Below, piece after piece: positions 1 to 64,000 of a stretch of DNA of 64,000 nt. Under the pieces are notes generated by a model. The model was not told where the DNA came from, did no database searches, and was given only the letters and a program-made list of their open reading frames with translations. The position numbers and the translations under genes were made by a program. The number at the start of each line of letters is the position of its first letter. Position 1 is the stretch's first letter. The stretch lies in the NCBI GenBank assembly GCA_963665195.1, contig OY762070.1, positions 4,977,809 through 5,041,808 of the forward strand, in the 5' to 3' direction. Source of the stretch: Pseudomonadales bacterium (GTDB lineage: Bacteria; Pseudomonadota; Gammaproteobacteria; Pseudomonadales; Azotimanducaceae).

Positions 1-554
1 CCCAGCCGGGCATCTTCGAGACCGCCCGCAAGGGCGCGCTCAAGGGCCTCGAGGCGCTGCGCGAAGAAGGCGTGGTGCGGGCCATCGGCCTCGGCGTAAA
101 CGAATGGCAGGTGTGCAGCCGCGTCATGGACGAGATGGATGTGGACTGCTTCCTGCTCGCCGGGCGGTTCACGCTGCTCGAACAGGCGCCGCTCGAGACC
201 TTCCTGCCGAAGTGCGTAGAGCGCGGTGTCTCGATCGTCATCGGCGGGCCGTACAACTCCGGCATCCTCGCCACCGACGAGCGGCGCCGCGCCACCTACG
301 ACTACAAGCCGGCGCCCGAAAAGCTGTGGCGGAAGGCGCAGGCCATCCGCCGAATGTGCGAATCCCACGGCGTGGACCCCCGCGCCGCGGCGCTGCAATA
401 TCCGCTGCGGCATCCCGCTGTTGCCGCCGTGATCCCCGGCGTCTGGGCGGTTCACGAAGTGGAAACCAACCTCGAACTGATCGCCGCGGACATTCCCGAC
501 GGGCTGTGGCGCGATCTCGCAGAGGCCGGCTTGGCGCAGATGATCGACGCATGA
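1..554 (+). CDS. aldo/keto reductase, 3' part (gene runs off the left window edge)
   Basis: Open frame from base 1 to TGA at 552-554. Protein is identical to the C-terminal half of the complete AKR at 5299-6297 up to about nt 496, then diverges (ADIPDGLWRDLAEAGLAQMIDA vs ADIADALWHDLAEADLAQMIDA). Confidence 0.85.
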   Translation, partial: QPGIFETARKGALKGLEALREEGVVRAIGLGVNEWQVCSRVMDEMDVDCFLLAGRFTLLEQAPLETFLPKCVERGVSIVIGGPYNSGILATDERRRATYDYKPAPEKLWRKAQAIRRMCESHGVDPRAAALQYPLRHPAVAAVIPGVWAVHEVETNLELIAADIPDGLWRDLAEAGLAQMIDA

Positions 555-1051
555 AGCGCTTGCTGATCGGCGTCGCCATCGGCGCACTCGGCGGCATCGC
601 CGCGGGCTTCGCGCTCGGCATTGGCGTCTTTCCGTACCTGTTTCCCCCGGCGCCGGTCAACGAGGCGCTGCCGGAGCGCTTCACCGCCTCCGCGCTGGCG
701 CAGGCCACGTTCGTTCACGCCGACCCCGCCGATCCCATTCACTACGGCCGAGGCACCGCAACGCTTTACGCCGACCTTTTGCGCCTTGAGGCGGACTTCG
801 AGGTCGGTCCGGGTCCGAAATTCCACGTCTATCTGGTGCCGGAGGCCCTGGTGACGCCGGAAACGGACGTGGAGGCAACGATGTTCGTGGACCTCGGTCG
901 GCTCAAGGCATTCGAAGGCAGTCAGAACTACCCGATTCCGCCCGGCGTCGCGCCGCTCGATTACGGCAGCGTGGTGATCTGGTGCGAGCAGTTCGACGTG
1001 CTGATTTCGCCGGCGGTGGTCGAGCCGTCAGTCCCGAACGCTGGGACCTAG
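551..1051 (+). CDS. DM13 domain-containing membrane-anchored protein (copy 1)
   Basis: ATG at 551 overlaps the AKR stop (ATGA). N-terminal TM helix MKRLLIGVAIGALGGIAAGFALG. DM13-like motifs GPGPKFHVYL, LGRLKAFEGSQNYPIP, VVIWCEQFDVLISPA. Confidence 0.8.
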   Translation: MKRLLIGVAIGALGGIAAGFALGIGVFPYLFPPAPVNEALPERFTASALAQATFVHADPADPIHYGRGTATLYADLLRLEADFEVGPGPKFHVYLVPEALVTPETDVEATMFVDLGRLKAFEGSQNYPIPPGVAPLDYGSVVIWCEQFDVLISPAVVEPSVPNAGT

Positions 1052-1290
1052 CTGCCCCGCGATGCGGCTACGGATCAGTTCACGTTGCTCTGAGGCGACA
1101 TCCAGGGTTTCGAATCGTTCGAGGAACGCCGGCCAGTCGATGAGGCCGTGGCGGTACATCGCTTCGGTGAACTCCTCCGGGGCGTTCGACGCGCGCCCAG
1201 AATCGACTGGCTGCCAACCACGATGTACTCATCGAATCCGAGCATGGCAGCAGCGGCGCGGATTATGTGCTCAAGCTGGTACCGTTCCAC
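1049..1290 (-). pseudogene. remnant of a DUF6036-like nucleotidyltransferase (toxin-like) gene, frameshifted or internally deleted
   Basis: GTG at 1290 opens VERYQLEHIIRAAAAMLGFDEYIVVGSQSILG, an N-terminus resembling that family. The frame then breaks, and another frame reads SNAPEEFTEAMYRHGLIDWPAFLERFETLDVASEQRELIRSRIAGQL to a stop overlapping the DM13 stop. Confidence 0.35.
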
Positions 1291-1642
1291 GAATAGCCAA
1301 CCTCTCGCGCTGCGAGAGAATCCCGGAGAACGGCGTGCTCTGGCGCATCCGAACCGAGTTCTCGTCAAGCGAAACCAAGATGTGCCGGAGCGCTGGCCAC
1401 GGTCGATCCAAAGCCTCCAGCCACTCGGCATAGGCGGCAGGCATGCGTCCCATTTGCTCGGCCCACCGATGGATGTTCCTCCGGGGCAGTTCGAGCAGAG
1501 AGGGGTCGATATCGATCTTGGCAGCGATGGCGATGTGGGTCTGTCGCCGGATCTCGTCGAGCCGGTCGTGGGGGTTGGCCCAAGGCCGGCCCAAGGGTCT
1601 CGTCTGCCCGTCCATACGGCGGACTATAGCGCCGACCGCCAC
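1271..1642 (-). CDS. hypothetical protein, antitoxin-like partner of the downstream remnant
   Basis: 123-aa ORF (possible internal start MDGQ at 1615). Its 3' end overlaps the GTG of the downstream remnant by 20 nt, a typical two-gene TA layout. No domain assigned. Confidence 0.45.
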   Translation of the reverse strand: MAVGAIVRRMDGQTRPLGRPWANPHDRLDEIRRQTHIAIAAKIDIDPSLLELPRRNIHRWAEQMGRMPAAYAEWLEALDRPWPALRHILVSLDENSVRMRQSTPFSGILSQRERLAIRGTVPA

Positions 1643-2094
1643 CTAGTGTTCTATCACGTCTCGACGTTCAGTTAGAGCCGCCTGAGCTTGGGTGCGCATG
1701 TAGCCGGTGGTGACTGCCAATCCACGCCGGCGCGGCAGGGATTCCCATCACACGGCGTCGCGATGCAACACGATCTCGGTGCAGGCTGGCCAGGGGGTGG
1801 CACAGGCCGCGCCCAGCGCCGGCCCTGCTGTGTTCAGCCAGCTACCGTACTTCGGAGTAGAGAACAGCTCCCCAGTCAACCGCCGTGCGCCGGCCGCTCA
1901 CCGGCACATATGGCCGGCCCGCCAAGGCCCACACCGCAGGAGCCCTCCCGGAGGCAAGTGTGGTCACGACCACGACCTCGCTGCTCCCGGCGCACATCTC
2001 GGAAGGCTCACAGCGCATGGGTGCGGCGGCTGCCGGAGCGCGATGGCTGTACCGATGCATGATGTAGGACCGTGGTAGTGTTGGGATCCGCAAC

Positions 2095-2379
2095 GTGACG
2101 AAGGGCTCCACGATGTCGTTTAACGCCGACGATTTCCGACGAGGCTTGCAGGCGAAACTCCGATCAGCGAAGTCCAACGGGAGTCGTTGGCTCGTTGTCC
2201 AAGCCGGTGAGTTGCACGACGAACTCGGCGCGGATAACCGAGTGCCCGCGTGCTGCGGCGCTATGGTTGCCACCATGAGGCCCGGCGACACCGTCATGGA
2301 GTCGCCGCCCAGCGGAATGGGGCGGAGCTTGACCATCTTCTACTGGCTTGACCAAAGAGATGCGCAAGATGGACAGTAA
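2095..2379 (+). CDS. small hypothetical protein
   Basis: 94-aa ORF in a lower-GC patch. The segment GELHDELG..NRVPACCGAMV..MRPGDTV..PPSGMGRSLTIFYWL resembles a recurrent small bacterial protein family I cannot name. The competing minus ORF 1842-2336 looks like a GC artefact. Confidence 0.5.
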   Translation: MTKGSTMSFNADDFRRGLQAKLRSAKSNGSRWLVVQAGELHDELGADNRVPACCGAMVATMRPGDTVMESPPSGMGRSLTIFYWLDQRDAQDGQ

Positions 2380-2394
2380 GGAGTCTGGCCTAAA

Positions 2395-3665
2395 TAACCT
2401 ATTTATTTGGAGCGTTTCTTTTTCGGCGAGATGACATAGTTCCAGTCGCCGTGGAACTTGTCCCTGGACAGCGACAGGGCGTCCATCTGCTCGTCGCTCA
2501 CCTTCACTCCCGTGGGATACTCGCCGTCGTCCAGCTCGGAGCGGATCTCCAGGCCCTTCTTCGTCGTCGTGGCCGCGATCAGGCTCACCACCGCCTCCCT
2601 GCTGACGAGCGGCCTGCCGCGCCAGTTCTCCGTGATCCGGCTGAACATGCGGTGCTCGATCTTGTTCCACTTGCTCGTGCCCGGCGGGAAGTGGCACACC
2701 GACACCTTCAGCCCCGTCTCGTCCGCAAAGCGCTGCAGCTCGACCTTCCACAGCCGGCTGCGGCTGCCGTTCGAGCCGCCCGCGTCCGCGGCCGCCAGCA
2801 GACGCCGCGCCGCCGGGTACCTCGCGCTCCCCATCCGCAGCCACCAGCGCCGCAGCGTCTCCGCCGCGAACGACGCCGTGTCGTGGTCCGCGCCCACGCT
2901 CACCCAGCCCGCGTCCGCCGCCACGTCGTACACCCCGTACGGGATCGCCTTGCCCAGCTCCGCGTCCTTGAAGTCGTGGACGCGCACCTTCTCCGGCTCC
3001 CCCGCCGGGCGCCATTCCCGCCCGCCGTTGCGGAAGTCCCCCACCAGCTCCTTCTTCTTCGTGTCCACCGACACCACCGGGGTGCCGCCGCGCATGAACG
3101 CCTTCGCCCGGCGGTTGATGTGGTTGAACTGCGCGTCCCGGTCCGGGTGCTGGCGACCCTCCAAGGTCTTGCGGTTCGACTGCAAGCTGTAGCCCATGTC
3201 GTGCAGCAGCCGGTTCACCGTCCGCTCGCTCACCGGGTGCCCTGCCGCGTCCAGCGCCTCCGCCAGCTTCGCCGCGCTCAGACTCGTCCAGCGCAGCGGC
3301 CCCGACGGATCGCCCCGCGTCGCCGGATCCACCAGCCGCTCCAGCGCCGGCACCAGCCCCGGGTCCCTGTCCTCCGCCCGCTTCCGGCCGCCGCCGGGCG
3401 AGCGCTGCCGATCCGACGCCTCGACGCCCGACTCCAGCTCCCGCAGGCCCTTCGCGATCGTGACCCGCGACATGCCCGTCGCCTCCCACACCCGCTCGAT
3501 GCCCCCGCGACCGACCGCGCGCGCCTCGGTCGCAGCCCAGAGCCTCTTGGCGCGCTCGTCGAGCACCGGTTCCAGATCCAGAAACTTCGCAAGTATCGTC
3601 CGCGTCGCAGCGTCGTCCATGACCCTGGCCTCTCGGCAAAAGTGCGCTCAACAATACAGGATGTT
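2395..3665 (-). mobile_element. ISAzo13-family insertion sequence (about 1.27 kb, ends approximate)
   Basis: Single transposase ORF. Imperfect terminal inverted repeats CCTATTTATTTGGAGCG (2398-2414) and the reverse complement of 3645-3660 (CCTGTATTGTTGAGCG), each followed inward by a TTTT..CGAGAG-like stretch. No clear target-site duplication seen. Confidence 0.75.
2403..3620 (-). CDS. ISAzo13-family DDE transposase
   Basis: 405 aa. N-terminal HTH region (ATGMSRVTIAKGLREL) and hallmark motifs VSVDTKKKELVGDF, IPYGVYD, LWKVELQ, CHFPPGTSKWNKIEHRMFS. Confidence 0.92.
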   Translation of the reverse strand: MDDAATRTILAKFLDLEPVLDERAKRLWAATEARAVGRGGIERVWEATGMSRVTIAKGLRELESGVEASDRQRSPGGGRKRAEDRDPGLVPALERLVDPATRGDPSGPLRWTSLSAAKLAEALDAAGHPVSERTVNRLLHDMGYSLQSNRKTLEGRQHPDRDAQFNHINRRAKAFMRGGTPVVSVDTKKKELVGDFRNGGREWRPAGEPEKVRVHDFKDAELGKAIPYGVYDVAADAGWVSVGADHDTASFAAETLRRWWLRMGSARYPAARRLLAAADAGGSNGSRSRLWKVELQRFADETGLKVSVCHFPPGTSKWNKIEHRMFSRITENWRGRPLVSREAVVSLIAATTTKKGLEIRSELDDGEYPTGVKVSDEQMDALSLSRDKFHGDWNYVISPKKKRSK

Positions 3666-4217
3666 CCTGCGAGAGTACTAAGCGCCAAAGTCACCGGATT
3701 GCTGCTTCCAAGCGGAGCGCTACGGTACTTGCGGTTTGCGTCTTCGTACTGGCCTTTGGGACCGCGGCATGTACCGAAGCGCCAAGCTTGTCGCCAAGTG
3801 AACGCATCCTTGTTTGCCGGGCAGCCATCGCTACGGTCATGGGGCGGCCCATGGAGATCATCCGGGGCACTGAATCCGCCAACAGTACAGTCCGAACAAG
3901 CTACCGGAGGCCGGACGATAATACGCTGTGGCGGAACCTTTGCCGTTTCGACGGCAATCGTGTCATATGGGCATCCATTCGGGAGGACAACTCCACTGGT
4001 CGTTGGCGCTCCCACCATCTCGACCCCGTTGTGACGTTCGAGTTGGATGCCCGGTACGTGACCATAACGGAGGCATACGGCGACGGGACCGGTGTGAGAA
4101 AGAGCTACGCACATGGGCCAGCCGCACCATAGCGGCCCTACGACTAGCGCCTGGATACCGTGTCGGCGCCCCAGAGGTCAGCTAGGCGAGACCGAAAGCA
4201 AAAGGAGCGCGCACCAA

Positions 4218-4835
4218 TCAGAAGCGGATGCCCAGCAGCTTGCCCACGGCAGAGAGCGTCTCGTCCGGCGTCGAGACCTGCTCCGCAACCAAGCCAGTGG
4301 CTCGGGCGCCCCATACATTCGCTGCGTTGTCGTCCAGGAAGCCGATTTCTCTCGGCTTGTAGCCCATGTCCGCGGCGACGTGCCGATACGCCTCGACATC
4401 CGGTTTGCGCAGGCCGATCTGCCAAGACGTGTAGATCTTCCGAAACGGCCGCAGCGCATCGCCCAGGCGTTCTTCCCAGACTGCCTGATGCACGGCGTTG
4501 GTATTGGAGAAGCAGTACAGGGGGATGGCCTCGGCGATGCGCGGCAAGGCGTCCACCACGGGCGCGATCGGGTCCTGCAGCAGCGCATTCCAGCCGTCCT
4601 GCCATTCGGACTTCGAGAGCTCGATGCCGAGCTGCGCCGAGAGGTGCTCCAGATAGGTGTCGAAGTCGATCGCGTTGGTTTCGAGATCCGCGTAGGCCTC
4701 TTCGACTCGCCATCGCCGGGCGATGTCCGCTGCCGGGACGCCTACCGAACGCGCCCAATGTGCGAAGCAGGCGCGGCCATCCACGCCGAGCACGACGCCG
4801 CCGAGGTCCAGCAGGAGCGCTCGAATCGTATTCAC
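4218..4835 (-). CDS. HAD-IA family hydrolase
   Basis: 205 aa. Motif I LLDLGGV, plus FSNTN and KPD..Y, and a FLDDN acidic motif. Confidence 0.85.
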   Translation of the reverse strand: MNTIRALLLDLGGVVLGVDGRACFAHWARSVGVPAADIARRWRVEEAYADLETNAIDFDTYLEHLSAQLGIELSKSEWQDGWNALLQDPIAPVVDALPRIAEAIPLYCFSNTNAVHQAVWEERLGDALRPFRKIYTSWQIGLRKPDVEAYRHVAADMGYKPREIGFLDDNAANVWGARATGLVAEQVSTPDETLSAVGKLLGIRF

Positions 4836-5278
4836 TCGTCTGCGGTCCGCAGAGCCGCGGCGACCTCCTGCCCCAGGTCGGTGAGGCGATAGCCGACTTC
4901 CAGGCTCTGCGTCAGCCCAAGCGCCTTGAGGCGTCGGACATTGGCCTTGAACTTGGCGGTCGGAAGCCCCGCCGACGCGGCCAAGTCCGCCGCCCGGGTC
5001 CCCGGCTGCGCCTCAATCAGCGCCAGCGCCGCGCCCGTCCACGGCTTGGCGCTGCGTCGGTCCGTGGCGGCCGCGAGCACTATCTGGACAAGCAGGTGCG
5101 CCCAGTGGCGGAACCCGTGCTCGCCGCCCTCGATCTGGACTTCGACCAAGCCATCGGCGACGACCGGCAGACGACGCTGTTCTGACGCCGGATCGGCCCC
5201 AAGCACAAGCAGTGCGTGGTTCCGGCACGGGGCGTTGGCGATGCGCTGGAAAATCTGATGGAATCCGCTCGCGCTCAT
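4832..5278 (-). CDS. winged-helix (MarR-like) DNA-binding protein
   Basis: C-terminal wHTH GTRAADLAASAGLPTAKFKANVRRLKALGL. Stop overlaps the HAD start (ATGA). Divergent from the AKR gene with a 20-nt spacer. Start taken at MSASGF; an upstream ATG at 5308 is possible. Confidence 0.6.
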   Translation of the reverse strand: MSASGFHQIFQRIANAPCRNHALLVLGADPASEQRRLPVVADGLVEVQIEGGEHGFRHWAHLLVQIVLAAATDRRSAKPWTGAALALIEAQPGTRAADLAASAGLPTAKFKANVRRLKALGLTQSLEVGYRLTDLGQEVAAALRTADE

Positions 5279-5298
5279 CGGGAAAGGACAGAGCAAGC

Positions 5299-6297
5299 AT
5301 GATCGCAACGCGGAACATCGGCAAGACGGACATCGAAGTCAGCGAACTCGGTTTCGGGGGTGCGCCGCTCGGCGCGGTCGGGGATCGCATCACCGGCGCC
5401 GATGCGGCCGCCATCGTCAGCCGGGCGCGCGAAGGCGGCGTCCGCTACTTCGACACCGCGCCGCTCTACGGCCATGGCCTCAGCGAGAAGCGGCTCGGCG
5501 CGACGCTCGGCGAGTGGGAGCGCGACGACTTCGTCCTGTCCACCAAGATCGGCCGCTTGCTCGTCCCGGCAGCCGAAGGCGAGCGCTACGCGGGGATGCG
5601 CGACAGCGAACCGGTCGCCATCCGCTACGACTACTCCGAGGGCGCGGTGCGGCGTTCGCTGGAATCGAGCCTGGCGCGGCTCGGCCTCGACCGGGTGGAC
5701 ATTCTGCTCTGCCACGACATCGATGTCTGGACCCACGGCGACGCCCAGCCGGGCATCTTCGAGACCGCCCGCAAGGGCGCGCTCAAGGGCCTCGAGGCGC
5801 TGCGCGAAGAAGGCGTGGTGCGGGCCATCGGCCTCGGCGTAAACGAATGGCAGGTGTGCAGCCGCGTCATGGACGAGATGGATGTGGACTGCTTCCTGCT
5901 CGCCGGGCGGTTCACGCTGCTCGAACAGGCGCCGCTCGAGACCTTCCTGCCGAAGTGCGTAGAGCGCGGTGTCTCGATCGTCATCGGCGGGCCGTACAAC
6001 TCCGGCATCCTCGCCACCGACGAGCGGCGCCGCGCCACCTACGACTACAAGCCGGCGCCCGAAAAGCTGTGGCGGAAGGCGCAGGCCATCCGCCGAATGT
6101 GCGAATCCCACGGCGTGGACCCCCGCGCCGCGGCGCTGCAATATCCGCTGCGGCATCCCGCTGTTGCCGCCGTGATCCCCGGCGTCTGGGCGGTTCACGA
6201 AGTGGAAACCAACCTCGAACTGATCGCCGCGGACATTGCCGATGCGCTGTGGCACGACCTGGCAGAGGCCGACCTAGCGCAGATGATCGACGCATGA
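5299..6297 (+). CDS. aldo/keto reductase (complete copy)
   Basis: 332 aa. ELGFGGAPLG, YFDTAPLYGHGLSE and LLCHD are typical AKR motifs. Confidence 0.9.
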   Translation: MIATRNIGKTDIEVSELGFGGAPLGAVGDRITGADAAAIVSRAREGGVRYFDTAPLYGHGLSEKRLGATLGEWERDDFVLSTKIGRLLVPAAEGERYAGMRDSEPVAIRYDYSEGAVRRSLESSLARLGLDRVDILLCHDIDVWTHGDAQPGIFETARKGALKGLEALREEGVVRAIGLGVNEWQVCSRVMDEMDVDCFLLAGRFTLLEQAPLETFLPKCVERGVSIVIGGPYNSGILATDERRRATYDYKPAPEKLWRKAQAIRRMCESHGVDPRAAALQYPLRHPAVAAVIPGVWAVHEVETNLELIAADIADALWHDLAEADLAQMIDA

Positions 6298-6791
6298 AGC
6301 GCCTGCTGCTCGGCGTCGGCATCGGCGCACTCGGCGGCATCGCCGCGGGCTTCGCGCTCGGCATCGGCGTGTTTCCGTATCTGTTCCCGCCGCCGCCCGT
6401 CAACGAGGCGCTGCCGGAGCGCCTCGCCCCCGCCGTCGCCCAGGCCACCTTCATCCACGCCGACCCCGCCGATCCCATCCACTACGGCAGAGGCACCGCT
6501 ACGCTCTACGCGGACCTGTTGCGGCTGGAGGCGGATTTCGAGGTCGGCCCCGGGCCCAAGTTCCACGTCTATCTGGTACCCGATGCCGAGGTGACGCCGG
6601 AGACGGACGTGGAAGCGTCGATGTTCGTGGACCTCGGCAGGCTCAAGGCATTCGAAGGCAGTCAGAATTACCCGATTCCGCCCGGCGTCGCGCCGCTGGA
6701 TTACGGCAGCGTGGTGATCTGGTGCGAGCAGTTCGACGTGCTGATTTCGCCGGCGGCGGTCGAGCCCTCTGTCCCCAACGCAGGGACCTAG
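5744..6791 (+). repeat. direct repeat copy B of the AKR-3'/DM13 unit (partner 1-1051)
   Basis: See the partner feature. Offset is 5743 nt in the AKR part and 5740 nt at the DM13 stop. Confidence 0.9.
6294..6791 (+). CDS. DM13 domain-containing membrane-anchored protein (copy 2)
   Basis: ATGA overlap with the AKR stop. Collinear with 551-1051 but diverged and one codon shorter. Confidence 0.85.
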   Translation: MKRLLLGVGIGALGGIAAGFALGIGVFPYLFPPPPVNEALPERLAPAVAQATFIHADPADPIHYGRGTATLYADLLRLEADFEVGPGPKFHVYLVPDAEVTPETDVEASMFVDLGRLKAFEGSQNYPIPPGVAPLDYGSVVIWCEQFDVLISPAAVEPSVPNAGT

Positions 6792-7020
6792 CCCTCGCCT
6801 AGCCCAACGGCGGGCTGGTCGGCGCGACCGAGGTTGTTGCTGATCGCGACCATCTCCTCGGCTACGACCTCGGTCTATCGGACGAGGCGGTGCTGGACGT
6901 CAGCCCATGCACGACCGAGCGGCGCACGGACGGAAAGGCCAGCGCCAACACCGGTGGCGGCGCCTCGTCGACCGCGTAGCAAAGCGCGTGGGAGGGGGAA
7001 TCGCCGTCATTCTCGCTCAT
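6789..7020 (-). pseudogene. possible remnant of a nucleobase:cation symporter (NCS2)-like gene
   Basis: ATG at 7020 opens MSENDGDSPSHALCYAVDEAPPPVLALAF, which resembles the conserved NCS2 N-terminus (Y.LED.PP....L). The frame stops after 52 codons, and a second frame ends on a stop overlapping the DM13 stop. Confidence 0.25.
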
Positions 7021-7075
7021 GGTCTCTCGCGAGGCGGGCGCAAAGGCGCACCATGCCGGGGCGTTGGCGCGCTTC

Positions 7076-8122
7076 TCAGTGCGCTTCGGCCAATGCGCGC
7101 CGGATGCGCCCGATGCGCGCCTCGCGCAGGCGGATGCCGTACGCCGCGCCGGGCGTCGCGTCCACCCGCAACGCCCTCAGTTCGTCGATGAGCCGGCGGC
7201 GCGCCGTCAGCGAGTGGCCCGCGCAGCGCTCGGCGGTTGCGAGCACGAGTCCGGCCAGCGGCCCTTGGCGGAAGGCGTCGATGGCGAGCACGGCGTTCAG
7301 GAGCGCGGCCGCATCGGGTGCCGGCGCGGCGAGCGTCCTGCCATGCCTCGCGAGCGCGGTCGCGGCGCGCTGCGCAAGGCGAGCGGCGCGCAGTCGCTTG
7401 TAGAGGGCGTCGACTGCCGCTGCGTCGTTGACCCAGCCGATAGCGGCCAATGCCTGCTGGGGCGCGGCGAACTCGCAGCGCTGGAAGAGCCCCACGGTGT
7501 CCGGCAGGTCCAGTTCGTCGAACCAGCCAGTCGTGCCCACCGCGTCCAGCACGGCGAAGAAGCGATCCGGTCGCGGCGCGGCGGCCGCCTTCTCCCACTC
7601 CCGCCAGACGCGCTCGCCGGAGAGCGCCCGCAGCGCCGGGCGCATGGCGCGCATCAGGGCGAGCGTCTCTTCGGCCACCGTGAACTCGGCGAGCGCCGCG
7701 GCGAAGCGGGCGACGCGGAAGACGCGCAGGGGGTCCTCGGCAAAGGCCGGCGAGACGTGGCGCAGCACGCGCGCCCGCAGGTCGCGCTCGCCGCCGTAGG
7801 GATCGATCAGCGTCTCGCCGTCGCGGGCCATGGCGTTGACGGTGAGGTCGCGCCGGGCGAGGTCTTCCTCCAGCGTCACGTCCGGGTCCGCATCGCACTC
7901 GAAGTCCGCATGGCCGGGGCCGGTCTTGCGCTCGGTGCGAGCGAGGGCGTGCTCTTCGCCGGTGCGCGGATGCAGGAACACGGGGAAGTCCCGGCCCACT
8001 TGGCGGAAGCCGTGGCGTCGCATCGCGGCAGGCGTGGCGCCAACCACGACCCAATCGCGCTCCGTCGGTTCGAGGCCCAGCAGCGCATCGCGCACCGCGC
8101 CGCCGACCAGATAGGTCTTCAT
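7076..8122 (-). CDS. cca: CCA-adding tRNA nucleotidyltransferase
   Basis: [25 protein letters not shown] and [14 protein letters not shown] motifs. Start overlaps the apaH stop (ATGA). Confidence 0.9.
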
Positions 8123-8964
8123 GCGGCGCTGGTGCGCGAGCGCGCCTCTTGCGCCGCGACTCGATAGCGGCGTCCGTCTTCCACGCGCACTGCGGTTAGC
8201 GTGCGGCCCCAGACGCAGCCGGTGTCCAAGGCGACGATCTGCGGCCGCGACCGGACGCTGCGGGAGTCGCCGGTCGTAGTGCCGTCCAAGGCGGCCCAGT
8301 GGCCGAAGTAGAGCGTGCAGCCCAGGCGCGACGGATACGAGAACCACGGTCGGTAGCCGGTCGGCAGGTCGGCCAAGGCGCCCTTGTGGGTGAACTCCAT
8401 GCGCGCCGCGGCGTCCACGAGCCTCATGCGAGTGAAGTAATTGACGATGGCGCGATGCCGGTCCATGCCGGTGAGCGCCGCGTCCCACAGGTCCGGCTGG
8501 TCGCCATACATGGCCTTGAAGAACGCGTCGTGTCCGGCGCCGCGCAGGACGGCTTCCACCTCGCGCGCATTGGCGCGCGCCGTCGCCAGGTCCCAGATGT
8601 GCGGGATGCCGGCGTGAACCATGGCGAAACCGTCGCCTTCGGCGAGCAGGGGCTGGCGGCGCAGCCAGGCGGCGAGTTCGGCGCAGTCCGGCGCGGCCAG
8701 CAGCTCGCCGAGGGTGTCGCTCCGACGTTGCGCATGGCCGCCGTAGACCATCGCCAGGAAGTGCAGGTCGTGATTGCCGAGCACGCCGGCGAAGCGCTCG
8801 CCGAGATCGCGCAGGAAGCGCAGCGTGTCGAGCGATTTGTGGCCGCGGTTGACGAGGTCCCCGACGCACCAGAGCCGGTCGCTCGCGCCGAAGCGCATCT
8901 CTTCGATGAGCGCCTTGAGGCTGTCCAGGCAGCCTTGGATGTCGCCGACGATGTAGGTGGCCAT
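8119..8964 (-). CDS. apaH: bis(5'-nucleosyl)-tetraphosphatase (symmetrical)
   Basis: [19 protein letters not shown] and GNHDLH metallophosphatase motifs. Conserved position after apaG. Confidence 0.93.
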
Positions 8965-8975
8965 GGGCGTGCGGT

Positions 8976-9344
8976 TCAGTGCACCGCGTTCGGCGTCTCC
9001 AGCGAGAACGCGTCGATGGGCACGTTGAACGATTCGCCGCTTTCCGCGCGGAACTCGTAGTGGCCCTGCATGACGCCGACCGCGGTCTCCAGCACGCAGG
9101 CGCTGGTGTAGCGGAAGGCCTGCCCCGGGGCGATGCGCGGCTGCTTGCCGACCACGCCCGGGCCGCGCACTTCCTGCTCTGCGCCATCGCCGTTGGTGAT
9201 CAGCCAATAGCGGTTCAGGAGGCGCGCCGGCTCGTCGCCGCGATTGGCGATGGTGATGGTGTAGGCGAACACGTAGCGATCCGCCACCGGATCGGACTCG
9301 GCGGCGATGAAGCGCGTCTCTACGGTGATTTCAAACCCTCTCAC
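8976..9344 (-). CDS. apaG: ApaG (DUF525) protein
   Basis: [25 protein letters not shown] and [19 protein letters not shown] are typical of ApaG. Start taken at GTG 9344, preceded by GGAAGAGG. The longest ORF reaches 9428 but would encode an atypical 28-aa basic extension across a REP-like hairpin. Confidence 0.85.
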
Positions 9345-9389
9345 TCTGGCTGCCTCTTCCTGGTGCGAATGCTGTCGGTTGCGCTCGCG

Positions 9390-9413
9390 GCGACTGCGAA
9401 GCGGTCGCGTCGC
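9390..9413. repeat. REP-like palindromic element (copy 1)
   Basis: GCGACTGC-GAA-GCGGTCGC hairpin followed by GTCGC. Same 24-mer (1 mismatch) as 17077-17100. Confidence 0.7.
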
Positions 9414-9428
9414 CGACTTCGAATCCAC

Positions 9429-10211
9429 TCATGGCGGTCTGCCTCTTCCATGGTACGAATGTGGCCAGTTGCTGGCTGTTTGGTTCGCGATCGCCACGAA
9501 CTCCGGCAAGCCGAACTGCTCCGCGCGGCGCCGGGGGTCGATGCCGAGCGCGCGCCAGTCGGCGCCGATGGAGTTTAGGGCATTGCCGAGCGTCTTGCGC
9601 CTTTGGCCGAACGCCAGACGCACGACGTGGCGCAGCACGGACACATCGCACGGTTCCCCCTTTCGGGCCAGCAGGCGGACGAAGGACGAAGCGACCTTCG
9701 GCGGCGGGCGGAAGCTCTGCGGGTCGACATCGAACAGGCGGTCGATGGCGCAGTGGTACTGGGCGATCACCGACAGCCGGCCGTAGGCCTTGGTGCCGGG
9801 CCGGGCGGTCAGTCGTTCGGCCACTTCGCGCTGCAGCATGAAGTGCATGTCCACGCAGCGCTTGGCCTCGGCGAACAGCCGGTCCAAGAGCGGCGTCGCG
9901 ATGTTGTAGGGGAGGTTGCCGACAACCCGGCGGGGCGTCGCCAGGAAAGGCTCGAGGTCGGCGGCCAGGGCGTCGGCGCGGACCAGTTCGAGGGCGGGGA
10001 AGCTGGCCCGCAGACCGGCGGCCAGATCGCGATCGATTTCGATGGCGGCGACGCTGCCCGCCTCCGCCAGCAGGCGCCCGGTCAGCGCCCCCGCGCCGGG
10101 GCCGATTTCCAGCACCGCGTCATCCGGGCGCAGGCGCAGGGCGGCGAATATGCGCTCGACAGCGGCGGGATCCGCCAGGAAGTGCTGCCCGAAGCGCTTG
10201 CGAACGGGCAC
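9429..10211 (-). CDS. rsmA: 16S rRNA (adenine1518/1519-N6)-dimethyltransferase
   Basis: FGQHFL, EIGPGAGALT and GNLPYNI motifs. Position upstream of apaG. Confidence 0.93.
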   Translation of the reverse strand: MPVRKRFGQHFLADPAAVERIFAALRLRPDDAVLEIGPGAGALTGRLLAEAGSVAAIEIDRDLAAGLRASFPALELVRADALAADLEPFLATPRRVVGNLPYNIATPLLDRLFAEAKRCVDMHFMLQREVAERLTARPGTKAYGRLSVIAQYHCAIDRLFDVDPQSFRPPPKVASSFVRLLARKGEPCDVSVLRHVVRLAFGQRRKTLGNALNSIGADWRALGIDPRRRAEQFGLPEFVAIANQTASNWPHSYHGRGRPP

Positions 10212-10269
10212 CGAGTCGGCGTCCTAGGCGTGCGGATGCCCGACGGCGAGCATCGGTGCCGAGAGGGTT

Positions 10270-11601
10270 CTAGTTGGTTTCCGCGGCCTCCTCGTCCGCA
10301 TCCTCGCGGGCGGTCAACTCGACGCGGTGGTCCACGTAGGCTTCATCGCGGATTTCGCTCAGCCACTCCTGCAGGCGTTCGTCGAAGCGGCGCGCATGCA
10401 GCACGCGGGTGGCGTAGTCGCGGCGCGCCTCCTCGCTGGCGTCCGCCTCGCGGCGGTCCAGCACTTGCAGCACATGCCAGCCGAACTCGGAGCGGAACAC
10501 CGGCGAGAACTCGCCGATGGCGGTGGCGTCCATGATGTCGCGAAACTCGGTGACGAACGCCTCGCCCGTGCTCCAGCCGAGTTCGCCGCCGGCGAGAGCC
10601 GAACCGGGGTCGTCCGAGAACTCCCGGGCGAGCGCCGCGAAGTCTTCGCCGCCGATCAGCCGCTCGCGGACGGACTCGGCGGTGGCCTTCGCCTCGGCAT
10701 CCGAACGGATGGTGGATGGCGAGACCAGAATATGGCGTACCTGCGTCTCGTTGGCCCGTTGCTGCGATGCGCCGCGCATGTCGAGCAGCTTGACGATGTG
10801 GAATCCGGCGGCGTTCTGCAGCGGCGGGGCGACCTCGCCGATCTCAAGCTCAAGGACCTGCTCCGCGAACAGTCCCGGCAGGCGGCTGGCCCGGCGCCAG
10901 CCGAGGTCGCCGCCTTCGAGGGCGGTGCCGGCGGCCGAATGCTCCATCGCCGCGGCGGCGAAGTCCGCGCCGTCGCGCAGCGTCGCGGCGATCGCCTCGG
11001 CCTGCTGCCGCACTCGCTCGATTGCCGCTGGGGAGGCGCCGGCGGCGACGGCGAGCAGGATGTGGCCGACCCGGTACTCGTCCGACAGCTGCTCGGCGAA
11101 GAACGGCGAGGAGAGCAGCTCCTCGATGTCCTGTTCGGTGATGTACACGCGCCGATTCACCACCTCGCGCTGCACGCGGTCGATGCTGAGCTGGCGGCGC
11201 ACCTGGTCGCGGAAGGCGCGGTAGGAGAGGCCCTCGCTCGTCAGCGCTTCGATGAACTGGTCGATGCTCATGCCGTTCTCGGCGGCATAGTCGCCGACCG
11301 CCCGGGTGAGGGTCTCGTCGTCCACCAGGATGCCGCGGCTCTCGGCTTCCTGGAGCTGGATGCTCTCGATGATGAGGCGCTCCAGAATCTGCTCCAGAAT
11401 GGCTTCCTGCGGCGGCGCGCCGCCTTGTTCGCTGGCCTGAATCTGCCGCATAACCGTGTGGAAGCGTTCCATCACTTCGCTGGCGAGCACCACGTCGTCG
11501 TTGACGATGGCGATGATCTCGTCCACCGGCTCCGGTTCGGCCGCGACCTGAAGGGCGGTCGCCAGCACGCCGGCCGCCAGCGCTTGAGATGCGAGTCTCA
11601 T
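10270..11601 (-). CDS. surA: periplasmic chaperone / peptidyl-prolyl isomerase SurA
   Basis: Signal peptide, SurA N-domain, two parvulin domains (RHILV, GGDLGW, GWHVLQV). Downstream of lptD. Confidence 0.92.
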   Translation of the reverse strand: MRLASQALAAGVLATALQVAAEPEPVDEIIAIVNDDVVLASEVMERFHTVMRQIQASEQGGAPPQEAILEQILERLIIESIQLQEAESRGILVDDETLTRAVGDYAAENGMSIDQFIEALTSEGLSYRAFRDQVRRQLSIDRVQREVVNRRVYITEQDIEELLSSPFFAEQLSDEYRVGHILLAVAAGASPAAIERVRQQAEAIAATLRDGADFAAAAMEHSAAGTALEGGDLGWRRASRLPGLFAEQVLELEIGEVAPPLQNAAGFHIVKLLDMRGASQQRANETQVRHILVSPSTIRSDAEAKATAESVRERLIGGEDFAALAREFSDDPGSALAGGELGWSTGEAFVTEFRDIMDATAIGEFSPVFRSEFGWHVLQVLDRREADASEEARRDYATRVLHARRFDERLQEWLSEIRDEAYVDHRVELTAREDADEEAAETN

Positions 11602-13922
11602 CGTTGTGTTTCCTCCGCTCGAAAGCCCTTGATGCCACGTTCAAGGCGCGAGTCTACCTTGCTGCCGAAGCCGGCGAGACCGCGCAGCAGCACCTGCACG
11701 AGCAGGCCCTGGTCGTGGCCCGCCAGCGGCGTCGGCCGATTGCGCGGCGCGTTGATGGTCTTGTGCCACAGCGCCCGCACCGCCAGGCAGCAGTTCGCGT
11801 ACTCGACGCCGCCGAACGCCTCGATGATTTGACCGTGCCGCCAGTCGTGGTTCCATCGCCCGAAACCGGCCCACTGCCGGGCCAGCGGCCAGTGGAACGA
11901 GACCTCGGTCTGATCGATGCCGATCAGGGCTCGGCGCCGGTAGCCGAGATTGACCAGGCGGCGGCTGTCCCGGCGATAGCCGAGCGCGATGCCCGCCTCC
12001 TCCAACTCGCCCTCGTCGGCGTGCCAGGCGAAGGTCGATTGCGCCCGCAGGCGCCCGAAGCTGCCGTCGAGTTCGCCGGCGATGGACGATGCGGGCTGCG
12101 GCGCCGCTTGGCCGCCGAGCGCTACCAGCGGATCGTCCATATGGCGTACCACGCCGACCCGCGCCGCTAGGCGCTCGGCGCCGGTGGCGGCATCGAGCAG
12201 TCGGCTGGCAACGCCGATGGCCAGCCGGTCGGCATCGCCGATCCGGTCCAGGCCGGCGAAGCGGTTGTCGCGGAACAGCTGCCGATAGGAGAACGTCAGC
12301 CGGGCCGCATCGAAGCGGGGCAGGTGCGCCTGCTCCGCGTGGGACTGGTAGAGGTAGTACAGGCGCGGCTCCAAGGTCTGGATGCGACCTGCGGCGGCGT
12401 CGCGCTCGAACACGAGGCCGCCGTCTAGGCTGGCGAGGCGAATGCGGCGTTCCGGGCGCTGATCGGCGCTTGCGCCGGCGCCCGACAGGTCGTAGGCCGT
12501 GTGGCGCAGTCCGGTGGCGAGAGCGAGGAAGCCCCAGGATCGATGCCAGGCCAGCCGCAGGCGCGGCTCGACATGCAGGCGGCTGCCGCGCACCGCGCCT
12601 TGGCGCGCCGACGGCGGCTCGAAAGACGCCCAGGCGGCGCTCAGCGTCCAGCCGAGCGGGCCGAGCAGATCGCCCGTGTACGCAACGTTCGCTTCGGGCA
12701 GGCGGCGGTACGGTTCGCTGCCGGGCTCGAGACGCTGGAATCCCTGCGCCCACAACCGTGCTGTGAACGCGCCGAGGTCGAACTCCGCTTCCGCCCGGCG
12801 TTCTAGGGACACGCGGCTCGACACGGCCAGTTCCGAGCCGAGATCCACGAAGTAGTCGTTGTCGCTGACGGCGTCGGCTTCGGCCAGGGTGCGCAGCGCA
12901 CCGAAGCGGCCGACATGGCGGGCACTCATCAGCCAGCGATCGGCCGGGACGAAATCCGCGCCGGGTTCGAGCGCGACAAGATCGGTGCGCGACAGGCGGC
13001 CGTCGTAGGCGCGGTCGTCGGCGAGGAAGGCGCCGCCAAGCGTGCTTCCGGTGCCGCGGCCGAGGTGGCGCAGTTCGCCTTCGACGCCGACGCCCCGGGC
13101 GTCGATGCTGCGCACAGCGAGGGTAGCGTCGGCGTTCGGCGCGATGTTCAGGTAATAGGGCGCGGCGATGTCCAGCCCGTCCTCGTCGTCGTGGCGGAGA
13201 TCCGGGAGCAGGAAGCCGCTGCTGCGCGCCGCGCCCACCGGAAAGCGCAGGTAGGGGGCGTAGAACACCGGCGCTCTGCCGAGCTTGAGGCGCAGGTGGC
13301 GGGCGCTCGCGGTCGCGGCGTCCGCGTCGATGCGGATGGACTTCGCTTGGACGGTCCACATGCCGCGCTGCGGCGGGCAGCGGGTCAGGCTGGGTTCGAC
13401 CAGCCGCAGCGCGTCGCCGCTGCGCTCGACGCGGGTCGCGCTGCCGCGCAGTTCCAAGTCCGTCAGCACGAACTCGGCATTCGCCAGGGTCGCCTGATCG
13501 GCATCCAGCCGGAACACCGCATCGCTGCCTGCGGCCTCGAAGCCGGGCTCGCCGAAGCGCACTGCGCCGCGGCTGCGCGCCACCGAGAGGGCGTCCTCCA
13601 GACGCACTTCGGTCGCCGTCAGCGAGCGGGCGCCGTGCCGCAGATGCACATCGCCGCGCAGCGTCGCCGGGCCGTCGATGGTGCCCTCCAGGGCGGCGGC
13701 GCTGATCGTCGCCGCGTCCGATCCGGCGTCGGGGTCCGCCGGTCGGCCGATGTACGCGCCGGCGCAGTACCAGTGGCGGCGCTCGGCGTCGGCAAGCGGC
13801 GTCCACAGGACCTCGGCCAACTCCCCGCCGCCAGCACCGCAAGGCGCGACGATGGCCAGCAGCAGGGGCCAAGCGGCGCGGTGTATTGCGGTCCGCCTGC
13901 GCGCTCGCGACAATCGCGCCAT
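11598..13922 (-). CDS. lptD: LPS-assembly outer-membrane protein LptD
   Basis: 774 aa. Signal-like N-terminus MARLSRARRRTAIHRAAWPLLLAIVAPCGA, OstA-type N-domain and a long beta-barrel. Stop overlaps the surA start. Start chosen at the first Met giving a signal peptide. Confidence 0.88.
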   Translation of the reverse strand: MARLSRARRRTAIHRAAWPLLLAIVAPCGAGGGELAEVLWTPLADAERRHWYCAGAYIGRPADPDAGSDAATISAAALEGTIDGPATLRGDVHLRHGARSLTATEVRLEDALSVARSRGAVRFGEPGFEAAGSDAVFRLDADQATLANAEFVLTDLELRGSATRVERSGDALRLVEPSLTRCPPQRGMWTVQAKSIRIDADAATASARHLRLKLGRAPVFYAPYLRFPVGAARSSGFLLPDLRHDDEDGLDIAAPYYLNIAPNADATLAVRSIDARGVGVEGELRHLGRGTGSTLGGAFLADDRAYDGRLSRTDLVALEPGADFVPADRWLMSARHVGRFGALRTLAEADAVSDNDYFVDLGSELAVSSRVSLERRAEAEFDLGAFTARLWAQGFQRLEPGSEPYRRLPEANVAYTGDLLGPLGWTLSAAWASFEPPSARQGAVRGSRLHVEPRLRLAWHRSWGFLALATGLRHTAYDLSGAGASADQRPERRIRLASLDGGLVFERDAAAGRIQTLEPRLYYLYQSHAEQAHLPRFDAARLTFSYRQLFRDNRFAGLDRIGDADRLAIGVASRLLDAATGAERLAARVGVVRHMDDPLVALGGQAAPQPASSIAGELDGSFGRLRAQSTFAWHADEGELEEAGIALGYRRDSRRLVNLGYRRRALIGIDQTEVSFHWPLARQWAGFGRWNHDWRHGQIIEAFGGVEYANCCLAVRALWHKTINAPRNRPTPLAGHDQGLLVQVLLRGLAGFGSKVDSRLERGIKGFRAEETQR

Positions 13923-14922
13923 GCCATGCGCCAGCGCCGTAGAAAGCCCGTCGGCGGAAGAACTTGCCGCCTGGGCGGCGCAAGCGCTCGGCGCGGCGCG
14001 CGCGGAGCTCGTGCCGTTGCCCGTCGAGGCCAGCACGCGACGCTTCTTTCGGGTGTCCGGGGCAGCCGTGGAGGGCTCGTTCATCGCCATGCATTCACCG
14101 CCTGCGACGGAGCATAACCCGCGCTTCGCGCGTCTCGCGCGCCGATTCCGGGCCCACGGCCTGCACACGCCCGCCATTCACGCCACCGACTTCGAGCGCG
14201 GCTTCGTGCTCATGGAGGACTTGGGCGAGACCGACTTCGCGGCGGCGTACGGGCGCGGCGATGTCGACGCGCCGCTCGATGCAGCGCTGCGGGCGCTGGC
14301 TGCCCTGCAACGCATGGCGCCGGACGGCATTCCGCCGTACACGGTGGAGCGCTTGCGCGATGAACTCGGCATCTTCGACGAGTGGCTGGTGGGCCGCTTT
14401 CTCGGCTGCTCCCTGCGGCCGCTGTTCGCCGCGACCGCGGACGCGCTCATCGACGCGACGCAGAGCGTGCCGAGCTGCGTCGTGCATCGGGACTACCACT
14501 GCCGGAACCTGATCTGGCGCGGCGATGGCAGCGTCGGCATCGTCGACTTCCAGGATGCGCTGGTGGGGCCGGCGTGCTACGACATCGCGTCGCTCCTGCG
14601 CGACTGCTACCATGTCTTCGATGAACGGGCGGTGCGGCGCTGGCGGCGGCGCTTCCATGAGATGGCCGACATCGACTGCCCGGCCGACATCTTCGAACGC
14701 GCCTTCGATCTCACCGCCATCCAGCGCCAACTCAAAGCCGTGGGCATCTTCGCCCGGCTGCACCTGCGCCTCGGCAGGCCGAGCCATGTGCGCGACATCG
14801 TGCCGGTGCTGCGCCGCATCGAAAGCCTCGGGCGCGGCTACCCGGAGACGGCGGAGCTCGCGGCTTGGATCGAAGCCGAGGTGCTGCCGCGCGCGGCCGA
14901 GCGGGTGGCGGCGCTGTCGTGA
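13921..14922 (+). CDS. amgK: N-acetylmuramate/N-acetylglucosamine kinase (aminoglycoside phosphotransferase fold)
   Basis: FFRV, VHRDYHCRNL and IVDFQDA (APH-type catalytic and Mg loops). Conserved divergent position next to lptD, followed by murU. Confidence 0.85.
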   Translation: MPCASAVESPSAEELAAWAAQALGAARAELVPLPVEASTRRFFRVSGAAVEGSFIAMHSPPATEHNPRFARLARRFRAHGLHTPAIHATDFERGFVLMEDLGETDFAAAYGRGDVDAPLDAALRALAALQRMAPDGIPPYTVERLRDELGIFDEWLVGRFLGCSLRPLFAATADALIDATQSVPSCVVHRDYHCRNLIWRGDGSVGIVDFQDALVGPACYDIASLLRDCYHVFDERAVRRWRRRFHEMADIDCPADIFERAFDLTAIQRQLKAVGIFARLHLRLGRPSHVRDIVPVLRRIESLGRGYPETAELAAWIEAEVLPRAAERVAALS

Positions 14923-15575
14923 AGGCGATGATCCTCGCCGCCGGCCGCGGCGACCGGCTGCGGCCGCTGACCGAGCGGCTGCCGAAGCCGCTCATCCCCA
15001 TCGCCAGCGAGCCGCTCATCGTCCACCAGCTGCGCTGGCTGCACCGCGCCGGCATCCGCGACGTGGTGATCAATGTCCACCATCTGGGCGAACAGATCGA
15101 GCGCGCCCTAGGCAGAGGTGCCGACATCGGCGTGCGCATTCGCTACAGCGTCGAAGAGGAACTGCTGGAAACGGGCGGCGGCATCAAGCGAGCGCTGCCG
15201 CAGCTCCTGCCGTCGCCGTTCCTGGTGCTGAACGGCGACATTTGGACGAACTACCCGTTCCGCCAGCTGCGCGACGCGCGGCCGGGCAAGGCGCGCATCG
15301 TGCTGACGCCGACGCCGGCGCATCGCCCGGCGGGCGACTTCGGTCTGCGCGACGGCCGCGCCACTCGCGCGGGAGAGCGCGACCATACCTACTGTGGCAT
15401 CGGCGTGCTCAGCGAGGCGCTGTTCGAGGACAGCCCGGACGGCGCCTTCTCGCTGCGCGATCTGCTGTTCCGCGCCGCCGCCGCGGGCGAGCTCGAAGGC
15501 GAGGTCTGGGACGGCACTTGGATCGATGTCGGCACCCCGGAACAGCTCAAGCGCGTGCGCCGCCTGACGCTCTGA
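14919..15575 (+). CDS. murU: N-acetylmuramate alpha-1-phosphate uridylyltransferase
   Basis: [16 protein letters not shown] nucleotidyltransferase P-loop. GTGA overlap with the amgK stop (an ATG at 14928 is the alternative start). Confidence 0.85.
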
Positions 15576-15639
15576 CGGCCGCCCGATGGCCGCGACGCGG
15601 CGCGTTGTAGAATGCCGCGCCCTCGAGCCGGGACCGCCT

Positions 15640-16326
15640 GTGAAACGCTGGATCGCGCCTTCCATCCTGGCGGCGGACTTCGCCCGGCTCGGCGACGAAG
15701 TCGGCGCCGTGCTCGCCGCGGGCGCGGATGCCGTGCATTTCGACGTCATGGACAACCACTACGTGCCGAACCTCAGCGTCGGGCCGCTGGTGCTCGAAGC
15801 GCTGCGCCGGCACGGGGTGGCGGCGCCGGTGGACGTGCATCTCATGGTGCGGCCGGTGGACCGGCTGATCGGCGACTTCCTTGCCGCCGGCGCGGACTTC
15901 ATCACCATCCATCCAGAGGCCAGCGAGCATCCGCATCGCTCGCTTGGGCTTATTCGCGACGGCGGCGCGAAGGCCGGGCTGGCGCTCAACCCGGGCACCG
16001 CGGTGGGCGTGCTGGAGCCGCTCATCGACATGGTGGATTTGGTGCTCGTCATGTCCGTCAATCCGGGCTTCGGTGGCCAGGCGTTCCTGCCGTCGAGCCT
16101 CGCCAAGGTCGCCGCCGTCCGGCGCTTGCTCGATTCGGCGGGCAGCGAAGCGCGGCTCGAAATCGACGGCGGCATCAAGGCGGACAATATCGCCCGAGCG
16201 GCCAACGCCGGCGCAGACACCTTTGTCGCCGGTTCGGCGATCTTCGGGGCGCCGCGGGACGCCGAGCGGCGCGAAGACGACTACCGCGCCGTGCTCGAGG
16301 CCATGCGCGCGCAGATCGAGCCGTGA
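15640..16326 (+). CDS. rpe: ribulose-phosphate 3-epimerase
   Basis: [27 protein letters not shown] and [13 protein letters not shown] 15640 gives the canonical N-terminus; the longest ORF starts at 15586. Confidence 0.92.
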
Positions 16327-16976
16327 TGACCGCCCGCTACGCGGCCTACCTGTTCGATCTCGACGGTACCTTGGTGGACACGGCGCCGGACCTGATGCGC
16401 GCCCTGAACGCGGTGCTCGGCACGGCCGGCCTGCCGCTGGTGGACGAGGCGACCACGCGGCACTGGGTCGGCCACGGGGTGCGGGCGATGCTGGCCGCGG
16501 CGCTCGAACATCACGACGCGGCGGTGTCGGACGAACGCCTGGATCGGCTCTTCAATGCCTGTCTCGAACACTACGGCGCGCATATCGCTGACTACTCGAA
16601 GCCCTATCCGACCGTCGTCGAGACGCTTGCCGCGTTGCAGAAGCGGGTGCCGCTGGCGGTGGTCACCAACAAGCCAGCGCAGTTGACCGAGCAGCTGCTC
16701 GCGGCGCTGAATCTCAGACGCTTCTTCGGCTCGGTGGTGGGCCGGGGAACGACGCGGCTGCACAAGCCGGCGGCGGAGCCTGCGCTGCATGCCTGCCGCG
16801 AACTCGGTGTGCGGCCGGCCGAGGCGCTCTTCGTCGGCGACTCGGCGACCGATGTCGCCTGCGCCCGCGCCGCCGGCTGCCCGGTGGTGCTGTATCGCTA
16901 CGGCTACAACCACGGCGAAGATCCGGACGACTTGGGCGCGGATGCCGTGATTGATTCGCTGGCAGCTCTCCGCTAG
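16326..16976 (+). CDS. gph: phosphoglycolate phosphatase (HAD family)
   Basis: [16 protein letters not shown] and VGDSATDV. Start overlaps the rpe stop. Classical rpe-gph-trpE order. Confidence 0.88.
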
Positions 16977-17050
16977 GTTGCGTGCCGCCATGCATGTCTC
17001 GACCAAGTCCCGGCCGACCAAACGCCGCCCGCCGCTCACTTCGCCCGCGG

Positions 17051-17100
17051 GAGAATTCGCGCAGCGAATTCTCGGGGCGACCGCGAAGCGGTCGCGTCGC
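17051..17100. repeat. two tandem perfect hairpins, the second a REP-like element (copy 2)
   Basis: GAGAATTCGC-GCA-GCGAATTCTC (17051-17073), then GCGACCGC-GAA-GCGGTCGC (17077-17095) plus GTCGC. Lies in the gph-trpE spacer. Confidence 0.7.
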
Positions 17101-17178
17101 TGGCGGGGACCCGCGCCTCTCCCCTGGGGGTGGCCCATGCCGCCACGTCAAGCCAAGTCGCAGCCAAGGTCGACAAAG

Positions 17179-18666
17179 ATGAACCAGCAGGAATTCGACG
17201 CTCTCGCGAGCCAAGGCTACTCCCACATCCCCGTGACGCACGAGATCCTCGCCGATCTCGACACGCCGCTGTCCACCTACTTGAAGCTCGCCGACGGGCC
17301 CTACTCGTACCTCCTGGAGTCCGCTGGCCAAGGCGGCGAGAAGTGGGGGCGCTACTCGATCATCGGCCTGCCGGCGCGGACGGTGATCCGCGTCCGGGGC
17401 GCCAGGCTGACGGTGGAAGAGGACGGCGCGGTAGTCGAAGAGTCGCAGACGGACGATCCGCTGGCCTTCGTGGAAGCCTACAGCCGCCGCTTCAACGTCC
17501 CGGACCTGCCGGAGTTGCCGCGCTTCTTCGGCGGGCTCGTCGGCTACTTCGGCTACGACACGATCCGCTACGTGGAGAAGCGTCTCAAGCACACCGCGCC
17601 GCCGGACGATCTCGGCACGCCGGACATCCTGCTCATGGTGTCGAGCGACGTCATCGTCTTCGACAGCGTCGCCGGACGCATGAAGCTGATCTCGCTCGCA
17701 GAGCCGTCGCGGCCCGACGCCTATCCGAGGGCGGTGGAGGCGCTGGAAGCGCGGGCACGAAGGCTCGACGCCGCGGTGCCGCGTATCGCCGCGTCCACCG
17801 CCAATCAGCCCGTGGAGGAGAGCGACTTCGAGTCCGCCTACGGGGAGCAGAACTTCAAGGACGCGGTGGAGCGCATCCGCGAGTACATCCGCGCCGGCGA
17901 CGTCATGCAGGTGGTGCTGTCGCAGCGCATGTCGATCCCGTTCGCCAGTGCGCCGATCAACCTCTACCGGGCGCTGCGCGGACTGAATCCGTCGCCGTAC
18001 ATGTACTTCATGAACCTCGGCGACTTCCATATCGTGAGTTCGTCGCCGGAGATCCTCGCCCGGGTGGAAGACGGCGGGATCGTCAACCGGCCGCTTGCCG
18101 GCACGCGCCGCCGCGGCCGCACGGAGGCCGAGGATCTCGCGATGGAGCAGGAACTCCTCAGCGACCCCAAGGAGATCGCCGAACACCTGATGCTCATCGA
18201 CCTCGGCCGCAACGACGTTGGGCGCGTTGCCAAGGTGGGCAGCGTCAAGGTGACGGAGCAGTTCGTCATCGAACGCTACTCGCATGTGATGCACATCTCG
18301 TCCAACGTCGTCGGCGACCTCGAAGAGGGCCGCACTGCCGTGGATGTGCTGCGGGCGACGCTGCCGGTGGGCACGCTGTCCGGGGCGCCGAAGATCCGCG
18401 CCATGGAGATCATCGACGATCTCGAACCGGTGAAGCGCGGCGTCTACGGCGGCGCGGTGGGCTATCTGGCATGGAACGGCAACATGGACACCGCCATCGC
18501 CATCCGCACGGCACTCGTCAAGGACGGCATGCTCTACATCCAGGCTGGCGGCGGGGTGGTGGCGGACTCCATCGGGCGCCTCGAGTGGAAGGAGAGCATG
18601 AACAAGGGCCGCGCGATCTTCCGCGCCGCGCGCGTGGCGGAGCTGTCGTTCCGCGAGCTGGACTGA
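17179..18666 (+). CDS. trpE: anthranilate synthase component I
   Basis: 495 aa. [33 protein letters not shown] and GGAVGY motifs. Confidence 0.95.
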
Positions 18667-18712
18667 GCCGTTAAACTGCGCCACTTGAACTCGATCGGTC
18701 GGGGTAGGCGAG

Positions 18713-19093
18713 GTGAAGACCGTGCTCTGGGTGGCTCTCGGCGGCGCTTGCGGCGCCGTGCTGCGCTATGCGGCGCAGAGCGCCGCCGCGGCTTGGTCGC
18801 TGCCGGGCGGGACGATCCTCGGCACATGGTTCGTCAACGTCGCTGGGTGCCTCGCGATCGGCATGGTGCTCGGCGCGTTCGCCGGCGCCGCTTGGTTCGA
18901 GGGCGGCGGCAGGGCCTTCCTGGTGGTCGGGGTGCTCGGCGCATTCACGACGTTCTCGGCCTTCTCCGCCGACGCGATGACGCTCTACGCGCAAGGCCGC
19001 ACCTTCTGGGCGGTCGCCTATGCGGTGGTCACGGTGGTGCTTTGCCTCGCCGCGGCGTTCGCGGGCTATCGACTGGTCGGGGCGCTGCGATGA
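18713..19093 (+). CDS. crcB: fluoride ion channel CrcB/FluC
   Basis: 126 aa, four TM segments. [10 protein letters not shown] and GAFTTFSAF motifs. GTG start. Confidence 0.9.
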
Positions 19094-20367
19094 TCGACCC
19101 CGGGAGGCTGCGCCAGGACCTCGACGGCATCGCGGCGCGCCTTGCCTCGCGCGGCGGCGAACTCGATGTCGAACGCTTCGAAAGCCTCGATTCCCGCCGC
19201 AGGGCCCTGCAGCTCGAAACCGAGCGCATGCAGCACGAGCGACGGACCGCATCGAAACGCATCGGCGCCGCCCGTGCCGCCGGGGAGGACATCGCGCCGC
19301 TGGTGGCGGCGGTGGGCGACCTTGGCGACCGTCTCGATGCCGTGAAGGCGGAGTTCGATGCCGTCCGCGCGGAGCTCGACGCCTTCGTGCGGACGATTCC
19401 GAACGTGCCCGACGACAGCGTGCCGCACGGTGGCGGCGAAGAGGACAATGTGGAGCTGCGCCGCGGCGGCGAGCTGCCGACGGCGAACTTCGAGCCCCGC
19501 GACCACGTGGAACTGGCGCCGGACGGCATCGATTTGGCGGCGGCCGCGAAGCTGGCCGGGGCGCGCTTCTCGGTGCTGCGCGGTGCGCTCGCGAGGCTGC
19601 ACCGGGGCCTCACGCAGTTCATGCTCGACATCCACACCGGCGAGCACGGCTACGAGGAGGTCTACGTGCCGTATCTGGTGGACCGGCAGATCCTCGAGGG
19701 CACGGGGCAGCTGCCGAAGTTCGAGGAGGACCTGTTCGCCATCGGCGGCGAGCGCGACCAGTTCCTGATTCCGACGGCCGAGGTGCCGGTCACGAATCTG
19801 GTCCGGGAGAGCATTCTCGATTCCGCCGAACTGCCACTTCGGTTCGTCGCCCACACCCCTTGCTTCCGCAGCGAGGCGGGCAGCTACGGCAAGGACATGC
19901 GCGGCATCTTCCGCCAGCACCAGTTCGAGAAGGTTGAACTGGTGCAGATCGTCCATCCGGACGAGTCTTGGCGGGCGCTGGACGAACTCACCGACCATGC
20001 CGAGACCATCCTGAAGCGCCTCGAACTGCCGTATCGCGCCATGCTGCTCTGCACCGGCGATCTGGGCTTTGCCGCGGCGAAGACCATCGATCTCGAAGTG
20101 TGGCTGCCGGGCGAGGGGCGCTATCGCGAGATCTCCTCGTGCAGCAACTTCCTCGATTTCCAAGCGCGGCGCATGATGGCGCGCTACCGCGACGAGGGCG
20201 GCGGCCGCCCTGCCTACGTGCATACCTTGAACGGTTCAGGTCTGGCCGTCGGTCGGACGCTGATCGCCGTGCTGGAGAACTACCAGGACGGCGAGGGCGC
20301 GGTGCATGTCCCCGATGCCCTACGGCCATACATGGGCGGCGCGGCGCGGCTCGAACTCGGCGCCTGA
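19090..20367 (+). CDS. serS: serine--tRNA ligase
   Basis: Coiled-coil N-domain and class II motifs ([16 protein letters not shown]). ATGA overlap with crcB. Confidence 0.95.
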
Positions 20368-20372
20368 AGGCC

Positions 20373-21737
20373 GTGGATGCGCTGCCGCTGACGCTCAAGC
20401 TCGCGGGCGAGCGCTGTGTCGTGATCGGCGGCGGGGCGGTGGCGCGGCGCAAGATCGAACTGCTGATCGCTGCCGGCGCCGCGCTTCGGGTAGTGGCGGC
20501 CCGGCCATCGGCCGCAGTGCGCGAACTTTGCTCCGAGCACGGCTGCGAACTGCTTGAACGCCGCTTCGAACCTCGGGATGTGGGCGGCGCGCTGCTGGTC
20601 GTCTCCGCCACGGACGATGCAGCGGCGAACGATGCGGTGGCCCGCGCCTGCCACCGTCGCGGCGTGCTGGTGAACTGCGTCGACGACGCGGAGCGTTCCA
20701 CGGCGATCTTCCCGGCCATCGTGGATCGCTCGCCGGTGACGGTGGCGATATCCACCGGCGGCGCTTCGCCGACCTTGGCCCGGCGCCTGCGGGAGCGCAT
20801 CGAGACCGTGCTGCCGAGCAGCCTCGGCGCCTTGGCCCGATTCCTCGCAGCGCACCGGCGGCAGGTCGCGGCGGCGCTGCCCGATGCCCGCGCCCGGCAG
20901 CTCTTCTGGGACCGCGCCTTGGACGGCGACGTGGCGGCGCTCTTCGCCAGCGGCGCGGCGGGCGAAGCCGAAGATGTGCTGCGGGACGCTCTCGCGGCAC
21001 CGACCCAGACGGGCTTCGTATCGCTGGTCGGCGCCGGACCGGGCGATCCGGACCTCCTCACGCTGAAGGCGCTGCGATGCCTGCAGCGCGCCGACATCGT
21101 CTACTACGACAATCTGGTGGGGCCGGGCGTCTTGGCACGCTGCCGCCGCGATGCCGAGCGCGTCTACGTCGGACGCCGAGCATGGCATCGGGGTACCGAG
21201 GCGGATGTCCGGCAGGCGGACATCAACGCTCGCCTGGTGGCCGACGCGACGCGCGGGCTGCGCGTCGTGCGCCTTAAGGGCGGCGATCCGCTGATCTTCA
21301 GCCGTGGCGGCGAAGAGGTGGGGGCGCTGGCTTCTGCGGGCGTGGCGTTCGAGGTGGTGCCCGGCGTGACCGCGGCGGCCGGTTGCGCTGCCATCGCCGG
21401 CATCCCGCTGACGCATCGCGACTGGGCCCAGTCGGTGCGCTTCGTCACCGGCCACCGCAAGGACGGCGTCCACAATCTCGACTGGCCGGAGCTCGCCCGC
21501 CCGGGGCAGACGCTGGTCGTCTACATGGGCCTCGGCGCGCTAGGCACGGTGACGCAGGAGCTCATCCGCCATGGCGCGGATCCGGCGACGCCGGCGGCGA
21601 CGGTGTCGCGCGGTTCGCTGCCGGAGCAGCGCGTGGTGAAAGGCACGCTGGCCGACCTGCCGGATCGAGTGGCGCAGGCGGGAATCGACGGCCCGGCGAC
21701 GACCATCGTCGGCCGCGTCGCCGCCTTGGGGCGCTAA
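20373..21737 (+). CDS. cysG: siroheme synthase (uroporphyrinogen-III methyltransferase / precorrin-2 dehydrogenase / ferrochelatase)
   Basis: N-terminal VVIGGGAVARRK Rossmann motif and C-terminal SAM-MTase (LVGAGPGDPDLLTLKA, LKGGDPLIF). GTG 20373 is preceded by GAAGG. Confidence 0.9.
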   Translation: MDALPLTLKLAGERCVVIGGGAVARRKIELLIAAGAALRVVAARPSAAVRELCSEHGCELLERRFEPRDVGGALLVVSATDDAAANDAVARACHRRGVLVNCVDDAERSTAIFPAIVDRSPVTVAISTGGASPTLARRLRERIETVLPSSLGALARFLAAHRRQVAAALPDARARQLFWDRALDGDVAALFASGAAGEAEDVLRDALAAPTQTGFVSLVGAGPGDPDLLTLKALRCLQRADIVYYDNLVGPGVLARCRRDAERVYVGRRAWHRGTEADVRQADINARLVADATRGLRVVRLKGGDPLIFSRGGEEVGALASAGVAFEVVPGVTAAAGCAAIAGIPLTHRDWAQSVRFVTGHRKDGVHNLDWPELARPGQTLVVYMGLGALGTVTQELIRHGADPATPAATVSRGSLPEQRVVKGTLADLPDRVAQAGIDGPATTIVGRVAALGR

Positions 21738-22777
21738 GCCGCGTCCGTGCTGTTCTGCATAGCGCCCCGGTCGAGGTGCTCGAACAGCTCGTCGCTGCTA
21801 GCGCAGTCGACGATCAGATCGCCGACTTGGTCGAGTCGCGCCGGGTCGATCACGCCGGCCAGCAAGGCGGCCAGTCGGTCGCCGACCGGCGTGCCGAACC
21901 GCCGCCCGGCCTGACGGCAGAGCAGGCTGCGTTCGCGCTCGATGCCCTCGGCCCTGCCGCGCTCCATGCCCTCGGCTCTGCCGCGCTCCACGCCCTCGGC
22001 CCTGCCGCGCTCCATGCCTTCCTGAAGCCACTCCTGCGTCCACTGTTTCGCCCGCTCCGCCAGCATTGCTTCCTCCTGTTCCAATCCCAGCCGCCGAACG
22101 TCCGCATCGGGGAAGCGGATCGGCAGCACCACCGCGTAGACCCAGTCCAGCAGCGCCCGTCGCAGGTCGACCTCGTCCTCGTCCATCCACCGGAAGGCGT
22201 TGCGAATCTCCTGCACCAGCGCCTGCGGGGATGGGCTGGTGTGGATGCGCACGAAGACTGTCACCCGGTTGCGTTCGGGCAGATCGTCCCGCCGCAGACT
22301 GCATACGTCAAGCACCAGGAAGCGCAGCCCCGCGGCGAACGCCACAAGCGGGTCGTGCGGCGGCAGCCGCCGAGCCATGTCGTTCGCGGCCGTCCAAGGC
22401 TTGGTGCCGACGTGGACCACCAACGGCAGCACCACGGGGTAGTGCCCTCCGGGGCCGCGCGCGGCCCCGGAAAGGGTCTCGTAGACGAGCCCCGTCTCGA
22501 CCATCATGCGGGAGGCCATGCGCGGCTTGTTCGTGGATTCGATCTCCGCGAGCAGCAGCACATGCGCGCCGTTCGGGCGGTCCGCGATCCACAACGCATC
22601 GCCGATGCGCTTGTCGCCGCCGCGGCTGATGAACTCCGTCGGGAGTTCTCGCAGCGTGCGCAGATCCAGGTCGCCGACGAGGTCTGCGGGCAGGAACCCT
22701 TCCACCAGATCCGCGACGAAGCGGCGGTCGCGAAACAGCCGCTTGCCGATGTGGTCCTTGTACTCGCGCGTCTTCAT
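21734..22777 (-). CDS. Rpn-family recombination-promoting nuclease / putative transposase (PD-(D/E)XK, YhgA-like)
   Basis: N-terminus KDHIGKRLF..FVADL, D..W.....HVLLLAEIES nuclease core, and a C-terminal helical tail with three ERGRAEG repeats. Confidence 0.8.
   Translation of the reverse strand: MKTREYKDHIGKRLFRDRRFVADLVEGFLPADLVGDLDLRTLRELPTEFISRGGDKRIGDALWIADRPNGAHVLLLAEIESTNKPRMASRMMVETGLVYETLSGAARGPGGHYPVVLPLVVHVGTKPWTAANDMARRLPPHDPLVAFAAGLRFLVLDVCSLRRDDLPERNRVTVFVRIHTSPSPQALVQEIRNAFRWMDEDEVDLRRALLDWVYAVVLPIRFPDADVRRLGLEQEEAMLAERAKQWTQEWLQEGMERGRAEGVERGRAEGMERGRAEGIERERSLLCRQAGRRFGTPVGDRLAALLAGVIDPARLDQVGDLIVDCASSDELFEHLDRGAMQNSTDAA
21944..22015. repeat. 24-bp x3 in-frame tandem repeat inside the Rpn-family gene
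   Basis: GCCCTCGGC(C/T)CTGCCGCGCTCCA(T/C) repeated at 21944, 21968 and 21992. Encodes (V/M/I)ERGRAEG. Confidence 0.95.
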
Positions 22778-22930
22778 GAAGCGATACGCTAGGACGCGCC
22801 GAGGCGCCGCGAAATGGCAGATCGCCCATGCCTTCTGCCCGAGATCCGCCCGACGTTTCCGGGCAATCGCCCAAGCCGGGGGTAGGAAACATCCCCCAGA
22901 TCCCGGCGCGGGCATTGTGGACCGGGTGCG

Positions 22931-23962
22931 CTACGTGAAAACGACCGTCGTCGCCCGGGCGACGAACCAATAGGCCGCCAGACAGCCGCTCAGATAGAGC
23001 GGCAGAAGGACGATGCGGCGCGGCGGCCGCGCCCGGCGCAGCGACGCCAGCAAGGCGACGGCGATGGCCACGGCGACGACGCCGAGTTGGCCGAGCTCGA
23101 CGCCGACGTTGAACAGAAACAACGCCGCGGGCACGTTTCCCGACGGCAGGCCGATGTCGGCGAGCGCCCCGGCGAAGCCGAAGCCGTGCAGGAGGCCGAA
23201 CGCGAACGCCACGAGCCAGGTGTGCTGGGCGGTGATGGAACGCTCAACGCCGCGCAGCTTCTCCACCGCGAGGAACAGGATCGACAGGGCGATGACCGCT
23301 TCCACCGGCGCCTGAGGCGCGCTCGCCAAGCCGAGCACGGCGAAGCTCAGGGTGATGCTGTGGGCCACGGTGAAGGCAGTGACCGTCTTCACCAAGGCGG
23401 CCGGACGCACGAGCAGCCGGCCTTCGGTGCGCTGCACCGGGGACGTGAAGTACATCAGGCACAGCACGAACAGGATGTGATCGAAGCCGAACAGCAGGTG
23501 TTCGATGCCGAGGGCGAGGTAGCCGAACACCGCGGTGCCGCCGGCGCCAAGCGTCGCCGACGGGCTGTCCGGCTTGAGCAGTGTCGCCAGCTGCGTGCCG
23601 TCCGCCAGCGTGGCGTGCAGCATGACGTCCGTGATGGTCGCCTCCAATCCTGCGATGGCGACGGTCTCGCCGCGCAGTCCCTCTGGGCAGCGGAGTTCGA
23701 GACGCTGCACCAGGGCACCGTCGAGCACGGTGTCGACGGTCGCCGCCTCGGCGCTGCACTGCTCCGGGAATACCGGCGCGATGGGCAGCAGGCGATTACC
23801 GACCAGCGGGCGCTTCCACAGCACGCGATACAGGCTCTCGGCATCGCCCGCCTCGCCGGCTGCGGCTTCGATCTGAAGGTAGGCGGGCCGCACCTCGTGG
23901 CCCAGTGCCGCGCAACCGAAGAGGACCGCCAGCGCCGCAGCCGTCCAGAGTCGCGCGGTCAC
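22931..23962 (-). CDS. HupE/UreJ-family membrane protein
   Basis: Signal peptide then GHE, a periplasmic N-domain, and C-terminal TM bundle with GIEHLLFGFDHILF and GLLHGFGFAG motifs. GTGA overlap with the upstream gene. Confidence 0.85.
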   Translation of the reverse strand: MTARLWTAAALAVLFGCAALGHEVRPAYLQIEAAAGEAGDAESLYRVLWKRPLVGNRLLPIAPVFPEQCSAEAATVDTVLDGALVQRLELRCPEGLRGETVAIAGLEATITDVMLHATLADGTQLATLLKPDSPSATLGAGGTAVFGYLALGIEHLLFGFDHILFVLCLMYFTSPVQRTEGRLLVRPAALVKTVTAFTVAHSITLSFAVLGLASAPQAPVEAVIALSILFLAVEKLRGVERSITAQHTWLVAFAFGLLHGFGFAGALADIGLPSGNVPAALFLFNVGVELGQLGVVAVAIAVALLASLRRARPPRRIVLLPLYLSGCLAAYWFVARATTVVFT

Positions 23963-24765
23963 GGCCGGCTCACGGTGTACTGCGCCCGCAGTTCCTCGAA
24001 GTACCGGCGATTCGCCTCCGCGCGGCGGTCGGCGTCGAAGTCCGCCGCCACCCGTGCCGCCACCGACTCGTAGTCCGCGCCGAGAGCGGGCGTTCTCGAA
24101 TCGACGCACACCAGATGGGCGCCGTAGCCGGAAGCGACCGGCCCGCGCCATGCGCCATCGGCGGGCAGTTCGGCCAGCGCATCTGCGAACGCCGCGCCGA
24201 AGTCCCGCTCGATGCGCGGATCGCTCGCGTAGGCGTAGGTGCGGCCGAGCATGAACGGGTCGCCGGCCTTGCGCCAGCCGTCGGGGTCGAAGTCGACCAA
24301 GGCACTCTGCGCATCGCGGGCGGCATCGCCGCGCCGGTCGGCGCTGAAGAAGACGTGGCTGAAGCTGGTCACCGCCGGCGTCTCGTAGCGCTGCCGGTTG
24401 GCCTCGAAATGCGCCCTGAGCTCGGCATCCTCAGGCTTTGCCAGCGTCGCCACGTCGTCGGTGAGAAAGGCGAGCTTCTGCGCCAGCCGGCGGCGGATTA
24501 TCGTGTCTTCGCGATCGAGCCCGAGCCGCTTCGCTTCGCGCACCATGATCTCTTCGCGCACATGGTCGTCGATGAGGCTGTCCAGTTCGGCCGGCGTCGG
24601 CGCCCGGCCCGCCTGCGCCTCCCAGAGGGTCGCCAGGCGGTCGCTCGCGGCGCGCGTGACGACGATGCGGTAGTCGTCGTCTCCGCCGAGCCAGGCATCG
24701 GCGGCGAAGATCGCCGCGCCGATCAGCAGAAAGGCGAATAGCGGGTCGGTCAGCCAGCGGCGCAC
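23959..24765 (-). CDS. membrane-anchored PpiC/parvulin-type peptidyl-prolyl isomerase-like protein
   Basis: N-terminal TM (LFAFLLIGAAIFAA), chaperone-like helical region, and a rotamase-like C-part (GPVASGYGAHLV). GTG start lies 1 nt after the hipA stop. Confidence 0.7.
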   Translation of the reverse strand: MRRWLTDPLFAFLLIGAAIFAADAWLGGDDDYRIVVTRAASDRLATLWEAQAGRAPTPAELDSLIDDHVREEIMVREAKRLGLDREDTIIRRRLAQKLAFLTDDVATLAKPEDAELRAHFEANRQRYETPAVTSFSHVFFSADRRGDAARDAQSALVDFDPDGWRKAGDPFMLGRTYAYASDPRIERDFGAAFADALAELPADGAWRGPVASGYGAHLVCVDSRTPALGADYESVAARVAADFDADRRAEANRRYFEELRAQYTVSRP

Positions 24766-24766
24766 G

Positions 24767-26026
24767 CTAACGGCGGAATCCGCGCAGCAGCCTGTGCGCC
24801 GCGCGCGTTTCCTCGTGCTCGAATGCGGGTGCCAAGCGCTTGATTTGGGCACTCGACATGCCCGTCTCGCGGCAGCGGGCGGGCCATCGTTCCGAGATCG
24901 TCTCGACCATGCCCCGCAGCATAGCCGCAGCATCGTCTGCGGCGATACCGAAGAAGTCCGCGGCGTTGAGGGCTGCTTCGATCGAGGCCGCATTGCCGCT
25001 CAGTTCGCTGATGCCGGTCTCCAGGTGGCGATGCCGGTGCGGCTGCGGATTGATGTCGAACGCGGGCGACAGCGCCCAGCGTCCGCCGCCGACGTGCAGC
25101 AGGCCGTGGTTCTTCAGGTGGTCGTCGTTGTTGGAGACCAGGATGGTGAACAGGATGCGGCGGAAGAGCTCCGTCAGTTGCGCTCGGGCGTTCTCCGCAT
25201 GGGTCCGCAGCGCGTCCGCGATGTCCGTGTAGTAGGCCGCGTCTGCATGCTCGGCGCCGATGAACGTCTGCGCGGATACGTAGTGGATGCGGTCTCCATC
25301 CGTGCGGTCGAAGCGGCGGATCAGCGCCACGGGATGGGCCGTGCGGGCGAGTTCGATGCGCGCCGATGCGGCCGCGATGCCGACGTCGCGGGCCAGCGCC
25401 AGCGTCGCGACTTCGGCTCTTTCGACGGGCATCGCGTCGCGTTCGGAGGTGAACTTGGCGATGGTCAAGGTGCCGTCGCGGTCCAGGATGCTGGCTTTGG
25501 GCCGCGCACCTCCTAGCGAACCGGCGCTGCCGAGCAGGCGGGCTCGCGCGTCGGCGTCCAGCTCCGCCTCTTGGTCCGCGGCCCCGGCCAGGCGGCGAAG
25601 GTCGTCGATGCTGGCGAGGCGCGGCACCGGCGGATAGCTGCGGGCCAGCGGTCGCCCGTCCTCATCCAGATAGCGCAGAGCGCCTTGCCGGGCCGCGTCG
25701 TCCACGGCCAGGAGGTAGTCGAGTTCCGACAGCGCAGCCGAGTGCGCCTTGCGGATCAGGCCGCGCCCCCAAGAGTCCGGCGCGCCATCGGCCACCGCGC
25801 CCGGCAGCGCCGTACGGACGTTGCCGCGCGATGCGGCTTGGTAGAAGTGCGCCCCTGCGCGCGGCAGATCGGGGGCGATGGCGAAACCGTGCGGGCTGCC
25901 TTGCCACGCCGGGTCGTAGCGGAACATGCTGGTCTGCCGCGCGCCGTCGGTCTCGAAGATCAGTTCGCCCACCGGCTGCAACCGCTCGCCGAGCGCGACG
26001 CCGACGCGCCGGCTGGACTTGCTCAT
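24767..26026 (-). CDS. hipA: type II toxin HipA-family serine/threonine kinase
   Basis: 419 aa. SLGGARPKA, NNDDHLKNHG and AFDINP catalytic motifs. Confidence 0.9.
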   Translation of the reverse strand: MSKSSRRVGVALGERLQPVGELIFETDGARQTSMFRYDPAWQGSPHGFAIAPDLPRAGAHFYQAASRGNVRTALPGAVADGAPDSWGRGLIRKAHSAALSELDYLLAVDDAARQGALRYLDEDGRPLARSYPPVPRLASIDDLRRLAGAADQEAELDADARARLLGSAGSLGGARPKASILDRDGTLTIAKFTSERDAMPVERAEVATLALARDVGIAAASARIELARTAHPVALIRRFDRTDGDRIHYVSAQTFIGAEHADAAYYTDIADALRTHAENARAQLTELFRRILFTILVSNNDDHLKNHGLLHVGGGRWALSPAFDINPQPHRHRHLETGISELSGNAASIEAALNAADFFGIAADDAAAMLRGMVETISERWPARCRETGMSSAQIKRLAPAFEHEETRAAHRLLRGFRR

Positions 26027-26334
26027 GCCTTGCGGGCGCGGATGCGCTGCGGCAGACCGGCGACATCGAGCATGAGGCCGGTGTCGTCCTGGGAGACATC
26101 GAGCAGCTCGTCCATCCGGCGCAGTTCGCCTAGCGCCAGCAGGGCCATCGCCAGAGCGCCGATGGCAACGCCCGGTTCGCCGCGCTCAAGCCGCGCCAGC
26201 GTGCCCTGCGAGACGCCCATCCGCCCCGCGAAGTCCGCCACCGGCAGGCGCCGCTTCTTGCGGGCGATGCGGATGTCGCGGCCGAGGCTGCGCAGCGCCC
26301 TCTGCGCCGATGGGGGATAGGCCTTGCGTGTCAT
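26023..26334 (-). CDS. hipB: HipB-like XRE-family HTH antitoxin
   Basis: 103 aa. HTH LPVADFAGRMGVSQGTLARLERG. ATGA overlap with hipA. Confidence 0.85.
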   Translation of the reverse strand: MTRKAYPPSAQRALRSLGRDIRIARKKRRLPVADFAGRMGVSQGTLARLERGEPGVAIGALAMALLALGELRRMDELLDVSQDDTGLMLDVAGLPQRIRARKA

Positions 26335-26517
26335 AGCCCGCAATATATCACTGCATAAACCTGTGAAGCCACCCAATATCGCGATCAATAGCTGTCCTGA
26401 GCAGTGCGGGACCGAGGCCAGGCGAGCGCGAAACCGACCGCCACTGGGGCGTCGCGTGCAGTAGACTCCGCATTCCGCATCCGAACCAACCACATCCATC
26501 AGCGACAAGGAGAACCC

Positions 26518-26997
26518 ATGGCGATTCAGGAAGGCGACAGGCTGCCGGACGCAACGCTGCACATCATGGTCGACGGGCGCCCGTCGGCGGTGTCCACCGG
26601 CGAACTCTTCGCCGGCAAGAAGACGGTACTGTTCGCCGTGCCGGGCGCGTTCACCCCCACCTGCTCCGAGGCGCATCTGCCGGGCTTCGTGGCGAACGCG
26701 GACAAGATCAAGGCCAAGGGCGTCGACAGTATCGTCTGCGTCGCCGTCAACGACGCTTTCGTCATGGACGCCTGGGGCCGGGACGGCAACGCCGAGGAGC
26801 TCGTCATGGCCGGCGACGGCAACGGCGAGTTCGCCAAGGCTCTGGGGCTGGAGATGGACGGCACCGGCTTCGGCCTCGGCACGCGTTCGCAGCGCTACGC
26901 GATGGTCGTCGACGATGGCGTCGTAGCGACGCTCGCCGTGGAGGCGCCGGGCGCCTTCGAGGTGAGCCGCGCGGAAGCCATTCTGGAGGCGCTGTGA
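26518..26997 (+). CDS. peroxiredoxin (Prx5-type, AhpC/TSA superfamily)
   Basis: VLFAVPGAFTPTCS peroxidatic-Cys motif. AAGGAGA Shine-Dalgarno 5 nt upstream. Confidence 0.9.
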   Translation: MAIQEGDRLPDATLHIMVDGRPSAVSTGELFAGKKTVLFAVPGAFTPTCSEAHLPGFVANADKIKAKGVDSIVCVAVNDAFVMDAWGRDGNAEELVMAGDGNGEFAKALGLEMDGTGFGLGTRSQRYAMVVDDGVVATLAVEAPGAFEVSRAEAILEAL

Positions 26998-27593
26998 GCC
27001 TGACCATCTACGGCCCGGCGCAGAGCCGCGCCATGCGGGCGCTGTGGATGGCGCACGAACTCGGCCTCGACTTCGCGCACGAACCGGGTCTCAGCATGGA
27101 ATCCGGCGCCAGCGACGCGCTCTTGGCGGCGAATCCCATGGGCCAGGTGCCGGCCATCGACGACGACGGCTTCCAGCTCGCCGAGTCCATGGCCATCAAC
27201 ATCTACTTGGCGAAGAAGCACGGCAAGCTCGCGCCGGCGACGCTCGAAGAGGAGGCGCAGACCCTGCGCTGGAGCTTCTGGGCGATGACCGCGGTGGAGA
27301 AGACGCTGCTCGATGTGCTCGCCAAGGTGCTTGGCCTCTTCGGCGAGGAGAAGGACCCGGAGGGCGCAGCCGCCGGCACCGCCGCGCTCGAACGCCCGTT
27401 AGGGGTGCTGAACGCGGCGCTCGAAGGCCGCGACTACCTGCTCGGCGACTCGTTCACGGTTGCGGACCTCAATGTCGCCGGCGTGCTCAGCTGGGCGGTT
27501 CCGGCGGGCATCGGCTTGGAGGACCAGCCGAATCTCGCGGCGTGGCTCACGCGCTGCCTCAGCCGCGATGCGGCGAAGAAGGCCCGCGGCTGA
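26994..27593 (+). CDS. glutathione S-transferase
   Basis: 199 aa. Thioredoxin-like N-domain (NPMGQVPAIDDDGF.LAES.AI..YL) and helical C-domain. GTGA overlap with the peroxiredoxin gene. Confidence 0.88.
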   Translation: MSLTIYGPAQSRAMRALWMAHELGLDFAHEPGLSMESGASDALLAANPMGQVPAIDDDGFQLAESMAINIYLAKKHGKLAPATLEEEAQTLRWSFWAMTAVEKTLLDVLAKVLGLFGEEKDPEGAAAGTAALERPLGVLNAALEGRDYLLGDSFTVADLNVAGVLSWAVPAGIGLEDQPNLAAWLTRCLSRDAAKKARG

Positions 27594-27647
27594 CATGCCG
27601 TAGCTCGAACGCATCGCGTTCGCGTCACGGTCGACCGGAACTCGGCA

Positions 27648-28571
27648 GTGCGCCGCGGCGAGTTCGGAGGGATGTTCGCCGTGGCTGTGGTGCTCGCGGC
27701 TTCGGCGGCGGCCTTGGAGAACGATCCCTACACGGGTCGCCCGGTCGACCTCGCGGACAGTCTGGCCCTGCTGGACGGCCGCGTGAATGCGGTGCTCGAC
27801 GATGTTGCGGCGTCGTGGGATGCCGAGCCCGACGAATGGGCTTTCGTCGATGCCGTCTACCAGCGCGTCGGCAGCGCCCACTGGGTCGACAAACTGGAAC
27901 GCTGGGCGATGCACTCGCCGGCACTGGAGCGCCTTGCCGTGCCGCTCGACGAGACGATGTTCGGCGCCTTCCCGCTGGCCGCGGCGCGGCTGTCCAAGCT
28001 GGTGCCGCCGGCGCCCCTGATTCGCGTCCACGGGGTGCTGCTCGGCACGGACAAGATCGGCCACTTCATCTCCCAGGGGCGCAAGTACTATCGGCGCCAC
28101 CGCACTTGGCGACGGGGCGACATGACAACGTATGGCGCCGCGGCAGCCGAGTCCGTGTTCTTCGGCGGGATGCTGGCAGGCATCTACTCGAACGCGGACA
28201 TGGTTGCCAACTACGAGGGTTTTCGCTTCTACCGCAGCCTCTTCCATGGCGGCGCGGTGGCAGGCCGGACGGCGATCTTCCGCTGGCAGAGCGGGCGCCC
28301 CGTCCGGCAGCGTGCGTTCTCGTGGGCCGATCATGTCAACCCGCTCTGGGACGAGGCGCTCAACCCGAGCGTCTACGCCGCGCCGCTGCTGCCGGTGGTG
28401 GAGCAGCGCCTGCTCCGCCTCTGCGACGACTTCCACCGCCGCCCGGAGCGCTATCGGGTCGACTACGAGGCGCTGCTGCCGCGCTACGGCGACGCTGGCA
28501 TTCGCTTCAACGAGGCGCTGGTGCCGAGCGCCTTCCTCGCCGAGCGTTGTCCGACGACGGGAGCGGAATAG
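27648..28571 (+). CDS. exported hypothetical protein
   Basis: 307-aa ORF with a signal-like N-terminus (MFAVAVVLAASAAA). No family recognised. Confidence 0.55.
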   Translation: MRRGEFGGMFAVAVVLAASAAALENDPYTGRPVDLADSLALLDGRVNAVLDDVAASWDAEPDEWAFVDAVYQRVGSAHWVDKLERWAMHSPALERLAVPLDETMFGAFPLAAARLSKLVPPAPLIRVHGVLLGTDKIGHFISQGRKYYRRHRTWRRGDMTTYGAAAAESVFFGGMLAGIYSNADMVANYEGFRFYRSLFHGGAVAGRTAIFRWQSGRPVRQRAFSWADHVNPLWDEALNPSVYAAPLLPVVEQRLLRLCDDFHRRPERYRVDYEALLPRYGDAGIRFNEALVPSAFLAERCPTTGAE

Positions 28572-28671
28572 CCGCTTAGGAGGCTCTGGCCGCGCGCCTC
28601 AGCCGCTATGATGGTGGAGGACGGAGGCGGTGCCCTGCATTGGAGGAGGCGGAATGGCGGAAGGCGGAACG

Positions 28672-29055
28672 ATGCGCGTTGTGCGCGTCTACACGGGCGA
28701 CGATGGCGAGTCCCACTTCGAGGATGTGGACATCCCGCTCGGCGATGCGACCGTCGGCGGTCGCCTGTCGCGACTGATTCGGGGTCCGGGCGTCGTCTTC
28801 CGGCAAGTCGGCGGCGACTACGATTTGGACTTCCACGCCGCGCCGCGCCGCCAGTTCGTGGTGAATCTGCGTGGCAGCGTGGATATCGGCGTCGGCGACG
28901 GTTCCGTGCGGCGCCTGGAGTCCGGCGACATCCTGCTCGCGGAAGACACCCGCGGCCGCGGCCATCGCAGCAAGGCGGTGGACGGCGCGTCGCGCACCTG
29001 CCTCTTCATTCCCATCGACGACGACGAGACGCTGACGCCGCCAACGTCCGGCTGA
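28672..29055 (+). CDS. cupin-domain protein
   Basis: MRVVRVYTGDDGESHFEDV..DFHAAPRRQFVV..GDILLAEDT.G.GH matches a small cupin pattern. Start chosen at the ATG preceded by GGAAGG. Confidence 0.7.
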   Translation: MRVVRVYTGDDGESHFEDVDIPLGDATVGGRLSRLIRGPGVVFRQVGGDYDLDFHAAPRRQFVVNLRGSVDIGVGDGSVRRLESGDILLAEDTRGRGHRSKAVDGASRTCLFIPIDDDETLTPPTSG

Positions 29056-29085
29056 TGCTCGGTTCGGGGGCGGTCCCGAGGGCCG

Positions 29086-29826
29086 CTATGGCGAACCTGA
29101 AGCACCTTCCCGGAGGCGGCTGCCTTGCGCCATCGCCTGCTGCAGGGAGCGCAGCGGGCGCGACCACGGGTTCAACTCCCGGATGCGTTGCGGCAGGCTG
29201 GCAGCGGCGCGTTCTGCGGTAGCTCGGTCCGGATAGATGCGCAGCAGCAATACGTGCCAGAGCGCGCCGTTGCTCTCGATCGGGATGCGCGCCATGCCGG
29301 GGATGCCGAGCTCTTCGGCAACCTCATCGAGCCGCGCTCTGGACTGCATCGCCAGGAGCTGAAGCGCGTAGAAGTCGCCGGGCAGTTCTTCGAGCGACAC
29401 CGGGCTGCTGGGCCGATAGGCCAAGCGCTGGTACAGCGGCGCGTTCGCGAGGTCTGCGGCTGGCGCGGGGGGCGGTGGGGCGCCCGCTGGCAGCACAGGC
29501 GGTGCAGGAGCGGATGGCGTGGCAGCACGCGAGGCGGCGGGAGGCGGCCTAGCGATGCGAGCTGGCGGCTGCGCCGGCCGACGCGGGGCTGGGGTGGCAC
29601 GCGGCGCGGGCTGCGCCGCACGCGGCGCTGGCGGCACCGGCACGCGCTCGGGAGGGTTGGTCGCCAGTTCCGCATCCTGAACGCAGTTCCATTCGCTTGC
29701 GGTGCTCGGATCGCAGAACCAGTCGTCGTTCGGCGCAGAACCGGTGCCCGCCAGATCGACGGGCGCCTGGGTGCGGCAGGCGGCAAGCAGGGCAATCAGA
29801 ACCGCCATGCCGAGCCGTCCATCCAT
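29086..29826 (-). CDS. SPOR-domain lipoprotein with proline-rich linker
   Basis: Lipobox LIALLAAC, an Ala/Pro-rich low-complexity region, and a C-terminal SPOR-like domain (FYALQLLAM......WHVLLLRIYPDRATAERAA). Confidence 0.78.
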   Translation of the reverse strand: MDGRLGMAVLIALLAACRTQAPVDLAGTGSAPNDDWFCDPSTASEWNCVQDAELATNPPERVPVPPAPRAAQPAPRATPAPRRPAQPPARIARPPPAASRAATPSAPAPPVLPAGAPPPPAPAADLANAPLYQRLAYRPSSPVSLEELPGDFYALQLLAMQSRARLDEVAEELGIPGMARIPIESNGALWHVLLLRIYPDRATAERAAASLPQRIRELNPWSRPLRSLQQAMAQGSRLREGASGSP

Positions 29827-30042
29827 CGCGCCGGCCACGCTCGAAACAAGCGCGTTCGAGCGCACTGCTCCCTGCGGCGTTCGTTCCATGCGTTGGACTT
29901 TGCCGCCTCGCCCAAGCGCTGTCAAAGCCTCGGCGTCCGCCGGGCGCCGCGCTGCGGCCCTTCGGGCGATGCGCCGCAATCGGCGTTGAATCGAGGCGGC
30001 GTATTGGCCATCATTGACCGCTGTTGCCCGTCGGGAACCGAC

Positions 30043-30645
30043 ATGCTGGCCACGCTCGAAAGCTACCACCGCATTCCGCGCATCCTGCGGCTCAATGTGG
30101 CAGGGCAGCCGGTGGAATGGGCCTCCTGGCAGGAGGCCGTCTGCCTGTACGCGCGCGGCGTGGTGAAGTGGACCCACGGCGAATCCGTGCTGCGGCTGCG
30201 GGGCGGCCACTCGCGGCTCGACGGCAGCCAGACCACGGTGGACATCCACAGCATCATCGCCTGCGGCGGGCGCCGCCACGAGCGGCCCAGACGCTCGCCG
30301 CCGCTCACCAACGCGGCGCTGTTCGGCCGGGACCGCTACCTCTGCCTGTACTGCGGCGGCATGTTCCCGCACGGCGCGCTGACGCGCGATCACGTCGTGC
30401 CCAAGTCGCGCGGCGGCGCGGACCATTGGGAGAACGTGGTGGCCGCCTGCCGACGCTGCAACCACCACAAGGGCAACCGCCTGCCGCACGAGTGCGGCAT
30501 GGAGCTGCTCGCGCTGCCGTACGTGCCGAACCTCGCCGAATACCTGGCGCTGACCAACTCGGGGCGCATCCTCGGCGATCAGATGGACTTCCTCGCCACG
30601 CAGTTCGGCAGCGCCGCCAAAGAGCGCGACAGCCTGCTGCACTGA
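30043..30645 (+). CDS. HNH endonuclease
   Basis: CLYCGG....DHVVPKSRGG...WENVVAACRRCNHHKGN is a canonical HNH/zinc motif. Confidence 0.85.
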   Translation: MLATLESYHRIPRILRLNVAGQPVEWASWQEAVCLYARGVVKWTHGESVLRLRGGHSRLDGSQTTVDIHSIIACGGRRHERPRRSPPLTNAALFGRDRYLCLYCGGMFPHGALTRDHVVPKSRGGADHWENVVAACRRCNHHKGNRLPHECGMELLALPYVPNLAEYLALTNSGRILGDQMDFLATQFGSAAKERDSLLH

Positions 30646-30766
30646 GGTCGAGTCGGCGCGCCAGGAGGCGCTGCCCGGGGTCGCCCCGGATGGATGGTGG
30701 GGCAGGTCGCTCGCCCTGCTATGCTGCGCCCATGAGTGAGTTCCGCAGCGCCCCGGCAGCGCTCTC

Positions 30767-31582
30767 ATGAGCGGCGACGGACGCTTCGGCCGCGTCGCGC
30801 ACCTCGCCATCTGCACCGCGGTGTTCGTCTTTCTGGTGGCGCCGATCCTCGTGATCGTGCCGCTCGGCTTCAACGCGGAGCCCTACTTCACGTTCACCGA
30901 GGGCATGCTGCGCCTCGACCCGGCGGCCTACTCGCTGCGCTGGTACGAGACGGTGGCGACCGACGAGCAGTGGCTGCGGGCGCTGGCGAACAGCCTCGTC
31001 ATCGGCGTCAGCGCCACCGTCATCGCCACGGTGCTCGGCACCATGGCGGCGCTTGGGCTGGCGAGTCCGGCGATGCCGGCGCGGCCGTTGGTGATGGGCC
31101 TCCTCATCTCGCCGATGGTCACCCCGGTCATCATCTCCGCGGCAGGCATGTTCTTCTTCTATTCGAGCCTGGGTCTGTCGCAGACGCACATCGGCATCGT
31201 CCTTGCCCACGCCGCGCTCGGCACGCCCTTCGTCGTCATCACCGTGACGGCGACGCTGGCGGGCTTCGACACCAACCTGACGCGCGCCGCCGCCAGCTTG
31301 GGCGCGGACCCGTGGCGCACGTTCCGCCGCGTGCAGCTGCCGCTGATCGCGCCGGGCGTCTTCTCGGGGGCCCTGTTCGCCTTCGCCACCTCGTTCGACG
31401 AGGTGGTGACGGTGCTGTTCATGGGCGGCCTCGAGCAGCGCACGATCCCGCGCCAGATGTGGGCCGGCATCCGCGAGCAGATCAGCCCGGCGATTCTGGC
31501 GGTGGCGACGTTCCTGATCGCCTTCGCGCTGGCGCTGATGGGCACCGTGGAATGGCTGCGTCGCCGCGGCGCGAGCGACTGA
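30767..31582 (+). CDS. ABC transporter permease (PotC-like)
   Basis: Six TM segments and the EAA loop AAASLGADPWRTFRRVQLPL. Confidence 0.9.
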   Translation: MSGDGRFGRVAHLAICTAVFVFLVAPILVIVPLGFNAEPYFTFTEGMLRLDPAAYSLRWYETVATDEQWLRALANSLVIGVSATVIATVLGTMAALGLASPAMPARPLVMGLLISPMVTPVIISAAGMFFFYSSLGLSQTHIGIVLAHAALGTPFVVITVTATLAGFDTNLTRAAASLGADPWRTFRRVQLPLIAPGVFSGALFAFATSFDEVVTVLFMGGLEQRTIPRQMWAGIREQISPAILAVATFLIAFALALMGTVEWLRRRGASD

Positions 31583-31639
31583 CCGCCTATACTTGCGCGT
31601 ACTGCGAGGACGGCAGGCGGCAAACCGGCGAGCGGAGCA

Positions 31640-32785
31640 ATGGAATCGGCCGACACCCCCCATGTCGTCTTCGACGGCGTATTCAAGAGCTACGACGGCG
31701 AGGTGCAAGTCGTCGAGGATCTTCGCCTCAGCGTCAGGGAAGGCGAGTTCCTGACGCTGCTCGGCCCGTCAGGCTCCGGCAAGACGACCTGCCTCATGAT
31801 GCTCGCCGGCTTCGAGGCGCCCACCGGCGGCAGCATCCGCATCGGCGGCAAGCCGGTAGAGGACGTGCCGCCGCGCAAGCGCGACATCGGCATGGTGTTT
31901 CAGAACTACGCGCTGTTCCCGCACATGACGGTGGCGGGCAATCTGGCGTTTCCCTTGGAAGTGCGTGGCCTAAGGAGGAACGACGCTGCCGAACGGGTGC
32001 GCCGCGCCTTGGAACTCGTCCGCCTCGAAGGCTTCGAAGGGCGGCGCCCGGGAGAGCTGTCGGGCGGCCAGCAGCAGCGCGTCGCCATCGCTAGGGCATT
32101 GGTGTTCGAGCCGGACCTCGTGCTGATGGACGAGCCACTGGGCGCCCTCGACCGGCGCCTGCGCGAAGAGATGCAGTTCGAGATCCGCCGCATCCAGCGC
32201 ACGCTTGGCGTCACGGTGGTCTACGTCACCCACGATCAGCAGGAAGCCATGGCCATGTCGGACCGAGTGGCCGTGTTCAATGCTGGCCGCATCGAGCAGA
32301 TCGCGCCGCCGGAAGTGCTCTACGAGGAGCCGGAGCGCCCCTTCGTCGCCACCTTCATCGGCGACAACAACCTGCTCGAAGGTCGGGTCAGCAGCGTGGA
32401 TGGGGACATCTGCGATGTCGTCGCCGGCGGCGAGACGGTCAAGGCCTTTCTGGTGTCGCCGCGACAACCAGGAGACGCGGTGGTGCTTGCCATCCGCCCG
32501 GAGCGGATCGGCCTCGCGCCCGCGCCCGGCACCTACAGCAACGAGTTCGACGTGGTGGTCGAAGACATCGCCTTCCTCGGCGACCACCTGCGCGTCCGCG
32601 CCGCCTTGGGCGACCGAGACGCCCAAGGCGGCGCTGCGGACTTCATCATCAAGATACCGAACGTCGTCGGCCACGGCGCCGTGCTCGCCGGCGACACGGT
32701 GCGCGTCGGCTGGACGCCGACCGACTGCCGGGCGCTGGTCCCCGACGAGCGGCGTGCTGCAAACGCGGCGCCGAATCAGGCTTAA
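31640..32785 (+). CDS. ABC transporter ATP-binding protein (PotA-like)
   Basis: Walker A GPSGSGKTT, signature LSGGQQQR, Walker B LVLMDEPL, and a C-terminal TOBE-like domain. Confidence 0.93.
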   Translation: MESADTPHVVFDGVFKSYDGEVQVVEDLRLSVREGEFLTLLGPSGSGKTTCLMMLAGFEAPTGGSIRIGGKPVEDVPPRKRDIGMVFQNYALFPHMTVAGNLAFPLEVRGLRRNDAAERVRRALELVRLEGFEGRRPGELSGGQQQRVAIARALVFEPDLVLMDEPLGALDRRLREEMQFEIRRIQRTLGVTVVYVTHDQQEAMAMSDRVAVFNAGRIEQIAPPEVLYEEPERPFVATFIGDNNLLEGRVSSVDGDICDVVAGGETVKAFLVSPRQPGDAVVLAIRPERIGLAPAPGTYSNEFDVVVEDIAFLGDHLRVRAALGDRDAQGGAADFIIKIPNVVGHGAVLAGDTVRVGWTPTDCRALVPDERRAANAAPNQA

Positions 32786-32794
32786 GGAGGAATC

Positions 32795-33874
32795 ATGAGA
32801 ATCAAACTGCAAGCGCTCGCATTGGCCGCCGCGGCATGGGGCTTCGGCGCCGCCGCCGCGGAAGCGCTGACCGTCGTCTCCTGGGGCGGCGCCTACGGCC
32901 TCGCCAGCCGCCTCGCCTGGCTCGAACCCTTCAGCGAGGAGACCGGCACGGATTTCCGCTTGGAGGACTACAACGGCGGCCTCGCGCAGATCCGCGCCCA
33001 AGTGGAGACCGGCAACGTGCATTGGGACGTGGTGGACCTCGAAACGCCGGACCTAGTGCGCGGCTGCGACGAGGGCCTCTTGGAGCTGGTCGCGCCGGAC
33101 AGCCTGCCGCCAGCGCCGGACGGCACCGCGGCAGCCGATGACTACCCCGACGACGGCATCACCGAGTGCGGCCCCACCACGCTCTTCTACTCGACCATCT
33201 ACGCCTACAACGCCGAGGGCTTTCCCGACGACAAGCCGGCGACCATCGAGGATTTCTTCGATCTCGGCAAGTTCCCCGGCCGGCGCGGCATGAGGCGCTC
33301 GCCCTTGGTGAATCTCGAGTTCGCGCTCATGGCCGACGGCGTGGCGATGGACCAGATCTACGCGACGCTGGATACGGAAGAGGGCATGGACCGCGCCTTC
33401 GCCAAGCTCGACACCATCAAGGAGCATATCGTCTGGTGGGAGGCCGGCGCCCAGCCGCCGCAGATGCTCGCCGACCGGGAAGTGGCCATGAGTACGGCCT
33501 ACAACGGCCGCATCTTCAACGCCCAGATCGTCGAGCAGCAGCCGTTCGTGGTGGTCTGGGACGGCCAGGTGCTGGACAGCGGCGGCTACGGCATCGTCGC
33601 CGGAACCGCCAATCTGGCGGCGGCGCGCGCCTTGGTCGAATACGTTGCGAGGCCGGACTCCATGGCGCGCCTGAGTCGCTACATCTCGTACAGCCCGGCC
33701 CGGCGTTCGGGCACGGATTTGGTGTCGACGCACTTGGAGACCGGCATCGACATGGCCCCGCACATGCCGACCACGGAATCCAACATGCAGCGGGCGCTCG
33801 CCAACGACTGGGAGTGGTGGAGCGACCATGCGGATGAGGTTAACGAACGCTTCAGCGCCTGGCTCGCCCGTTGA
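32795..33874 (+). CDS. ABC transporter periplasmic substrate-binding protein (PotD/PotF-like)
   Basis: Signal peptide, LTVVSWGGAY and other polyamine-type SBP features. AAGGAGGA RBS. Confidence 0.88.
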   Translation: MRIKLQALALAAAAWGFGAAAAEALTVVSWGGAYGLASRLAWLEPFSEETGTDFRLEDYNGGLAQIRAQVETGNVHWDVVDLETPDLVRGCDEGLLELVAPDSLPPAPDGTAAADDYPDDGITECGPTTLFYSTIYAYNAEGFPDDKPATIEDFFDLGKFPGRRGMRRSPLVNLEFALMADGVAMDQIYATLDTEEGMDRAFAKLDTIKEHIVWWEAGAQPPQMLADREVAMSTAYNGRIFNAQIVEQQPFVVVWDGQVLDSGGYGIVAGTANLAAARALVEYVARPDSMARLSRYISYSPARRSGTDLVSTHLETGIDMAPHMPTTESNMQRALANDWEWWSDHADEVNERFSAWLAR

Positions 33875-35088
33875 GCGCAAGCCCGCAGGACCGACGCCCC
33901 GCCCTGCGCGCCGGGCTGCTTGCGCTGCCGCTGATCGCCTTCATCGGCGTGACCTTCATCGCGCCGCTGGCGACCATGCTGACGCGCAGCGTCCATGAAC
34001 CGCAAGTGGCGGACGCCCTGCCGCAGACGCTGGCAAGGCTTGCCGAGTGGGATGGGCTGTCGGTACCCGGCGAGCTGGTCTTCGAGGTGGCGGCGGCGGA
34101 ACTGCTGGCGGCCCGCGAGGCGCGCACGCTCGGCCAGCTGGCCACGCGCGTCAATCGCGTCGAGAGCGGCCTGCGCAGCGTCCTCACCCGCACCGGACGG
34201 CGGCTGCGCAGTGCCGAGCCGGACCTCGATGCCGCCGCCCCTTGGCGCGCCGTCCTGCTCGGCGCCCACGAGGCGTGGGGCGAACCCGCCACCTGGCGGG
34301 CCATCCGCCGCGCTGGCGAACGCTACACGGCGCGGCACTATCTCAACGCGCTGGACTTGGACCGAGACTCGCAAGGCGACATCGTCGCCCAGCCGCCGGA
34401 CCGGCGCATCTATCTGCCGCTCTTGTGGCGGACTCTCGTCGTCAGCACCGGCATCACCGTGCTGTGCCTCTTGCTCGGCTATCCGGTGGCCTACCTGATC
34501 GCCCACGCGCCGCCGGGCCGCGCCAATCTGCTCCTGCTGCTCGTGCTGGTGCCGTTCTGGACATCGCTCCTGGTACGCACCACATCGTGGATCGTGCTGC
34601 TGCAATCGCAGGGCGTCGTGAACGACATCCTAGTGGCCATCGGCCTGATCGGCGAAGAAGAGCGGCTGGAGATGATCTACAACATGACCGGCACGTTCGT
34701 CGCGATGACCCACGTCCTGCTGCCGTTCATGGTGCTGCCGCTGTACGCTGTGATGCGCACCATCCCGCCGCAGTACATGAGCGCCGCGGCATCCCTCGGC
34801 GCGAGCTTCCCGCAGGCGTTCCGAAGGGTCTACTGGCCGCAGACGCTGCCCGGCGTCGGCGCCGGCTCGCTCTTGGTTTTCATCCTCGCCATCGGCTACT
34901 ACATCACCCCCGCGCTGGTCGGCGGCCGCACGGGCCAGCTCATTTCCAACATGATCGCCTACCACATGCAGCAATCCCTCAACTGGGGCCTGGCCGCAGC
35001 CCTCGGCGGCATCCTGCTGGCGTGCGTGGTGGGGCTGTACCTGCTCTACGACCGCATCGTCGGCGTCGAGAAAATGCGGTTGGGGTGA
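33871..35088 (+). CDS. ABC transporter permease (PotB-like) with long N-terminal extension
   Basis: EAA loop AAASLGASFPQAFRRVYWPQTLPG. ATGA/GTGA-type overlap with the SBP stop. Confidence 0.88.
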   Translation: MSASPQDRRPALRAGLLALPLIAFIGVTFIAPLATMLTRSVHEPQVADALPQTLARLAEWDGLSVPGELVFEVAAAELLAAREARTLGQLATRVNRVESGLRSVLTRTGRRLRSAEPDLDAAAPWRAVLLGAHEAWGEPATWRAIRRAGERYTARHYLNALDLDRDSQGDIVAQPPDRRIYLPLLWRTLVVSTGITVLCLLLGYPVAYLIAHAPPGRANLLLLLVLVPFWTSLLVRTTSWIVLLQSQGVVNDILVAIGLIGEEERLEMIYNMTGTFVAMTHVLLPFMVLPLYAVMRTIPPQYMSAAASLGASFPQAFRRVYWPQTLPGVGAGSLLVFILAIGYYITPALVGGRTGQLISNMIAYHMQQSLNWGLAAALGGILLACVVGLYLLYDRIVGVEKMRLG

Positions 35089-35162
35089 CAGGACACGAAG
35101 GGCCGCGATCCGCCGAGTCTCGGCGATGCTCCATTGGCCCGCATAATGCGGACCTGGACCGG

Positions 35163-35387
35163 TTAGTGCATGATGGAGTCGTGTCGGAGCCTATAGCGGC
35201 CAGCGCTTTCCCGAACGAAGTACGGGGTGTAGCCACCCGGATTGCCAACCCTGTGCTTGGGAAGAAAGGACCCGTAGGTTGCCGGGTTCCAGCCTGGGCA
35301 CGCTTGCCTAACGTCGGCGGCAGTGAACGGCTGCTTGAGCCTGCCCTCTTGGATCGCTCCGCGTATGTCCACCATGAACCGGCTCAT
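35163..35387 (-). CDS. small hypothetical protein (74 aa)
   Basis: ORF in a lower-GC patch. Its start overlaps the stop of the upstream 94-aa ORF (ATGA). No domain recognised. Confidence 0.45.
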   Translation of the reverse strand: MSRFMVDIRGAIQEGRLKQPFTAADVRQACPGWNPATYGSFLPKHRVGNPGGYTPYFVRESAGRYRLRHDSIMH

Positions 35388-35668
35388 GGGATGGGGGTCT
35401 CTGTCAATGCTCGCACCACGGCTCGGAACGTGGGTCCTTGCGCTTCTCCGTCAAGTTGCCACCACTGATGTGTCGGTTTCTCTCGCCATCGGAATCCGTG
35501 CTTGCGTAGCAGGCATTCTTGGTCGCGGGCGATTGTCTTGGAGATGTACCAATGACCATCTTTGGTGTTCCAGCCGCCGATCTTGCGCCCATTGTGGAAG
35601 AGCATGATCTGCTGCTTCCCTCGTTTCATCGTCATCCCGGCCGCCTCAAGTTCCTCGAGTACGTTCAT
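35384..35668 (-). CDS. small hypothetical protein (94 aa)
   Basis: ORF in a lower-GC patch, translationally coupled to 35163-35387. No domain recognised. Confidence 0.45.
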   Translation of the reverse strand: MNVLEELEAAGMTMKRGKQQIMLFHNGRKIGGWNTKDGHWYISKTIARDQECLLRKHGFRWREKPTHQWWQLDGEAQGPTFRAVVRALTETPIP

Positions 35669-35713
35669 CCATTGCTCCGTGAGGGCTCAATATGCCGTAG
35701 CTTAGCATTGTGC

Positions 35714-36553
35714 TCAGCGCAGGAAGGCACCTGGCTGGCGGTTCCAGCGAAACGGCAGGTCGGGGTCGCGAGCGAGGATCTCCGGTGGGACTTCGCCATG
35801 CCAATCGGCTGGCACGCTGTTCGATTTGCGGTAGAACCAGCCGAGGAGCACGGTGCGGCGCTCGCTGGTGCTGTTCGGGCGGGTGCCGTGCAGCAGGCGG
35901 GCGTCGCCGATCAGCAGCTGGCCGGGCGTGACCGGCACGTCCACTGCCTGTGGGTGGTCGTAGAACATCCATTCGTTGGTTTCCTCGATCTCGTAGCCGC
36001 CGCCTTCGTGCGCGGGCACCAGGTGCTCGTGCAGGTCCAGTCTGCGCAGGTGGCTGCCGGGGATGGCGCGCAGGCAGCCGTTGTCGACCGTGGTGTCGGT
36101 CAGGTACCAGTTGAGGAAGACCTGCTGCGGCCACGGCGAGAGGCTCATGGGGTCGTCCCAGCGGGCCCAGTCCTGATGCCAGTAGAGAGCCGGTGCGCCG
36201 GGCGGCTTGGAGATGATCTGGAAGGTGCCGCCGGAGGCGTGATCCGCGAGGCCCATCGCCGCCATGGTGGCGGCCGGGTGTTCGATCAGGAAGTCCACCA
36301 TCTCGTCGCCCGGCAGGTTGGGGCTGCGCTTCGAGCGATGCCGGATGCCGCTGACGTGGATGTCGGAGCCTTGGTACTTCCACTTCGCGGAATGCTTGGT
36401 GGACTGCAGCCAATCGCCGGACCAGCAGCGCAGCTCGTCGATGTACTCCCCCGGCATCGCGCCGTCGATCAGGCAGAAGCCATCGCGCAGCAGTTGATCG
36501 CGAGCGCGGCGCATGGCGCGGGTGTCGGGTTCCATCGGCGGTGGCTCTGGCAA
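35714..36553 (-). CDS. phytanoyl-CoA dioxygenase (PhyH) family Fe(II)/2-oxoglutarate oxygenase
   Basis: WHQDW, GCLRAIPGSH and LLHGTRPN (H-x-D...H facial triad and Arg) motifs. Confidence 0.83.
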   Translation of the reverse strand: MPEPPPMEPDTRAMRRARDQLLRDGFCLIDGAMPGEYIDELRCWSGDWLQSTKHSAKWKYQGSDIHVSGIRHRSKRSPNLPGDEMVDFLIEHPAATMAAMGLADHASGGTFQIISKPPGAPALYWHQDWARWDDPMSLSPWPQQVFLNWYLTDTTVDNGCLRAIPGSHLRRLDLHEHLVPAHEGGGYEIEETNEWMFYDHPQAVDVPVTPGQLLIGDARLLHGTRPNSTSERRTVLLGWFYRKSNSVPADWHGEVPPEILARDPDLPFRWNRQPGAFLR

Positions 36554-36701
36554 GGCGGAGGCGGCACTCTATCACCCCATCCGGTCCGCGCATGGCGGCT
36601 GGTGCCGGGATGGCCAGGAATGCCGCGAGTGCCTTGGGCTGACGCGACCCGCGCCGCGATCTACTTCTGACGGTTTCGCGCTCGCGCGCGAGTGCTGCGG
36701 T

Positions 36702-37110
36702 TGGTGGGCCCACCAGGGTTCGAACCTGGGACCAGTGGATTCGCTTGGCTCCGGCGTTTCCGCCGGCGCGGACTATCTCACCACCCTCGCCCTCTGCCGT
36801 TCTGCGCGGCTGTCGCGTTAGGGTGCGGGACGCTCTGGCCTGTCATCAAGGGCGCTCGAAGCGACAGCGTGCGGCGTGGTGTTCCGCGCCGCGCGTTGGG
36901 GTGCCGCCTCAGCCCTCAGGTAGTCTCTGCACCTTCCGGCGGTGTACCGCCGGCTTGGCTCAGGATTGCCGTGGCTGGCTTGCCGCCAACCGGGCGGTTC
37001 CCCTGAGTTCATCCCGTTCATCCGCCGCCTTTCGACGGCGGCGCACCGCGTTCGGGCGTTGCCGCCCGAGTCGATGAGTCCACCGCTCTAACCAACTGAG
37101 CTATAGGCCC
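36702..37110 (-). tRNA. tRNA with anticodon CAU (elongator type, probably tRNA-Ile2, otherwise Met) interrupted by a group I intron
   Basis: 5' exon 37110-37074 GGGCCTATAGCTCAGTTGGTTAGAGCGGTGGACTCAT. 3' exon 36741-36702 AATCCACTGGTCCCAGGTTCGAACCCTGGTGGGCCCACCA. Joined they give a 77-nt cloverleaf: 7-bp acceptor including one G-U pair, GCTC/GAGC D stem, GTGGA/TCCAC anticodon stem, loop CTCATAA, CCAGG/CCTGG T stem, and encoded CCA. Confidence 0.9.
36742..37073 (-). ncRNA. group I intron (IC3-like), 332 nt, no internal ORF
   Basis: Inserted right after the anticodon U of CAU. Core strings CTCAGGGGAACC, GGCAATCCTGAGCCAAGCC and CGGAAGGTGCAGAGACTA, plus the 3' partner GAGATAGTCC, match the conserved core remembered from cyanobacterial tRNA-Leu and Azoarcus tRNA-Ile introns. 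GTG guide sequence precedes a P2-like hairpin. The last intron base is G (omega-G). Confidence 0.85.
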
Positions 37111-37225
37111 ATGGCGGCGAGTTTAGGTCTGCCGAAGGCGCACGGCAACCGCTGTGCTGTCGCGGCTGCCGGCCGCTGCCGCGTCCGCGCTTTCAAACGG
37201 CGCCGCGATGGGCCACACTCGCGGC

Positions 37226-38708
37226 ATGGACAAGCTACCCCTCTACATCGACGGCGCGTTCGTCGACAGCGAAGCTGGCGGCATCGCCGTGACCGATCCC
37301 GCCACCCAGGAAGTGCTCTGCGAGGTGCCTTTCGCGAGCAGCGGCGAAGTGGACCGGGCGGTGCAGGGCGCCCAGGCCGCGTTCGCCTCGTGGCGCGAGA
37401 CGCCGCTGCCGGAGCGGGCGCGGGTGCTGCTCGCCTACCAGCAGTTGCTCAAGGAGCGCCAGGACGACTTGGCGCGGGATCTCTGCCGGGAGACGGGCAA
37501 GACCTTCGAGGACGCCCGCGGCGAGATCTGGCGCGGCATCGAGGTGGTCGAGCATGCCGCCGGGATCGCCTCGCTGATGATGGGCGAGACCGCCGAGAAC
37601 GTCGCCCGCGGCATCGATACGTACAGCCTGGTGCAGCCGCTCGGCGTCTGCGTCGGCATCACGCCGTTCAACTTTCCGGCCATGGTGCCGCTGTGGATGT
37701 TTCCGCTGGCCATCGCCTGCGGCAATACGTTCGTGCTCAAGCCCTCGGAGCAGGATCCGATGACGCCGAACCGGCTCATGGAACTGCTGGCCGAGGCGGG
37801 CGCGCCGCCGGGCGTGGTGCAGGTGGTGCATGGCGGCCGGGAGCAGGTGGATGCGCTGATCGAGCATCCGTCCGTGCGGGCGGTGAGCTTCGTCGGTTCC
37901 GTGCCGGTGGCGCGGGCGGTGTACCGCAAGGCCGCCCAGCACCTCAAGCGAGTGCAGGCGCTTGCCGGGGCGAAGAATCATTTGGTCATCATGCCCGACG
38001 CCGACAAGGAGCAGGCGATCGCGAGCTTGGTCGGCGCGGTCTGCGGCGCGGCCGGACAGCGCTGCATGGCGATCAGCGCCACGGTGCTGGTGGGGGCGGC
38101 GGCGGATTGGCTGCCCGACATCCAGGCCGCGATGGCGGCGGTTCGGCCGGGGCCGTGGGACGACGCCGCCGCGGGCTACGGGCCGCAGATCAGCCGGGCT
38201 GCGAAGGCGCGGATTCTCGGCTACATCGACAAGGGCAAGGCGGAGGGCGCGAAATGCCTGCTCGATGGCGGGCAGTGTACGGTGGACGGCTATCCGGATG
38301 GCAACTGGGTGGGGCCGACCCTGTTCGCGGACGTGACGCCCGGCATGTCGATCTACACGGACGAGATCTTCGGCCCCGTGCTCGTCGCATCGCAGGTGCA
38401 GACACTGGACGACGCCATCTCGCTCATCAATGCCAATCCGTTCGGCAACGGGGTGTCGCTGTTCACATCCAGCGGCGGCGCGGCGCTTCCAGCATGCCAT
38501 CGAGGTCGGCCAGGTCGGCATCAACATCCCCATTCCGGTGCCGCTGCCGTTCTTCTCGTTCACCGGCTGGAAAGACTCCTTCTTCGGCGACCAGCACGTC
38601 TACGGCAAGCAGGCCGTGCGCTTCTACACGGAGACCAAGACCGTCACCGCGCGCTGGTTCGACGATGGCGCAGACGCCCGGGTCAACACGACGATCCGCT
38701 TGCAGTAG
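37226..38708 (+). pseudogene. mmsA: methylmalonate-semialdehyde dehydrogenase (CoA-acylating), frameshifted near codon 420
   Basis: ALDH motifs (ITPFNFP, FVLKPSE, GQRCMA) in frame 1 to about 38485. The conserved C-terminus ([31 protein letters not shown]...TARWF) continues in the +1 frame to TAG at 38708. The break lies in the GC repeat AGCGGCGGCGCGGCGC (38471-38486). Confidence 0.85.
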
Positions 38709-39444
38709 CGCGGTCGTCGAGCAGGCGACTGCCGCCGGCGGCGTCTGGCGCGGCGCCGGTTCGGCAGCTCGCGAGCAGTCTATCGTCCGCCGCGGCCACG
38801 ACCGTGCCGACCTTGCGCCCTTGCTGCAGTACGTCCGCCCCGGGCTGCGGCGCCGCCCCCTCGAATCGGAAGCTGCGCAGCTTGCGCTTCACTTCGCCTA
38901 GATGCTCTGCCCGTGCCACCACCTCCTGACCGAGATAGCAGCCCTTGGCGAAGCTCACCGCGCCAGCATTGGTGAGGCCGAGCATCTGCGGCAGGAAGCC
39001 CTCCGAGACCCGCGCGCCGACGATAGGCAGGCCGGCCCCGACGCAGGCTGCCGCGAATCCCGCGTGGCCTGAGTCGGCGGGCGCATCGAGACAAGCGAAC
39101 CAGTCGAGCGGCGGCAGGGCGATGCACCCCGGTGCGGGTTCCGCCTGGAAGGCGATGCCGCTCGCGCGTCGCTTCAGCTTCGACTTGGCGAACAGCAGAT
39201 ACTTGCCGAGGTGGCCCAGCACGGCTTCGGCGAGTTCCGCGTGGATCAGCAGGCGCACATGCTCCCCGTTGCCCGCTGCCCAACCGTTCGCCAGCACGCG
39301 GCCTTTGATGTTGCACAGCGCCATGGGCATGGCGATGGCCGGCTGAAGGGCGTCCATGTCCGCCGTCGCGTAGCCTTGCAGGAACGCGGCGGCATCGCTG
39401 CCCGCGAGGTCGAGCTGCGCGAACATCGCCTGTGTTGTGCTCAC
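38683..39444 (-). CDS. ygfZ: folate-binding tRNA-modification / Fe-S repair protein YgfZ
   Basis: 253 aa, shorter than typical. Signature [12 protein letters not shown]. Divergent from sdhE as in enterobacteria. Confidence 0.82.
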
Positions 39445-39502
39445 GGTTCCTCCGCGTCGACCGCACCTTGGCAGCCGCCAATGATGCCACCATCATGTCG
39501 CC

Positions 39503-39763
39503 ATGTCCGACACCCGCGACTTCGACCGCGTGCTGTGGCGCAGCCGCCGCGGCATGCTGGAGCTCGATCTGCTGCTGGTAGGCTTCGCCCGCGACCGCTA
39601 TCGCGCCCTGTCGCCGGCCTTGCAGGACGCCTACAAGGAACTCCTGACGCTGGACGACTGGCGGGTCTGGGATTGGCTGCAGGAGCGCACGCCCGCGGAC
39701 CGTGCCTTGCGCGGCATCGTCGCGGAGATCGTCGCCTTCAATGCCGGCCAGGACGCGCCATGA
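39503..39763 (+). CDS. sdhE: FAD assembly factor SdhE (YgfY/CptB)
   Basis: 86 aa. RGMLELDLLL motif (RGxxE). Confidence 0.88.
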   Translation: MSDTRDFDRVLWRSRRGMLELDLLLVGFARDRYRALSPALQDAYKELLTLDDWRVWDWLQERTPADRALRGIVAEIVAFNAGQDAP

Positions 39764-40179
39764 ACCCGCACCGCGACGAGACGCACCTCGACTGGCAGCC
39801 CGGCTGGGACTGGCTGCTGCCCGTGGTGGGGCTGCACATCCTCTTCACCGTGCCGTGGGTGGCGGCGCTCGGCTGGTGGGCGCTCGTGCCCGGCGCGCTG
39901 TCGATGCTCTACCACCTCGGCATCTACCGGCGCGGCGAGACCTGGCGCTTCGCCTTCGTCGAGGACGCGGTGGTGCTCTTCGAGCCGGAGCGGCCGGAAC
40001 GCAAGGGCGAGGCGCGGCGTCCGGCAAAGCTGCGCGGCGGGCCTTGGATCACCGCCAACTGGGTGGTCGTGCGCACCAGCCGGCGCGTGCTGGCGATGCA
40101 TGGTTCGCGCTACGACGCGGTGCGCTTCGCGAGGCTCCGGCGGGCCCTCCTCGGCGGACTCGAGGCCGGGAACGGCTGA
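39760..40179 (+). CDS. YgfX/CptA-like inner-membrane protein (copy 1)
   Basis: ATGA overlap with sdhE. Two TM helices ([34 protein letters not shown]). Conserved position after sdhE. Confidence 0.72.
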
Positions 40180-40947
40180 AGCACGTCGAGCGGGTCCGCC
40201 GCCGGGTGGACGATGCTCGGCAGCGCCTGGGCGGCGCGGCGCGGGTAGTCGAGGGTGTAGTGCAGGCCGCGGCTCTCGCGCCGCATGAGCGCCGAACGGA
40301 CGATCAGCTCCGCCACATGCACCAGGTTGCGCAGTTCGATCAGGTCCGGGCCGACGCGGTGGCGGGCGTAGTAGTCGTGGATTTCGCGCTTGAGAAGGTC
40401 GATGCGATGCTGCGCGCGCTCCAGGCGCTTGTTGGTGCGCACGATGCCGACGTAGTCCCACATGAAGCGGCGCAGCTCCGTCCAGTTGTGGCTCAGCACC
40501 ACCTGCTCGTCGGAGTCCGAGACGCGGCTCTCGTCCCAATCCGGCAGTGCGACGGACGGTTGGCGCGCCGCCTCGCTGCGGCGCTGGGCGATGTCGGCGG
40601 CCGCGGCCTGGGCGAATACCAGGCACTCGAGCAGCGAATTGCTCGCCAGTCGGTTGGCGCCGTGCAGGCCGGTGCAGGCCGTCTCGCCAACCGCGTAGAG
40701 GCCGTCGATGTCCGTGCGGCTGGCGAGGTCCACGATCACGCCGCCGCAGGTGTAGTGCGCCGCCGGCACCACGGGGATGGGCTCGCGGCGGATGTCGATG
40801 TCGAGCTCCAGGCAGCGGGCCAGGATGGTGGGGAAGTGGGTTTCGAGGAAGCTGTCTTGCCGATGGCTGATGTCCAGATAGACGCAGCTCGCGCCGAGCC
40901 GCTTCATCTCGTGGTCGATGGCGCGCGCCACGATGTCGCGCGAGGCG
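40110..40947 (-). pseudogene. L-aspartate oxidase 3' fragment (duplicated, lacks the FAD-binding N-terminal 300 codons)
   Basis: Identical to the C-terminal part of nadB at 45547-46384. Homology ends at 40947. A GTG at 41174 creates a chimeric 354-codon ORF with 77 unrelated N-terminal residues. Confidence 0.85.
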
Positions 40948-41175
40948 GAGTAACTCTCGTGCGCCTTGCATGACTCCGGCACGGGCGGGCAAGCCTCCTG
41001 GCCGACCCTGCCACCCCGTTTGAGACCCGCGCCCGCCGAAGCGCGTATGGCCAGCGCTCTGTGCACGGCGTTCGTCAACCCCTCTATGCGCGGCTCCGAA
41101 TCCAAGCCAGCGCACCGCTTGCCGGAGTTCTTTCCGTCTGCCCCCGCAAGCATGGCGCACTGCGCGGCATTCACC

Positions 41176-41799
41176 TCAGCAAGCCACGAGGTCGGCGATG
41201 GCGGGCCAGAAAAGGCCGTCTATTGCGTCAACATCTTGCTCAAACTCAGCGGCTCGCTCACCTAGGGCGTATTTGGCCGGTACTTTGCCTTCCACCATCA
41301 CTGCTTCCATGAGCAGGCGGATCAGCGGCAGACGCAGGTTCCGCTCGTTCGGCACAGATGCCGCCATAGCCAGAAGCGCGAGATGCACCAGCCCGTGAAT
41401 TCTCCCGCTCTCGCTGAGCCGAGCCAGTTCGTCCGCTAGCAATGTGGTGATTCCGGCCCGTTTCAGGCTGTTGACGGCTCCCTTGACAACTACGGCGGAC
41501 GTGTCAGGCGGCCCGACCACGGACATGCCGGCATAAACCGTGACGGCCCAATCTGCTACGGCGCGAGCAAGCTTCTCCCTTGGCCCATTGCCCGATGTTG
41601 CGTTCTTGTCCGCGATGGCACCGCGCAAAGCGGCAGGCCACAGCACGAATGCGCCGACGCCCAGAGAATGAATGCGCCCCAGCCGGCGTCGATCCAACGC
41701 AGGAAGAAGAACAAACCGATCAGAACGACCAGCCAAGCGGCGAACGACCAGTACCTTCTCGTAGTCATTGGATTGCTCCATGCTGTGGGCTGTGCTCAT
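41176..41799 (-). CDS. island hypothetical protein (frame uncertain at the 5' end)
   Basis: Long minus-strand ORF. C-terminal ~170 aa have no recognised domain. An overlapping frame (start 41768) encodes a convincing TM helix, [33 protein letters not shown], so the true product may be a frameshifted membrane-anchored protein. Confidence 0.4.
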
Positions 41800-41896
41800 T
41801 ATCTCCCGGCACACTCTGAACCAGTAGTCCACAGCGGGGACGACTGCATGAAGCTCAACGCCGCTTTCGCCGTGCATTGTCGCCGCCGCTGTCGGC

Positions 41897-42283
41897 TCAG
41901 AACCAGCGGACGCCCACTAGGACGGCGTGCGCAACGGCGGCAATGGCGACGCCCCATTGCTCCGCCCCTGCAACCATGAACCCGTGGTCTGTGAGGTCCG
42001 GCTCCTTGGCTGAGACGCCATAGACCAGAAAGACCCCTAGGAACAGCAGTAGGGGCATCGGGCCACCGAGAAGGGCACCCCAAAGAGCGCCGACGCCAAG
42101 CCACAAGATGACGTTGGCGGACAGAAGGCCGGAGCCAGTGGACGTGCCGGGCGCGATCTTTCCTTGGATGAACGCGAACGGCATCGCAATCAGCCCGGAA
42201 AGCATGGTTGCGAGTCCGAAGAACGTCGCGCCGAACACGATGACGTAGGCGACCACGTTGGCGACAATGAGGGAGGTGGGCAT
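41897..42283 (-). CDS. island small integral membrane protein (128 aa, about 4 TM)
   Basis: ATG preceded by AGGAAGGA. Highly hydrophobic Gly/Ala/Leu-rich sequence. No family recognised. Confidence 0.6.
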   Translation of the reverse strand: MPTSLIVANVVAYVIVFGATFFGLATMLSGLIAMPFAFIQGKIAPGTSTGSGLLSANVILWLGVGALWGALLGGPMPLLLFLGVFLVYGVSAKEPDLTDHGFMVAGAEQWGVAIAAVAHAVLVGVRWF

Positions 42284-42707
42284 CGGGCCGGTCCTTCCTA
42301 CCCGTCTCGGCAGGGGGCGACCATAGCACAACCCGGCCGCCGCCAAAACGCGGTAGGTTCCCCCGCTCTCGCCGCTCGAACCTTCAACGCTCAGGAGCAA
42401 CATTTACGATCCCCATTGGATCGCATGGCGAGAAGCGCCCCGCCGACGTGATCGGAACACGGTACAGTGCTGCCATGTGTTGTCGGCGACGCGGAGGGCG
42501 AACTCGCCGGTCAGCAGCGCAACGGCGACGTGCTCGGCGCAGGCCCTGAGCGCCGAGCGCCGGTCCGAGATCGCCCGCACCGGCGTCGCAGACGCGCTGG
42601 GGCCTCCTGACGAACAACAGCCGCCGGAAAGACGCCCCGGCAGCGAGTTGCAAACGGCAGCCTCCTGCCGCCGCCGTCGCGTCTCGGTGCGGGAGGGGAA
42701 GCCAGAC

Positions 42708-43160
42708 CTACCTCTCTTGCTTCTCGCCTTTTTCCACAGCGTCGTACCGTTCCACTACCGCCTCCGCAAGACGAGCGTACGCGATCCGCCGCCTGCCATT
42801 CTCGTCCGGAAGGACGATTTCCGCGTGACAGGGCGCGGCTGGCCATTCGGCAGTGGCTGGAAGCGGATCTTCAATAACATCAAGCGGAGTCTCGTTGTCG
42901 TCGGGCTTGATCCTACGTATCGCGTTCACAGCGACCTCCGCGAACTTGGCGTTGGTACCCCGGCTCATCCGCACGAGCTTCCGTACTCGCGCTACCTGCT
43001 CCTCCGAGGTTTCCTCGCCTCCGCACTCCATCCAGTTCACCGATATGTCGCCGTTGTTCGGCACTTCGAAGCCGCGTGGCTGGACTACGCCTTCCTGAAT
43101 CTTGCTGGCTCCTACGTACCTAAGGACTCGATGGCCAGCGGGTAGAGGATCACCCTTCAT
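42708..43160 (-). CDS. island hypothetical protein C (150 aa)
   Basis: ORF whose ATG (43160) lies inside the last codons of the upstream gene (11-nt overlap; an alternative ATG is at 43190). Lower GC. No domain recognised. Confidence 0.55.
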   Translation of the reverse strand: MKGDPLPAGHRVLRYVGASKIQEGVVQPRGFEVPNNGDISVNWMECGGEETSEEQVARVRKLVRMSRGTNAKFAEVAVNAIRRIKPDDNETPLDVIEDPLPATAEWPAAPCHAEIVLPDENGRRRIAYARLAEAVVERYDAVEKGEKQER

Positions 43161-43998
43161 CCTGCAACAACGACTCAAGACCTCGTTCATGCACGAGCGC
43201 TAGCAGTGCCCCTAAGTCCACCGTCTCTGCTTGGCCTCCAACGTCAGAGTGCAGGTTCAATAGTACGTAGTCAACGCCGCCATCTGCGGCGAACTCAAGG
43301 TCAAACCGCCAGTCTTTGTCGCGCCAAGTGGCTGCATAGCGACCATCATCCAAAAGAAACAACCCGTCGGCCCTGCGTGCGCCGGAGACTTCGACGAAGC
43401 GCTGGAACTGCCTTCGCGACTCCGCATCAGGCGCAATTCCTTCATCGATTGCGATCTCCATGAGTTCACGGAGTCGGGCAGTGTAGGCCGACGAGAAGGT
43501 AGTCCTCTGCGAGGCTACCCAGGCGGCATTGAAGACCACCGGCGTTCTCACGAGAAAACCCGTCGATGTCGTAGCGGCCGAGTGGTGAAGCGCGTACCAC
43601 ACTACATGTACGCCAGATTCGAGCACTCCTTCGCTGTTCAGCTTATTCGCTGTGACCTTCTCTCCGAAGTGGTGCCACGCGGAATCCTGGAATACAGACT
43701 CTTCGAGCAGACGCTTTCGGCGAGCAAGGTCGTTTCCGCGGATGAGCACCGAGCTTTCGGCCGGGTCAGACCAATGTCGGTCCTGGGACCGGCTGATCGG
43801 CAGCTCTTCCTCGGCGGGGGCATTGACTACCACGGCAACGAGCTGCTGCGTCCAATGGTCCAACGACGGCCGCAACTGTCGGCCGTCGAGCGTCTGCCGC
43901 TCGGCTAGGTACGGACCATTGGCGCAAACGCCTAGCGGGTGGAGCGCGGTTTCCGCTACCGATGCTGGGGGATTGGGAAGTGCTGCCACGCTCATCAT
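43150..43998 (-). CDS. island hypothetical protein B (282 aa)
   Basis: ATGA overlap with the upstream gene. Lower GC. No domain recognised. Confidence 0.6.
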   Translation of the reverse strand: MMSVAALPNPPASVAETALHPLGVCANGPYLAERQTLDGRQLRPSLDHWTQQLVAVVVNAPAEEELPISRSQDRHWSDPAESSVLIRGNDLARRKRLLEESVFQDSAWHHFGEKVTANKLNSEGVLESGVHVVWYALHHSAATTSTGFLVRTPVVFNAAWVASQRTTFSSAYTARLRELMEIAIDEGIAPDAESRRQFQRFVEVSGARRADGLFLLDDGRYAATWRDKDWRFDLEFAADGGVDYVLLNLHSDVGGQAETVDLGALLALVHERGLESLLQDEG

Positions 43999-44675
43999 GC
44001 TGACCCGCTCGCGCGAAGATCAACCGCACCAATAACGGCACGCACATGGGACTGCAGGCGGTCCATGGCTTCCTCCATCGCCCCGAGCGACGGGGGCAGA
44101 TCACCGCAATCATTGATGTGATAGTTAGCCTGCAGGTATACGCGCTCGGTCTCCAAGTCCTTGCGACGGGGTTCCAGCGTAACGGTCAAGAGCCCGCCGT
44201 CCGAGCAACGTAACTTAATCTCCGCGGAGACGCCTCCCAACAGCTCGTCGATTCCAGTGACATCGGCCACGTCCGTGTACAGAGCCTTGCCAAGGTACTG
44301 AAAGGCCGACAAGCCGGATTGCTGCTCGTAGACTAGGGCGACGTTACAGCCGTACGAGGCCAGCGAGGCGCCTGACTCCGTGAGCATTATCGCAGACGAC
44401 ATTAGCCTACACACTCTGGTTGCGTCATCGAAATCGCGAGGATACTCGACCACGGCCTGGACACGGCGATCTTCCCCTACGGACAGCTCCATTCGATCAC
44501 GGTCGATTACGAATCGTCGAACGGGACTCATCCTTGCCGGACCAGCAATGGTTGCCAACTCGAGCGTGGCCTCCCACTGGGAGCAGAAGGCACTTGCCGC
44601 ACTCTCGTCGGTGAGAAGGTCCGTGCCCACGAGCACGACACTCGCACTCAGAATGTCCATGATGTCGGGTGCCAT
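43995..44675 (-). CDS. island hypothetical protein A (226 aa)
   Basis: ATG overlaps the TGA of the 47-codon leader ORF by 1 nt. Lower GC. No domain recognised. Confidence 0.6.
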   Translation of the reverse strand: MAPDIMDILSASVVLVGTDLLTDESAASAFCSQWEATLELATIAGPARMSPVRRFVIDRDRMELSVGEDRRVQAVVEYPRDFDDATRVCRLMSSAIMLTESGASLASYGCNVALVYEQQSGLSAFQYLGKALYTDVADVTGIDELLGGVSAEIKLRCSDGGLLTVTLEPRRKDLETERVYLQANYHINDCGDLPPSLGAMEEAMDRLQSHVRAVIGAVDLRASGSA

Positions 44676-44818
44676 CAGGTGAGGTCGCTTAGGTTCTGGC
44701 CATGCCGGCCGGGGTCACGCAGCGTAGCGTCCATGGTCACGCGTTCCCGTTTCGATTCGGCTTGCACGACATCAGGCCGGGTCGCCACCTCAACGATGGG
44801 CGTCCACTCGTCGTCCAT
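44675..44818 (-). CDS. island small ORF (47 aa, acidic N-terminus), first gene of the cassette
   Basis: Below the ORF-track size cut-off. Found by hand: AAGGAGGA sits 6 nt upstream of ATG 44818. Product MDDEWTPIVEVATRPDVVQAESKRERVTMDATLRDPGRHGQNLSDLT. The stop overlaps the next start. Confidence 0.45.
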   Translation of the reverse strand: MDDEWTPIVEVATRPDVVQAESKRERVTMDATLRDPGRHGQNLSDLT

Positions 44819-45149
44819 CCGGTCCTCCTTTCGTTAGTTGTGACCGTGCGGTCCACATGGTAGTTCAACCGGTGCCGTGTAGCGCGTCGTCCTCAGGGCC
44901 TGCAACGGCTCCGTAGTGCCCACCTGCTCCGAAGCGAGCTTTCGGCGTGCTGGCAAGACGTGGCTGTTCTTCCCGCCTCGCCGGTCGCGAAAGCCCCATC
45001 ATGAGGCATGACCCCATCACGTCGGCGGGCCGCTCCTAGGCACTCCTTCCACTCGGCGTGTCCTCTCTTCCGGATCGTTCGATGCACGAGTATGACAGAG
45101 TACGGCGTCGTGCGCGACGCCGCTGTGGCTTCAAGGCTGTGGCCACATA

Positions 45150-46384
45150 GGCATCGTCGCGGAGATCGTCGCCTTCAATGCCGGGCAGGACGCGCCGTGA
45201 ACCCGCACCGCGACGAGACGCACCTCGACTGGCAGCCCGGCTGGGACTGGCTGCTGCCCGTGGTGGGGCTGCACATCCTCTTCACCGTGCCGTGGGTGGC
45301 GGCGCTCGGCTGGTGGGCGCTCGTGCCCGGCGCGCTGTCGATGCTCTACCACCTCGGCATCTACCGGCGCGGCGAGACCTGGCGCTTCGCCTTCGTCGAG
45401 GACGCGGTGGTGCTCTTCGAGCCGGAGCGGCCGGAACGCAAGGGCGAGGCGCGGCGTCCGGCAAAGCTGCGCGGCGGGCCTTGGATCACCGCCAACTGGG
45501 TGGTCGTGCGCACCAGCCGGCGCGTGCTGGCGATGCATGGTTCGCGCTACGACGCGGTGCGCTTCGCGAGGCTCCGGCGGGCCCTCCTCGGCGGACTCGA
45601 GGCCGGGAACGGCTGAAGCACGTCGAGCGGGTCCGCCGCCGGGTGGACGATGCTCGGCAGCGCCTGGGCGGCGCGGCGCGGGTAGTCGAGGGTGTAGTGC
45701 AGGCCGCGGCTCTCGCGCCGCATGAGCGCCGAACGGACGATCAGCTCCGCCACATGCACCAGGTTGCGCAGTTCGATCAGGTCCGGGCCGACGCGGTGGC
45801 GGGCGTAGTAGTCGTGGATTTCGCGCTTGAGAAGGTCGATGCGATGCTGCGCGCGCTCCAGGCGCTTGTTGGTGCGCACGATGCCGACGTAGTCCCACAT
45901 GAAGCGGCGCAGCTCCGTCCAGTTGTGGCTCAGCACCACCTGCTCGTCGGAGTCCGAGACGCGGCTCTCGTCCCAATCCGGCAGTGCGACGGACGGTTGG
46001 CGCGCCGCCTCGCTGCGGCGCTGGGCGATGTCGGCGGCCGCGGCCTGGGCGAATACCAGGCACTCGAGCAGCGAATTGCTCGCCAGTCGGTTGGCGCCGT
46101 GCAGGCCGGTGCAGGCCGTCTCGCCAACCGCGTAGAGGCCGTCGATGTCCGTGCGGCTGGCGAGGTCCACGATCACGCCGCCGCAGGTGTAGTGCGCCGC
46201 CGGCACCACGGGGATGGGCTCGCGGCGGATGTCGATGTCGAGCTCCAGGCAGCGGGCCAGGATGGTGGGGAAGTGGGTTTCGAGGAAGCTGTCTTGCCGA
46301 TGGCTGATGTCCAGATAGACGCAGCTCGCGCCGAGCCGCTTCATCTCGTGGTCGATGGCGCGCGCCACGATGTCGCGCGAGGCG
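45150..46384. repeat. 1,235-bp direct repeat, right copy
   Basis: See 39713-40947. Confidence 0.93.
45197..45616 (+). CDS. YgfX/CptA-like inner-membrane protein (copy 2, no intact sdhE upstream)
   Basis: Same protein as 39760-40179, but the start codon is GTG (SNP), and only the last 47 nt of sdhE precede it. Confidence 0.65.
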
Positions 46385-47292
46385 AGCTCGGCCCTCGGAT
46401 CGAAGCGCTCCATGAAGCGCGTGCCGTCCGGCAGCAAGAGCTTGCCACCTTCGCCGCGCACGGCTTCCGAGATGAGAAAGGAGCGCGCTTCGGGGTGGTA
46501 CAGGCAGGTGGGATGGAACTGGTTGAACTCCATGTTCGCCACTCGGCAGCCGGCCCGCCAAGCCATGGCGATGCCATCGCCCGTCGCGCCGTCGGGATTG
46601 CTTGTGTAGAGGTAGGCCTTGCTCGCGCCGCCGGTGGCAAGCACCACGAAGGGCGCCTCGAACACTTCCACCGCATCTGCGGCGCTGTGGTAGGCGTAGG
46701 CGCCGAGCACGCGGTTCTGCCGATGTTCGGGTGCCGGCAGGGGAATGGCGTTGCCGTCCGACGTGCGTGGTCGCTGACGCTTGGAACGCTCGCCCCGGGC
46801 GAACTTCTGGGTGGTGGCAATGTCGATGGCCACCCGGCCGCTCTGGATGTCGATATTCGGATGTGCCCGCGCCCGTTCGATCAGCGTCCTGCCGATCGCC
46901 GCGCCGGTCGCGTCCGCTACATGCAGCACGCGCCGATGGCTGTGCCCGCCCTCCCGGGTGAGATGCGGCTCGCCGTCCTCGCGGTCGAAGCTAAGCCCCA
47001 TGTCCACCACGTGCTGGATGGCCTGCGGCCCGCGCGACACGGCGAACCGCACGGCCTCTGCGTCGCATAGACCAGCGCCGGCGGCGATCGTGTCCTCGAT
47101 GTGCGACTCGAAGCTGTCGCTGGCCGCAGTAACCGCCGCAACGCCGCCTTGGGCGCGGTTCGTCGCCCCGCCATGCACGGCGTCCTTCGACAGCACGGTG
47201 ACCTGGGCGTCGTCCGCCAGGCGCAGCGCAGTGGCAAGCCCGGCCGCCCCGCTGCCGATCACCAGCACATCCGTTCGAGTCCGATTCGCCAC
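45547..47292 (-). CDS. nadB: L-aspartate oxidase
   Basis: [15 protein letters not shown] motif, [23 protein letters not shown], and C-terminal [14 protein letters not shown] start. About 25 extra residues ([27 protein letters not shown]) relative to the typical NadB as I recall it. The 3' end overlaps ygfX copy 2 by 70 nt. Confidence 0.92.
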
Positions 47293-47461
47293 GCGAGGAA
47301 CCGTTGCGTTTTCGTTGCAGCGAGTATAGCGCCGGGGTCCGGCGCTAGTGTGCCGTCGCGGAATCGCCTGACATATGCCGCGCAGTCGAGCGTCTCCCAC
47401 CAAGCGTCGTTTGGTGGTCAAATGAGGTCCGACGAGGCGCTCCGCCGTGGACGGATGCGCG

Positions 47462-49168
47462 TTACGGTGGCGGTTCGCTCGGGCGGGACCAATCCAGGCG
47501 AATGTCCCAGTCGTAGACGAACTCTTCCGGCAGCGTTGGCGCGGTCGCGTTGTCGATATGGGTGTAGACGTTGGCGGGCGGCTCCGGCATCGCGTCGCGA
47601 CCGTAGATGTAGTCCTGGTCGAGCACGATGGCGCGGTAGGCCTTGTTAAGTGCCAGCGCTCGCGTCACCGACGGCACGACCAGCGCATAGACGTCCGCCG
47701 CAGCTTCCACCCGTTCCCGGTCGATGCTGCCGTCCGCATTGAACCAGCGCGCGAACATCTCCGGGTTGCTGCGGAACTCGCCGCCGCCGCCGACGCGCTC
47801 GAGGTAGACGGCGATCTCGCCACGGGTCTCGCCGAAGCTTGGCGCGTCGGGCATGCCCTTGAGGTCGATGTAGCCCCAACCCGGGGCGCCGTCGACCTTG
47901 CGCGGGAAGCCGAAGGTCTTGTCGACGGTGACGCCGACCGAGGTGTGGCAACCCATGCAGAACAGGGTCTCCTCGTACGTGGCGGCGCGCAGTTCGCCGC
48001 TGCGGTCCTCGATGAAGCCCTGCAGCGACCAGCCGAACTTGTTGTCGAGGCCGCGGTCGCCGAGGTGGGCGTACTGGGGCATGTTGCCGAGTTCCTTCTC
48101 GAACGCCTCGAGCTGGTACTGGCGCGCGTAGACCTGCTTGCTGTAGGCGACCCACTTGCGCATGTAGCGGACCTCCTTCATGCGCCGCGACGATCCGATC
48201 TCGCCGTCTTCGGCGATCCCGAGGTAGCGCACCGTGTGCAGAAACTCGGTGCCCGTCGGGTAGAGGTGGGTATCGCGGAACTCGTCGACGGCGGCGCCCA
48301 CGTAACCGGTCGGCAGGGCGACGCGTCGGGCGACGCCGAGCAGACCGTCGCCATCGAGGTCGACACCGACGCGTCGCTCGTCCACGGGCGGCATGGTGAT
48401 CGAGTCGAGTCCCTTGATGCCGGCCTCGAGGATCGCGAGGTTCGCGAGGTACACGTCCCGGGAGCGACTGCCGCTGGCGTCTGTCCGGAACTGTACCGGC
48501 AGGCGGATCATGACATCGTCGGTGGAGCCGTTGGTCGGCCAGAACGTGCTAGGGAACGGCTTGTAGTTGAACGCCACCCAATCGCTGCCGTCGAGGGCGA
48601 AGCCTTGATCGTCGAACGCCGCCGCGCCGCGCTGCAGACCGTCGAGGTCGGGAATCCAGCCCGAGAAACCGGCTTGGCGCAGACGCGGCGCAAGGGCAGA
48701 GTAGTTGTCGTCGTCCACCCATGCGCGGATCTCGTCGTCGGATACGCGCCCGACTTCTGCGGACCGGTCCTCGAACAGGTTTCGCCAGTGGTTGGTCATG
48801 CCGACGTCGCTGAAGCTATAGGCGACCTGCAGGTCGTCATCGTTCATGACGTTCTCCCGGCTCGGGATCTCGCGCTGGTGGCACACGTAGCAGGGGTTGA
48901 AGCGTCCTTCGGTGCGCGTGTAGCACTGCGGCGGAATGATCGCCTCCGGGTTGTAGGCAGTCCGTATGGGGTGGACGTCCGGCAGCGGACGCGGCACCAC
49001 GGCGTCGCTGTCGCCGAGATACTCGAGGACCTGTTCGTGGTAGGGGGCCGGAGGCACCTCCGCGGCGTCTGCCAGCACGGCGGCGGTCGGCGTGCGTTCG
49101 GACTGCGGCAGACAGCCGCAGAGGACCAACGACGCCAGCGCGAGGTACGCGAGCCCCCAGGCCCGCAT
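47462..49168 (-). CDS. lipoprotein with two CXXCH haem-binding motifs
   Basis: Lipobox LVLCGC. CYVCH and CMGCH motifs about 330 residues apart. 568 aa. No named family recognised. Confidence 0.7.
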
Positions 49169-49358
49169 TGGAGCTCGTATCGGGCCGGGTCGGCGAACGG
49201 GAACGGCATTACCCGTTCGTGGACATCCGCGCATCGTCAAAGGTGTGTCGCTCGCTACGCGGTTGCCGCCGCGCCCGTCCGGCACCTCGCTCGGGGGTGT
49301 CAAGAACCCGGGCCGACTTCCGTCGTGGGCGTCTGCCCGGGTTCTTGGTCCGGTGGCG

Positions 49359-51032
49359 CTACCAACGAGCGTTAAGCCACGCACCGGGTGCAGGGCCGCG
49401 CGCTGCAGCGCCGCGCAGGCTCGACGAGAACGGGTTGCCGACCCGCGACGTGCAGCCGGTGTCGAGCGGCGCGGCTGCGGCGAACAGGCTGCCACCATCG
49501 TCGCACGGTGGCGGCACGACGCCTCTCACGTCGAACTCCCAGACTGCATCGCCGAAACCTTCCGGGACATCCTCGAGATCGGTGCTGCTCGGATGCTGCA
49601 CGGCGACCACGAACTTCTCGGGGTTGAGCGGGTGGAAGATCATGCCGGTGTTCTCGGAGCCGGCAACCTGGATGCTCATGAAGTGGTCGAGCGATTCGGC
49701 GACACCATTGCCGTCGGTGTCTCGGCCGAACCAAATGTCGCCGCCGACATCGCCCCTGTTGGGGGAGTCCTCGATGATGTAGATGTTGCCGAGTGCATCC
49801 TGGGCTAGGTTGTCGGGCGAGTTCAGGTTGCCGGTGGTCGCTGCGAAGCCGACGTTCTTGGCCGACTTGGCGGTCGCGAACGGGCGCACGATCGCTTTGC
49901 GGTTGCCCAGCATCTCGATGGAGATCACGGAATGTTCCGACGTGATGGCGACGTAGAGCACCTCGTTGAAATTGGCCAGCATGCCGACCTCCATATCCTC
50001 CGGTCGGCCGTAGGGCGTGCCGCCGACGTCGTCTGCCGCCGCACGTCCGCCGCGCGCGTCGGCGCGCTCCCTCGGATCCACGGTCGGGCCGTCCATGAAG
50101 GGATCGTTGACACCGGGCAGCGGCTCGCCGTCGGCATCGGTGACGGGAACCCAGGTGGCCGGACCGAAGCGTTGCGCGTTCTTGTTCACGCCTTCGTTCC
50201 AGTTGGCCGCGGGATCGCCGCCGGTCTCCATGAAGGCATCCACCGACAGCACGAAGGTCTGTCCGCCGCCGGCGTAGTCGCCGGGCGTCTTGAGCACCAG
50301 CGCGTAGATGGAACCGGAGTTCCACTCGTCGATGAAATAGATGACCCGGTTGGGGAAGCGACGGCTGAAGTTGATGCCCTCGTGCGCGACGCGGGCGACC
50401 GAGTCGAGGATCCGGTAGTCCTCTCCCTCAACCAAGGCGCTGACGAGAGGGTCGGCTGGAGCGTCGCCGAGCGGATCCAGGATCTCGACGATTCGCCCGA
50501 GCCCCGACCATTCCTCGCCGAGGAGGACGGTGCCGTTGGGCGTCCAGCGCGCCGGGTCGAAGGCGGCGAAGTCCTGTGCCCACGCCGGGCATGATTGGCG
50601 CCAGCAGGCGCCGAAGTCGGACGCCATGGAGTCTCCGGCGAAGAGCAATTCGGTGCGGTCTTCGGCCGTGTCGTACCGGGACAGGCCGGCACCGAACGGC
50701 GTCTCGTGCGGAATGAAGATGTACCGGCCCGACGGGTCGTAGGCCAGCATGTCGAACATCGACGACGAGCCGCCGAACGGCACGCGCTGCACGGACTGCG
50801 TGGCATCGGCCTCGACCTCCTTGAGGCTCATGAGGTTGCGCTGCGAAAGGCCCGCCGGGGTTTGCCACGGCGAGTTGAGTTCGTTGACGTGGTTGGGGGA
50901 CGCGACCGCGGTGGATTGCGTCAGCGGGTTGAAGAACGGATCGGTTCCGGCCCACGCCGCCGTTGCGGCGAGCGCGACGACAGCGAGCGAGGCGGCGGCA
51001 AGGGGGGGGGGCGACACAAGCGTGCGGCTCAT
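49359..51032 (-). CDS. secreted PhoX/DUF839-like beta-propeller protein
   Basis: Signal peptide. GTPYGRPEDME and SPDNLAQDALGNIYIIED resemble PhoX/DUF839 signatures. The family call is from memory only. Confidence 0.65.
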   Translation of the reverse strand: MSRTLVSPPPLAAASLAVVALAATAAWAGTDPFFNPLTQSTAVASPNHVNELNSPWQTPAGLSQRNLMSLKEVEADATQSVQRVPFGGSSSMFDMLAYDPSGRYIFIPHETPFGAGLSRYDTAEDRTELLFAGDSMASDFGACWRQSCPAWAQDFAAFDPARWTPNGTVLLGEEWSGLGRIVEILDPLGDAPADPLVSALVEGEDYRILDSVARVAHEGINFSRRFPNRVIYFIDEWNSGSIYALVLKTPGDYAGGGQTFVLSVDAFMETGGDPAANWNEGVNKNAQRFGPATWVPVTDADGEPLPGVNDPFMDGPTVDPRERADARGGRAAADDVGGTPYGRPEDMEVGMLANFNEVLYVAITSEHSVISIEMLGNRKAIVRPFATAKSAKNVGFAATTGNLNSPDNLAQDALGNIYIIEDSPNRGDVGGDIWFGRDTDGNGVAESLDHFMSIQVAGSENTGMIFHPLNPEKFVVAVQHPSSTDLEDVPEGFGDAVWEFDVRGVVPPPCDDGGSLFAAAAPLDTGCTSRVGNPFSSSLRGAAARGPAPGAWLNARW

Positions 51033-51159
51033 GCGGGGGCTCCTAGGCGTGTGAGGACGCTTGAGCGTATCACGATCTCCCGGGGTTTGAGAACCAGAAA
51101 CGCAGCGGGTGTACGACAGATCCCTGGCAATCGCGCCCACGCCCCGATGGCGCGCTTGC

Positions 51160-52062
51160 TCAGGGCGCGTCGAGGCCCTCGCGGTACGCGCGCCAGCGCC
51201 CGAAGGACTCGGCGATCTCGTCTTGGCGCAGTTTCAGCATGGCCTCGATGTCGGGGTGGGTGAGGATATAGAACTCGTCCTGGCGGATGGCGTGCAGCAC
51301 CATGTCGCCGACCAGGGCGGGATCGAGCGCCGTTGCGCGGATTTCCTCGATGCGCGCTGCCTGTTGCTCCGGCGGCAGGTCGCTCGCCAGGACGCTGGAG
51401 GCATCGGTGCCTTGCAAGGCTTGTGGGCGGTTGCGACCGGAATCGAAGATGTTGGTGTCGACGACGCCGGGGCAGAGCACCGAGACGCCGATGTTGTGCG
51501 GCAGGAGATCGGTGCGCAGCGACTCGGACATGCCGACGACGGCGAACTTGGTGGCGGTGTAGATGCCGAGGCCGGGCACGGCGATGTGCCCGGCCATGGA
51601 GGCGGTGTTGACGATGTGGCCGCCTTCGCCGTGGGCGATGATGCGTTCGATGAAGGTCTGCAGGCCGTTGATCACACCGTCGTAGTTGACGCCGTTCACC
51701 CAGTCCCAGTCGTTGTAGGTCATCCGGTCGAGGGTCCCGCCCAGGGCGACCCCGGCGTTGTTGCAGACCACATGGACGTTGCCGAAGCGCGCCTCGGCGG
51801 CGTCCGCGGCTTCCCGGAAGCCGTCGCGGTCCGTCACGTCGAGCGGGAGCGCGAGGAACTGCGCGTTGCTCTCCTCGAACTCGGCCTGCACGGCGTCGAG
51901 CGCCGCCTGTTCGATGTCCGCGACCACCACCTTCATGCCGGCCTTCGCGAACGAGCGGGCCATGGCGAGGCCCATGCCGCTCGCGCCGCCGGTGATGAAG
52001 GCGGTCTTGTCTGCTACTTGCTTCACGTTCGGCGTCCCCTTCTGCAGCACAGTGACGCGCAT
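51160..52062 (-). CDS. SDR-family oxidoreductase
   Basis: TGGASGMG, NNAG and YTATK motifs. GTG at 52026 with an upstream AAGGGGA is a plausible alternative start. Confidence 0.88.
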   Translation of the reverse strand: MRVTVLQKGTPNVKQVADKTAFITGGASGMGLAMARSFAKAGMKVVVADIEQAALDAVQAEFEESNAQFLALPLDVTDRDGFREAADAAEARFGNVHVVCNNAGVALGGTLDRMTYNDWDWVNGVNYDGVINGLQTFIERIIAHGEGGHIVNTASMAGHIAVPGLGIYTATKFAVVGMSESLRTDLLPHNIGVSVLCPGVVDTNIFDSGRNRPQALQGTDASSVLASDLPPEQQAARIEEIRATALDPALVGDMVLHAIRQDEFYILTHPDIEAMLKLRQDEIAESFGRWRAYREGLDAP

Positions 52063-52080
52063 TGTCGCACCGACATGGGA

Positions 52081-53727
52081 TCAGCGCACGGGATCCCCCG
52101 CGCCTTGGCGGAGCTCCCACACCTGGCCCGCGCCGAAATCGCCGAAGCGCTCGGTCTCGCCGTCGGGCCAGCGGACATGAACGTCGCTCGCGGCTTCGGC
52201 GGCGCCCAGGCCGAAGTGGACCATCGGTTCGTTGGACGACAGGTAGCTCGCTGCCGGCTGCACGTCTCGATGCTGGCGCCTGTCGCCGATCCGCGCGGAC
52301 ACGGTCGCCGCATGGGCGTCGCGCCCTTCGCCGGTGAGGACGCGGAAGCGAACCCAGTTGCCGCGCTCGGCGACACGATTCATGAGGAGGTACGGCGGCG
52401 CGTCGCGGTTCACGACCAGGAGGTCCAGGCCGCCGTCGCCGTCCACATCGCCAACGGCCAGGCCGCGGCTCGTGTGTACCAGCGGAGACGCCACGCCGCC
52501 GCCCGGCGCGACGATCTCGAAGCGCCCGTCGTCGCCGGCGCGGAACAGCACATTCGGCTCCGCGAACGGGTCCGCTTCCTCCTCGGAGACGTGAGCTATG
52601 GCGCCGTTGGCGTGGTAGAGGTCGAGGCGCCCGTCGTTGTCGAAGTCGGCCAGCGCGACGCCGAAGCGGGTGTATTGGCGGCTCGCGATATTGAGGCCCG
52701 CCTCGGCGGTGGCGTCGTCGAACCAGGCGCCGGCGTTGCGGTACAGCGAGTCCGTCTGCCCCGCCAAGTTCATCACCAAGATGTCCACATCCTGATCGTC
52801 GTCGATGTCGGCCGCGGCGACGCCCATGCCGGCCTTGGCTTCGCCGGACTCGTCCACGCCGCAGCCCCAGTCCATGGCGGATTCCTCGAAGCGCAGGTCG
52901 CCTTGGTTGAGCCAGAGCTGGTTCACCATCATGTCGTTGGCGACGAATACGTCCGTGCGACCGTCGCCATCGTAGTCGGCCCCGACCACGCCGAAGCCGT
53001 TGCCGAAGGCCAGATGCAGCCCGGCATGGCGGCTCACGTCCGTGAACGTGCCGTCGCCGTTGTTGCGGAAAAGCTTGTCCGGTGCCGGCGCCTTGTAGTT
53101 CTGCGGCGGGCAGTAGGAGCGAATGCCCGCCATGTAGCACTCCAGCTCGGTGTCGCTCTGCCACTCGGCGTAGTTGCGCCACTGGACGTAGTTGGCAAGG
53201 AAGAGATCGAGGTCGCCGTCGGCATCGAGGTCGAGGAAGGCGGCCGACGCGCCCCAGCCCGAATCGGCCACGCCCGCGGCGGCGGCGACGTTGTCGAAGC
53301 GGCCTTGGCCGTCGTTCTTGAGCAGCAAGTTGGCGCCGACGTTGGTGACGTAAAGGTCCACGTCGCCGTCGTTGTCGTAGTCGCCCGCGGCCACGCCCAT
53401 GCCGTAGCCATCGGCGCCCGGCGGCGACGGGCCGGCCTCGAAAGAGCCGTCGCCGCGGTTGAAGTAGACGCGGTCGGCCGCGCCCGAGCCGCCGCCGAGA
53501 TCGCCGCTCTGCACCAGGTAGGAATCTAGGTCGCCATCCCCGTCGAGGTCCGCAAGGGCCGCGCCGCTGCCCGCGACCTCGGGCAGGAAGTAGCGCCCAT
53601 CGAACCCGGTGGCATGGCGGTAGTCGATGCCGCGCAGCGCCGCTTCCTCTTGGAACCACGGCGCGGGTGCCGTCGGCGCGCTCGGCTCGCATGCGCTCAA
53701 CAAGCACGCCAACGCGACGCTGTGCAT
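52081..53727 (-). CDS. CRTAC1-family protein (FG-GAP/VCBS repeats plus ASPIC/UnbV C-domain), lipoprotein
   Basis: Lipobox LLSAC. Repeated D.D.DGD.D motifs, and a C-terminal GNWVRFRV....YLSSNEP.VHFGLG block. Confidence 0.85.
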   Translation of the reverse strand: MHSVALACLLSACEPSAPTAPAPWFQEEAALRGIDYRHATGFDGRYFLPEVAGSGAALADLDGDGDLDSYLVQSGDLGGGSGAADRVYFNRGDGSFEAGPSPPGADGYGMGVAAGDYDNDGDVDLYVTNVGANLLLKNDGQGRFDNVAAAAGVADSGWGASAAFLDLDADGDLDLFLANYVQWRNYAEWQSDTELECYMAGIRSYCPPQNYKAPAPDKLFRNNGDGTFTDVSRHAGLHLAFGNGFGVVGADYDGDGRTDVFVANDMMVNQLWLNQGDLRFEESAMDWGCGVDESGEAKAGMGVAAADIDDDQDVDILVMNLAGQTDSLYRNAGAWFDDATAEAGLNIASRQYTRFGVALADFDNDGRLDLYHANGAIAHVSEEEADPFAEPNVLFRAGDDGRFEIVAPGGGVASPLVHTSRGLAVGDVDGDGGLDLLVVNRDAPPYLLMNRVAERGNWVRFRVLTGEGRDAHAATVSARIGDRRQHRDVQPAASYLSSNEPMVHFGLGAAEAASDVHVRWPDGETERFGDFGAGQVWELRQGAGDPVR

Positions 53728-53816
53728 GACTCCGGCACGGGCGGGGGCAAGCCCCGCTCCGACACGCCGTGGGTACCGTGACGACTTCCATTCGCGCGAA
53801 CACGGGGGCCGCACGG

Positions 53817-55244
53817 CTACATCGACCGAAGATTGCCGGGATGTCGTGGGCCGCTCCGCTGCAACGCCGCTAGCCGTCGGCGAGCGGAGGCGCGTTCCGC
53901 GTCGTGGGTGGCTAGGCGGTCGGCCCAGTCGAGGGCTTGTTCGGCTTCGTCGAGTCGGCCTGCTTCGGCGAGGCACCGGCCGAGGTGGACGTAGGCCATG
54001 GTGAAGGCGGCATCGATGCGCACGGCTTCTTGGAATCGTGCTGCGCCTTCCTGCCAGCGTTGCTTGGCGCCATGGAGCAGGCCCAGGCGGTAGAGCACAT
54101 GCTTCGGTTCCCGGGCGCCAGCGTCGAGGGCTCGCTCCAAGAGGTCGATCCCTTCGTCCGTGCGGCCTTGCTGGGCGAGCAGCCAGCCGAGCTGCTCCAA
54201 GGCGCGGGCGTTGTCGGGCACCAGCTTCGTCACTTCTTCCAAGTGGCGGCGGGCGCTGGCCGCATCGCCTTCCTGCAGGTAGGCGTTGGCGAGCATCTGG
54301 TGCAATCGGGGTTCGTCCGGATAGCGCTTGAGGCCCGCGTACAGCACCGACTTGGCCGTGCCGAAGCGCTCCAGGGCGGCGTTGGCCCAGACGAGGGTGT
54401 TGATGGCGGCGATGTCGTCCGGGCGTTCGGCCAGCAGTTCCTTCGCCAATGGCAGCGCGACCTTTGCACGGCCGGCTTGGATCAGGCTCTGGGCGTGCTG
54501 CAGTAGATTGCCGAAACCGGCGATGTAGGGCGTGCGCCGGGCGAGACGCGGGTCCAGCCACTGCATGGCGGAGGGTGCGCTGGCGCCTCTGGCGGCGGCG
54601 ATGCGCGCGTCGTCGTTGCGGCCGAGGGCGCGATAGGCGCGGCCGAGCAGCACCTCGATGCGCGGGTCCGGCGAGCGGGCGGCGAGCGGCTCCAGCATTG
54701 CCACGGCCTCCTCGAAACGCCGCTCTTCGACCAGAAGGCGCGCGTGGCCCATGATGGCCGGTGCGCCGGCGCCGAGTTCGGCGGCGCGCTCGAAGGCGGC
54801 GCGCGCATCGCCCAGGCGACCGAGTTCGCGCAGCCACTCGCCGCGGTAGAGCCATGCCGGGACGTAGCCGTCATCGAGGGCGATGGCGGCGGCGAGCGAG
54901 TCGAGTGCGCCTTGGTAGTCGGCGTTCTCTCGCGCCATCAGCAATGCCCGGAAGTATGGCCACTCGAAGTCGTCCGGCGCCAGTGCCGCCGCTTGGCCGT
55001 AAGCGGCGATGGCGCGCTGCGGGAAGCCGTTGACGTCGTAGGCCATGGCGAGCTCGGCGCGCGGCTCGGCAGCGCCGGGGTTTCGTGCCGCGGCATCGTG
55101 GCGGACCTGCAGCGCGGCCATGAGTCTGGCCTCGTCGCCGGCGGGAGGCGTCGGCAGTTGCATCGAAGGGCCGTCGAAGCAGCCGGCGATCAGCAGGCAC
55201 GGCAGCAGCCAGACCCCTCGCTGACGCTTGGCGTCGCGGGCCAC
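53817..55244 (-). CDS. TPR-repeat lipoprotein
   Basis: GTG start giving VARDAKRQRGVWLLPCLLIAGC (lipobox), followed by numerous TPR-like helical repeats. Confidence 0.75.
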   Translation of the reverse strand: MARDAKRQRGVWLLPCLLIAGCFDGPSMQLPTPPAGDEARLMAALQVRHDAAARNPGAAEPRAELAMAYDVNGFPQRAIAAYGQAAALAPDDFEWPYFRALLMARENADYQGALDSLAAAIALDDGYVPAWLYRGEWLRELGRLGDARAAFERAAELGAGAPAIMGHARLLVEERRFEEAVAMLEPLAARSPDPRIEVLLGRAYRALGRNDDARIAAARGASAPSAMQWLDPRLARRTPYIAGFGNLLQHAQSLIQAGRAKVALPLAKELLAERPDDIAAINTLVWANAALERFGTAKSVLYAGLKRYPDEPRLHQMLANAYLQEGDAASARRHLEEVTKLVPDNARALEQLGWLLAQQGRTDEGIDLLERALDAGAREPKHVLYRLGLLHGAKQRWQEGAARFQEAVRIDAAFTMAYVHLGRCLAEAGRLDEAEQALDWADRLATHDAERASARRRLAALQRSGPRHPGNLRSM

Positions 55245-55252
55245 CGAAGGAC

Positions 55253-56116
55253 TCAGAGGTCCAGCATCTCCGCGCATCGGCGGCGGTCGTCGACGCGGAT
55301 GTCGTCGGTTTCGCAGCGGATGCGGACCGCGTTGATGGGATAGCGGGACGGGCCGGTGATGCGCCATGCGCGGCCCTTGCGGAAGCGCGACTGGCGGCGC
55401 TCCACCTCGACCGTCTGGCCGGCCTTGAGGCGCGCTTGGGTTGCGCGGTCGCTGACGAAGAGGTAGCGCTGGTCGAGGGCGATCACTTGCCGTTCCAGGA
55501 TCGACTGGTGGATGCGGGTGACTTCGGCGGAGAAGCTGTCGGCGGGCGGTGCCGATGGGCCGGGTTGCGGTGCAGAATCCTCGGACGGGCGCTCGGCGCC
55601 GTACGTCTGCTCCTCCATGGCGGGTGGCCGGCTTGGGCGCGGCCGCGGTACCGCGCGCGGCTCCGGCGGCGGTGCCTCGACTGCGGGTAGCGGCCCTGGT
55701 GCTGGCGCCGCCGGCTGCGGTGCTGGACGGGCCGGTTGGCGAGCGGGTTGCGGCGTTCCAGCCTCGGCCGGCGGGGGCCGCTCGATCCGGCGGGCGGGCG
55801 CGGGTTCCGCAGGCGCGGGCCGCTCGATTCGGCGCGCCGGTTCTGCAGGTGCGGGCCGCTCGAAGCGCTGGGCGGGCGCGGGTTCGACAGGCAGCGGCCG
55901 CTCGATGCGCCGGGCTGGCGTCGTCTCGGCCTCCGGTTCCTGCTGCGCCGCGTCGATGCAGGCGCGGCGCACATCGCCGTCGTCGATCGCGAGGCAATCC
56001 ATCACCTTCTCGCATTGTGCCCGGCGCTCTTCGGGCACCCCCTCGCATCCCGTCTGGCCCCAGGCGAAGGGCGCGATGAGGATGCCGAGGGCGATGCAGG
56101 GAATGGGCTTGTTCAT
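55253..56116 (-). CDS. secreted protein with proline-rich tandem repeats
   Basis: Signal peptide MNKPIPCIALGILIAPFAWG, a Cys-containing N-module, four (A)RRIERP.P.EPAPA repeats, a Pro-rich tract, and a C-terminal ~100-aa globular part. Confidence 0.65.
   Translation of the reverse strand: MNKPIPCIALGILIAPFAWGQTGCEGVPEERRAQCEKVMDCLAIDDGDVRRACIDAAQQEPEAETTPARRIERPLPVEPAPAQRFERPAPAEPARRIERPAPAEPAPARRIERPPPAEAGTPQPARQPARPAPQPAAPAPGPLPAVEAPPPEPRAVPRPRPSRPPAMEEQTYGAERPSEDSAPQPGPSAPPADSFSAEVTRIHQSILERQVIALDQRYLFVSDRATQARLKAGQTVEVERRQSRFRKGRAWRITGPSRYPINAVRIRCETDDIRVDDRRRCAEMLDL
55776..55920. repeat. about four tandem 39-42-bp coding repeats
   Basis: GGCCGCTCGAT(C/T/G)CGGCG...GCGGGTTC... units read directly in the sequence. 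Confidence 0.85.
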
Positions 56117-56206
56117 CGGTTTCGCGGCTGTTCCTCGATCCCGAAGGTGGTTGCTAGGCGGGAGCGACGGAAGAAGCCTCAAGCGTCTTCCGCCGCCCCG
56201 GTGCTC

Positions 56207-59200
56207 CTAGAAGCCGACGGTCATGCGCAGGTAGAGCTGCCGGCCCATGATGCTGTCGAGATAGCTCTCGTAGCCGACGCCGGACGGGAACGCATTCGGA
56301 TTGGAGTTGAAGACGTTCCTGATGGCGACGTTGGCGGCCAGATAGCCGAAGCCGAGCACGTCGGGCTGGCGGTACGTGTAGCTCACGTCCCAGTAGGCGC
56401 GGCTCTCGATGCGGCAGTACGGGTTCCGGTCCTGGTCCGTGCAGGCGTCGTTTTCCGTCCAGCTCGTCGTATCCATGCCGTGGTCGTGCGACAGGTAAGG
56501 GTTGCCATCCGAATGCGGCGGGCCGTAGCGGGCGACGATTTCGTCCCAGGAGGCGATGAGGTCGGTGATTGCCTGGTGGTAGCGCACCCCGAAGTGCAGG
56601 GTGTGGTTGTCGCGGAACCAGCGCAGGGACGCATTCACGCGCCACTTCGGCGTCGGCGGTAGCGGCGAGAACAGCGCGTTGTAGGGCCTCCAGAAGGCCG
56701 CGCTGTTGCGGTTGCCGAGGCCGTCCACGCGGAGGCCGGCGAACTGGTGGCCGCTTCCCGGTGCGTAGCGTTGCAGGCTCATCTCTAGGATCTGCGTTGC
56801 CGAGACGCGGAACTCGAAGCTGCCGAGGTCCGGATCGAGCTCGATCATCGGCACGTCCGATGCGTCGAAGCGGTAGCGCATGTTGTAGACCACCGAACGT
56901 ACCCGACTCTCGCCCTGGTTCAGCCAGCCTTCGTTGACCGCGGTGAGCCGACCGCTGGCGTCGCGCTCGATGGTGGCGCCGCCGAGGCCCCGCTCCTGCC
57001 CGGCGATGTAGGAGCGCGCCGCCGCCTCTCGGCATTGCAGTTCGCTCGCGGAGGTCTGCGCGAGGAACACATCCACCGACATGTTGAGCTCGTCCACGTT
57101 GTCGTAGTCGATCAGCGTGCCGGGGCATTGCTGGAGGGCGTAGGTCTGGAACGGGCCGGCGTTCTGGCCGAGGATCACGCCGGCGCCCATGCGCTCCACG
57201 CGGCCGTTGAAGACCACGTTGGTGTAGTCGGCATCGAACACGAAGTCGCCACCGAAGAGGAGCAGGGAGAAGCCGGCGTTCCACAGGTCCGAAACCTCGG
57301 CGCCGAGGCCGCGGTTGGAGGAGTTCTCGCTTACGGCGACGCCGGGGATGCCGCCGCTCTGGCCGAGCGAGCCTGCGCACATGCCGAGTTCCGGCATGGC
57401 ATCGCAGATGTAGTCGGACTGGGTCTCGAAGGTCACGTCGCCCGGTGCCGATGCGAACAGCTGGTAGCTGCCCGGCGGCACGAAGCCCTCCGTGATGCTG
57501 CTGCGCACCGCCAGCCAGTCGGTCGGCTGGTAGCGGATGGCGAGCTTCGGAATCGTCACCTCGAAGCCGGCCGACTGGCCGATGGAGGCGAACGAGGCGT
57601 TGATGTCGAACTCCGTATAGCGCGCCGCGGCCTGGATTTCCATCTGCCCGAAGGTCTCGCTGGAGATCGGCGTGACGCGGAACTCGACGAACGCGGCGCG
57701 CACGTCTTCGGACGTGCCCTGGAAGTCCACGCGGTCAGACGAGATGCCGGCGGCGCCGAGCTGGTCCGGCCGGAACTCTTCGTCCTCGGTGCGCGTGTGG
57801 ACGCCGATCGCCACGCCCACGGGGGTGTCGTTGTACCAGAGGTTGAAGAGCTGGCTGTTGGAGATGCTCAAGTCCAGGATCACCATGCCGACGTCGCGCT
57901 GGACGTGGCGCGGGCTGAGGCCAGCGTTGCGCGTCTCGGTGGAGGTGTTCCAGGCCGGGTCGTCCTTGCTGCGCCAGGATTGGTGCTGGGCCGGCAGAAC
58001 GAGGCCGGTAGCCGGGTCCTGGGACAGCCACGCGGTGGAGAACGGGTTCCAGCAGGAATCGCCGTTCGGGCCGCCCTGGCAGCGCAGACTGCTCACCGTG
58101 AGCGGCCACGCCGGATCCAGCGACACCCATTCGCGACGGCTGTTGTTCCAGATCCAGTCCGCATCCACCAGCCACTCGGTGTCCGGGATGCTGAGCGTCG
58201 TGCCGAGGCGCAGGCGCACGTTCTCCGACAGGCGCCGGTCGTTCAGCGACATGTCCTTGTTCAGCCACGGATAGGACTCGTGAACGTAGGGCTGCTTGGG
58301 GAATGCGCCGATGTAGCCGTGGATGCCGACGCCGGAGTCGCCCATCAGCACGTCGTCGAAGAGGCGGATGCCGCCGCTGGTGAAGGTATCGAGCACGCCG
58401 TCGCCGTCGCTGTCGATGCCGTCCATGTCCGGGTCGAAGCGATCCGGCACGCCGTCGCCGTCGCTGTCCTCGGTCATCGACAGCAGGATCACGCGGTGCA
58501 GCGGATTGAGTTGCCCGGAGCGGTCGTCAAGCTCGGCCTCGTCGGCGATGCCGTCGCCGTTGAAGTCGCGGTCGGGCAGGCCGTCGCCGTTCAGGTCCTG
58601 GGCGAACACCAGCCACTCGCCGGGTTCCTGCAGGTAGTCGTAGCGGCCGTCGCCGTCAACGTCCTCCCAATCGAGCGTCCCGTGGGAAACCAGGATCGGG
58701 CCGCCGAACTGGTAGCCCCATTCCCGCGCGGCCGCCTCGTCGAGGTCGTCGCGGACATGCGCCGGCACGTAGTCGGCGCAGGCGGCGATGCTGGCCGCCA
58801 CTTCCGGCACGTCGCAGACGTTGGAGTCGTCCGCATAGGCGCGGTAGGGGTTGCCCGGCAGGCTGCCGATGGCGATGGGCTGCGTGTGGTCGTAGCGGCG
58901 CACCCCGTTCGGCCATTCGTCGATGGACGGCGCGAAGGTGCGGGTGGAGTAGTCGAGCCTGGAGAACACCGCCTCGCCGCGCACGGTGACGTAGTCGTTG
59001 AACTCGTGCTCGAAGTAGGCCATGCCCTGTTCCTGATCGCGGCGCTCGCGGATGTCCGTGATGTCCGTGATGGTGTAGCGGCAGTCGCTGCCGAAGGCCT
59101 GGTTGGTTTCCGTGCCTCGGGAGCGCGTCTCCTGGCCGCGCCAAGTGCCGGTGGAGAAGCCGTTCAGGAAGTTGCCGTTGTGTACCGTGTCGTTCTGGCC

Positions 59201-60454
59201 GAGCGTATTGGTGGTGTAGGGCTCGCGCAGCGTCGCAGGGTCGGGGGCGACGCCGAGGCTGTTGTGGCCGGCGCCGAAGTCGTTGTTGCAGCCCGGGTCC
59301 TCAAGGTGCAGGGTGCGGAAGGAGCCGGAGTTGTCCGTGAAGTCGCGCGGATACTGCGGGTAGTTCCAGCTCGACGACCAAGGGGTGCCGTAGGGAATCA
59401 GCTGTCCGCTCTTGTCGAGCAGGCTCGGCCGGTTCTCCTCGTTCAGCATGTTGATGTTGTTGTAGACCTCGTGGATGTCCGCGCCCAATGCGGTGGAGTG
59501 CTGGGCGTTGGCGTTGTACCAGAACGGGTTGGTCTCGGCGGGCAGGTAGAGCTCGCCGTCGGTATTGCGCAGCGGCACCCGCCAGTCGCCCGGCAGGCCG
59601 TTGCCGCGCTCGCCGTAGGTGGGCAGGAGCTGGCCGGTCCAGCCGGCGGAGTTGATGATGTAGTCCGGCCTCGACGTGAACGGCATGCTGTCCGCATCGC
59701 TGATCTCCAGCGCGAAGATGGCGCTGGTGCGATCGGACTGGGCGCCGGCGAGCAGGCTCAGCGTCTTGTAGGGCGAGCCGTTTTCCAGCGGCTGCTGGAA
59801 TTCGTAGTTGATCATCAGGCCGTCGAAGTTCTTGCGCGGCACGATGTTCACCACGCCGGACACCGCTTCCGCGCCGTACAGGGCGGAGGCACCGTCGAGG
59901 ATGTTGTCGATCCGCGCGACGGCGATGGTGGGGTAGAGGTTGGTGAGGTCCGCCCCGGCGCGGCGCGTATTGGCGCCGTAGCCGTTGACGTTGGTGGGCA
60001 CGCGGTGGCCGTCCATCAGCGTCATGGTGGCGCGGGTGCCGACGCCGCGCAGGTTGGCGTAGGTCTCGCCGCCCTGCGGGCCGTCCGGGCGGTTGACGCT
60101 CTGGTTCCAGCCTTCGCCGGTGCCCTGATCGTCGGCGCCGCCGATCTCGGAGGTATTGGTGTTGGCGTTGACGCCGATCTGGTAGGTCTGATCGAAGATC
60201 ACGTCGCCGAGGTCCGGCGTACCGGACAGCTGCAGGTCCAGTTCGCCGATCACGTCCATCGGCGACGGCAGGTCGAAGTTGTCGCGCCGGATATGCGATC
60301 CGGTGACGATCATCTCCTCGACGCTGCCCTGGCGCTCTTCGGCGTCCTCTTCCTCTTCTTCATCCTCGTCGTCCGCTTCGGCGGCGACCAGGGTGTTCGA
60401 CAGGGCCAGCGCGAAGCAGGCGGTCGTCGCGAGCAGGATTCGTCGGAACGGCAT
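56207..60454 (-). CDS. very large TonB-dependent outer-membrane receptor (about 1,415 aa)
   Basis: Signal peptide, plug motifs (MIVTGS, DGHRV, GASALYGAEAVSGVVNIV), and C-terminal beta-barrel ending LRMTVGF. Start at MPFRRILL (an upstream ATG is at 60490). Confidence 0.88.
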   Translation of the reverse strand: MPFRRILLATTACFALALSNTLVAAEADDEDEEEEEDAEERQGSVEEMIVTGSHIRRDNFDLPSPMDVIGELDLQLSGTPDLGDVIFDQTYQIGVNANTNTSEIGGADDQGTGEGWNQSVNRPDGPQGGETYANLRGVGTRATMTLMDGHRVPTNVNGYGANTRRAGADLTNLYPTIAVARIDNILDGASALYGAEAVSGVVNIVPRKNFDGLMINYEFQQPLENGSPYKTLSLLAGAQSDRTSAIFALEISDADSMPFTSRPDYIINSAGWTGQLLPTYGERGNGLPGDWRVPLRNTDGELYLPAETNPFWYNANAQHSTALGADIHEVYNNINMLNEENRPSLLDKSGQLIPYGTPWSSSWNYPQYPRDFTDNSGSFRTLHLEDPGCNNDFGAGHNSLGVAPDPATLREPYTTNTLGQNDTVHNGNFLNGFSTGTWRGQETRSRGTETNQAFGSDCRYTITDITDIRERRDQEQGMAYFEHEFNDYVTVRGEAVFSRLDYSTRTFAPSIDEWPNGVRRYDHTQPIAIGSLPGNPYRAYADDSNVCDVPEVAASIAACADYVPAHVRDDLDEAAAREWGYQFGGPILVSHGTLDWEDVDGDGRYDYLQEPGEWLVFAQDLNGDGLPDRDFNGDGIADEAELDDRSGQLNPLHRVILLSMTEDSDGDGVPDRFDPDMDGIDSDGDGVLDTFTSGGIRLFDDVLMGDSGVGIHGYIGAFPKQPYVHESYPWLNKDMSLNDRRLSENVRLRLGTTLSIPDTEWLVDADWIWNNSRREWVSLDPAWPLTVSSLRCQGGPNGDSCWNPFSTAWLSQDPATGLVLPAQHQSWRSKDDPAWNTSTETRNAGLSPRHVQRDVGMVILDLSISNSQLFNLWYNDTPVGVAIGVHTRTEDEEFRPDQLGAAGISSDRVDFQGTSEDVRAAFVEFRVTPISSETFGQMEIQAAARYTEFDINASFASIGQSAGFEVTIPKLAIRYQPTDWLAVRSSITEGFVPPGSYQLFASAPGDVTFETQSDYICDAMPELGMCAGSLGQSGGIPGVAVSENSSNRGLGAEVSDLWNAGFSLLLFGGDFVFDADYTNVVFNGRVERMGAGVILGQNAGPFQTYALQQCPGTLIDYDNVDELNMSVDVFLAQTSASELQCREAAARSYIAGQERGLGGATIERDASGRLTAVNEGWLNQGESRVRSVVYNMRYRFDASDVPMIELDPDLGSFEFRVSATQILEMSLQRYAPGSGHQFAGLRVDGLGNRNSAAFWRPYNALFSPLPPTPKWRVNASLRWFRDNHTLHFGVRYHQAITDLIASWDEIVARYGPPHSDGNPYLSHDHGMDTTSWTENDACTDQDRNPYCRIESRAYWDVSYTYRQPDVLGFGYLAANVAIRNVFNSNPNAFPSGVGYESYLDSIMGRQLYLRMTVGF

Positions 60455-60572
60455 AGGCCTCTCCTGGTGTTTTGGATGTGTACGAGACATGCAGGGCGGC
60501 TGGCGCCCATCGCAAGACTCCCCTTCAACCGCGCATTAAGGCGGTTCGGCCGGGGCATGTCAAGCCGAGTTG

Positions 60573-61202
60573 TTACGTCTTTGTTGCAGTCGGCGGCGTA
60601 TGGGCGAAGGCGCGGTCCAAAGCGAGGCGGAGCTCGGCTTCGCAGCCGCCGAAGAAGTGGTCGGCGCCGTGTACGGCGATCAGTTTCGAGCCGGGCTGCG
60701 CGGCAAGCCAGGGATGCAGCGCGCCCATGTCCAGGAAGCTGTCCTGGGCGCCCGCGACCACGGCGGCCGTTGCACCGTCCATATGGCCGTACTCCATCGC
60801 GCCGATGGGCGGGGCGATCAGCACCGCGGAGCGCGCGCCGTGGAGGCGTTCGAGGGCCCGCCAGGCGACGGCTGAACCGAACGAGTAGCCGACCAGGACG
60901 ACGTCCTCTGCTCCGTGCGCTTCGCCGAGCCAGCGGGCGACGGCGAGCACATCGTCCACCTCGCCGATGCCGCGGTCGTGTTCGCCGTCGCTGCGCCCCA
61001 CGCCGCGGAAGTTGAACAGCAATGCGCCGCCGCCGGTGGCTTGAAAGCGCTCTCGGGCGATGTCGAGCACGGCGTCGTCCATGCTGCCGCCGTACCGCGG
61101 ATGCGGGTGGCAGAGGATGGCGACCGGGCGCGCCGGGTCGGCGGGCAGCGCCACGCGGGCCTCCAAGAGGCCCGCCGGGCCGGGAATCATCGTCGTGTCC
61201 AT
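60573..61202 (-). CDS. alpha/beta hydrolase
   Basis: 209 aa. HPHP..GG and nucleophile elbow GYSFG. Confidence 0.83.
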   Translation of the reverse strand: MDTTMIPGPAGLLEARVALPADPARPVAILCHPHPRYGGSMDDAVLDIARERFQATGGGALLFNFRGVGRSDGEHDRGIGEVDDVLAVARWLGEAHGAEDVVLVGYSFGSAVAWRALERLHGARSAVLIAPPIGAMEYGHMDGATAAVVAGAQDSFLDMGALHPWLAAQPGSKLIAVHGADHFFGGCEAELRLALDRAFAHTPPTATKT

Positions 61203-61337
61203 CGGTCGAAAAGGCGTGTTGTCCGGGGTAGAAAGTCGACAGTCGGCTTTGTATCTTACCGCCGCCCCGAGCGCCCGGCGGCGCGGACGGGAGTCGTCCC
61301 TGGGACAACGGCCAACGTGTGCATTGAGGAGGAGAGC

Positions 61338-62255
61338 GTGATCGAGGCCGAGGAACTGACGCGCCGGTACGGCGAGAATCTGGCGGTGGATGGGGTGAGC
61401 TTCTCCATCGGCGGCGGCGAGGTGGTTGGCCTCCTAGGGCACAACGGCGCCGGCAAGACGACCATCATGAAGATGCTGACGGGCTATCTTGAACCGAGCG
61501 CCGGTCGCGCTCGGGTGGACGGGCTGGATGTGGCGGACGCGCCGGAGGAGGTGCGCGCCCGGCTCGGCTACCTGCCGGAGAACTGCCCGGTGTACCCGGA
61601 GATGACGGTCGTCGAATATCTCGACTACGTCGCCGGGCTGCGCCGCGTGCCGCAGCGGGCGGATGCGCTGCGCGAAGTGCTGGACGCGACGGACCTGCGC
61701 GGCCGCGCCTTCGATGCCATCGGCACCCTGTCGCGCGGCTTCCAGCAGCGAGTGGGCGTCGCGCAGGCCATCCTGCATCGGCCGCAGGTGCTGATCCTCG
61801 ACGAGCCCACCAACGGCCTCGATCCGTCCCAGACCCAGCACATGCGCGACCTCATCCGCGGGCTCGCGGAACGCGCCACCGTGATCCTCTCCACCCACAT
61901 CATGCAGGAGGTGGACGCGGTCTGCGATCGGGTGATGATCCTGCGCGCCGGACAGCTGGCCCTCGACGAGCGGCTCGATGCGCTCAAACAGAGCGCTCGG
62001 GTGGTGCTGGCGACGGACGCTCTGCGCGCGGATGTGCAGCGGGCGGTCGGCGAGCTGGCGACCGTCGAAGGCAACGGCGACGGCTACGCGCTCGCCATGA
62101 GCGGCGACGCCGATGCCGAAGGCCGAGCGGAACTGGCGCGCCGGCTGGTGGCCGAGGGCGTCGCCATCCATTCGCTGGCGACGGAGAAGCGGGACCTCGA
62201 GACCGTGTTCCGGGAAGTCAGCGAGGGCTCGCCGGCAGCCGGGGAGAGTGCGTGA
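61338..62255 (+). CDS. ABC transporter ATP-binding protein (ABC-2/GldA-like)
   Basis: GTG preceded by GAGGAGGAG. Walker A GHNGAGKTT, signature LSRGFQQR, Walker B LILDEPT. Confidence 0.92.
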   Translation: MIEAEELTRRYGENLAVDGVSFSIGGGEVVGLLGHNGAGKTTIMKMLTGYLEPSAGRARVDGLDVADAPEEVRARLGYLPENCPVYPEMTVVEYLDYVAGLRRVPQRADALREVLDATDLRGRAFDAIGTLSRGFQQRVGVAQAILHRPQVLILDEPTNGLDPSQTQHMRDLIRGLAERATVILSTHIMQEVDAVCDRVMILRAGQLALDERLDALKQSARVVLATDALRADVQRAVGELATVEGNGDGYALAMSGDADAEGRAELARRLVAEGVAIHSLATEKRDLETVFREVSEGSPAAGESA

Positions 62256-64000
62256 TGAACATCGGCATGGCTCTGCGCATCGCCCGCAAGGAACTCGGCC
62301 TCTTCTTCTCCTCGCCCATCGCCTACCTGTTCCTGGCCGCTTTCCTCGGCGCGACCCTGTTCGTCTTCTTCTGGGGCGAGGCGTTCTTCGCCCGCAACAT
62401 CTCCGACGTGCGGCCGATGTTCGAGTCGCTGCCGGTGCTGCTGATCTTCCTCGCCTCGGCGCTCACCATGCGCATGTGGAGCGACGAACGGCGCACCGGA
62501 ACGCTGGAGCTCGTGGTCACCGTGCCGGCGACCAGCGCCGACTTCGTGGTTGGCAAGTTGCTCGCCTGCTGGACGCTGCTCGTGGTGGCGCTCGCGCTCA
62601 CCCTGCCGCTGCCCATCACCGTGGCCATGCTGGGGGACCTCGATTGGGGCCCGGTATTCGCCGGCTACGTGGCGGCGGCGGCGCTCGGCGCGGCCTACCT
62701 CAGCATCGGCCTCTTCGTCAGCGCCAAGACCGAGAACCAGATCGTCAGCCTCATCCTCGCGGCCTTCGGCTGCGGCGTCTTCTTCCTCGCCGGCAGTCCG
62801 CTGCTCACGGACCTGGTAAGCAACCAGATCGCCGACGTGCTGCGCCAGCTCGGCGCCGGATCGCGCTTCGAGGCCATCACCCGGGGCGTTCTGGACCTGC
62901 GCGACCTCTACTTCTACGTCTCCGTGCTGGCGGTCTTCCTGGCCCTCAATGTCTATGCCGTCGACGCCCATGGCTGGGCGACGGACGGGGACCGCAGACG
63001 CCACGGCGAGCGGCGCATCGTCCTCGGCCTCTTGGCGGCGAACTTCCTGGTGGCGAATCTGTGGCTCTCGGCGGTGAATGCGCTGCGCTGGGACATGACC
63101 GAAGGCGATCAGTACTCGATCTCGGACGCGACCCGCGCCTACTTGCGGGAACTGCGCGAGCCACTGCTCGTGCGCGGCTACTTCAGTGCCAAGACGCACC
63201 CGCTGCTGGCGCCGCTGGTGCCGCAGATCAAGAACCTGCTGACGGAGTACGAAGTGGCTGGCGACGGGCGCGTGCGCTTGGAGCTGATCGACCCGGCGGA
63301 CGATCCCGAACTCGAAGACGAGGCCAATACCAAGTACGGCATCCGCCCGGTGCCCTTCCAGGTGCGGGACCGCTATCAGGCGGCGCTGGTGAACTCGTAC
63401 TTCGACGTGCTGGTGCAGTACGCCGACGAGTACGAGGTGCTGGGCTTTCGCGATCTCATCGAGGTGAAGGTGCAGGGCGAGGCCGACCTCGAGGTGGCGC
63501 TCAAGAATCCCGAATACGACATCACCCGTGGCATCAAGAAAGTGCTTTACGGCTTCCAGGGCGGCGGCAGCGTCTTCGACAGTCTGGCGACGGACGTGGC
63601 CTTCACCGGCTACATCTCCGCCGACGAGCGTCTGCCGGCGGCGCTGGTGGAACTGCGCCCCGAACTCGATGCGGTGCTCGAAGAACTGGTCGCCGAGTCC
63701 GGCGGGCGGCTGACGACCGATGTCGTGGACCCCGACGCCGGCGACGGCAGCGTCGCCATGCAGATCGCCGCCGACTACGGCTTCCAGCCCATGGCCGCGA
63801 GCCTGTTCGATCTCAACACGTTCTACTTCTACCTGACGCTGTCGGATGGCGAGACGGTGGTGCAGATGCCCATTCCCGAGTCCCTGGACCGGGACGGCCT
63901 GAAGCGCGGCATCGAGGAAGGGCTCAAGCGCTTCGCTGCGGGGCTGCTGAAGACGGTGGCGGTGTCCGCGCCGCAGGGCCTGCCGCCGTACATGCAGCAG
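62255..64000 (+). CDS. fused ABC-2 permease (GldF-like) and GldG-like domain protein, 3' end beyond the window
   Basis: I translated 582 codons by hand from ATG 62255 without meeting a stop. An N-terminal six-TM ABC-2 permease is followed by another TM and a GldG-type region (LVRGYFS, YEVAGDGRVRLELIDP). Absent from the ORF track because it has no in-window stop. Confidence 0.85.
   Translation, partial: MNIGMALRIARKELGLFFSSPIAYLFLAAFLGATLFVFFWGEAFFARNISDVRPMFESLPVLLIFLASALTMRMWSDERRTGTLELVVTVPATSADFVVGKLLACWTLLVVALALTLPLPITVAMLGDLDWGPVFAGYVAAAALGAAYLSIGLFVSAKTENQIVSLILAAFGCGVFFLAGSPLLTDLVSNQIADVLRQLGAGSRFEAITRGVLDLRDLYFYVSVLAVFLALNVYAVDAHGWATDGDRRRHGERRIVLGLLAANFLVANLWLSAVNALRWDMTEGDQYSISDATRAYLRELREPLLVRGYFSAKTHPLLAPLVPQIKNLLTEYEVAGDGRVRLELIDPADDPELEDEANTKYGIRPVPFQVRDRYQAALVNSYFDVLVQYADEYEVLGFRDLIEVKVQGEADLEVALKNPEYDITRGIKKVLYGFQGGGSVFDSLATDVAFTGYISADERLPAALVELRPELDAVLEELVAESGGRLTTDVVDPDAGDGSVAMQIAADYGFQPMAASLFDLNTFYFYLTLSDGETVVQMPIPESLDRDGLKRGIEEGLKRFAAGLLKTVAVSAPQGLPPYMQQ

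Follow-up and report, generated by a model that had tools for sequence, protein, structure and literature searches.

A probable tRNA-Ile2(CAU) gene split by a long, ORF-less group I intron, probably of the IC3 type, on a gammaproteobacterial chromosome

Introduction

Group I introns have been known in tRNA-Ile(CAU) genes since work on Azoarcus in the early 1990s. A search of 80,413 bacterial genomes has since mapped 5,292 intron-split tRNA genes, and the type designated Ile2.5Ug is one of four classical IC3 types (Williams 2020, bioRxiv 10.1101/2020.01.27.920355). The same study noted that the Rfam seed does not contain bacterial introns, and that ARAGORN reports ghost exons and puts some introns in the wrong place. 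For the Anabaena pre-tRNA, the anticodon stem is reported to align the exons (Zaug et al. 1993, as cited in PMC3984707).

A preliminary description of a 64-kb stretch of DNA (the window, meaning the whole stretch analysed) had pointed to a tRNA(CAU) gene made up of exons of 37 and 40 nt around a 332-nt ORF-less insert that starts directly after the U of CAU and ends in G. All of these elements are present (Table 1), with the gene on the minus strand, a point on which that description was silent. The core strings that it quoted, GGCAATCCTGAGCCAAGCC, CGGAAGGTGCAGAGACTA and GAGATAGTCC, were all located, as was the hairpin TCGGGCG-GCAA-CGCCCGA. We conclude, with a probability of about 0.9, that this is a chromosomal gammaproteobacterial tRNA-Ile2(CAU) gene (ileX type) in which U36 is followed by an ORF-less group I intron, 332 nt long and of the IC3 kind, the arrangement known as Ile2.5Ug. 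The class is long known and widespread, and the window copy, an unusually long addition to it, confirms rather than discovers it.

The Azoarcus-like copies in our sample are loci L003, L089, L106 and L116. The window intron resembles them in its host, a tRNA with near-identical exons, in its insertion after U36 and in the absence of an ORF. A CAU/GUG P1 with a U.G wobble, an omega-G, and GAAA-capped P2 and P9 are also shared, and the P6-J6/7-P7 strings, GAGCCAAG...GAAGGUGYAGAGACUA...AUAGUCC, are near-identical. However, the Azoarcus-like introns are only 204-223 nt long. The window intron exceeds the 204-nt copies by ~127 nt, in good agreement with the difference of about 130 nt originally claimed. 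In Azoarcus-like copies, the P7 strand GACUA runs straight into the 3' strand of P3 (P3'; GACGGCACC), whereas in the window an 82-nt hairpin lies between the two. P8 is of the CCUAAG/UAUGG kind in the Azoarcus-like introns, in contrast to CCCUAAC/GAGGG in the window, and they have a 3-bp P10 (AAU with AUU or GUU before GUG), whereas none is evident in the window. The 3' ends also differ (...CACAAACC(A/G)G versus ...AAGCG), and P1 is extended in the window. Outside the core and the exons, no BLAST alignment was found between the window and the Azoarcus-like copies.

The window intron probably belongs to the same ribozyme subgroup as the cyanobacterial tRNA-Leu(UAA) intron (Anabaena) and shares core strings with it. 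The Anabaena P8 motif, which we take to be of the CCCUAAC/GAGGG kind, would also be like that of the window. However, the tRNA-Leu(UAA) introns have a different host tRNA and are inserted between U34 and A35, and the sampled copies have GACGG... immediately after the P7 strand, with no hairpin at that point. The direct passage from P7 GACUA to P3' (GACGG...) was found in most of the sampled tRNA-Leu, tRNA-Arg and tRNA-Ser introns.

The split gene

Exon 1 includes the acceptor 5' strand, the D arm, the anticodon stem 5' strand and loop nucleotides CUCAU, and is invariant or nearly so across 20 relatives. Exon 2 supplies the anticodon-loop AA, the anticodon stem 3' strand, the variable loop, the T arm, the acceptor 3' strand, the discriminator A and an encoded CCA. 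When the exons are joined, ARAGORN finds a 77-nt cloverleaf with anticodon CAU, the loop CUCAUAA and stems of 7, 4, 5 and 5 bp that consist of standard pairs throughout, and the stems covary in the relatives. The predicted ligated junction brings GGACUCAU together with AAUCCAC. Applied to the unspliced 64-kb window in default mode, ARAGORN reports no tRNA.

The intron starts CGAC... and ends ...AAGCG, with C38 of the precursor as its first nucleotide and the omega-G, precursor nucleotide 369, as its last. None of its reading frames is of endonuclease-coding length. The 64-kb window contains no ghost exon, no second intron copy and no repeat-element match to the inserted segments.

Table 1. Coordinates in the window of the exons, the intron and its predicted helices
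Feature	Coordinates	Strand	Details
tRNA-Ile2(CAU) exon 1 (probable)	37074..37110	(-)	37 nt; GGGCCUAUAGCUCAGUUGGUUAGAGCGGUGGACUCAU; ends ...GACUCAU at U36
Group I intron (probably IC3-type)	36742..37073	(-)	332 nt; ORF-less; CGACUCGGGCGGCAACGCCCGA...GGAGCCAAGCG
tRNA-Ile2(CAU) exon 2 (probable)	36702..36741	(-)	40 nt; AAUCCACUGGUCCCAGGUUCGAACCCUGGUGGGCCCACCA; AAUCCAC...CCA
P1	37044..37076	(-)	Exon CAU and intron CG(A)C paired with CGCGGUG
P2	37022..37041	(-)	8-bp hairpin, GAAA tetraloop; changes on both sides at 8/8 pairs
P3 5' strand, CGGGAUG	37010..37016	(-)	Pairs with 36832-36826
P3 3' strand, CGUCCCG	36826..36832	(-)	Forms pseudoknot with P7
P4-P5-P6 domain	36931..37006	(-)	P4 UCAGGG/UCCUGA; expanded P5/P5a, GGCAA loop; P6/P6a, UACA loop
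P7 5' strand, GACUA	36921..36925	(-)	Within conserved GCAGAGACUA; pairs with UAGUC, 36775-36771
P7 3' strand, UAGUC	36771..36775	(-)	Within GAGAUAGUCC
P7.1 (name given here)	36839..36920	(-)	Hairpin between P7 and P3'; CCUG/CAGG, asymmetric loop, GGGC/GCCC, tip
P8	36782..36825	(-)	CACCC-UAA-CGCG...CGCG-A-GGGUG; tip expanded; aligned by model R1
P9.0 and P9	36742..36769	(-)	P9.0 GC/GC encloses P9 hairpin (GAAA loop), followed by omega-G 36742

Structure of the intron

Standard pairs suffice to draw a complete P1-P9 model with its P3/P7 pseudoknot and P9.0. The fold expected around the proposed splice sites can therefore be built, and compensatory changes are found across 15-19 relatives. The guide GGUG is at 37047-37044, and both the pairing of GUG with CAU and the G-U pair at the splice site that had been proposed are present, the latter as the U37.G65 wobble (precursor numbering). 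In all 20 sequences, the P1 core pairs are C35-G67, A36-U66, U37.G65 and C38-G64. P1 encloses a lineage-specific 7-bp extension with a GCAA loop (37069-37052), which is recovered by the free-energy fold.

Of the counted pairs of P3, 3/5 covary, and the helix is 100 % paired in 20 sequences. The same pairing (CGGGA with UCCCG) is found in the Rfam alignment of the relative L024. CCUG, located right after P7, was considered as the P3 partner and rejected, as sequences of the beta family cannot form this pairing and it is UCCCG/CCCGG that covaries with the 5' strand. The P4-P5-P6 domain was assigned from the local match to RF00028 given below, and P5a and P6a covary. The P7 pairs are invariant in 20 sequences. 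P7.1 is 82 nt long in total, ~58 nt of which is a tip expansion specific to the window; its asymmetric loop (A opposite UUGAUGA) is conserved and its inner pairs covary in the 16-sequence count described below. P8 and P8a covary in the same count, and two P8 pairs have compensatory changes in the 20-sequence count. In P9.0 (2/2) and P9 (6/6), all pairs have changes on both sides in 20 sequences, and omega-G369 directly follows the P9.0 pairs G342-C368 and C343-G367. No P10 pairing is evident in the window subfamily.

L2 and L9 are both GAAA, and P8 carries CCCUAAC/GAGGG, a string which we take to be identical to the published IC3 tetraloop receptor. An IC3 receptor at the L2-P8 contact is described in PMC11571812. 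The preliminary description had also listed extra GC-rich helices near the 5' end and in the P8/P9 region. The 5' helix and the one in P8 were found, but the location in P9 was not correct, as the 3' extras are between P7 and P3' and in P8.

Support for the fold

Pairing was counted in 16 gammaproteobacterial sequences (the window and 15 relatives; count A) and in 20 sequences that include an added beta-proteobacterial group (count B). In count A, 93.3 % of cells are paired compared with 84.1 % in shuffles, and 45 pairs are changed on both sides; in count B, the values are 96.6 % and 85.2 %. The observed pairing was reached by none of 500 shuffles, and slid controls were 35-47 % paired (36-47 % in count A). 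Pairs changed on both sides number 31-45 across the two counts. Compensatory changes are found in P2, P3, P8, P9.0, P9 and the tRNA stems in count B, and count A adds covariation in P6a and in the inner stem of P7.1. P1, P4, P6, P7 and the outer P7.1 stem rest on conservation, not covariation: P4 has one pair with a double change, in a single sequence, and the others never vary. The free-energy fold recovers the P1 extension, P2, P3, P4, P5, P6a, P7.1, P8 and P9 (-169.7 kcal/mol, z = -3.9).

A covariance model (R1) that extends from P7 to the 3' exon (140 positions) was built from 14 relatives, with the window excluded. It has a single match in the 64 kb, 36933-36738(-), which is full length through the omega-G and AAUC (103.7 bits, E 2.7e-26). 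Rfam at the gathering cutoff gives no match in the window. The curated gathering cutoff of RF00028 (Intron_gpI) is 50 bits, and a 1-kb search in E-value mode gave only a local match of 22.3 bits (E 0.0032) at 37006-36921(-), which spans P4-P5-P6 and the P7 5' strand. However, 15 of 16 relatives pass this cutoff at full length, with 51-78 bits. The Rfam alignment of L024 treats P7.1 as a pure insert between P7 and P3' and, because of this, the 82-nt P7.1 together with the expanded P8 plausibly explains the shortfall in the window. The Rfam check that had been suggested thus fails at the curated cutoff for the window copy but succeeds for its relatives, and the family model is strong. Together, the fold, the relatives and this family-specific model support the original assignment to the IC3 type of group I introns seen in Azoarcus and cyanobacteria.

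Splice sites, identity of the tRNA and state of the intron

CG stands at both ends of the insert, leaving a boundary ambiguity of 2 nt. Because of this, ARAGORN, when introns are allowed, can retain the 77 + 332 nt layout and slide the insert 2 nt upstream, which gives the anticodon CCG. The exon would then end ...CUC, the intron, which would likewise end in G, would end ...AAG, and the gene would encode tRNA-Arg(CCG). This placement can be set aside with near certainty. It puts C in place of U at -1, which breaks the invariant U.G wobble of P1, and disregards the covarying P9.0 pairs that set G369 as the omega-G. In the relatives, the same shift leads to the incoherent anticodons CUG, CCG, CGA and UUG on near-identical tRNA bodies, whereas the boundary CUCAU/...G/AA fits every split tRNA(CAU) relative examined. 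The CAU/omega-G369 boundary is the supported one, because P9.0 defines G369 as the omega-G and U37.G65 provides the wobble that identifies the 5' site. With this boundary, the insertion is placed as in Ile2.5Ug, CUCAU/cgac...agcg/AA, with U at -1, G at omega and the intron after the fifth anticodon-loop nucleotide. A tRNA with anticodon CAU could nevertheless be an elongator tRNA-Met, in which case splicing would matter for AUG and not for AUA. ARAGORN calls any CAU tRNA Met, certain phage homologues of exon 1 are annotated as tRNA-Met, and the window copy has lost the G27.U43 wobble that characterizes the family. Overall identity to E. coli sequences does not separate Ile2 from Met, that to metT (60/81) being no lower than that to ileX (58/77), with both reference sequences entered by hand. 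However, the tRNA has the Ile2 marks G3-C70, C4-G69 and C5-G68. In the analysis of Silva et al. (2006, PMC1635315), tRNA-Ile(CAT) typically has C4-G69 and C5-G68, which E. coli TilS requires, and G3-C70 speaks against both Met and fMet. The resemblance to E. coli tRNA-Ile2 that had been noted from C4-G69 and C5-G68 is therefore supported, and G3-C70 adds to it. The initiator is excluded because the tRNA has G1-C72 and C11-G24, the latter in place of the initiator mark A11-U24. Identity to the exons of the Azoarcus-like split genes, the classical Ile2 case (Williams 2020), is 92-95 %, and the best E. coli BLAST matches are PGAP-annotated tRNA-Ile genes with CTCATAA. We therefore consider an elongator tRNA-Met very improbable.

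It is also conceivable that the intron is a decayed relic that no longer splices, that the gene is a tRNA pseudogene and that AUA is decoded by an intron-less ileX elsewhere in the genome. The missed Rfam gathering cutoff, the size of the intron, which through several insertions is the second longest among the 111 subfamily members listed, and the departure from family-invariant columns at G27-C43 and three further positions would be in keeping with decay. However, of the 166 columns that do not vary among 15 relatives, the window agrees with 162, which is in the same range as other members. All core helices are intact with standard pairs, the tRNA stems are all perfect, and the insertions, which lie at hairpin tips, form stable helices of their own. 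The full-length match to the family-specific model (103.7 bits) also argues against a relic. As judged from its sequence, the window copy shows no sign of decay, and we see only a slim chance that it is a pseudogene. The tRNA-Ile2(CAU) gene with an intact intron is the reading retained here.

The G27-C43 pair of the window tRNA (C43 is window position 36735, precursor position 376) corresponds to G27.U43 in 18 of 20 relatives. AUA accounts for 13 of the ~11,400 codons in the window genes.

Related introns

A species-level scan (one genome per species) with the pattern GAGCCAAG-N(8-38)-GAAGGTGYAGAGACTA returned at least 120 matches, distributed among Acidobacteriota, Alpha-, Beta- and Gammaproteobacteria, Bacteroidota, Cyanobacteria, CPR lineages and others. 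Approximately 100 of the matches listed are in split tRNA genes, and 23 of the matches listed are tRNA(CAU) genes split identically (...CUCAU/...G/AAUCC...), most of which ARAGORN calls Gln, Arg or Ser. A scan of metagenomes (at least 120 matches listed) enlarged the subfamily to at least 111 complete members. The earlier view that bacterial tRNA introns are rare is not compatible with at least 120 matches in each scan, spread over many phyla, or with the 5,292 split genes recorded by Williams (2020).

We note that ARAGORN, with introns allowed, mislabels near-identical tRNA-Ile2 bodies (in the window and loci L004-L120) as Gln(CUG), Arg(CCG), Ser(CGA) and Gln(UUG). Three archaeal-binned contigs, from two Pacearchaeota MAGs (L011 and L040) and a Methanosarcinaceae MAG (L062), include an IC3 core, two of them in a split tRNA-Asn; a similar case was ascribed to mis-binning by Williams (2020, bioRxiv 10.1101/2020.01.27.920355).

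The 409-nt unit of the window aligns end to end with L033 (74 % identity, E ~1e-73), and the precursor also aligns to ~15 other gammaproteobacterial copies and, overall, to ~20 split tRNA(CAU) genes. The homology of the unit is far beyond chance. L033 is the nearest relative among the matches listed, and it is only 74 % identical to the window copy and has different gene neighbours. The whole architecture of the window intron is common to a gamma subfamily that includes Pseudomonadales MAGs (L033, L095 and L099), Lysobacter, Luteimonas, Rhodanobacteraceae, Steroidobacteraceae and Woeseiaceae. The shared features are P7.1 with the 3' loop strand CUUrAUnACAGG, P3 CGGGA/UCCCG, P9.0 and the invariant columns referred to above. 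The window copy differs from other members in its 26-nt P1 loop with a GCAA-capped helix, in G27-C43 and in its P7.1 tip, which is 73 nt compared with 21-22 nt in most gamma subfamily members. Subfamily introns are 225-367 nt long (median 245), and at 332 nt the window intron is the second longest among the matches listed. The excess length consists of tip expansions, namely the 7-bp GCAA-capped P1 extension, P5a, ~58 nt of the P7.1 tip, and the P8 tip.

A hairpin of the P7.1 type is found in both the gamma and the beta subfamily but in none of the Azoarcus-like copies. The beta group (L030, L038 and L042) and a Runella MAG (L098, Bacteroidota) carry an equivalent hairpin with the stem GGGUG/CACCC (L030 and L042), GGACG/UGUCC (L038) or AGAAG/CUUCU (L098). 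Short hairpins are also found at the same P7-P3' location in CPR introns in tRNA-Thr, tRNA-Asn and tRNA-Phe. The P7-P3' position evidently tolerates insertion, because these other lineages also have short hairpins there. No description of the P7.1 hairpin of the window subfamily was found in the literature compared. On sequence grounds, the window intron is a member of a gamma/beta-proteobacterial subfamily with an extra hairpin between P7 and P3'.

Among 111 members (the L004-L241 subset), a P1 loop of >12 nt and a P7.1 tip of >30 nt co-occur at a rate above expectation (7/11 versus 11/96, Fisher p = 3e-4, a value that is confounded by relatedness). This co-occurrence is treated here as shared ancestry, not as a demonstrated contact. 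Docking of the P1-extension loop onto the P7.1 extension, in the manner of a GNRA loop, was considered and rejected, as the best cases belong to one clade and the loops are inconsistently GNRA.

In two of the loci, L003 (~6440-6476(-), host Polynucleobacter) and L038 (~2245-2281(-), a Burkholderiales MAG), an extra tRNA-Ile2 5' half (GGGCC...GACUCAUAA) followed by unrelated sequence lies ~230 nt upstream of the split gene. The intron types of these two loci differ. The half-copies resemble a 'ghost exon' and are possibly scars of allele replacement.

Genomic context

The window, with a G+C content of 68.5 %, is an ordinary stretch of chromosome. The genes flanking the split gene encode a dioxygenase of the PhyH family and an aldehyde dehydrogenase; an ABC transporter operon lies upstream, and LptD, SurA and anthranilate synthase component I are encoded farther off. 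The database relatives of SurA (P0001), at 86 % and ~70 %, include MAGs labelled 'Gammaproteobacteria bacterium'. In the relatives of the window copy, the genes for the PhyH dioxygenase, aldehyde dehydrogenase and ABC transporter do not adjoin the split gene. For the split gene, a simple consensus scan detected no promoter- or terminator-like site.

In phage and plasmid collections, no match to the intron was found, and only exon 1 has matches, to intron-less tRNA genes. The G+C content of the intron follows that of the host (r = 0.86, 20 loci), and this fits long residence over recent arrival.

Three further features of the window were recorded. An intact-looking DDE transposase of the ISAzo13 family is encoded at 2403-3647(-) (PF07592, E 2e-143). 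The 506-aa protein encoded at 29125-30642(+), ~6.5 kb from the split gene, has a C-terminal HNH endonuclease domain (PF14279/PF01844); it is outside the intron and no link to the split gene was found. The ORF at 40110-41174(-) matches only the C-terminal third of FAD_binding_2 together with Succ_DH_flav_C, whereas 45547-47664(-) matches the full profile, and the former may be a truncated or frameshifted paralogue of the latter.

Proposed splicing pathway and implications

Building on the observed fold, homology, conservation and splice-site placement, we infer that the window copy is catalytic, that its spliced product is modified by TilS and that the gene functions in vivo. The precursor would fold into P1-P9, with the guide GGUG paired to exon CAU and the intron C, so that the U.G wobble would mark the 5' splice site. 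P7 would bind an exogenous guanosine, which would attack this site. P9.0 would then put omega-G369 into the same pocket, and the 5' exon would attack the 3' splice site. With no P10 evident, the 5-bp anticodon stem of the tRNA presumably clamps the exons, as it reportedly does for the Anabaena pre-tRNA. The spliced tRNA would be a substrate for TilS and, once modified, would decode AUA.

A more far-reaching proposal can be put forward, in which the gamma/beta Ile2 introns constitute a distinct IC3 subclass with P7.1 as a required peripheral element (compare P7.1/P7.2 of IA introns), the P1 and P7.1 tips have, in the lineage of the window copy, co-expanded into a new contact and, the split gene being the sole ileX, a guanosine-dependent ribozyme gates AUA decoding. 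As a whole, we consider this proposal speculative and unlikely to hold.

For biology in general, existing knowledge is unchanged, as thousands of split tRNA genes have already been mapped. For annotation, the gene is missed by ARAGORN in default mode and by Rfam in gathering mode, and is given the wrong anticodon by ARAGORN when introns are allowed. Because standard tools miss or misread the split gene, the genome would seem to be without a tRNA-Ile2. For RNA structure, the subfamily is a natural collection of more than 100 Azoarcus-like ribozyme variants that have an extra domain and tolerate insertions at the hairpin tips, and these may be of use in ribozyme engineering or in studies of folding.

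Follow-up and report, generated by a model that had tools for sequence, protein, structure and literature searches.

A 4.2-kb foreign cargo between 1,235-bp direct repeats at the sdhE-ygfX-nadB locus looks like a capture by ordinary recombination

Campbell-type cointegrates, whether built on R-prime and F-prime plasmids or on integrated suicide vectors, hold unrelated DNA between same-orientation repeats of host sequence. Homology-facilitated illegitimate recombination usually deletes recipient DNA rather than duplicating it. This process is documented as pairing a homologous end with an illegitimate one, in an abstract that does not mention duplication of recipient DNA (PMC3240628). Transformation-driven interchromatid integration leads to tandem duplications (PMC3784515). 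Here we describe a repeat-flanked cargo in a 64-kb stretch of a Pseudomonadales genome (the window) that looks like a capture by ordinary recombination and not by a mobile-element enzyme.

The cargo is bordered by two copies of a direct repeat, H, which have the same orientation, align without gaps and carry 2 mismatches over 1,235 bp (99.84% identity), sequence identity being lost at once beyond either end. A chance origin of such a repeat, with 99.8% identity, is excluded. H comprises the last 51 nt of sdhE, a 139-codon ygfX-like ORF and the last 838 nt of nadB, the latter two overlapping convergently by 70 nt, and forms together with the cargo a unit of 5,437 bp. The features of the locus are as follows.

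39503-39763, plus strand: sdhE, intact, 86 aa (Pfam Sdh5, E 7e-20), its last 51 nt lying in the left H
39713-40947, no strand: left copy of H (repeat comparison)
39760-40179, plus strand: ygfX-like ORF, copy 1, 139 aa, its ATG sharing bases with the stop of sdhE (ATGA), name positional only
40110-40947, minus strand: orphan 3' fragment of nadB, 838 nt (FAD_binding_2 profile positions 290-414 only, plus Succ_DH_flav_C)
40948-45149, no strand: foreign cargo, 4,202 bp (GC and tetranucleotide deviation)
45150-46384, no strand: right copy of H (repeat comparison)
45150-45200, plus strand: orphan last 51 nt of sdhE (repeat copy)
45197-45616, plus strand: ygfX-like ORF, copy 2, GTG start, without an sdhE partner upstream
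45547-47295, minus strand: nadB, intact (FAD_binding_2 1-414/414), start approximate, ORF open to 47421

An earlier sequence-only reading had reported 1,235-bp direct repeats around a 4.2-kb insert; its repeat coordinates were reproduced and the boundaries are sharp, and its figure of about 790 nt of nadB in the repeat needed correction. It had also seen that sdhE is intact ahead of the left copy and nadB intact beyond the right one, as ORFs and Pfam matches now bear out. The best homologue of NadB is 77% identical. The reading frame of the orphan nadB fragment extends without a stop through 76 codons of the cargo (mechanical ORF 40110-41174), and no SdhE-like reading frame was found upstream of the orphan sdhE end. 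The name ygfX is positional only, based on the place beside sdhE and on size; the window protein has no match to YgfX/CptA (Pfam PF07254, Cpta_toxin), and an orthologue in a relative (L002) gives E 0.063 and 13.8 bits, below the cut-off of 27.3. The same reading had proposed looking for an uninterrupted locus in related genomes, and sdhE-ygfX-nadB is indeed contiguous in the five relatives compared, L001 and L002 (77% NadB identity) and L009-L011 (87-92% nucleotide identity), all of species other than the host's. Formally, and as judged from sequence, the present structure corresponds to a single-crossover (Campbell-type) cointegrate. Of the Campbell-type insertion proposed initially, the L-H-cargo-H-R layout, the intact flanks and the foreign cargo stand, while the route is not fixed by the sequence.

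The cargo is compositionally foreign DNA. Its GC content is 62.3% versus 68.8% in the rest of the window, and the comparison of GC and tetranucleotides that had been suggested found it clearly deviant from all other 4.2-kb windows (GC z -5.0; tetranucleotide distance z +6.7). GC is thus lower than in the flanks, as had been noticed by eye, although not in the 'high 50s': values of 58-59% are the lowest local ones and occur solely in 400-nt windows. In their GC by codon position, the five main cargo ORFs look like genes of a genome of about 60-62% GC, and the trio described below has a first gene whose homologues sit in loci of 60-63% GC (L003-L006 and L008). The cargo has no match in 72,556 plasmids (blastn, tblastn) or in a phage collection (blastn).

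The cargo genes form two small operons, both on the strand of nadB, the transcription of which heads towards the cargo.

41176-41877, minus strand: 233-aa ORF, orphan, with only a self-match among 1.84 billion representatives
41897-42403, minus strand: 168-aa ORF, hydrophobic membrane-like protein, homologues P0130 (58%) and P0182
42620-42644, minus strand: terminator-like hairpin between the two operons (consensus scan only)
42708-43190, minus strand: 160-aa ORF, third gene of the trio (AF2 pLDDT 92)
43150-43998, minus strand: 282-aa ORF, second gene of the trio, only the C-terminal ~115 residues conserved
43995-44675, minus strand: 226-aa ORF, first gene of the trio, predicted TBP-like pseudo-dimeric fold (AF2 pLDDT 95 and Foldseek)
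44675-44818, minus strand: leader ORF, 47 aa (P0132), AAGGAGG Shine-Dalgarno, stop overlapping the start of the 226-aa gene (TGATG)

A Foldseek search with the 226-aa model returned 17 PDB matches at E<=1e-3, all of them TBP (best E 3e-5, probability 1.0, TM 0.34-0.47), which points to a TBP-like (helix-grip pseudo-dimer) fold; the resemblance is one of fold only and is silent on function. No relatives could be detected for the N-terminal 165 residues of the 282-aa protein, whose conserved C-terminal domain is fused in P0202 and P0208 to the family of the 160-aa protein. That family consists of proteins of about 140-150 aa with conserved R24, S50-V-N-W53, R70 and H122-A-E. Elsewhere the trio has restriction-modification enzymes, BrnA/FitA-type antitoxins and IS fragments as neighbours, and no flanking repeats were found around the homologous trios. 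In addition to the trio, the cargo encodes the membrane protein and the orphan protein. The trio is a conserved, uncharacterised three-gene module, probably a conflict system (defence or toxin-antitoxin-like). With defence-island and toxin-antitoxin modules it shares small, tightly coupled genes with stops overlapping starts, the fusion of two partners in some homologues, and the company that it keeps in other genomes. Unlike such modules, the cargo has no match among known families (PADLOC 2.0, 5,027 models, no family hit by any of the five cargo proteins; no Pfam, NCBIfam or PHROGs match), and the 160-aa model has no significant fold match.

Searches for signatures of mobile elements found no integrase or transposase in the cargo or within about 10 kb (Pfam, PHROGs, NCBIfam, PADLOC), no tRNA gene in the window and no att-like short repeat. 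Terminal inverted or direct repeats of the cargo do not rise above chance, the best inverted match scoring 9 against a mean of 8.0 and a maximum of 12 in shuffles. These results accord with the first inspection, which had seen no integrase, transposase, short att repeat or inverted repeat. The locus lacks the hallmarks of a site-specific integrative island or prophage remnant (no recombinase, no tRNA gene, a repeat of 1.2 kb), of a transposon or insertion sequence (no transposase in the cargo, terminal inverted repeats at chance level) and of a laboratory suicide-vector integrant (vector backbone absent, with no blastn or tblastn match to the 72,556 plasmids). Nor does the cargo show any recognisable function in replication, mobilisation or circle formation.

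The two copies of H differ at the following positions.

39748 C versus 45185 G, no strand: SNP 1, synonymous, third position of sdhE codon 82 (GGC/GGG), 12 nt upstream of the ygfX start
39760 A versus 45197 G, no strand: SNP 2, synonymous, third position of sdhE codon 86 (CCA/CCG)

The sequence-only reading had set both one base too far left (39747/45184 and 39759/45196), and was right that the second switches the ygfX start: SNP 2 falls on the initial base of the start codon of the ygfX-like ORF, which reads ATG in the left copy and GTG in the right. The nearest relatives have G at SNP 1 and GTG at SNP 2, the more distant ones ATG. Both SNPs fall inside the first 48 of the 1,235 nt of H (p ~0.0015 for that end, ~0.003 for either end). 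It had been argued that they place the crossover to their right and fit a donor allele from a close relative. The first argument fails, as a reciprocal crossover leaves differences visible on both sides: it yields copies r1+d2 and d1+r2, so that SNP positions are uninformative on the crossover site. As to the second, the clustering is at odds with a uniformly diverged donor allele. Therefore the donor H was essentially identical to that of the host, or the copies were homogenised later, or a donor H never existed.

A second repeat-flanked segment of the same topology lies at 1-6792, so that one 64-kb window holds two similar structures, with units of 5,437 and 5,743 bp. Over 494 nt its repeat is free of mismatches; the 558 nt that follow contain 58. 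The divergent tract (495-1052) joins the inserted DNA in the left copy, with the identical tract on its far side, a pattern that no simple Campbell event could produce if the donor were uniformly diverged. At a sharp, gene-internal junction (5069-5071), a truncated 189-aa-like gene meets the last 37 codons of polB.

We regard the cargo locus as a real and recent insertion-duplication made without a mobile-element recombinase, for which the simplest route would be a single homologous crossover with a 5,437-bp circle; this is our preferred reading, held tentatively and at slightly less than an even chance. A circle made of H and the cargo would have existed, its joints (40947|40948 and 45149|45150) having been formed beforehand in some manner, and one reciprocal, RecA-type crossover at H between circle and chromosome would have been the last step. 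Since both convergent transcription units have their 3' ends within H, none of sdhE, ygfX and nadB is broken and the insertion should be neutral to the host. A reverse crossover between the repeats would free the circle and restore sdhE-ygfX-nadB. Against the single crossover stands the confinement of the only two differences to one end of H; moreover, as the cargo has no recognisable circle-forming function, a circle with a piece of host DNA on it has no ready source. Other duplicative routes, or an assembly that stitched a free circle into the chromosome, can give the same end product.

Among these, we consider it unlikely, but still worth serious attention, that one end was homologous and the other illegitimate. 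A linear donor carrying the cargo and a short 3' end of sdhE would have recombined just right of 45197, and its other end would have been joined illegitimately to 40947 on the sister chromatid or on a replicated copy. In that case nearly the whole of H would be duplicated recipient DNA, with donor alleles only in the cargo-proximal 48 or more nt. This would account for the position of both SNPs beside the cargo in the right copy, for the identity of the remaining 1,187 nt and for the agreement of the right-copy alleles (G, GTG) with those of the nearest relatives, and segment 1-6792 mirrors the pattern with its divergent tract beside the insert and its sharp junction. Two SNPs are thin ground, however, and the mosaic of segment 1-6792 could be a later, independent allelic import. 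The donor cargo must also already have adjoined the last 17 sdhE codons; with no SdhE-like frame before those codons, the joint 45149|45150 would itself be illegitimate and one extra event would be needed. Furthermore, duplication of recipient DNA by homology-facilitated illegitimate recombination was not found in the literature examined. Somewhat less probable again are two illegitimate joins in one event, by which a linear, non-homologous fragment would have been captured between breaks 1,235 nt apart. These may have been staggered or have lain on two sister chromatids, or template switching during replication may have bridged them. Such a giant target duplication, with both copies of H host-derived, would require no circle carrying a host fragment and would suit the near identity of the copies and the sharp, gene-internal joints without homology, for which 5069-5071 offers a like junction. 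Yet the SNPs would have to be later changes in the left copy, whose chance of falling 12 nt apart is ~0.01, and we know of no established bacterial mechanism for kb-scale target duplications around captured DNA.

It is improbable, more so than either linear route, that the cargo is not integrated, or is so in part of the population only, a free 5,437-bp circle and an L-H-R chromosome having been threaded together by the assembler through the 1.2-kb repeat. Both joints would be present in the circle too, so that junction sequences cannot distinguish the two states; small assembly errors are possible, an mmsA-like gene 1.2 kb upstream being frameshifted, and the presence of two similar structures in the window would also fit. 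On the other hand, the 5.5-Mb source contig implies, by inference, long reads that would easily span 1.2 kb, the cargo lacks a recognisable replication gene, and a host fragment on the circle would still want explanation. An identical layout is given by suicide-vector insertion-duplication, and a laboratory construct with a cloned 1.2-kb homology arm is nevertheless very improbable: the absence of any plasmid DNA or protein match leaves no resistance marker, oriT, sacB or replicon, the cargo proteins come from uncharacterised environmental families, and the SNPs lie 36 and 48 nt into the arm, past the usual primer. To a site-specific element or transposon with an unrecognised recombinase we give the least credit of all, even if the 233-aa protein and the relative-less N-terminal part of the 282-aa protein leave room for one, for a 1,235-bp host repeat is neither an att site nor a target-site duplication, terminal repeats are absent, and homologous trios elsewhere lack flanking repeats.

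Compared with known systems, the locus resembles integrase-borne islands at gene or tRNA 3' ends in its insertion at a gene end and in the targets kept intact by a duplicated gene end, but differs from them in having no integrase, excisionase or tRNA gene, and 1.2 kb of near-identical host DNA in place of a short att core and a diverged replacement end. With interchromatid integration it may share duplication through sister-chromatid pairing, although the pneumococcal duplications are of 100-900 kb and built on pre-existing repeats (PMC3784515). Homology-facilitated illegitimate recombination likewise brings in foreign DNA without a recombinase through one homologous anchor and leaves gene-internal, homology-free joints (PMC3240628); for a duplicative version of it, the SNPs of the right copy do adjoin the cargo, yet the joint between the cargo and the sdhE end is homology-free. 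Finally, the insert lacks the plasmid or vector functions of Campbell-type cointegrates and its copies differ at one end instead of along the whole repeat, but it has in common with them the same-orientation host repeats around unrelated DNA, two intact native flanks and a predicted reversal by recombination between the repeats.

A direct repeat of 1,235 bp, hereafter H, occupies positions 39713-40947 and 45150-46384; it is ungapped, with two mismatches, and a repeat tool, base-by-base extension and self-BLAST agree on it, confirming what the sequence-only reading had proposed. Similarity between the copies stops abruptly at both ends. H comprises the last 51 nt of sdhE, a 139-codon ORF at the position of ygfX and, on the opposite strand, the last 838 nt of nadB (rather than the ~790 nt first estimated), with a convergent overlap of 70 nt between the nadB 3' part and the ygfX-like ORF. 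The left copy is preceded by an intact sdhE (Pfam Sdh5, E 7e-20) and the right copy runs on into a full-length nadB (FAD_binding_2, profile positions 1-414 of 414); the nadB piece of the left copy covers profile positions 290-414 only. The label ygfX-like was assigned by position only: the protein has no match to Pfam Cpta_toxin, and its orthologue in the relative L002 reaches only E 0.063.

Features of the repeat-flanked locus
39713-40947, left copy of H
40948-45149, cargo enclosed by the two copies, genes on the minus strand
45150-46384, right copy of H
within ~10 kb of the cargo, ordinary housekeeping genes: ABC transporter, PhyH-family dioxygenase, mmsA-like aldehyde dehydrogenase, ygfZ, PhoX-like protein, short-chain dehydrogenase

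In two relatives at ~77% NadB identity (L001 and L002), nadB, the ygfX-like gene and sdhE stand next to one another without interruption, and the convergent overlap in L001 is also ~70 nt. Three short contigs from runs SRR26493820-22 (L009-L011), 87-92% identical at the DNA level, carry ygfZ-sdhE-ygfX-nadB' as a contiguous block. The expectation that the locus is unbroken elsewhere was thus borne out, and because of this contiguity the native state is L-H-R, where L and R are the native left and right flanks. A search of 5.8 billion proteins gave 77% identity for the top NadB homologue. The cluster of the ygfX-like protein contains just two further members, of which the one looked up derives from three short Logan contigs, and no relative of it was found in a contig scan of 185,579 species genomes. 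The organism is without a close sequenced relative and its gammaproteobacterial lineage is poorly sampled.

Several features of the locus deserve mention in their own right. The second ygfX-like copy (45197-45616; compare 39503-40179) was left by the duplication with a GTG start and without its sdhE partner. In E. coli, YgfX/CptA is described as a membrane toxin neutralised by SdhE/CptB; if this role holds here, selection could act on how many copies of the gene are present. At both joints between H and cargo, putative chimeric frames stay open. The orphan nadB 3' fragment (40110-41174, minus strand) extends into 76 cargo codons and begins 1 nt past the stop of the 233-aa cargo gene, and the second ygfX-like copy (45008-45616, plus strand) is open upstream into 63 cargo codons. 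The mmsA-like gene (37154-38929) changes frame in a GCGGCG-rich stretch (about 38470-38500): against its L002 homologue, frame 2 aligns to residue 431 and frame 3 from residue 402. Either the gene is a pseudogene or the assembly contains an erroneous indel here.

The 4,202 bp of cargo have 62.3% GC against 68.8% in the rest of the window. The lower GC noticed from the sequence therefore stands, but the suggested high 50s are reached only in local 400-nt windows. Compared with all other 4.2-kb windows, the cargo is atypical both in GC (z-score -5.0) and in tetranucleotide distance (z-score +6.7), in line with the compositional difference anticipated. Its genes all lie on the nadB strand, downstream of nadB. 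Five minus-strand ORFs show the codon-position GC of real genes from a genome of ~60-62% GC (position 2 about 0.45, position 3 about 0.66-0.78), and upstream of them a sixth ORF of 47 codons has an AAGGAGG ribosome-binding site and a stop that overlaps the next start. Read along the minus strand, the first four products are 47, 226, 282 and 160 aa long; after them come a terminator-like hairpin (42644-42620), a hydrophobic 168-aa protein and a 233-aa protein. No sigma-70-like promoter was found for the cargo operons, and the cargo proved free of iterons and tandem repeats; a search of 38-48 kb against Rfam returned only a sub-threshold eukaryotic IRES match, taken as chance.

HMM searches and repeat tests of the cargo found no integrase, transposase or short att repeat, as had been noted from the sequence. 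A site-specific element is rejected by the lack of a recombinase, of a short att repeat and of a tRNA target, the 64-kb window containing no tRNA gene at all. A transposon is likewise rejected: there is no transposase, and terminal inverted matches score at best 9, where shuffled sequence averages 8.0 and reaches 12. Nor is this a laboratory vector, since 72,556 plasmids gave no match to the cargo by blastn or to its concatenated proteins by tblastn; a blastn search of 50,697 phage records likewise gave no DNA match. A 44-nt imperfect inverted repeat brackets the 226-, 282- and 160-aa genes (42412-42455 / 45013-45056; 75% complementary, with a perfect core of 12-13 nt), but was judged to be at chance level because the window contains similarly good pairs between unrelated sites. 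In-frame stops rule out that the right end of the cargo conceals a diverged sdhE.

The cargo proteins have no match in Pfam, PADLOC, PHROGs or NCBIfam, and 30 and 87 family members searched against the same collections gave nothing; the families are absent from these resources. Sequence profiles of the PDB returned nothing for them, and metagenome and viral contigs scanned with the 226-aa family gave no match. An exhaustive phmmer search with the six concatenated proteins produced 346 matches. Among the best 150 of these, counted as cluster representatives at 50% identity, the 226-aa protein belongs to a family of ~220-aa proteins (at least 86 representatives, the best 52% identical), the 282-aa protein is conserved in its C-terminal ~115 residues only (at least 30 representatives), the family of the 160-aa protein comprises proteins of 140-150 aa (at least 31 representatives), the 168-aa protein has two relatives and the 233-aa protein has none.

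The genes for the 226-, 282- and 160-aa proteins (the trio) form a recurring module in other bacteria (L003-L006, L008, L012-L015). In two homologous proteins (P0202 and P0208), the 282-type C-terminal domain is fused to a 160-type protein, and in L012-L014 the two types are adjacent genes with overlapping ends. In L003-L006, L008 and L015, a 226-type gene, whose product has about 225 aa, is followed by a gene of about 230-270 aa; a third gene of about 145-150 aa is present in L004-L006 and L015 and was not called in L003 and L008. In L004 this third gene keeps the motifs of the 160-aa family only at the detection limit (hhalign E 0.012). Neighbours of the module elsewhere include an MmeI-like methyltransferase, an Mrr-helicase-methylase restriction enzyme, BrnA- and FitA-type antitoxins and IS fragments. 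No flanking repeats were found at the homologous trios of L003 and L004; the duplication therefore belongs to the present insertion and not to the module.

Structural models provided further leads. The 226-aa protein is modelled (pLDDT 95) as a TBP-like pseudo-dimer, with Foldseek matches to TBP (E 3e-5, probability 1.0, TM about 0.4) and RnlA also in the list. For the 160-aa model (pLDDT 92) Foldseek gave no significant neighbour; the best viral-library match is an unnamed protein (E 7e-3), and the only geometrically sensible PDB match, the NADase Tne2 (probability 0.28), is a lead only. Near-invariant residues of this family are R24, S50-V-N-W53, R70 and H122-A-E, which we take, as a lead rather than a result, to resemble an R-S-E catalytic set. 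We read the trio as a putative conflict module, either defence or toxin-antitoxin-like. Three uncharacterised families found together beside restriction-modification genes are candidates for a new defence or toxin-antitoxin system.

The two copies of H differ at exactly two positions, at the left end as had been claimed, but one base to the right of the positions first given. The mismatch 39748 C / 45185 G is a synonymous third position in the sdhE frame (GGC/GGG); 39760 A / 45197 G is also synonymous there (CCA/CCG) and changes the start codon of the ygfX-like ORF. If differences were spread uniformly, both would fall in the first 48 nt with a probability of (48/1235)^2 = 0.0015, or ~0.003 for either end. 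The nearest relatives (L009-L011) have G and GTG, as in the right copy, and the more distant L001 and L002 have ATG; the cargo-adjacent end of the right copy thus carries relative-like alleles, and the left copy derived or recipient ones. Trust in two isolated mismatches is affected by the possible assembly indel in the mmsA-like gene.

In formal terms the structure results from a single reciprocal crossover in which L-H-R recombined with a circle of 5,437 bp made up of H and the cargo. No account of its origin is simpler, and we rate this one at somewhat below an even chance. Since H holds the 3' ends of both convergent transcription units, sdhE, nadB and ygfX all stay intact, and a crossover between the copies would reverse the insertion. 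The sequence-only reading had drawn support for a circle from the mismatches, and this part of it fails: a reciprocal crossover at x would leave r1+d2 in the left copy and d1+r2 in the right (d, donor; r, recipient), so that every donor/recipient difference stays visible on either side of x. A circular donor would then have matched the host H over 1,187 identical nucleotides and differed twice within 13 nt near one end, a pattern that points away from the simplest Campbell model. One reading that fits is the integration of a circle carrying an H practically identical to that of the host, either with no further change or with a subsequent homogenisation that spared the edge. The assembler may also have threaded a free circle into the chromosome, yet a 5.5-Mb contig implies reads long enough to span 1.2 kb.

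A linear donor fits as well, if a short homologous end crossed over just right of 45197 and an illegitimate joint connected the other end to position 40947 of the sister chromatid; in that case almost the whole of H would have been duplicated from the recipient. This explanation accounts best for the position of the mismatches, and parts of it have documented precedents: homology-facilitated illegitimate recombination (PMC3240628) and tandem duplications arising from transformation-driven interchromatid integration (PMC3784515). It requires, however, that the donor already possessed the joint between cargo and sdhE', and no SdhE-like frame precedes the sdhE fragment. The data also fit a capture in which both joints were illegitimate and the left copy mutated twice afterwards, but this needs a 1.2-kb stagger or a template switch.

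Self-comparison of the window revealed one other long repeat, in which 1-1052 matches 5744-6792 (unit 5,743 bp). Shorter coding tandem repeats occur at 21934-22021, 55764-55918 and 53200-58468 (respectively three overlapping 40-nt copies 24 nt apart, two 77-78-nt units, and scattered 33-nt units, which are Asp/Gly-rich and lie within a 1,442-codon ORF at 56207-60535). The long repeat flanks a second segment (1-6792) with the topology seen at 39713-46384, its left end lying beyond the window start. Its right copy really starts at 5069-5071, a sharp gene-internal joint between a minus-strand 189-aa-like gene, of which the C-terminal 77 codons are present, and plus-strand polB, of which the last 37 codons are present; an aldo/keto reductase (AKR) gene and a DM13 gene come next. 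From the order polB-AKR-DM13-...-HAD-189aa in a relative (L016), the window reads (polB)-AKR-DM13 / TA-like ORFs, ISAzo13 transposase, HAD, 189aa' / polB'-AKR-DM13. The enclosed DNA is of lower GC and contains the TA-like ORFs, the HAD hydrolase gene, the truncated 189-aa-like gene and the following transposase:

2403-3620, minus strand, ISAzo13-family transposase, within the second segment

This repeat is a mosaic, with no mismatches in 1-494 and 58 mismatches plus 3 gaps in 495-1052, and many of the differences lie a multiple of three nucleotides apart. Between the two DM13 proteins only about a dozen of 166 positions are changed (manual count from translations), which suggests that selection acts on both copies. 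In only one copy does the divergent tract directly adjoin the inserted DNA. Such a mosaic could not arise from Campbell integration of a uniformly diverged donor, but could arise from a homologous event at one end; it could also stem from an allelic import that happened later and independently. The second segment raises the chance of a recurrent process or, less interestingly, of a recurrent assembly problem. It is a doubtful, though conceivable, proposal that both segments (1-6792 and 39713-46384) came in by one recurrent, recombinase-independent duplicative route, with a linear donor of ~4.3-4.6 kb, a single homologous crossover and an illegitimate joint on the sister chromatid, and that the trio is a new conflict system of a TBP-fold protein, a partner and a 160-aa R/S-x-W/H-A-E protein. 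If a single duplicative route were true, foreign genes would be gained with every host gene kept intact.

An island free of recombinases and bracketed by 1.2 kb of host DNA indicates that plain recombination can add foreign genes without breaking a host gene, and its H-cargo-H structure would allow a circle to be excised later. Should the second structure, at a distance of 34 kb, have arisen by the same process, the lineage would be well suited to studies of homology-anchored duplicative gene capture. Accounts of genomic islands mostly invoke integrases, transposases or double crossovers in conserved flanks. The architecture described here is that of the textbook Campbell-type cointegrate, or insertion-duplication; what is unusual is that it is a natural case whose insert lacks plasmid, vector or recombinase functions, that the repeat is 1.2 kb long and host-derived, that the mismatch pattern sits poorly with the simplest Campbell version, and that a second example lies nearby.

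Follow-up and report, generated by a model that had tools for sequence, protein, structure and literature searches.

The TBP of archaea and eukaryotes is bipartite, the topology S1-H1-S2-S3-S4-S5-H2 occurring twice in the protein. In RNase HIII and in DNA glycosylases, TBP-like domains also serve to bind the substrate (PMC3597702). Two consecutive TBP-like domains are present in RnlA and LsoA (RNase LS; the anti-phage toxin–antitoxin systems RnlAB and LsoAB); in RnlA a HEPN RNase domain is joined to them by fusion. [quoted passage not shown] Prokaryotic Schlafens likewise join a TBP-like domain to an effector in an anti-phage system, by fusion to a nuclease. In the defence Schlafens such fused domains are presumed sensors and occur in 1.5% of pSlfn architectures (PMC13056530). 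The operon described here, whose genes we call A, B and C, differs from these systems in its organization. Gene A encodes a predicted pair of TBP-like domains as in RnlA, but the protein is stand-alone and of 226 aa; RnlB, the partner of RnlA, is unrelated to B and C, nor is C, the presumed effector, related to Schlafen.

Three-component toxin–antitoxin systems consist of a toxin, an antitoxin and a third gene for a chaperone or regulator (TAC; paaR-paaA-parE), and their third gene is not known to be swapped between unrelated families. The present operon resembles them in having three small, co-directional, overlapping genes, of which two make up a conserved core and the other lies upstream as an extra. 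Nevertheless, A, B and C fall into no known toxin, antitoxin, SecB-like chaperone or regulator family, and neither an HTH nor an RHH domain was detected. Most type II antitoxins carry a DNA-binding domain, and plasmids and phages are frequent carriers of defence and addiction modules.

Here, we report that A-B-C is a rare recurring operon with the same gene order in unrelated bacteria. We consider it somewhat probable that the operon is an acquired member of a rare, uncharacterized family of conflict systems, of the toxin–antitoxin or abortive-infection kind.

An operon and its leader on a low-GC insert

The window, i.e. the whole 64,000-nt stretch of DNA that was analysed, contains an insert with a GC content of 0.58–0.66 between flanks of 0.68–0.71 (Table 1), which bears out the claim of the sequence-only reading that the DNA is compositionally distinct. 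On either side of the insert lies the same 1,235 bp of chromosomal sequence, duplicated as direct repeats at an offset of 5,437 bp with 2 mismatches. The left repeat leaves a truncated nadB' (ORF 40110–41174), and the longest ORF of the intact nadB (45547–47421) encodes the domains FAD_binding_2 and Succ_DH_flav_C. These boundaries are not those of an integrative island, with its integrase or recombinase, short att repeats and tRNA; there are no tRNA genes in the window and no integrase domain in the insert proteins. Besides the operon, the insert carries two uncharacterized genes (41176–41877 and 41897–42283) that form a second unit. The operon sits on horizontally acquired DNA, as the sequence-only reading had also held.

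Table 1. Features of the insert, the operon and the flanking repeats (positions in the window).
Feature	Position	Strand	Remarks
Left direct repeat, 1,235 bp	39713–40947		Small convergent ORF and 3' 838 bp of nadB
Low-GC insert, 4.2 kb	40948–45149		GC contrast; bounded by the direct repeats
Terminator-like hairpin	42620–42644	minus	10-bp stem with 7 G-C pairs; T-rich tail
Gene C, 150 aa	42708–43160	minus	MKGDPLP...ISVNW...APCHAEI
Gene B, 282 aa	43150–43998	minus	Singleton as a full-length protein
B C-terminal domain, ~aa 165–282	43153–43506	minus	Co-occurs and co-diverges with C (alignment A9 and HMM)
Gene A, 226 aa	43995–44675	minus	ORF as first read
47-aa uORF	44675–44818	minus	TGA shares 1 base with the ATG of A
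Upstream non-coding leader, ~330 nt	44819–45149	minus	Presumed promoter region; reaches the direct-repeat boundary
Shine-Dalgarno AAGGAGGA	44823–44830	minus	4 bases ahead of the uORF ATG; read from the sequence
Right direct repeat, 1,235 bp	45150–46384		Continuous with intact nadB

One alternative is that the insert is the remnant of a phage or mobile element (a moron or anti-defence cargo) rather than a host system. The low GC content, a 17-nt inverted repeat that brackets the cassette (one arm at 45013–45029, inside the upstream leader) and the best structural match of A in BFVD, an unnamed viral protein (TM 0.57–0.63), are in keeping with such an origin. We nevertheless regard it as very improbable, given that Pfam, PADLOC, NCBIfam and PHROGs identified no phage structural, integrase or replication genes in the insert and that the system did not turn up among plasmids, phages or viral contigs, with no sequence match in 50,697 phage records or IMG/VR contigs.

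The sequence-only reading had described four coupled genes on the minus strand (47, 226, 282 and 150 aa). All of their coordinates hold, as do the overlaps between them: one base is common to the TGA of the uORF and the ATG of A, at 44675, A and B overlap by ATGA (43995–43998), and the overlap between B and C measures 11 nt (43150–43160). The codon-position GC content follows GC1 > GC2 < GC3 in all four ORFs, with GC2 at 0.44–0.46, and other genomes keep homologues of A, B and C in this order. Chance open frames in high-GC DNA do not account for the arrangement, and A, B and C are real genes. For C, an ATG at 43190 would permit a longer reading of 160 aa; the start at 43160 is supported by the fact that MKGDPLP opens all C homologues.

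The frames also bear on whether this is inert, decaying acquired DNA with ORFs no longer selected in this host. Full-length B and the uORF are singletons, and the nadB copy alongside has become a truncated pseudogene. However, three frames are intact with their conserved motifs and preserved overlaps, the low GC2 is coding-like, and C has kept the residues that are invariant in its superfamily; we therefore give decay very little credence.

The cassette proved to be coupled as claimed, but for three genes rather than four. The 47-aa ORF has no conserved counterpart (singleton cluster P0003). In the window there is no Shine-Dalgarno ahead of A; it sits before the uORF instead, and both this site and the upstream non-coding region are present as the sequence-only reading had described. 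In that region (44819–45149), neither a supported gene or ORF nor a sigma-70 consensus site was found, and the upstream regions of the window and of loci L017 and L020 have no nucleotide motif in common. The closest A loci have uORFs of their own that end on the ATG of A, of 19 aa in L016 and L017, where AAGGAGAG precedes the uORF, and of 11 aa in L020. The more distant A loci are without a uORF and have a Shine-Dalgarno directly ahead of A. Judged by this pattern, the 47-aa ORF appears to behave as a translational-coupling leader and not as a conserved protein. By their overlapping junctions, A, B and C are translated as one coupled unit, and the unit is best described as three genes plus a leader uORF. 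The operon probably ends at the hairpin ~65 nt past the stop of C; its position alone is suggestive, since the count of such sites in the region is not above that in shuffles.

Gene A and its predicted fold

Relatives of A or B were not retrieved by a word-indexed protein search and were revealed by exhaustive searching and gene neighbourhoods. The A family comprises at least 181 representative clusters at 50% identity (exhaustive phmmer, E<1e-3), with all members of ~220 aa and the conserved motifs RDR, G.N..(V/L)VY, EPR and N.H. The A protein of the window is closest to those of L017 and L020 (about 51% and 46–48%), and its B-C pair is closest to another clade.

The sequence-only reading had seen no recognizable domains. 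This remains true of the sequence libraries, but not of the structure. Among 58 A-family members, there was no Pfam (E<=0.01), NCBIfam or PDB sequence match, nor sequence membership of the TBP family PF00352 (Pfam). The AlphaFold2 model of A (pLDDT 94.7, pTM 0.89) has the topology S1-H1-S2-S3-S4-S5-H2 twice. Foldseek searches of the PDB with this model gave TBP as the best match (E 1.6e-5 to 5e-4, probability 1.0) and a further match to RnlA (6y2p_A, E 1.5e-3), and those of BFVD gave giant-virus TBPs and an RNase LS-like phage protein. We are confident, on the strength of the model, in assigning A as a stand-alone protein of tandem TBP-like fold. Its identity to TBP is 9–12%, and the two halves are arranged differently in A and TBP, as the TM score is only 0.36–0.44 and the rmsd 9–10 Å. 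The last element of the model is a helix (197–224) after the second TBP-like repeat; A contains no third domain, no HEPN domain and no Rx4-6H motif.

Two other proteins that occupy the position of A at some loci were compared with it. A relationship to TIGR04255 was rejected, as A and 57 other members gave no NCBIfam match and the profile–profile comparison was not significant (hhalign probability 0.8% against two TIGR04255 proteins). Similarly, no relation was found between A and a 326-aa protein with a weak fn3 match.

The B-C pair and its exchangeable first gene

B is composed of a variable N-terminal part (~aa 1–165), which is fast-evolving, and a conserved C-terminal domain (~115 aa). Every C homologue is preceded directly by a gene to which the C-terminal part is 33–46% identical. 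Its sole match among PDB sequences was a marginal one to Protein L (E ~1e-3), which covers one beta-hairpin and was treated as a local resemblance; a search of PDB sequences with the single B protein was likewise unproductive.

For C, seven homologues were found at 43–51% identity, and genome and metagenome scans added 13 more loci. "Orphan", as the genes had been called, is thus wrong for three of the four, considering the size of the A family, the C homologues and the B C-terminal domain beside every C. In the C superfamily (alignment A6), three residues are invariant (Arg14, Phe31 and Ser40) and a fourth, His112, nearly so, and the invariant residues are present in the C of the window. C has no Pfam, NCBIfam, PADLOC, PHROGs or PDB sequence match and belongs to no toxin superfamily in these libraries. 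Its AlphaFold2 model, built from 8 sequences, was poor (pLDDT 49), and was discarded after Foldseek gave no match under E = 0.5. Readings of its motifs as ADP-ribosyltransferase (R-S-E), RES, GIY-YIG, beta-beta-alpha-Me, minimal nucleotidyltransferase or barnase-like do not fit the residues conserved across the superfamily. We describe C as a small alpha/beta protein and a putative effector or toxin. Because the model is poor and the Foldseek search with it meaningless, the effector label is based on the four conserved residues and gene order.

In the 13 loci retrieved with both genes, B and C are adjacent and usually overlapping. In L001–L013, a homologue of the B C-terminal domain lies directly upstream of C, mostly with a 4-nt overlap, and L025 has the same arrangement. 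Across 16 loci, the distances of the B C-terminal domain and of C are strongly correlated (Mantel r = 0.925, p = 2e-4); by this measure the domain and C are inherited together and diverge together.

The view from A is similar. In all eight independent A contexts, a B-like gene follows A and a C gene or its remnant is visible. The order A, B-like gene, C-like ORF was found in L016–L019, L020, L021, L022 and L023/L024, as well as in L028–L030 and L031, and several of the C-like ORFs in A loci had been missed by annotators. The system is sporadic, with occurrences in Gammaproteobacteria, Alphaproteobacteria, Dehalococcoidia and Acidobacteria; a metagenome scan with an A sub-alignment returned no matches.

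The first gene varies. It can be A, a distant A' (hhalign probability 70%), a TIGR04255 protein or the 326-aa protein. In L014, a TIGR04255 protein (75 bits against the NCBIfam cut-off of 30) stands in place of A directly upstream of B-C, and L015 has a homologue 37% identical to it in the same position. TIGR04255 is an uncharacterized, sporadic family; its profile gave nothing useful against PDB sequences, and no mention of it was found in the literature searched. In L002–L005 and L008, the 326-aa gene is reduced to a 45-aa remnant while B-C is intact. An AAA_16 ATPase upstream of B-C at these five loci was considered as a fourth type of first gene and rejected, since the 45-aa remnant lies between the ATPase and B. 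From these comparisons, the first gene can be exchanged or lost with B-C kept intact. Such modularity is typical of conflict systems.

The tight coupling of B and C raises another possibility, that the operon is an addiction (toxin–antitoxin) module which stabilizes the acquired segment only and has no anti-phage role. As in type II toxin–antitoxin systems, B and C are small, adjacent and overlapping (11 nt in the window, mostly 4 nt elsewhere); the pair persists where the first gene is destroyed, and the insert is small, with no other obvious selective cargo. In contrast to most type II antitoxins, however, B has no DNA-binding domain for autoregulation: none (HTH, RHH, AbrB or similar) was detected by Pfam in the sequences of 18 B proteins. 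The third gene is usually kept, the neighbours have to do with defence rather than mobility, and searches of plasmids and phages did not find the system. A pure addiction role is thus unlikely in our judgement.

Genomic setting and proposed function

The sequence-only reading had proposed to check whether the genes co-occur elsewhere and near defence genes. A, B and C do occur together in other genomes, in some near defence genes. The neighbours there include GmrSD, AIPR with DUF4420, a Schlafen AlbA_2 protein (adjoining the triad in L011), a PIN-HTH giant and an Mrr-helicase-methylase, along with faint MmeI-like methylase matches, BrnA and a transposase. Scored by eye, defence or restriction-modification neighbours are present in about half of ~10 independent contexts. 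The absence of a match to any known family, reported by that reading, was upheld: for the six insert proteins, Pfam, PADLOC (PADLOC-DB 2.0.0), NCBIfam and PHROGs were all empty, and no known system was matched by PADLOC. A, B and C match no known toxin, antitoxin, nuclease or defence HMM. At the other loci, B, C and the first-gene proteins had no PADLOC match, the sole exception being an unrelated neighbouring ATPase, and the remaining profile libraries gave nothing for them beyond the TIGR04255 and weak fn3 matches described above.

Some A loci lie in housekeeping settings (pheST, moeA and hisS in L028; glnA in L022). Together with the substrate-binding role of TBP-like domains in RNase HIII and DNA glycosylases (PMC3597702), these settings would suit an accessory nucleic-acid-handling or regulatory module outside conflict, in which A binds RNA or DNA and B and C are its cofactors. 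We think this improbable, since the system is rare and sporadic across phyla, its first gene is exchanged between loci, the N-terminal part of B evolves fast and a conserved metabolic neighbour was never present among the loci compared.

The reading as a conflict system rests on genomic context. In the mechanism that we propose for it, C, which carries the invariant Arg and Ser and the near-invariant His, would be the effector or toxin, and the C-terminal domain of B would keep it inactive. The fast-evolving N-terminal part of B would connect the B-C pair to A, which may be a nucleic-acid-binding or sensing component by analogy with the TBP-like domains of RnlA and bacterial Schlafens. Upon infection, or loss of the element, C would be released and growth would stop. 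As the only strong ribosome-binding site is that of the uORF, the uORF would set a low, fixed expression ratio for the genes behind it. The lack of a known-family match, of a DNA-binding domain in B and of a confident fold for C, the negative searches of plasmids, phages and viral contigs and the housekeeping settings of several A loci count against a conflict system.

We also put forward, tentatively and as a possibility that we doubt, that the operon represents a new abortive-infection or anti-phage class. In this class, A would sense phage nucleic acid or protein and the adaptor B would free an Arg/Ser/His effector of novel fold, the B-C core being wired to interchangeable sensors (A, TIGR04255 or the fn3-containing protein). 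The broader hypothesis of a defence or toxin–antitoxin-like system is directly testable, because the operon is 2.1 kb, self-contained and easy to clone.

If the operon is a defence or toxin–antitoxin-like system, it would add three uncharacterized protein families: a bacterial, stand-alone bipartite TBP-fold protein, a modular adaptor and a small Arg/Ser/His protein. It would also be a clean example of one effector–adaptor core plugged into different first genes. Furthermore, the complete TBP topology of two repeats, as predicted for A in a bacterial family of some size, bears on the history of the TBP fold, since TBP has been reported to be absent from bacteria (PMC3597702).

Coupled genes on a low-GC insert

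The sequence-only reading gave exact positions for all four minus-strand ORFs, and re-reading the sequence likewise confirmed the overlaps and the ribosome-site sequence that it had described. The TGA of the uORF, the short ORF ahead of A, shares one base with the ATG of A; A and B meet in an ATGA overlap (43995-43998), the B-C overlap is 11 nt long (43150-43160), and AAGGAGGA stands upstream of the first ATG, that of the uORF. An alternative ATG at 43190 would lengthen C to 160 aa; we retain the start at 43160, as in that reading, since every homologue has the MKGDPLP N-terminus. GC2 is 0.44-0.46 in all four ORFs and codon-position GC is coding-like; that the operon is inert DNA is very improbable.

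Features of the insert and its surroundings (window positions)
Feature	Position	Strand	Remark
1,235-bp direct repeat, left copy	39713-40947		2 mismatches to right copy
nadB'	40110-41174		truncated
Insert	40948-45149		4,202 bp
233-aa ORF	41176-41877	minus	second unit of insert
128-aa protein (cluster P0161)	41897-42283	minus	second unit of insert
17-nt inverted repeat	42439-42455	+	CCCGCCGACGTGATSGG
Terminator-like hairpin	42644-42620	minus	downstream of C
C	42708-43160	minus	150 aa
B	43150-43998	minus	282 aa
A	43995-44675	minus	226 aa
uORF	44675-44818	minus	47 aa
Ribosome-site sequence	44823-44830		AAGGAGGA
17-nt inverted repeat	45013-45029	-	CCCGCCGACGTGATSGG
1,235-bp direct repeat, right copy	45150-46384		
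678-aa ORF	47462-49498	minus	adjoins nadB

The block holding these genes is compositionally distinct, as had been noticed, with a GC content of 0.58-0.66 against 0.68-0.71 in the flanks. It is bracketed by a direct repeat that takes in the 3' 838 bp of nadB together with a small convergent ORF; on the right the repeat runs into intact nadB, with FAD_binding_2 and Succ_DH_flav_C domains, and the left copy corresponds to a truncated nadB'. This geometry would fit integration of a 5.4-kb circle carrying a nadB fragment by a single homologous crossover. The 64-kb window contains no tRNA gene, and a Pfam search gave no integrase match among the insert proteins. Searches of plasmids, phages and viral contigs turned up no relatives; we give very little credence to the operon being mobile-element cargo. 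Owing to the terminator-like hairpin after C, the two other insert genes probably form a separate unit. The 128-aa product is a very hydrophobic singleton, probably a membrane protein; neither gene has a family match, and a plasmid search with the 233-aa ORF gave no match either.

The 17-nt inverted repeat occurs just twice in the 64-kb window (about 0.1 matches expected by chance), its copies enclosing exactly uORF-A-B-C with leader and terminator. None of the 31 related loci carries it; it may mark a mobile cassette or be a coincidence. The 678-aa ORF beside nadB carries a pair of CxxCH haem-binding motifs (CYVCH and CMGCH), has no Pfam match and may represent an undescribed c-type cytochrome family.

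Recurrence, modularity and mosaic ancestry

All six insert proteins lack matches in libraries of known families (Pfam, PADLOC, NCBIfam and PHROGs), and A and B found only themselves in a word-indexed protein search. Nevertheless, the description of the cassette as orphan proved wrong for A, B and C. Seven homologues of C (43-51% identity) were identified, and 13 further loci came from scanning metagenomes and one genome per species; almost all of the genome matches are to MAGs (Poriferihabitans, Pseudohongiella, Arenicellales, Aestuariivita, Paracoccaceae, Dehalococcoidia and Hyphomicrobiales), and one is from Acidobacteria. In L001-L013, a set of these related loci, the gene immediately 5' of C has a C-terminal region of ~115 aa that is 31-46% identical to B residues ~170-279, and it usually shares a 4-nt overlap with C; the same arrangement is found in L025. 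For A, exhaustive phmmer (E<1e-3) returned at least 181 representative clusters, all stand-alone proteins of ~220 aa. A B-like gene comes next, usually overlapping A, in all eight independent A contexts looked up, each time followed by a C-like ORF or remnant; the A-B-C order recurs. C genes were annotated in L016-19 and L021; C-like ORFs were missed by annotators in L020, L022 and L023/24, and one was recognised by eye in L031, where an independent B was recovered by HMMs from our alignments; L028-30 retain only a remnant, which may be frameshifted. Distances of the B C-terminal domain and of C are strongly correlated over 16 loci (Mantel r = 0.925, p = 2e-4).

In L028-L030, C appears to be cut to a fragment (..NPYHAEIRLP..) 3' of B, at about 6300-6750 in L028, and an in-frame MKG... 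stretch lies within the 3' part of B; either C has decayed, or these contigs, assembled from long reads at low coverage, contain frameshift errors. The record titles and sample names of L006-L031 place several of the matches in a few recurring series (CAR2 bins and ERZ2506-2507 assemblies) and name one Candidatus Poriferihabitans genome, which may indicate a marine or sponge-associated habitat or a sampling effect.

Ahead of the constant B-C core stands a variable gene. It belongs to the A family in the window and the eight A contexts; to a distant A' in L001 and L025 (hhalign against the A profile, probability 70%, E 4e-5); to TIGR04255 in L014 (75 bits, cut-off 30) and L015 (a homologue, 37% identical); and in L006 and L009-L011 it encodes a 326-aa protein whose C-terminal part weakly matches fn3. 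In L002-5 and L008 the last-named gene is reduced to its last 45 codons (e.g. L003 5377-5511) beside an intact B-C; an AAA_16 ATPase fills the place of the lost part, with AIPR/DUF4420 (L003, L004, L008) or GmrSD (L002) farther upstream, an example of turnover within a defence island. The window operon is itself a mosaic by sequence comparison: its A is nearest to those of L017 (~51%) and L020 (46-48%), whereas the MKGDPLP clade is nearest for the C-terminal domain of its B and for its C (43% and 50% to L007), which share just 13-20% identity with the B-C of L017/L020.

The leader and the three proteins

The 47-aa uORF is a singleton cluster. In the two A lineages closest to the window, uORFs of 19 aa (L016/17, preceded by AAGGAGAG) and 11 aa (L020) end on the A ATG, and neither these loci nor the window have a Shine-Dalgarno directly before A; more distant A loci lack a uORF and have a Shine-Dalgarno immediately before A. 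The peptide shows no conservation, nor does the DNA upstream of it align between the window, L017 and L020. Rather than the fourth component that had been proposed, the uORF is read as a putative coupling or regulatory leader.

The absence of family matches reported earlier stood for Pfam, NCBIfam, PADLOC and PHROGs, but not for the fold of A, whose model (AlphaFold2, 58-sequence alignment; pLDDT 94.7, pTM 0.89) is a tandem TBP-like fold with the element order S1-H1-S2-S3-S4-S5-H2, twice. TBP ranked first in Foldseek against the PDB (E 1.6e-5 to 5e-4, probability 1.0), but its halves are packed differently, since the TM is just ~0.4; RnlA chains came next (E 1.5e-3). The BFVD search was headed by a viral protein without a name (TM 0.57-0.63), together with giant-virus TBPs and a protein resembling RNase LS. 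Polar residues conserved in A (R61, N111, R170, N184 and H186) lie within or at the ends of modelled beta-strands, consistent with a possible binding face resembling the concave sheet of TBP. RNA binding by RnlA needs its first TBP-like domain (PMC8266594), the presumed sensors fused to the Schlafen nucleases of bacterial defence include TBP-like domains (PMC13056530), and TBP has been reported absent from bacteria (PMC3597702). A nucleic-acid function outside conflict is an unlikely reading of the operon.

The N-terminal ~165 aa of B are found in the window only. Its C-terminal domain has the pattern helix - EEGI.P - ...F..F - L.L.DDG...A.W...W.L...F - V.YVLL, with no Pfam or PDB match except a hairpin-level resemblance to Protein L. 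Among 17 diverse members of C, R14, F31 and S40 are invariant and H112 nearly so; its model is unreliable (pLDDT 49) and gives no usable fold.

Neighbouring genes and a candidate conflict system

Defence or restriction genes occur within a few kb of several triads or B-C pairs; other loci have housekeeping-gene surroundings. L002 has GmrSD fragments and a gene fragment with, judged by eye, a cytosine-methylase-like N-terminus; L003, L004 and L008 have DUF4420 and AIPR; L011 a Schlafen AlbA_2 protein; L016-18 large proteins that faintly match N6_Mtase and MmeI_Mtase; L020 Mrr-helicase-methylase and BrnA; and L023 a transposase. Directly 5' of the B-C pair of L012, an Arenicellales MAG, lies a 2,059-aa PIN and HTH protein (3210-9389) matching HTH_upst_double_PIN and PIN-TPR-GreABC. 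Addiction as the sole function of the operon has a low probability.

The coupled genes recur in several phyla, B and C diverge together while the first gene can be exchanged, the ancestry is mosaic, defence genes are neighbours in several contexts, and the operon arrived on a low-GC insert. Together these features form the usual signature of a conflict system, and we lean slightly towards uORF-A-B-C being one, of the toxin-antitoxin or defence kind. Its joint wiring is a tentative proposal: C would be the effector, B its neutraliser and adaptor, A a nucleic-acid-binding sensor and the uORF an expression-setting device. Small multigene operons of the defence or toxin-antitoxin-like kind are well known, and such candidates are now common. 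The A, B and C families have no description in Pfam, NCBIfam, PADLOC 2.0 or PHROGs, TIGR04255 was not mentioned in the literature searched, and no described system of the same composition was found. If the proposal is true, a bacterial tandem-TBP protein and an Arg/Ser/His protein would constitute a new sensor-effector pair.
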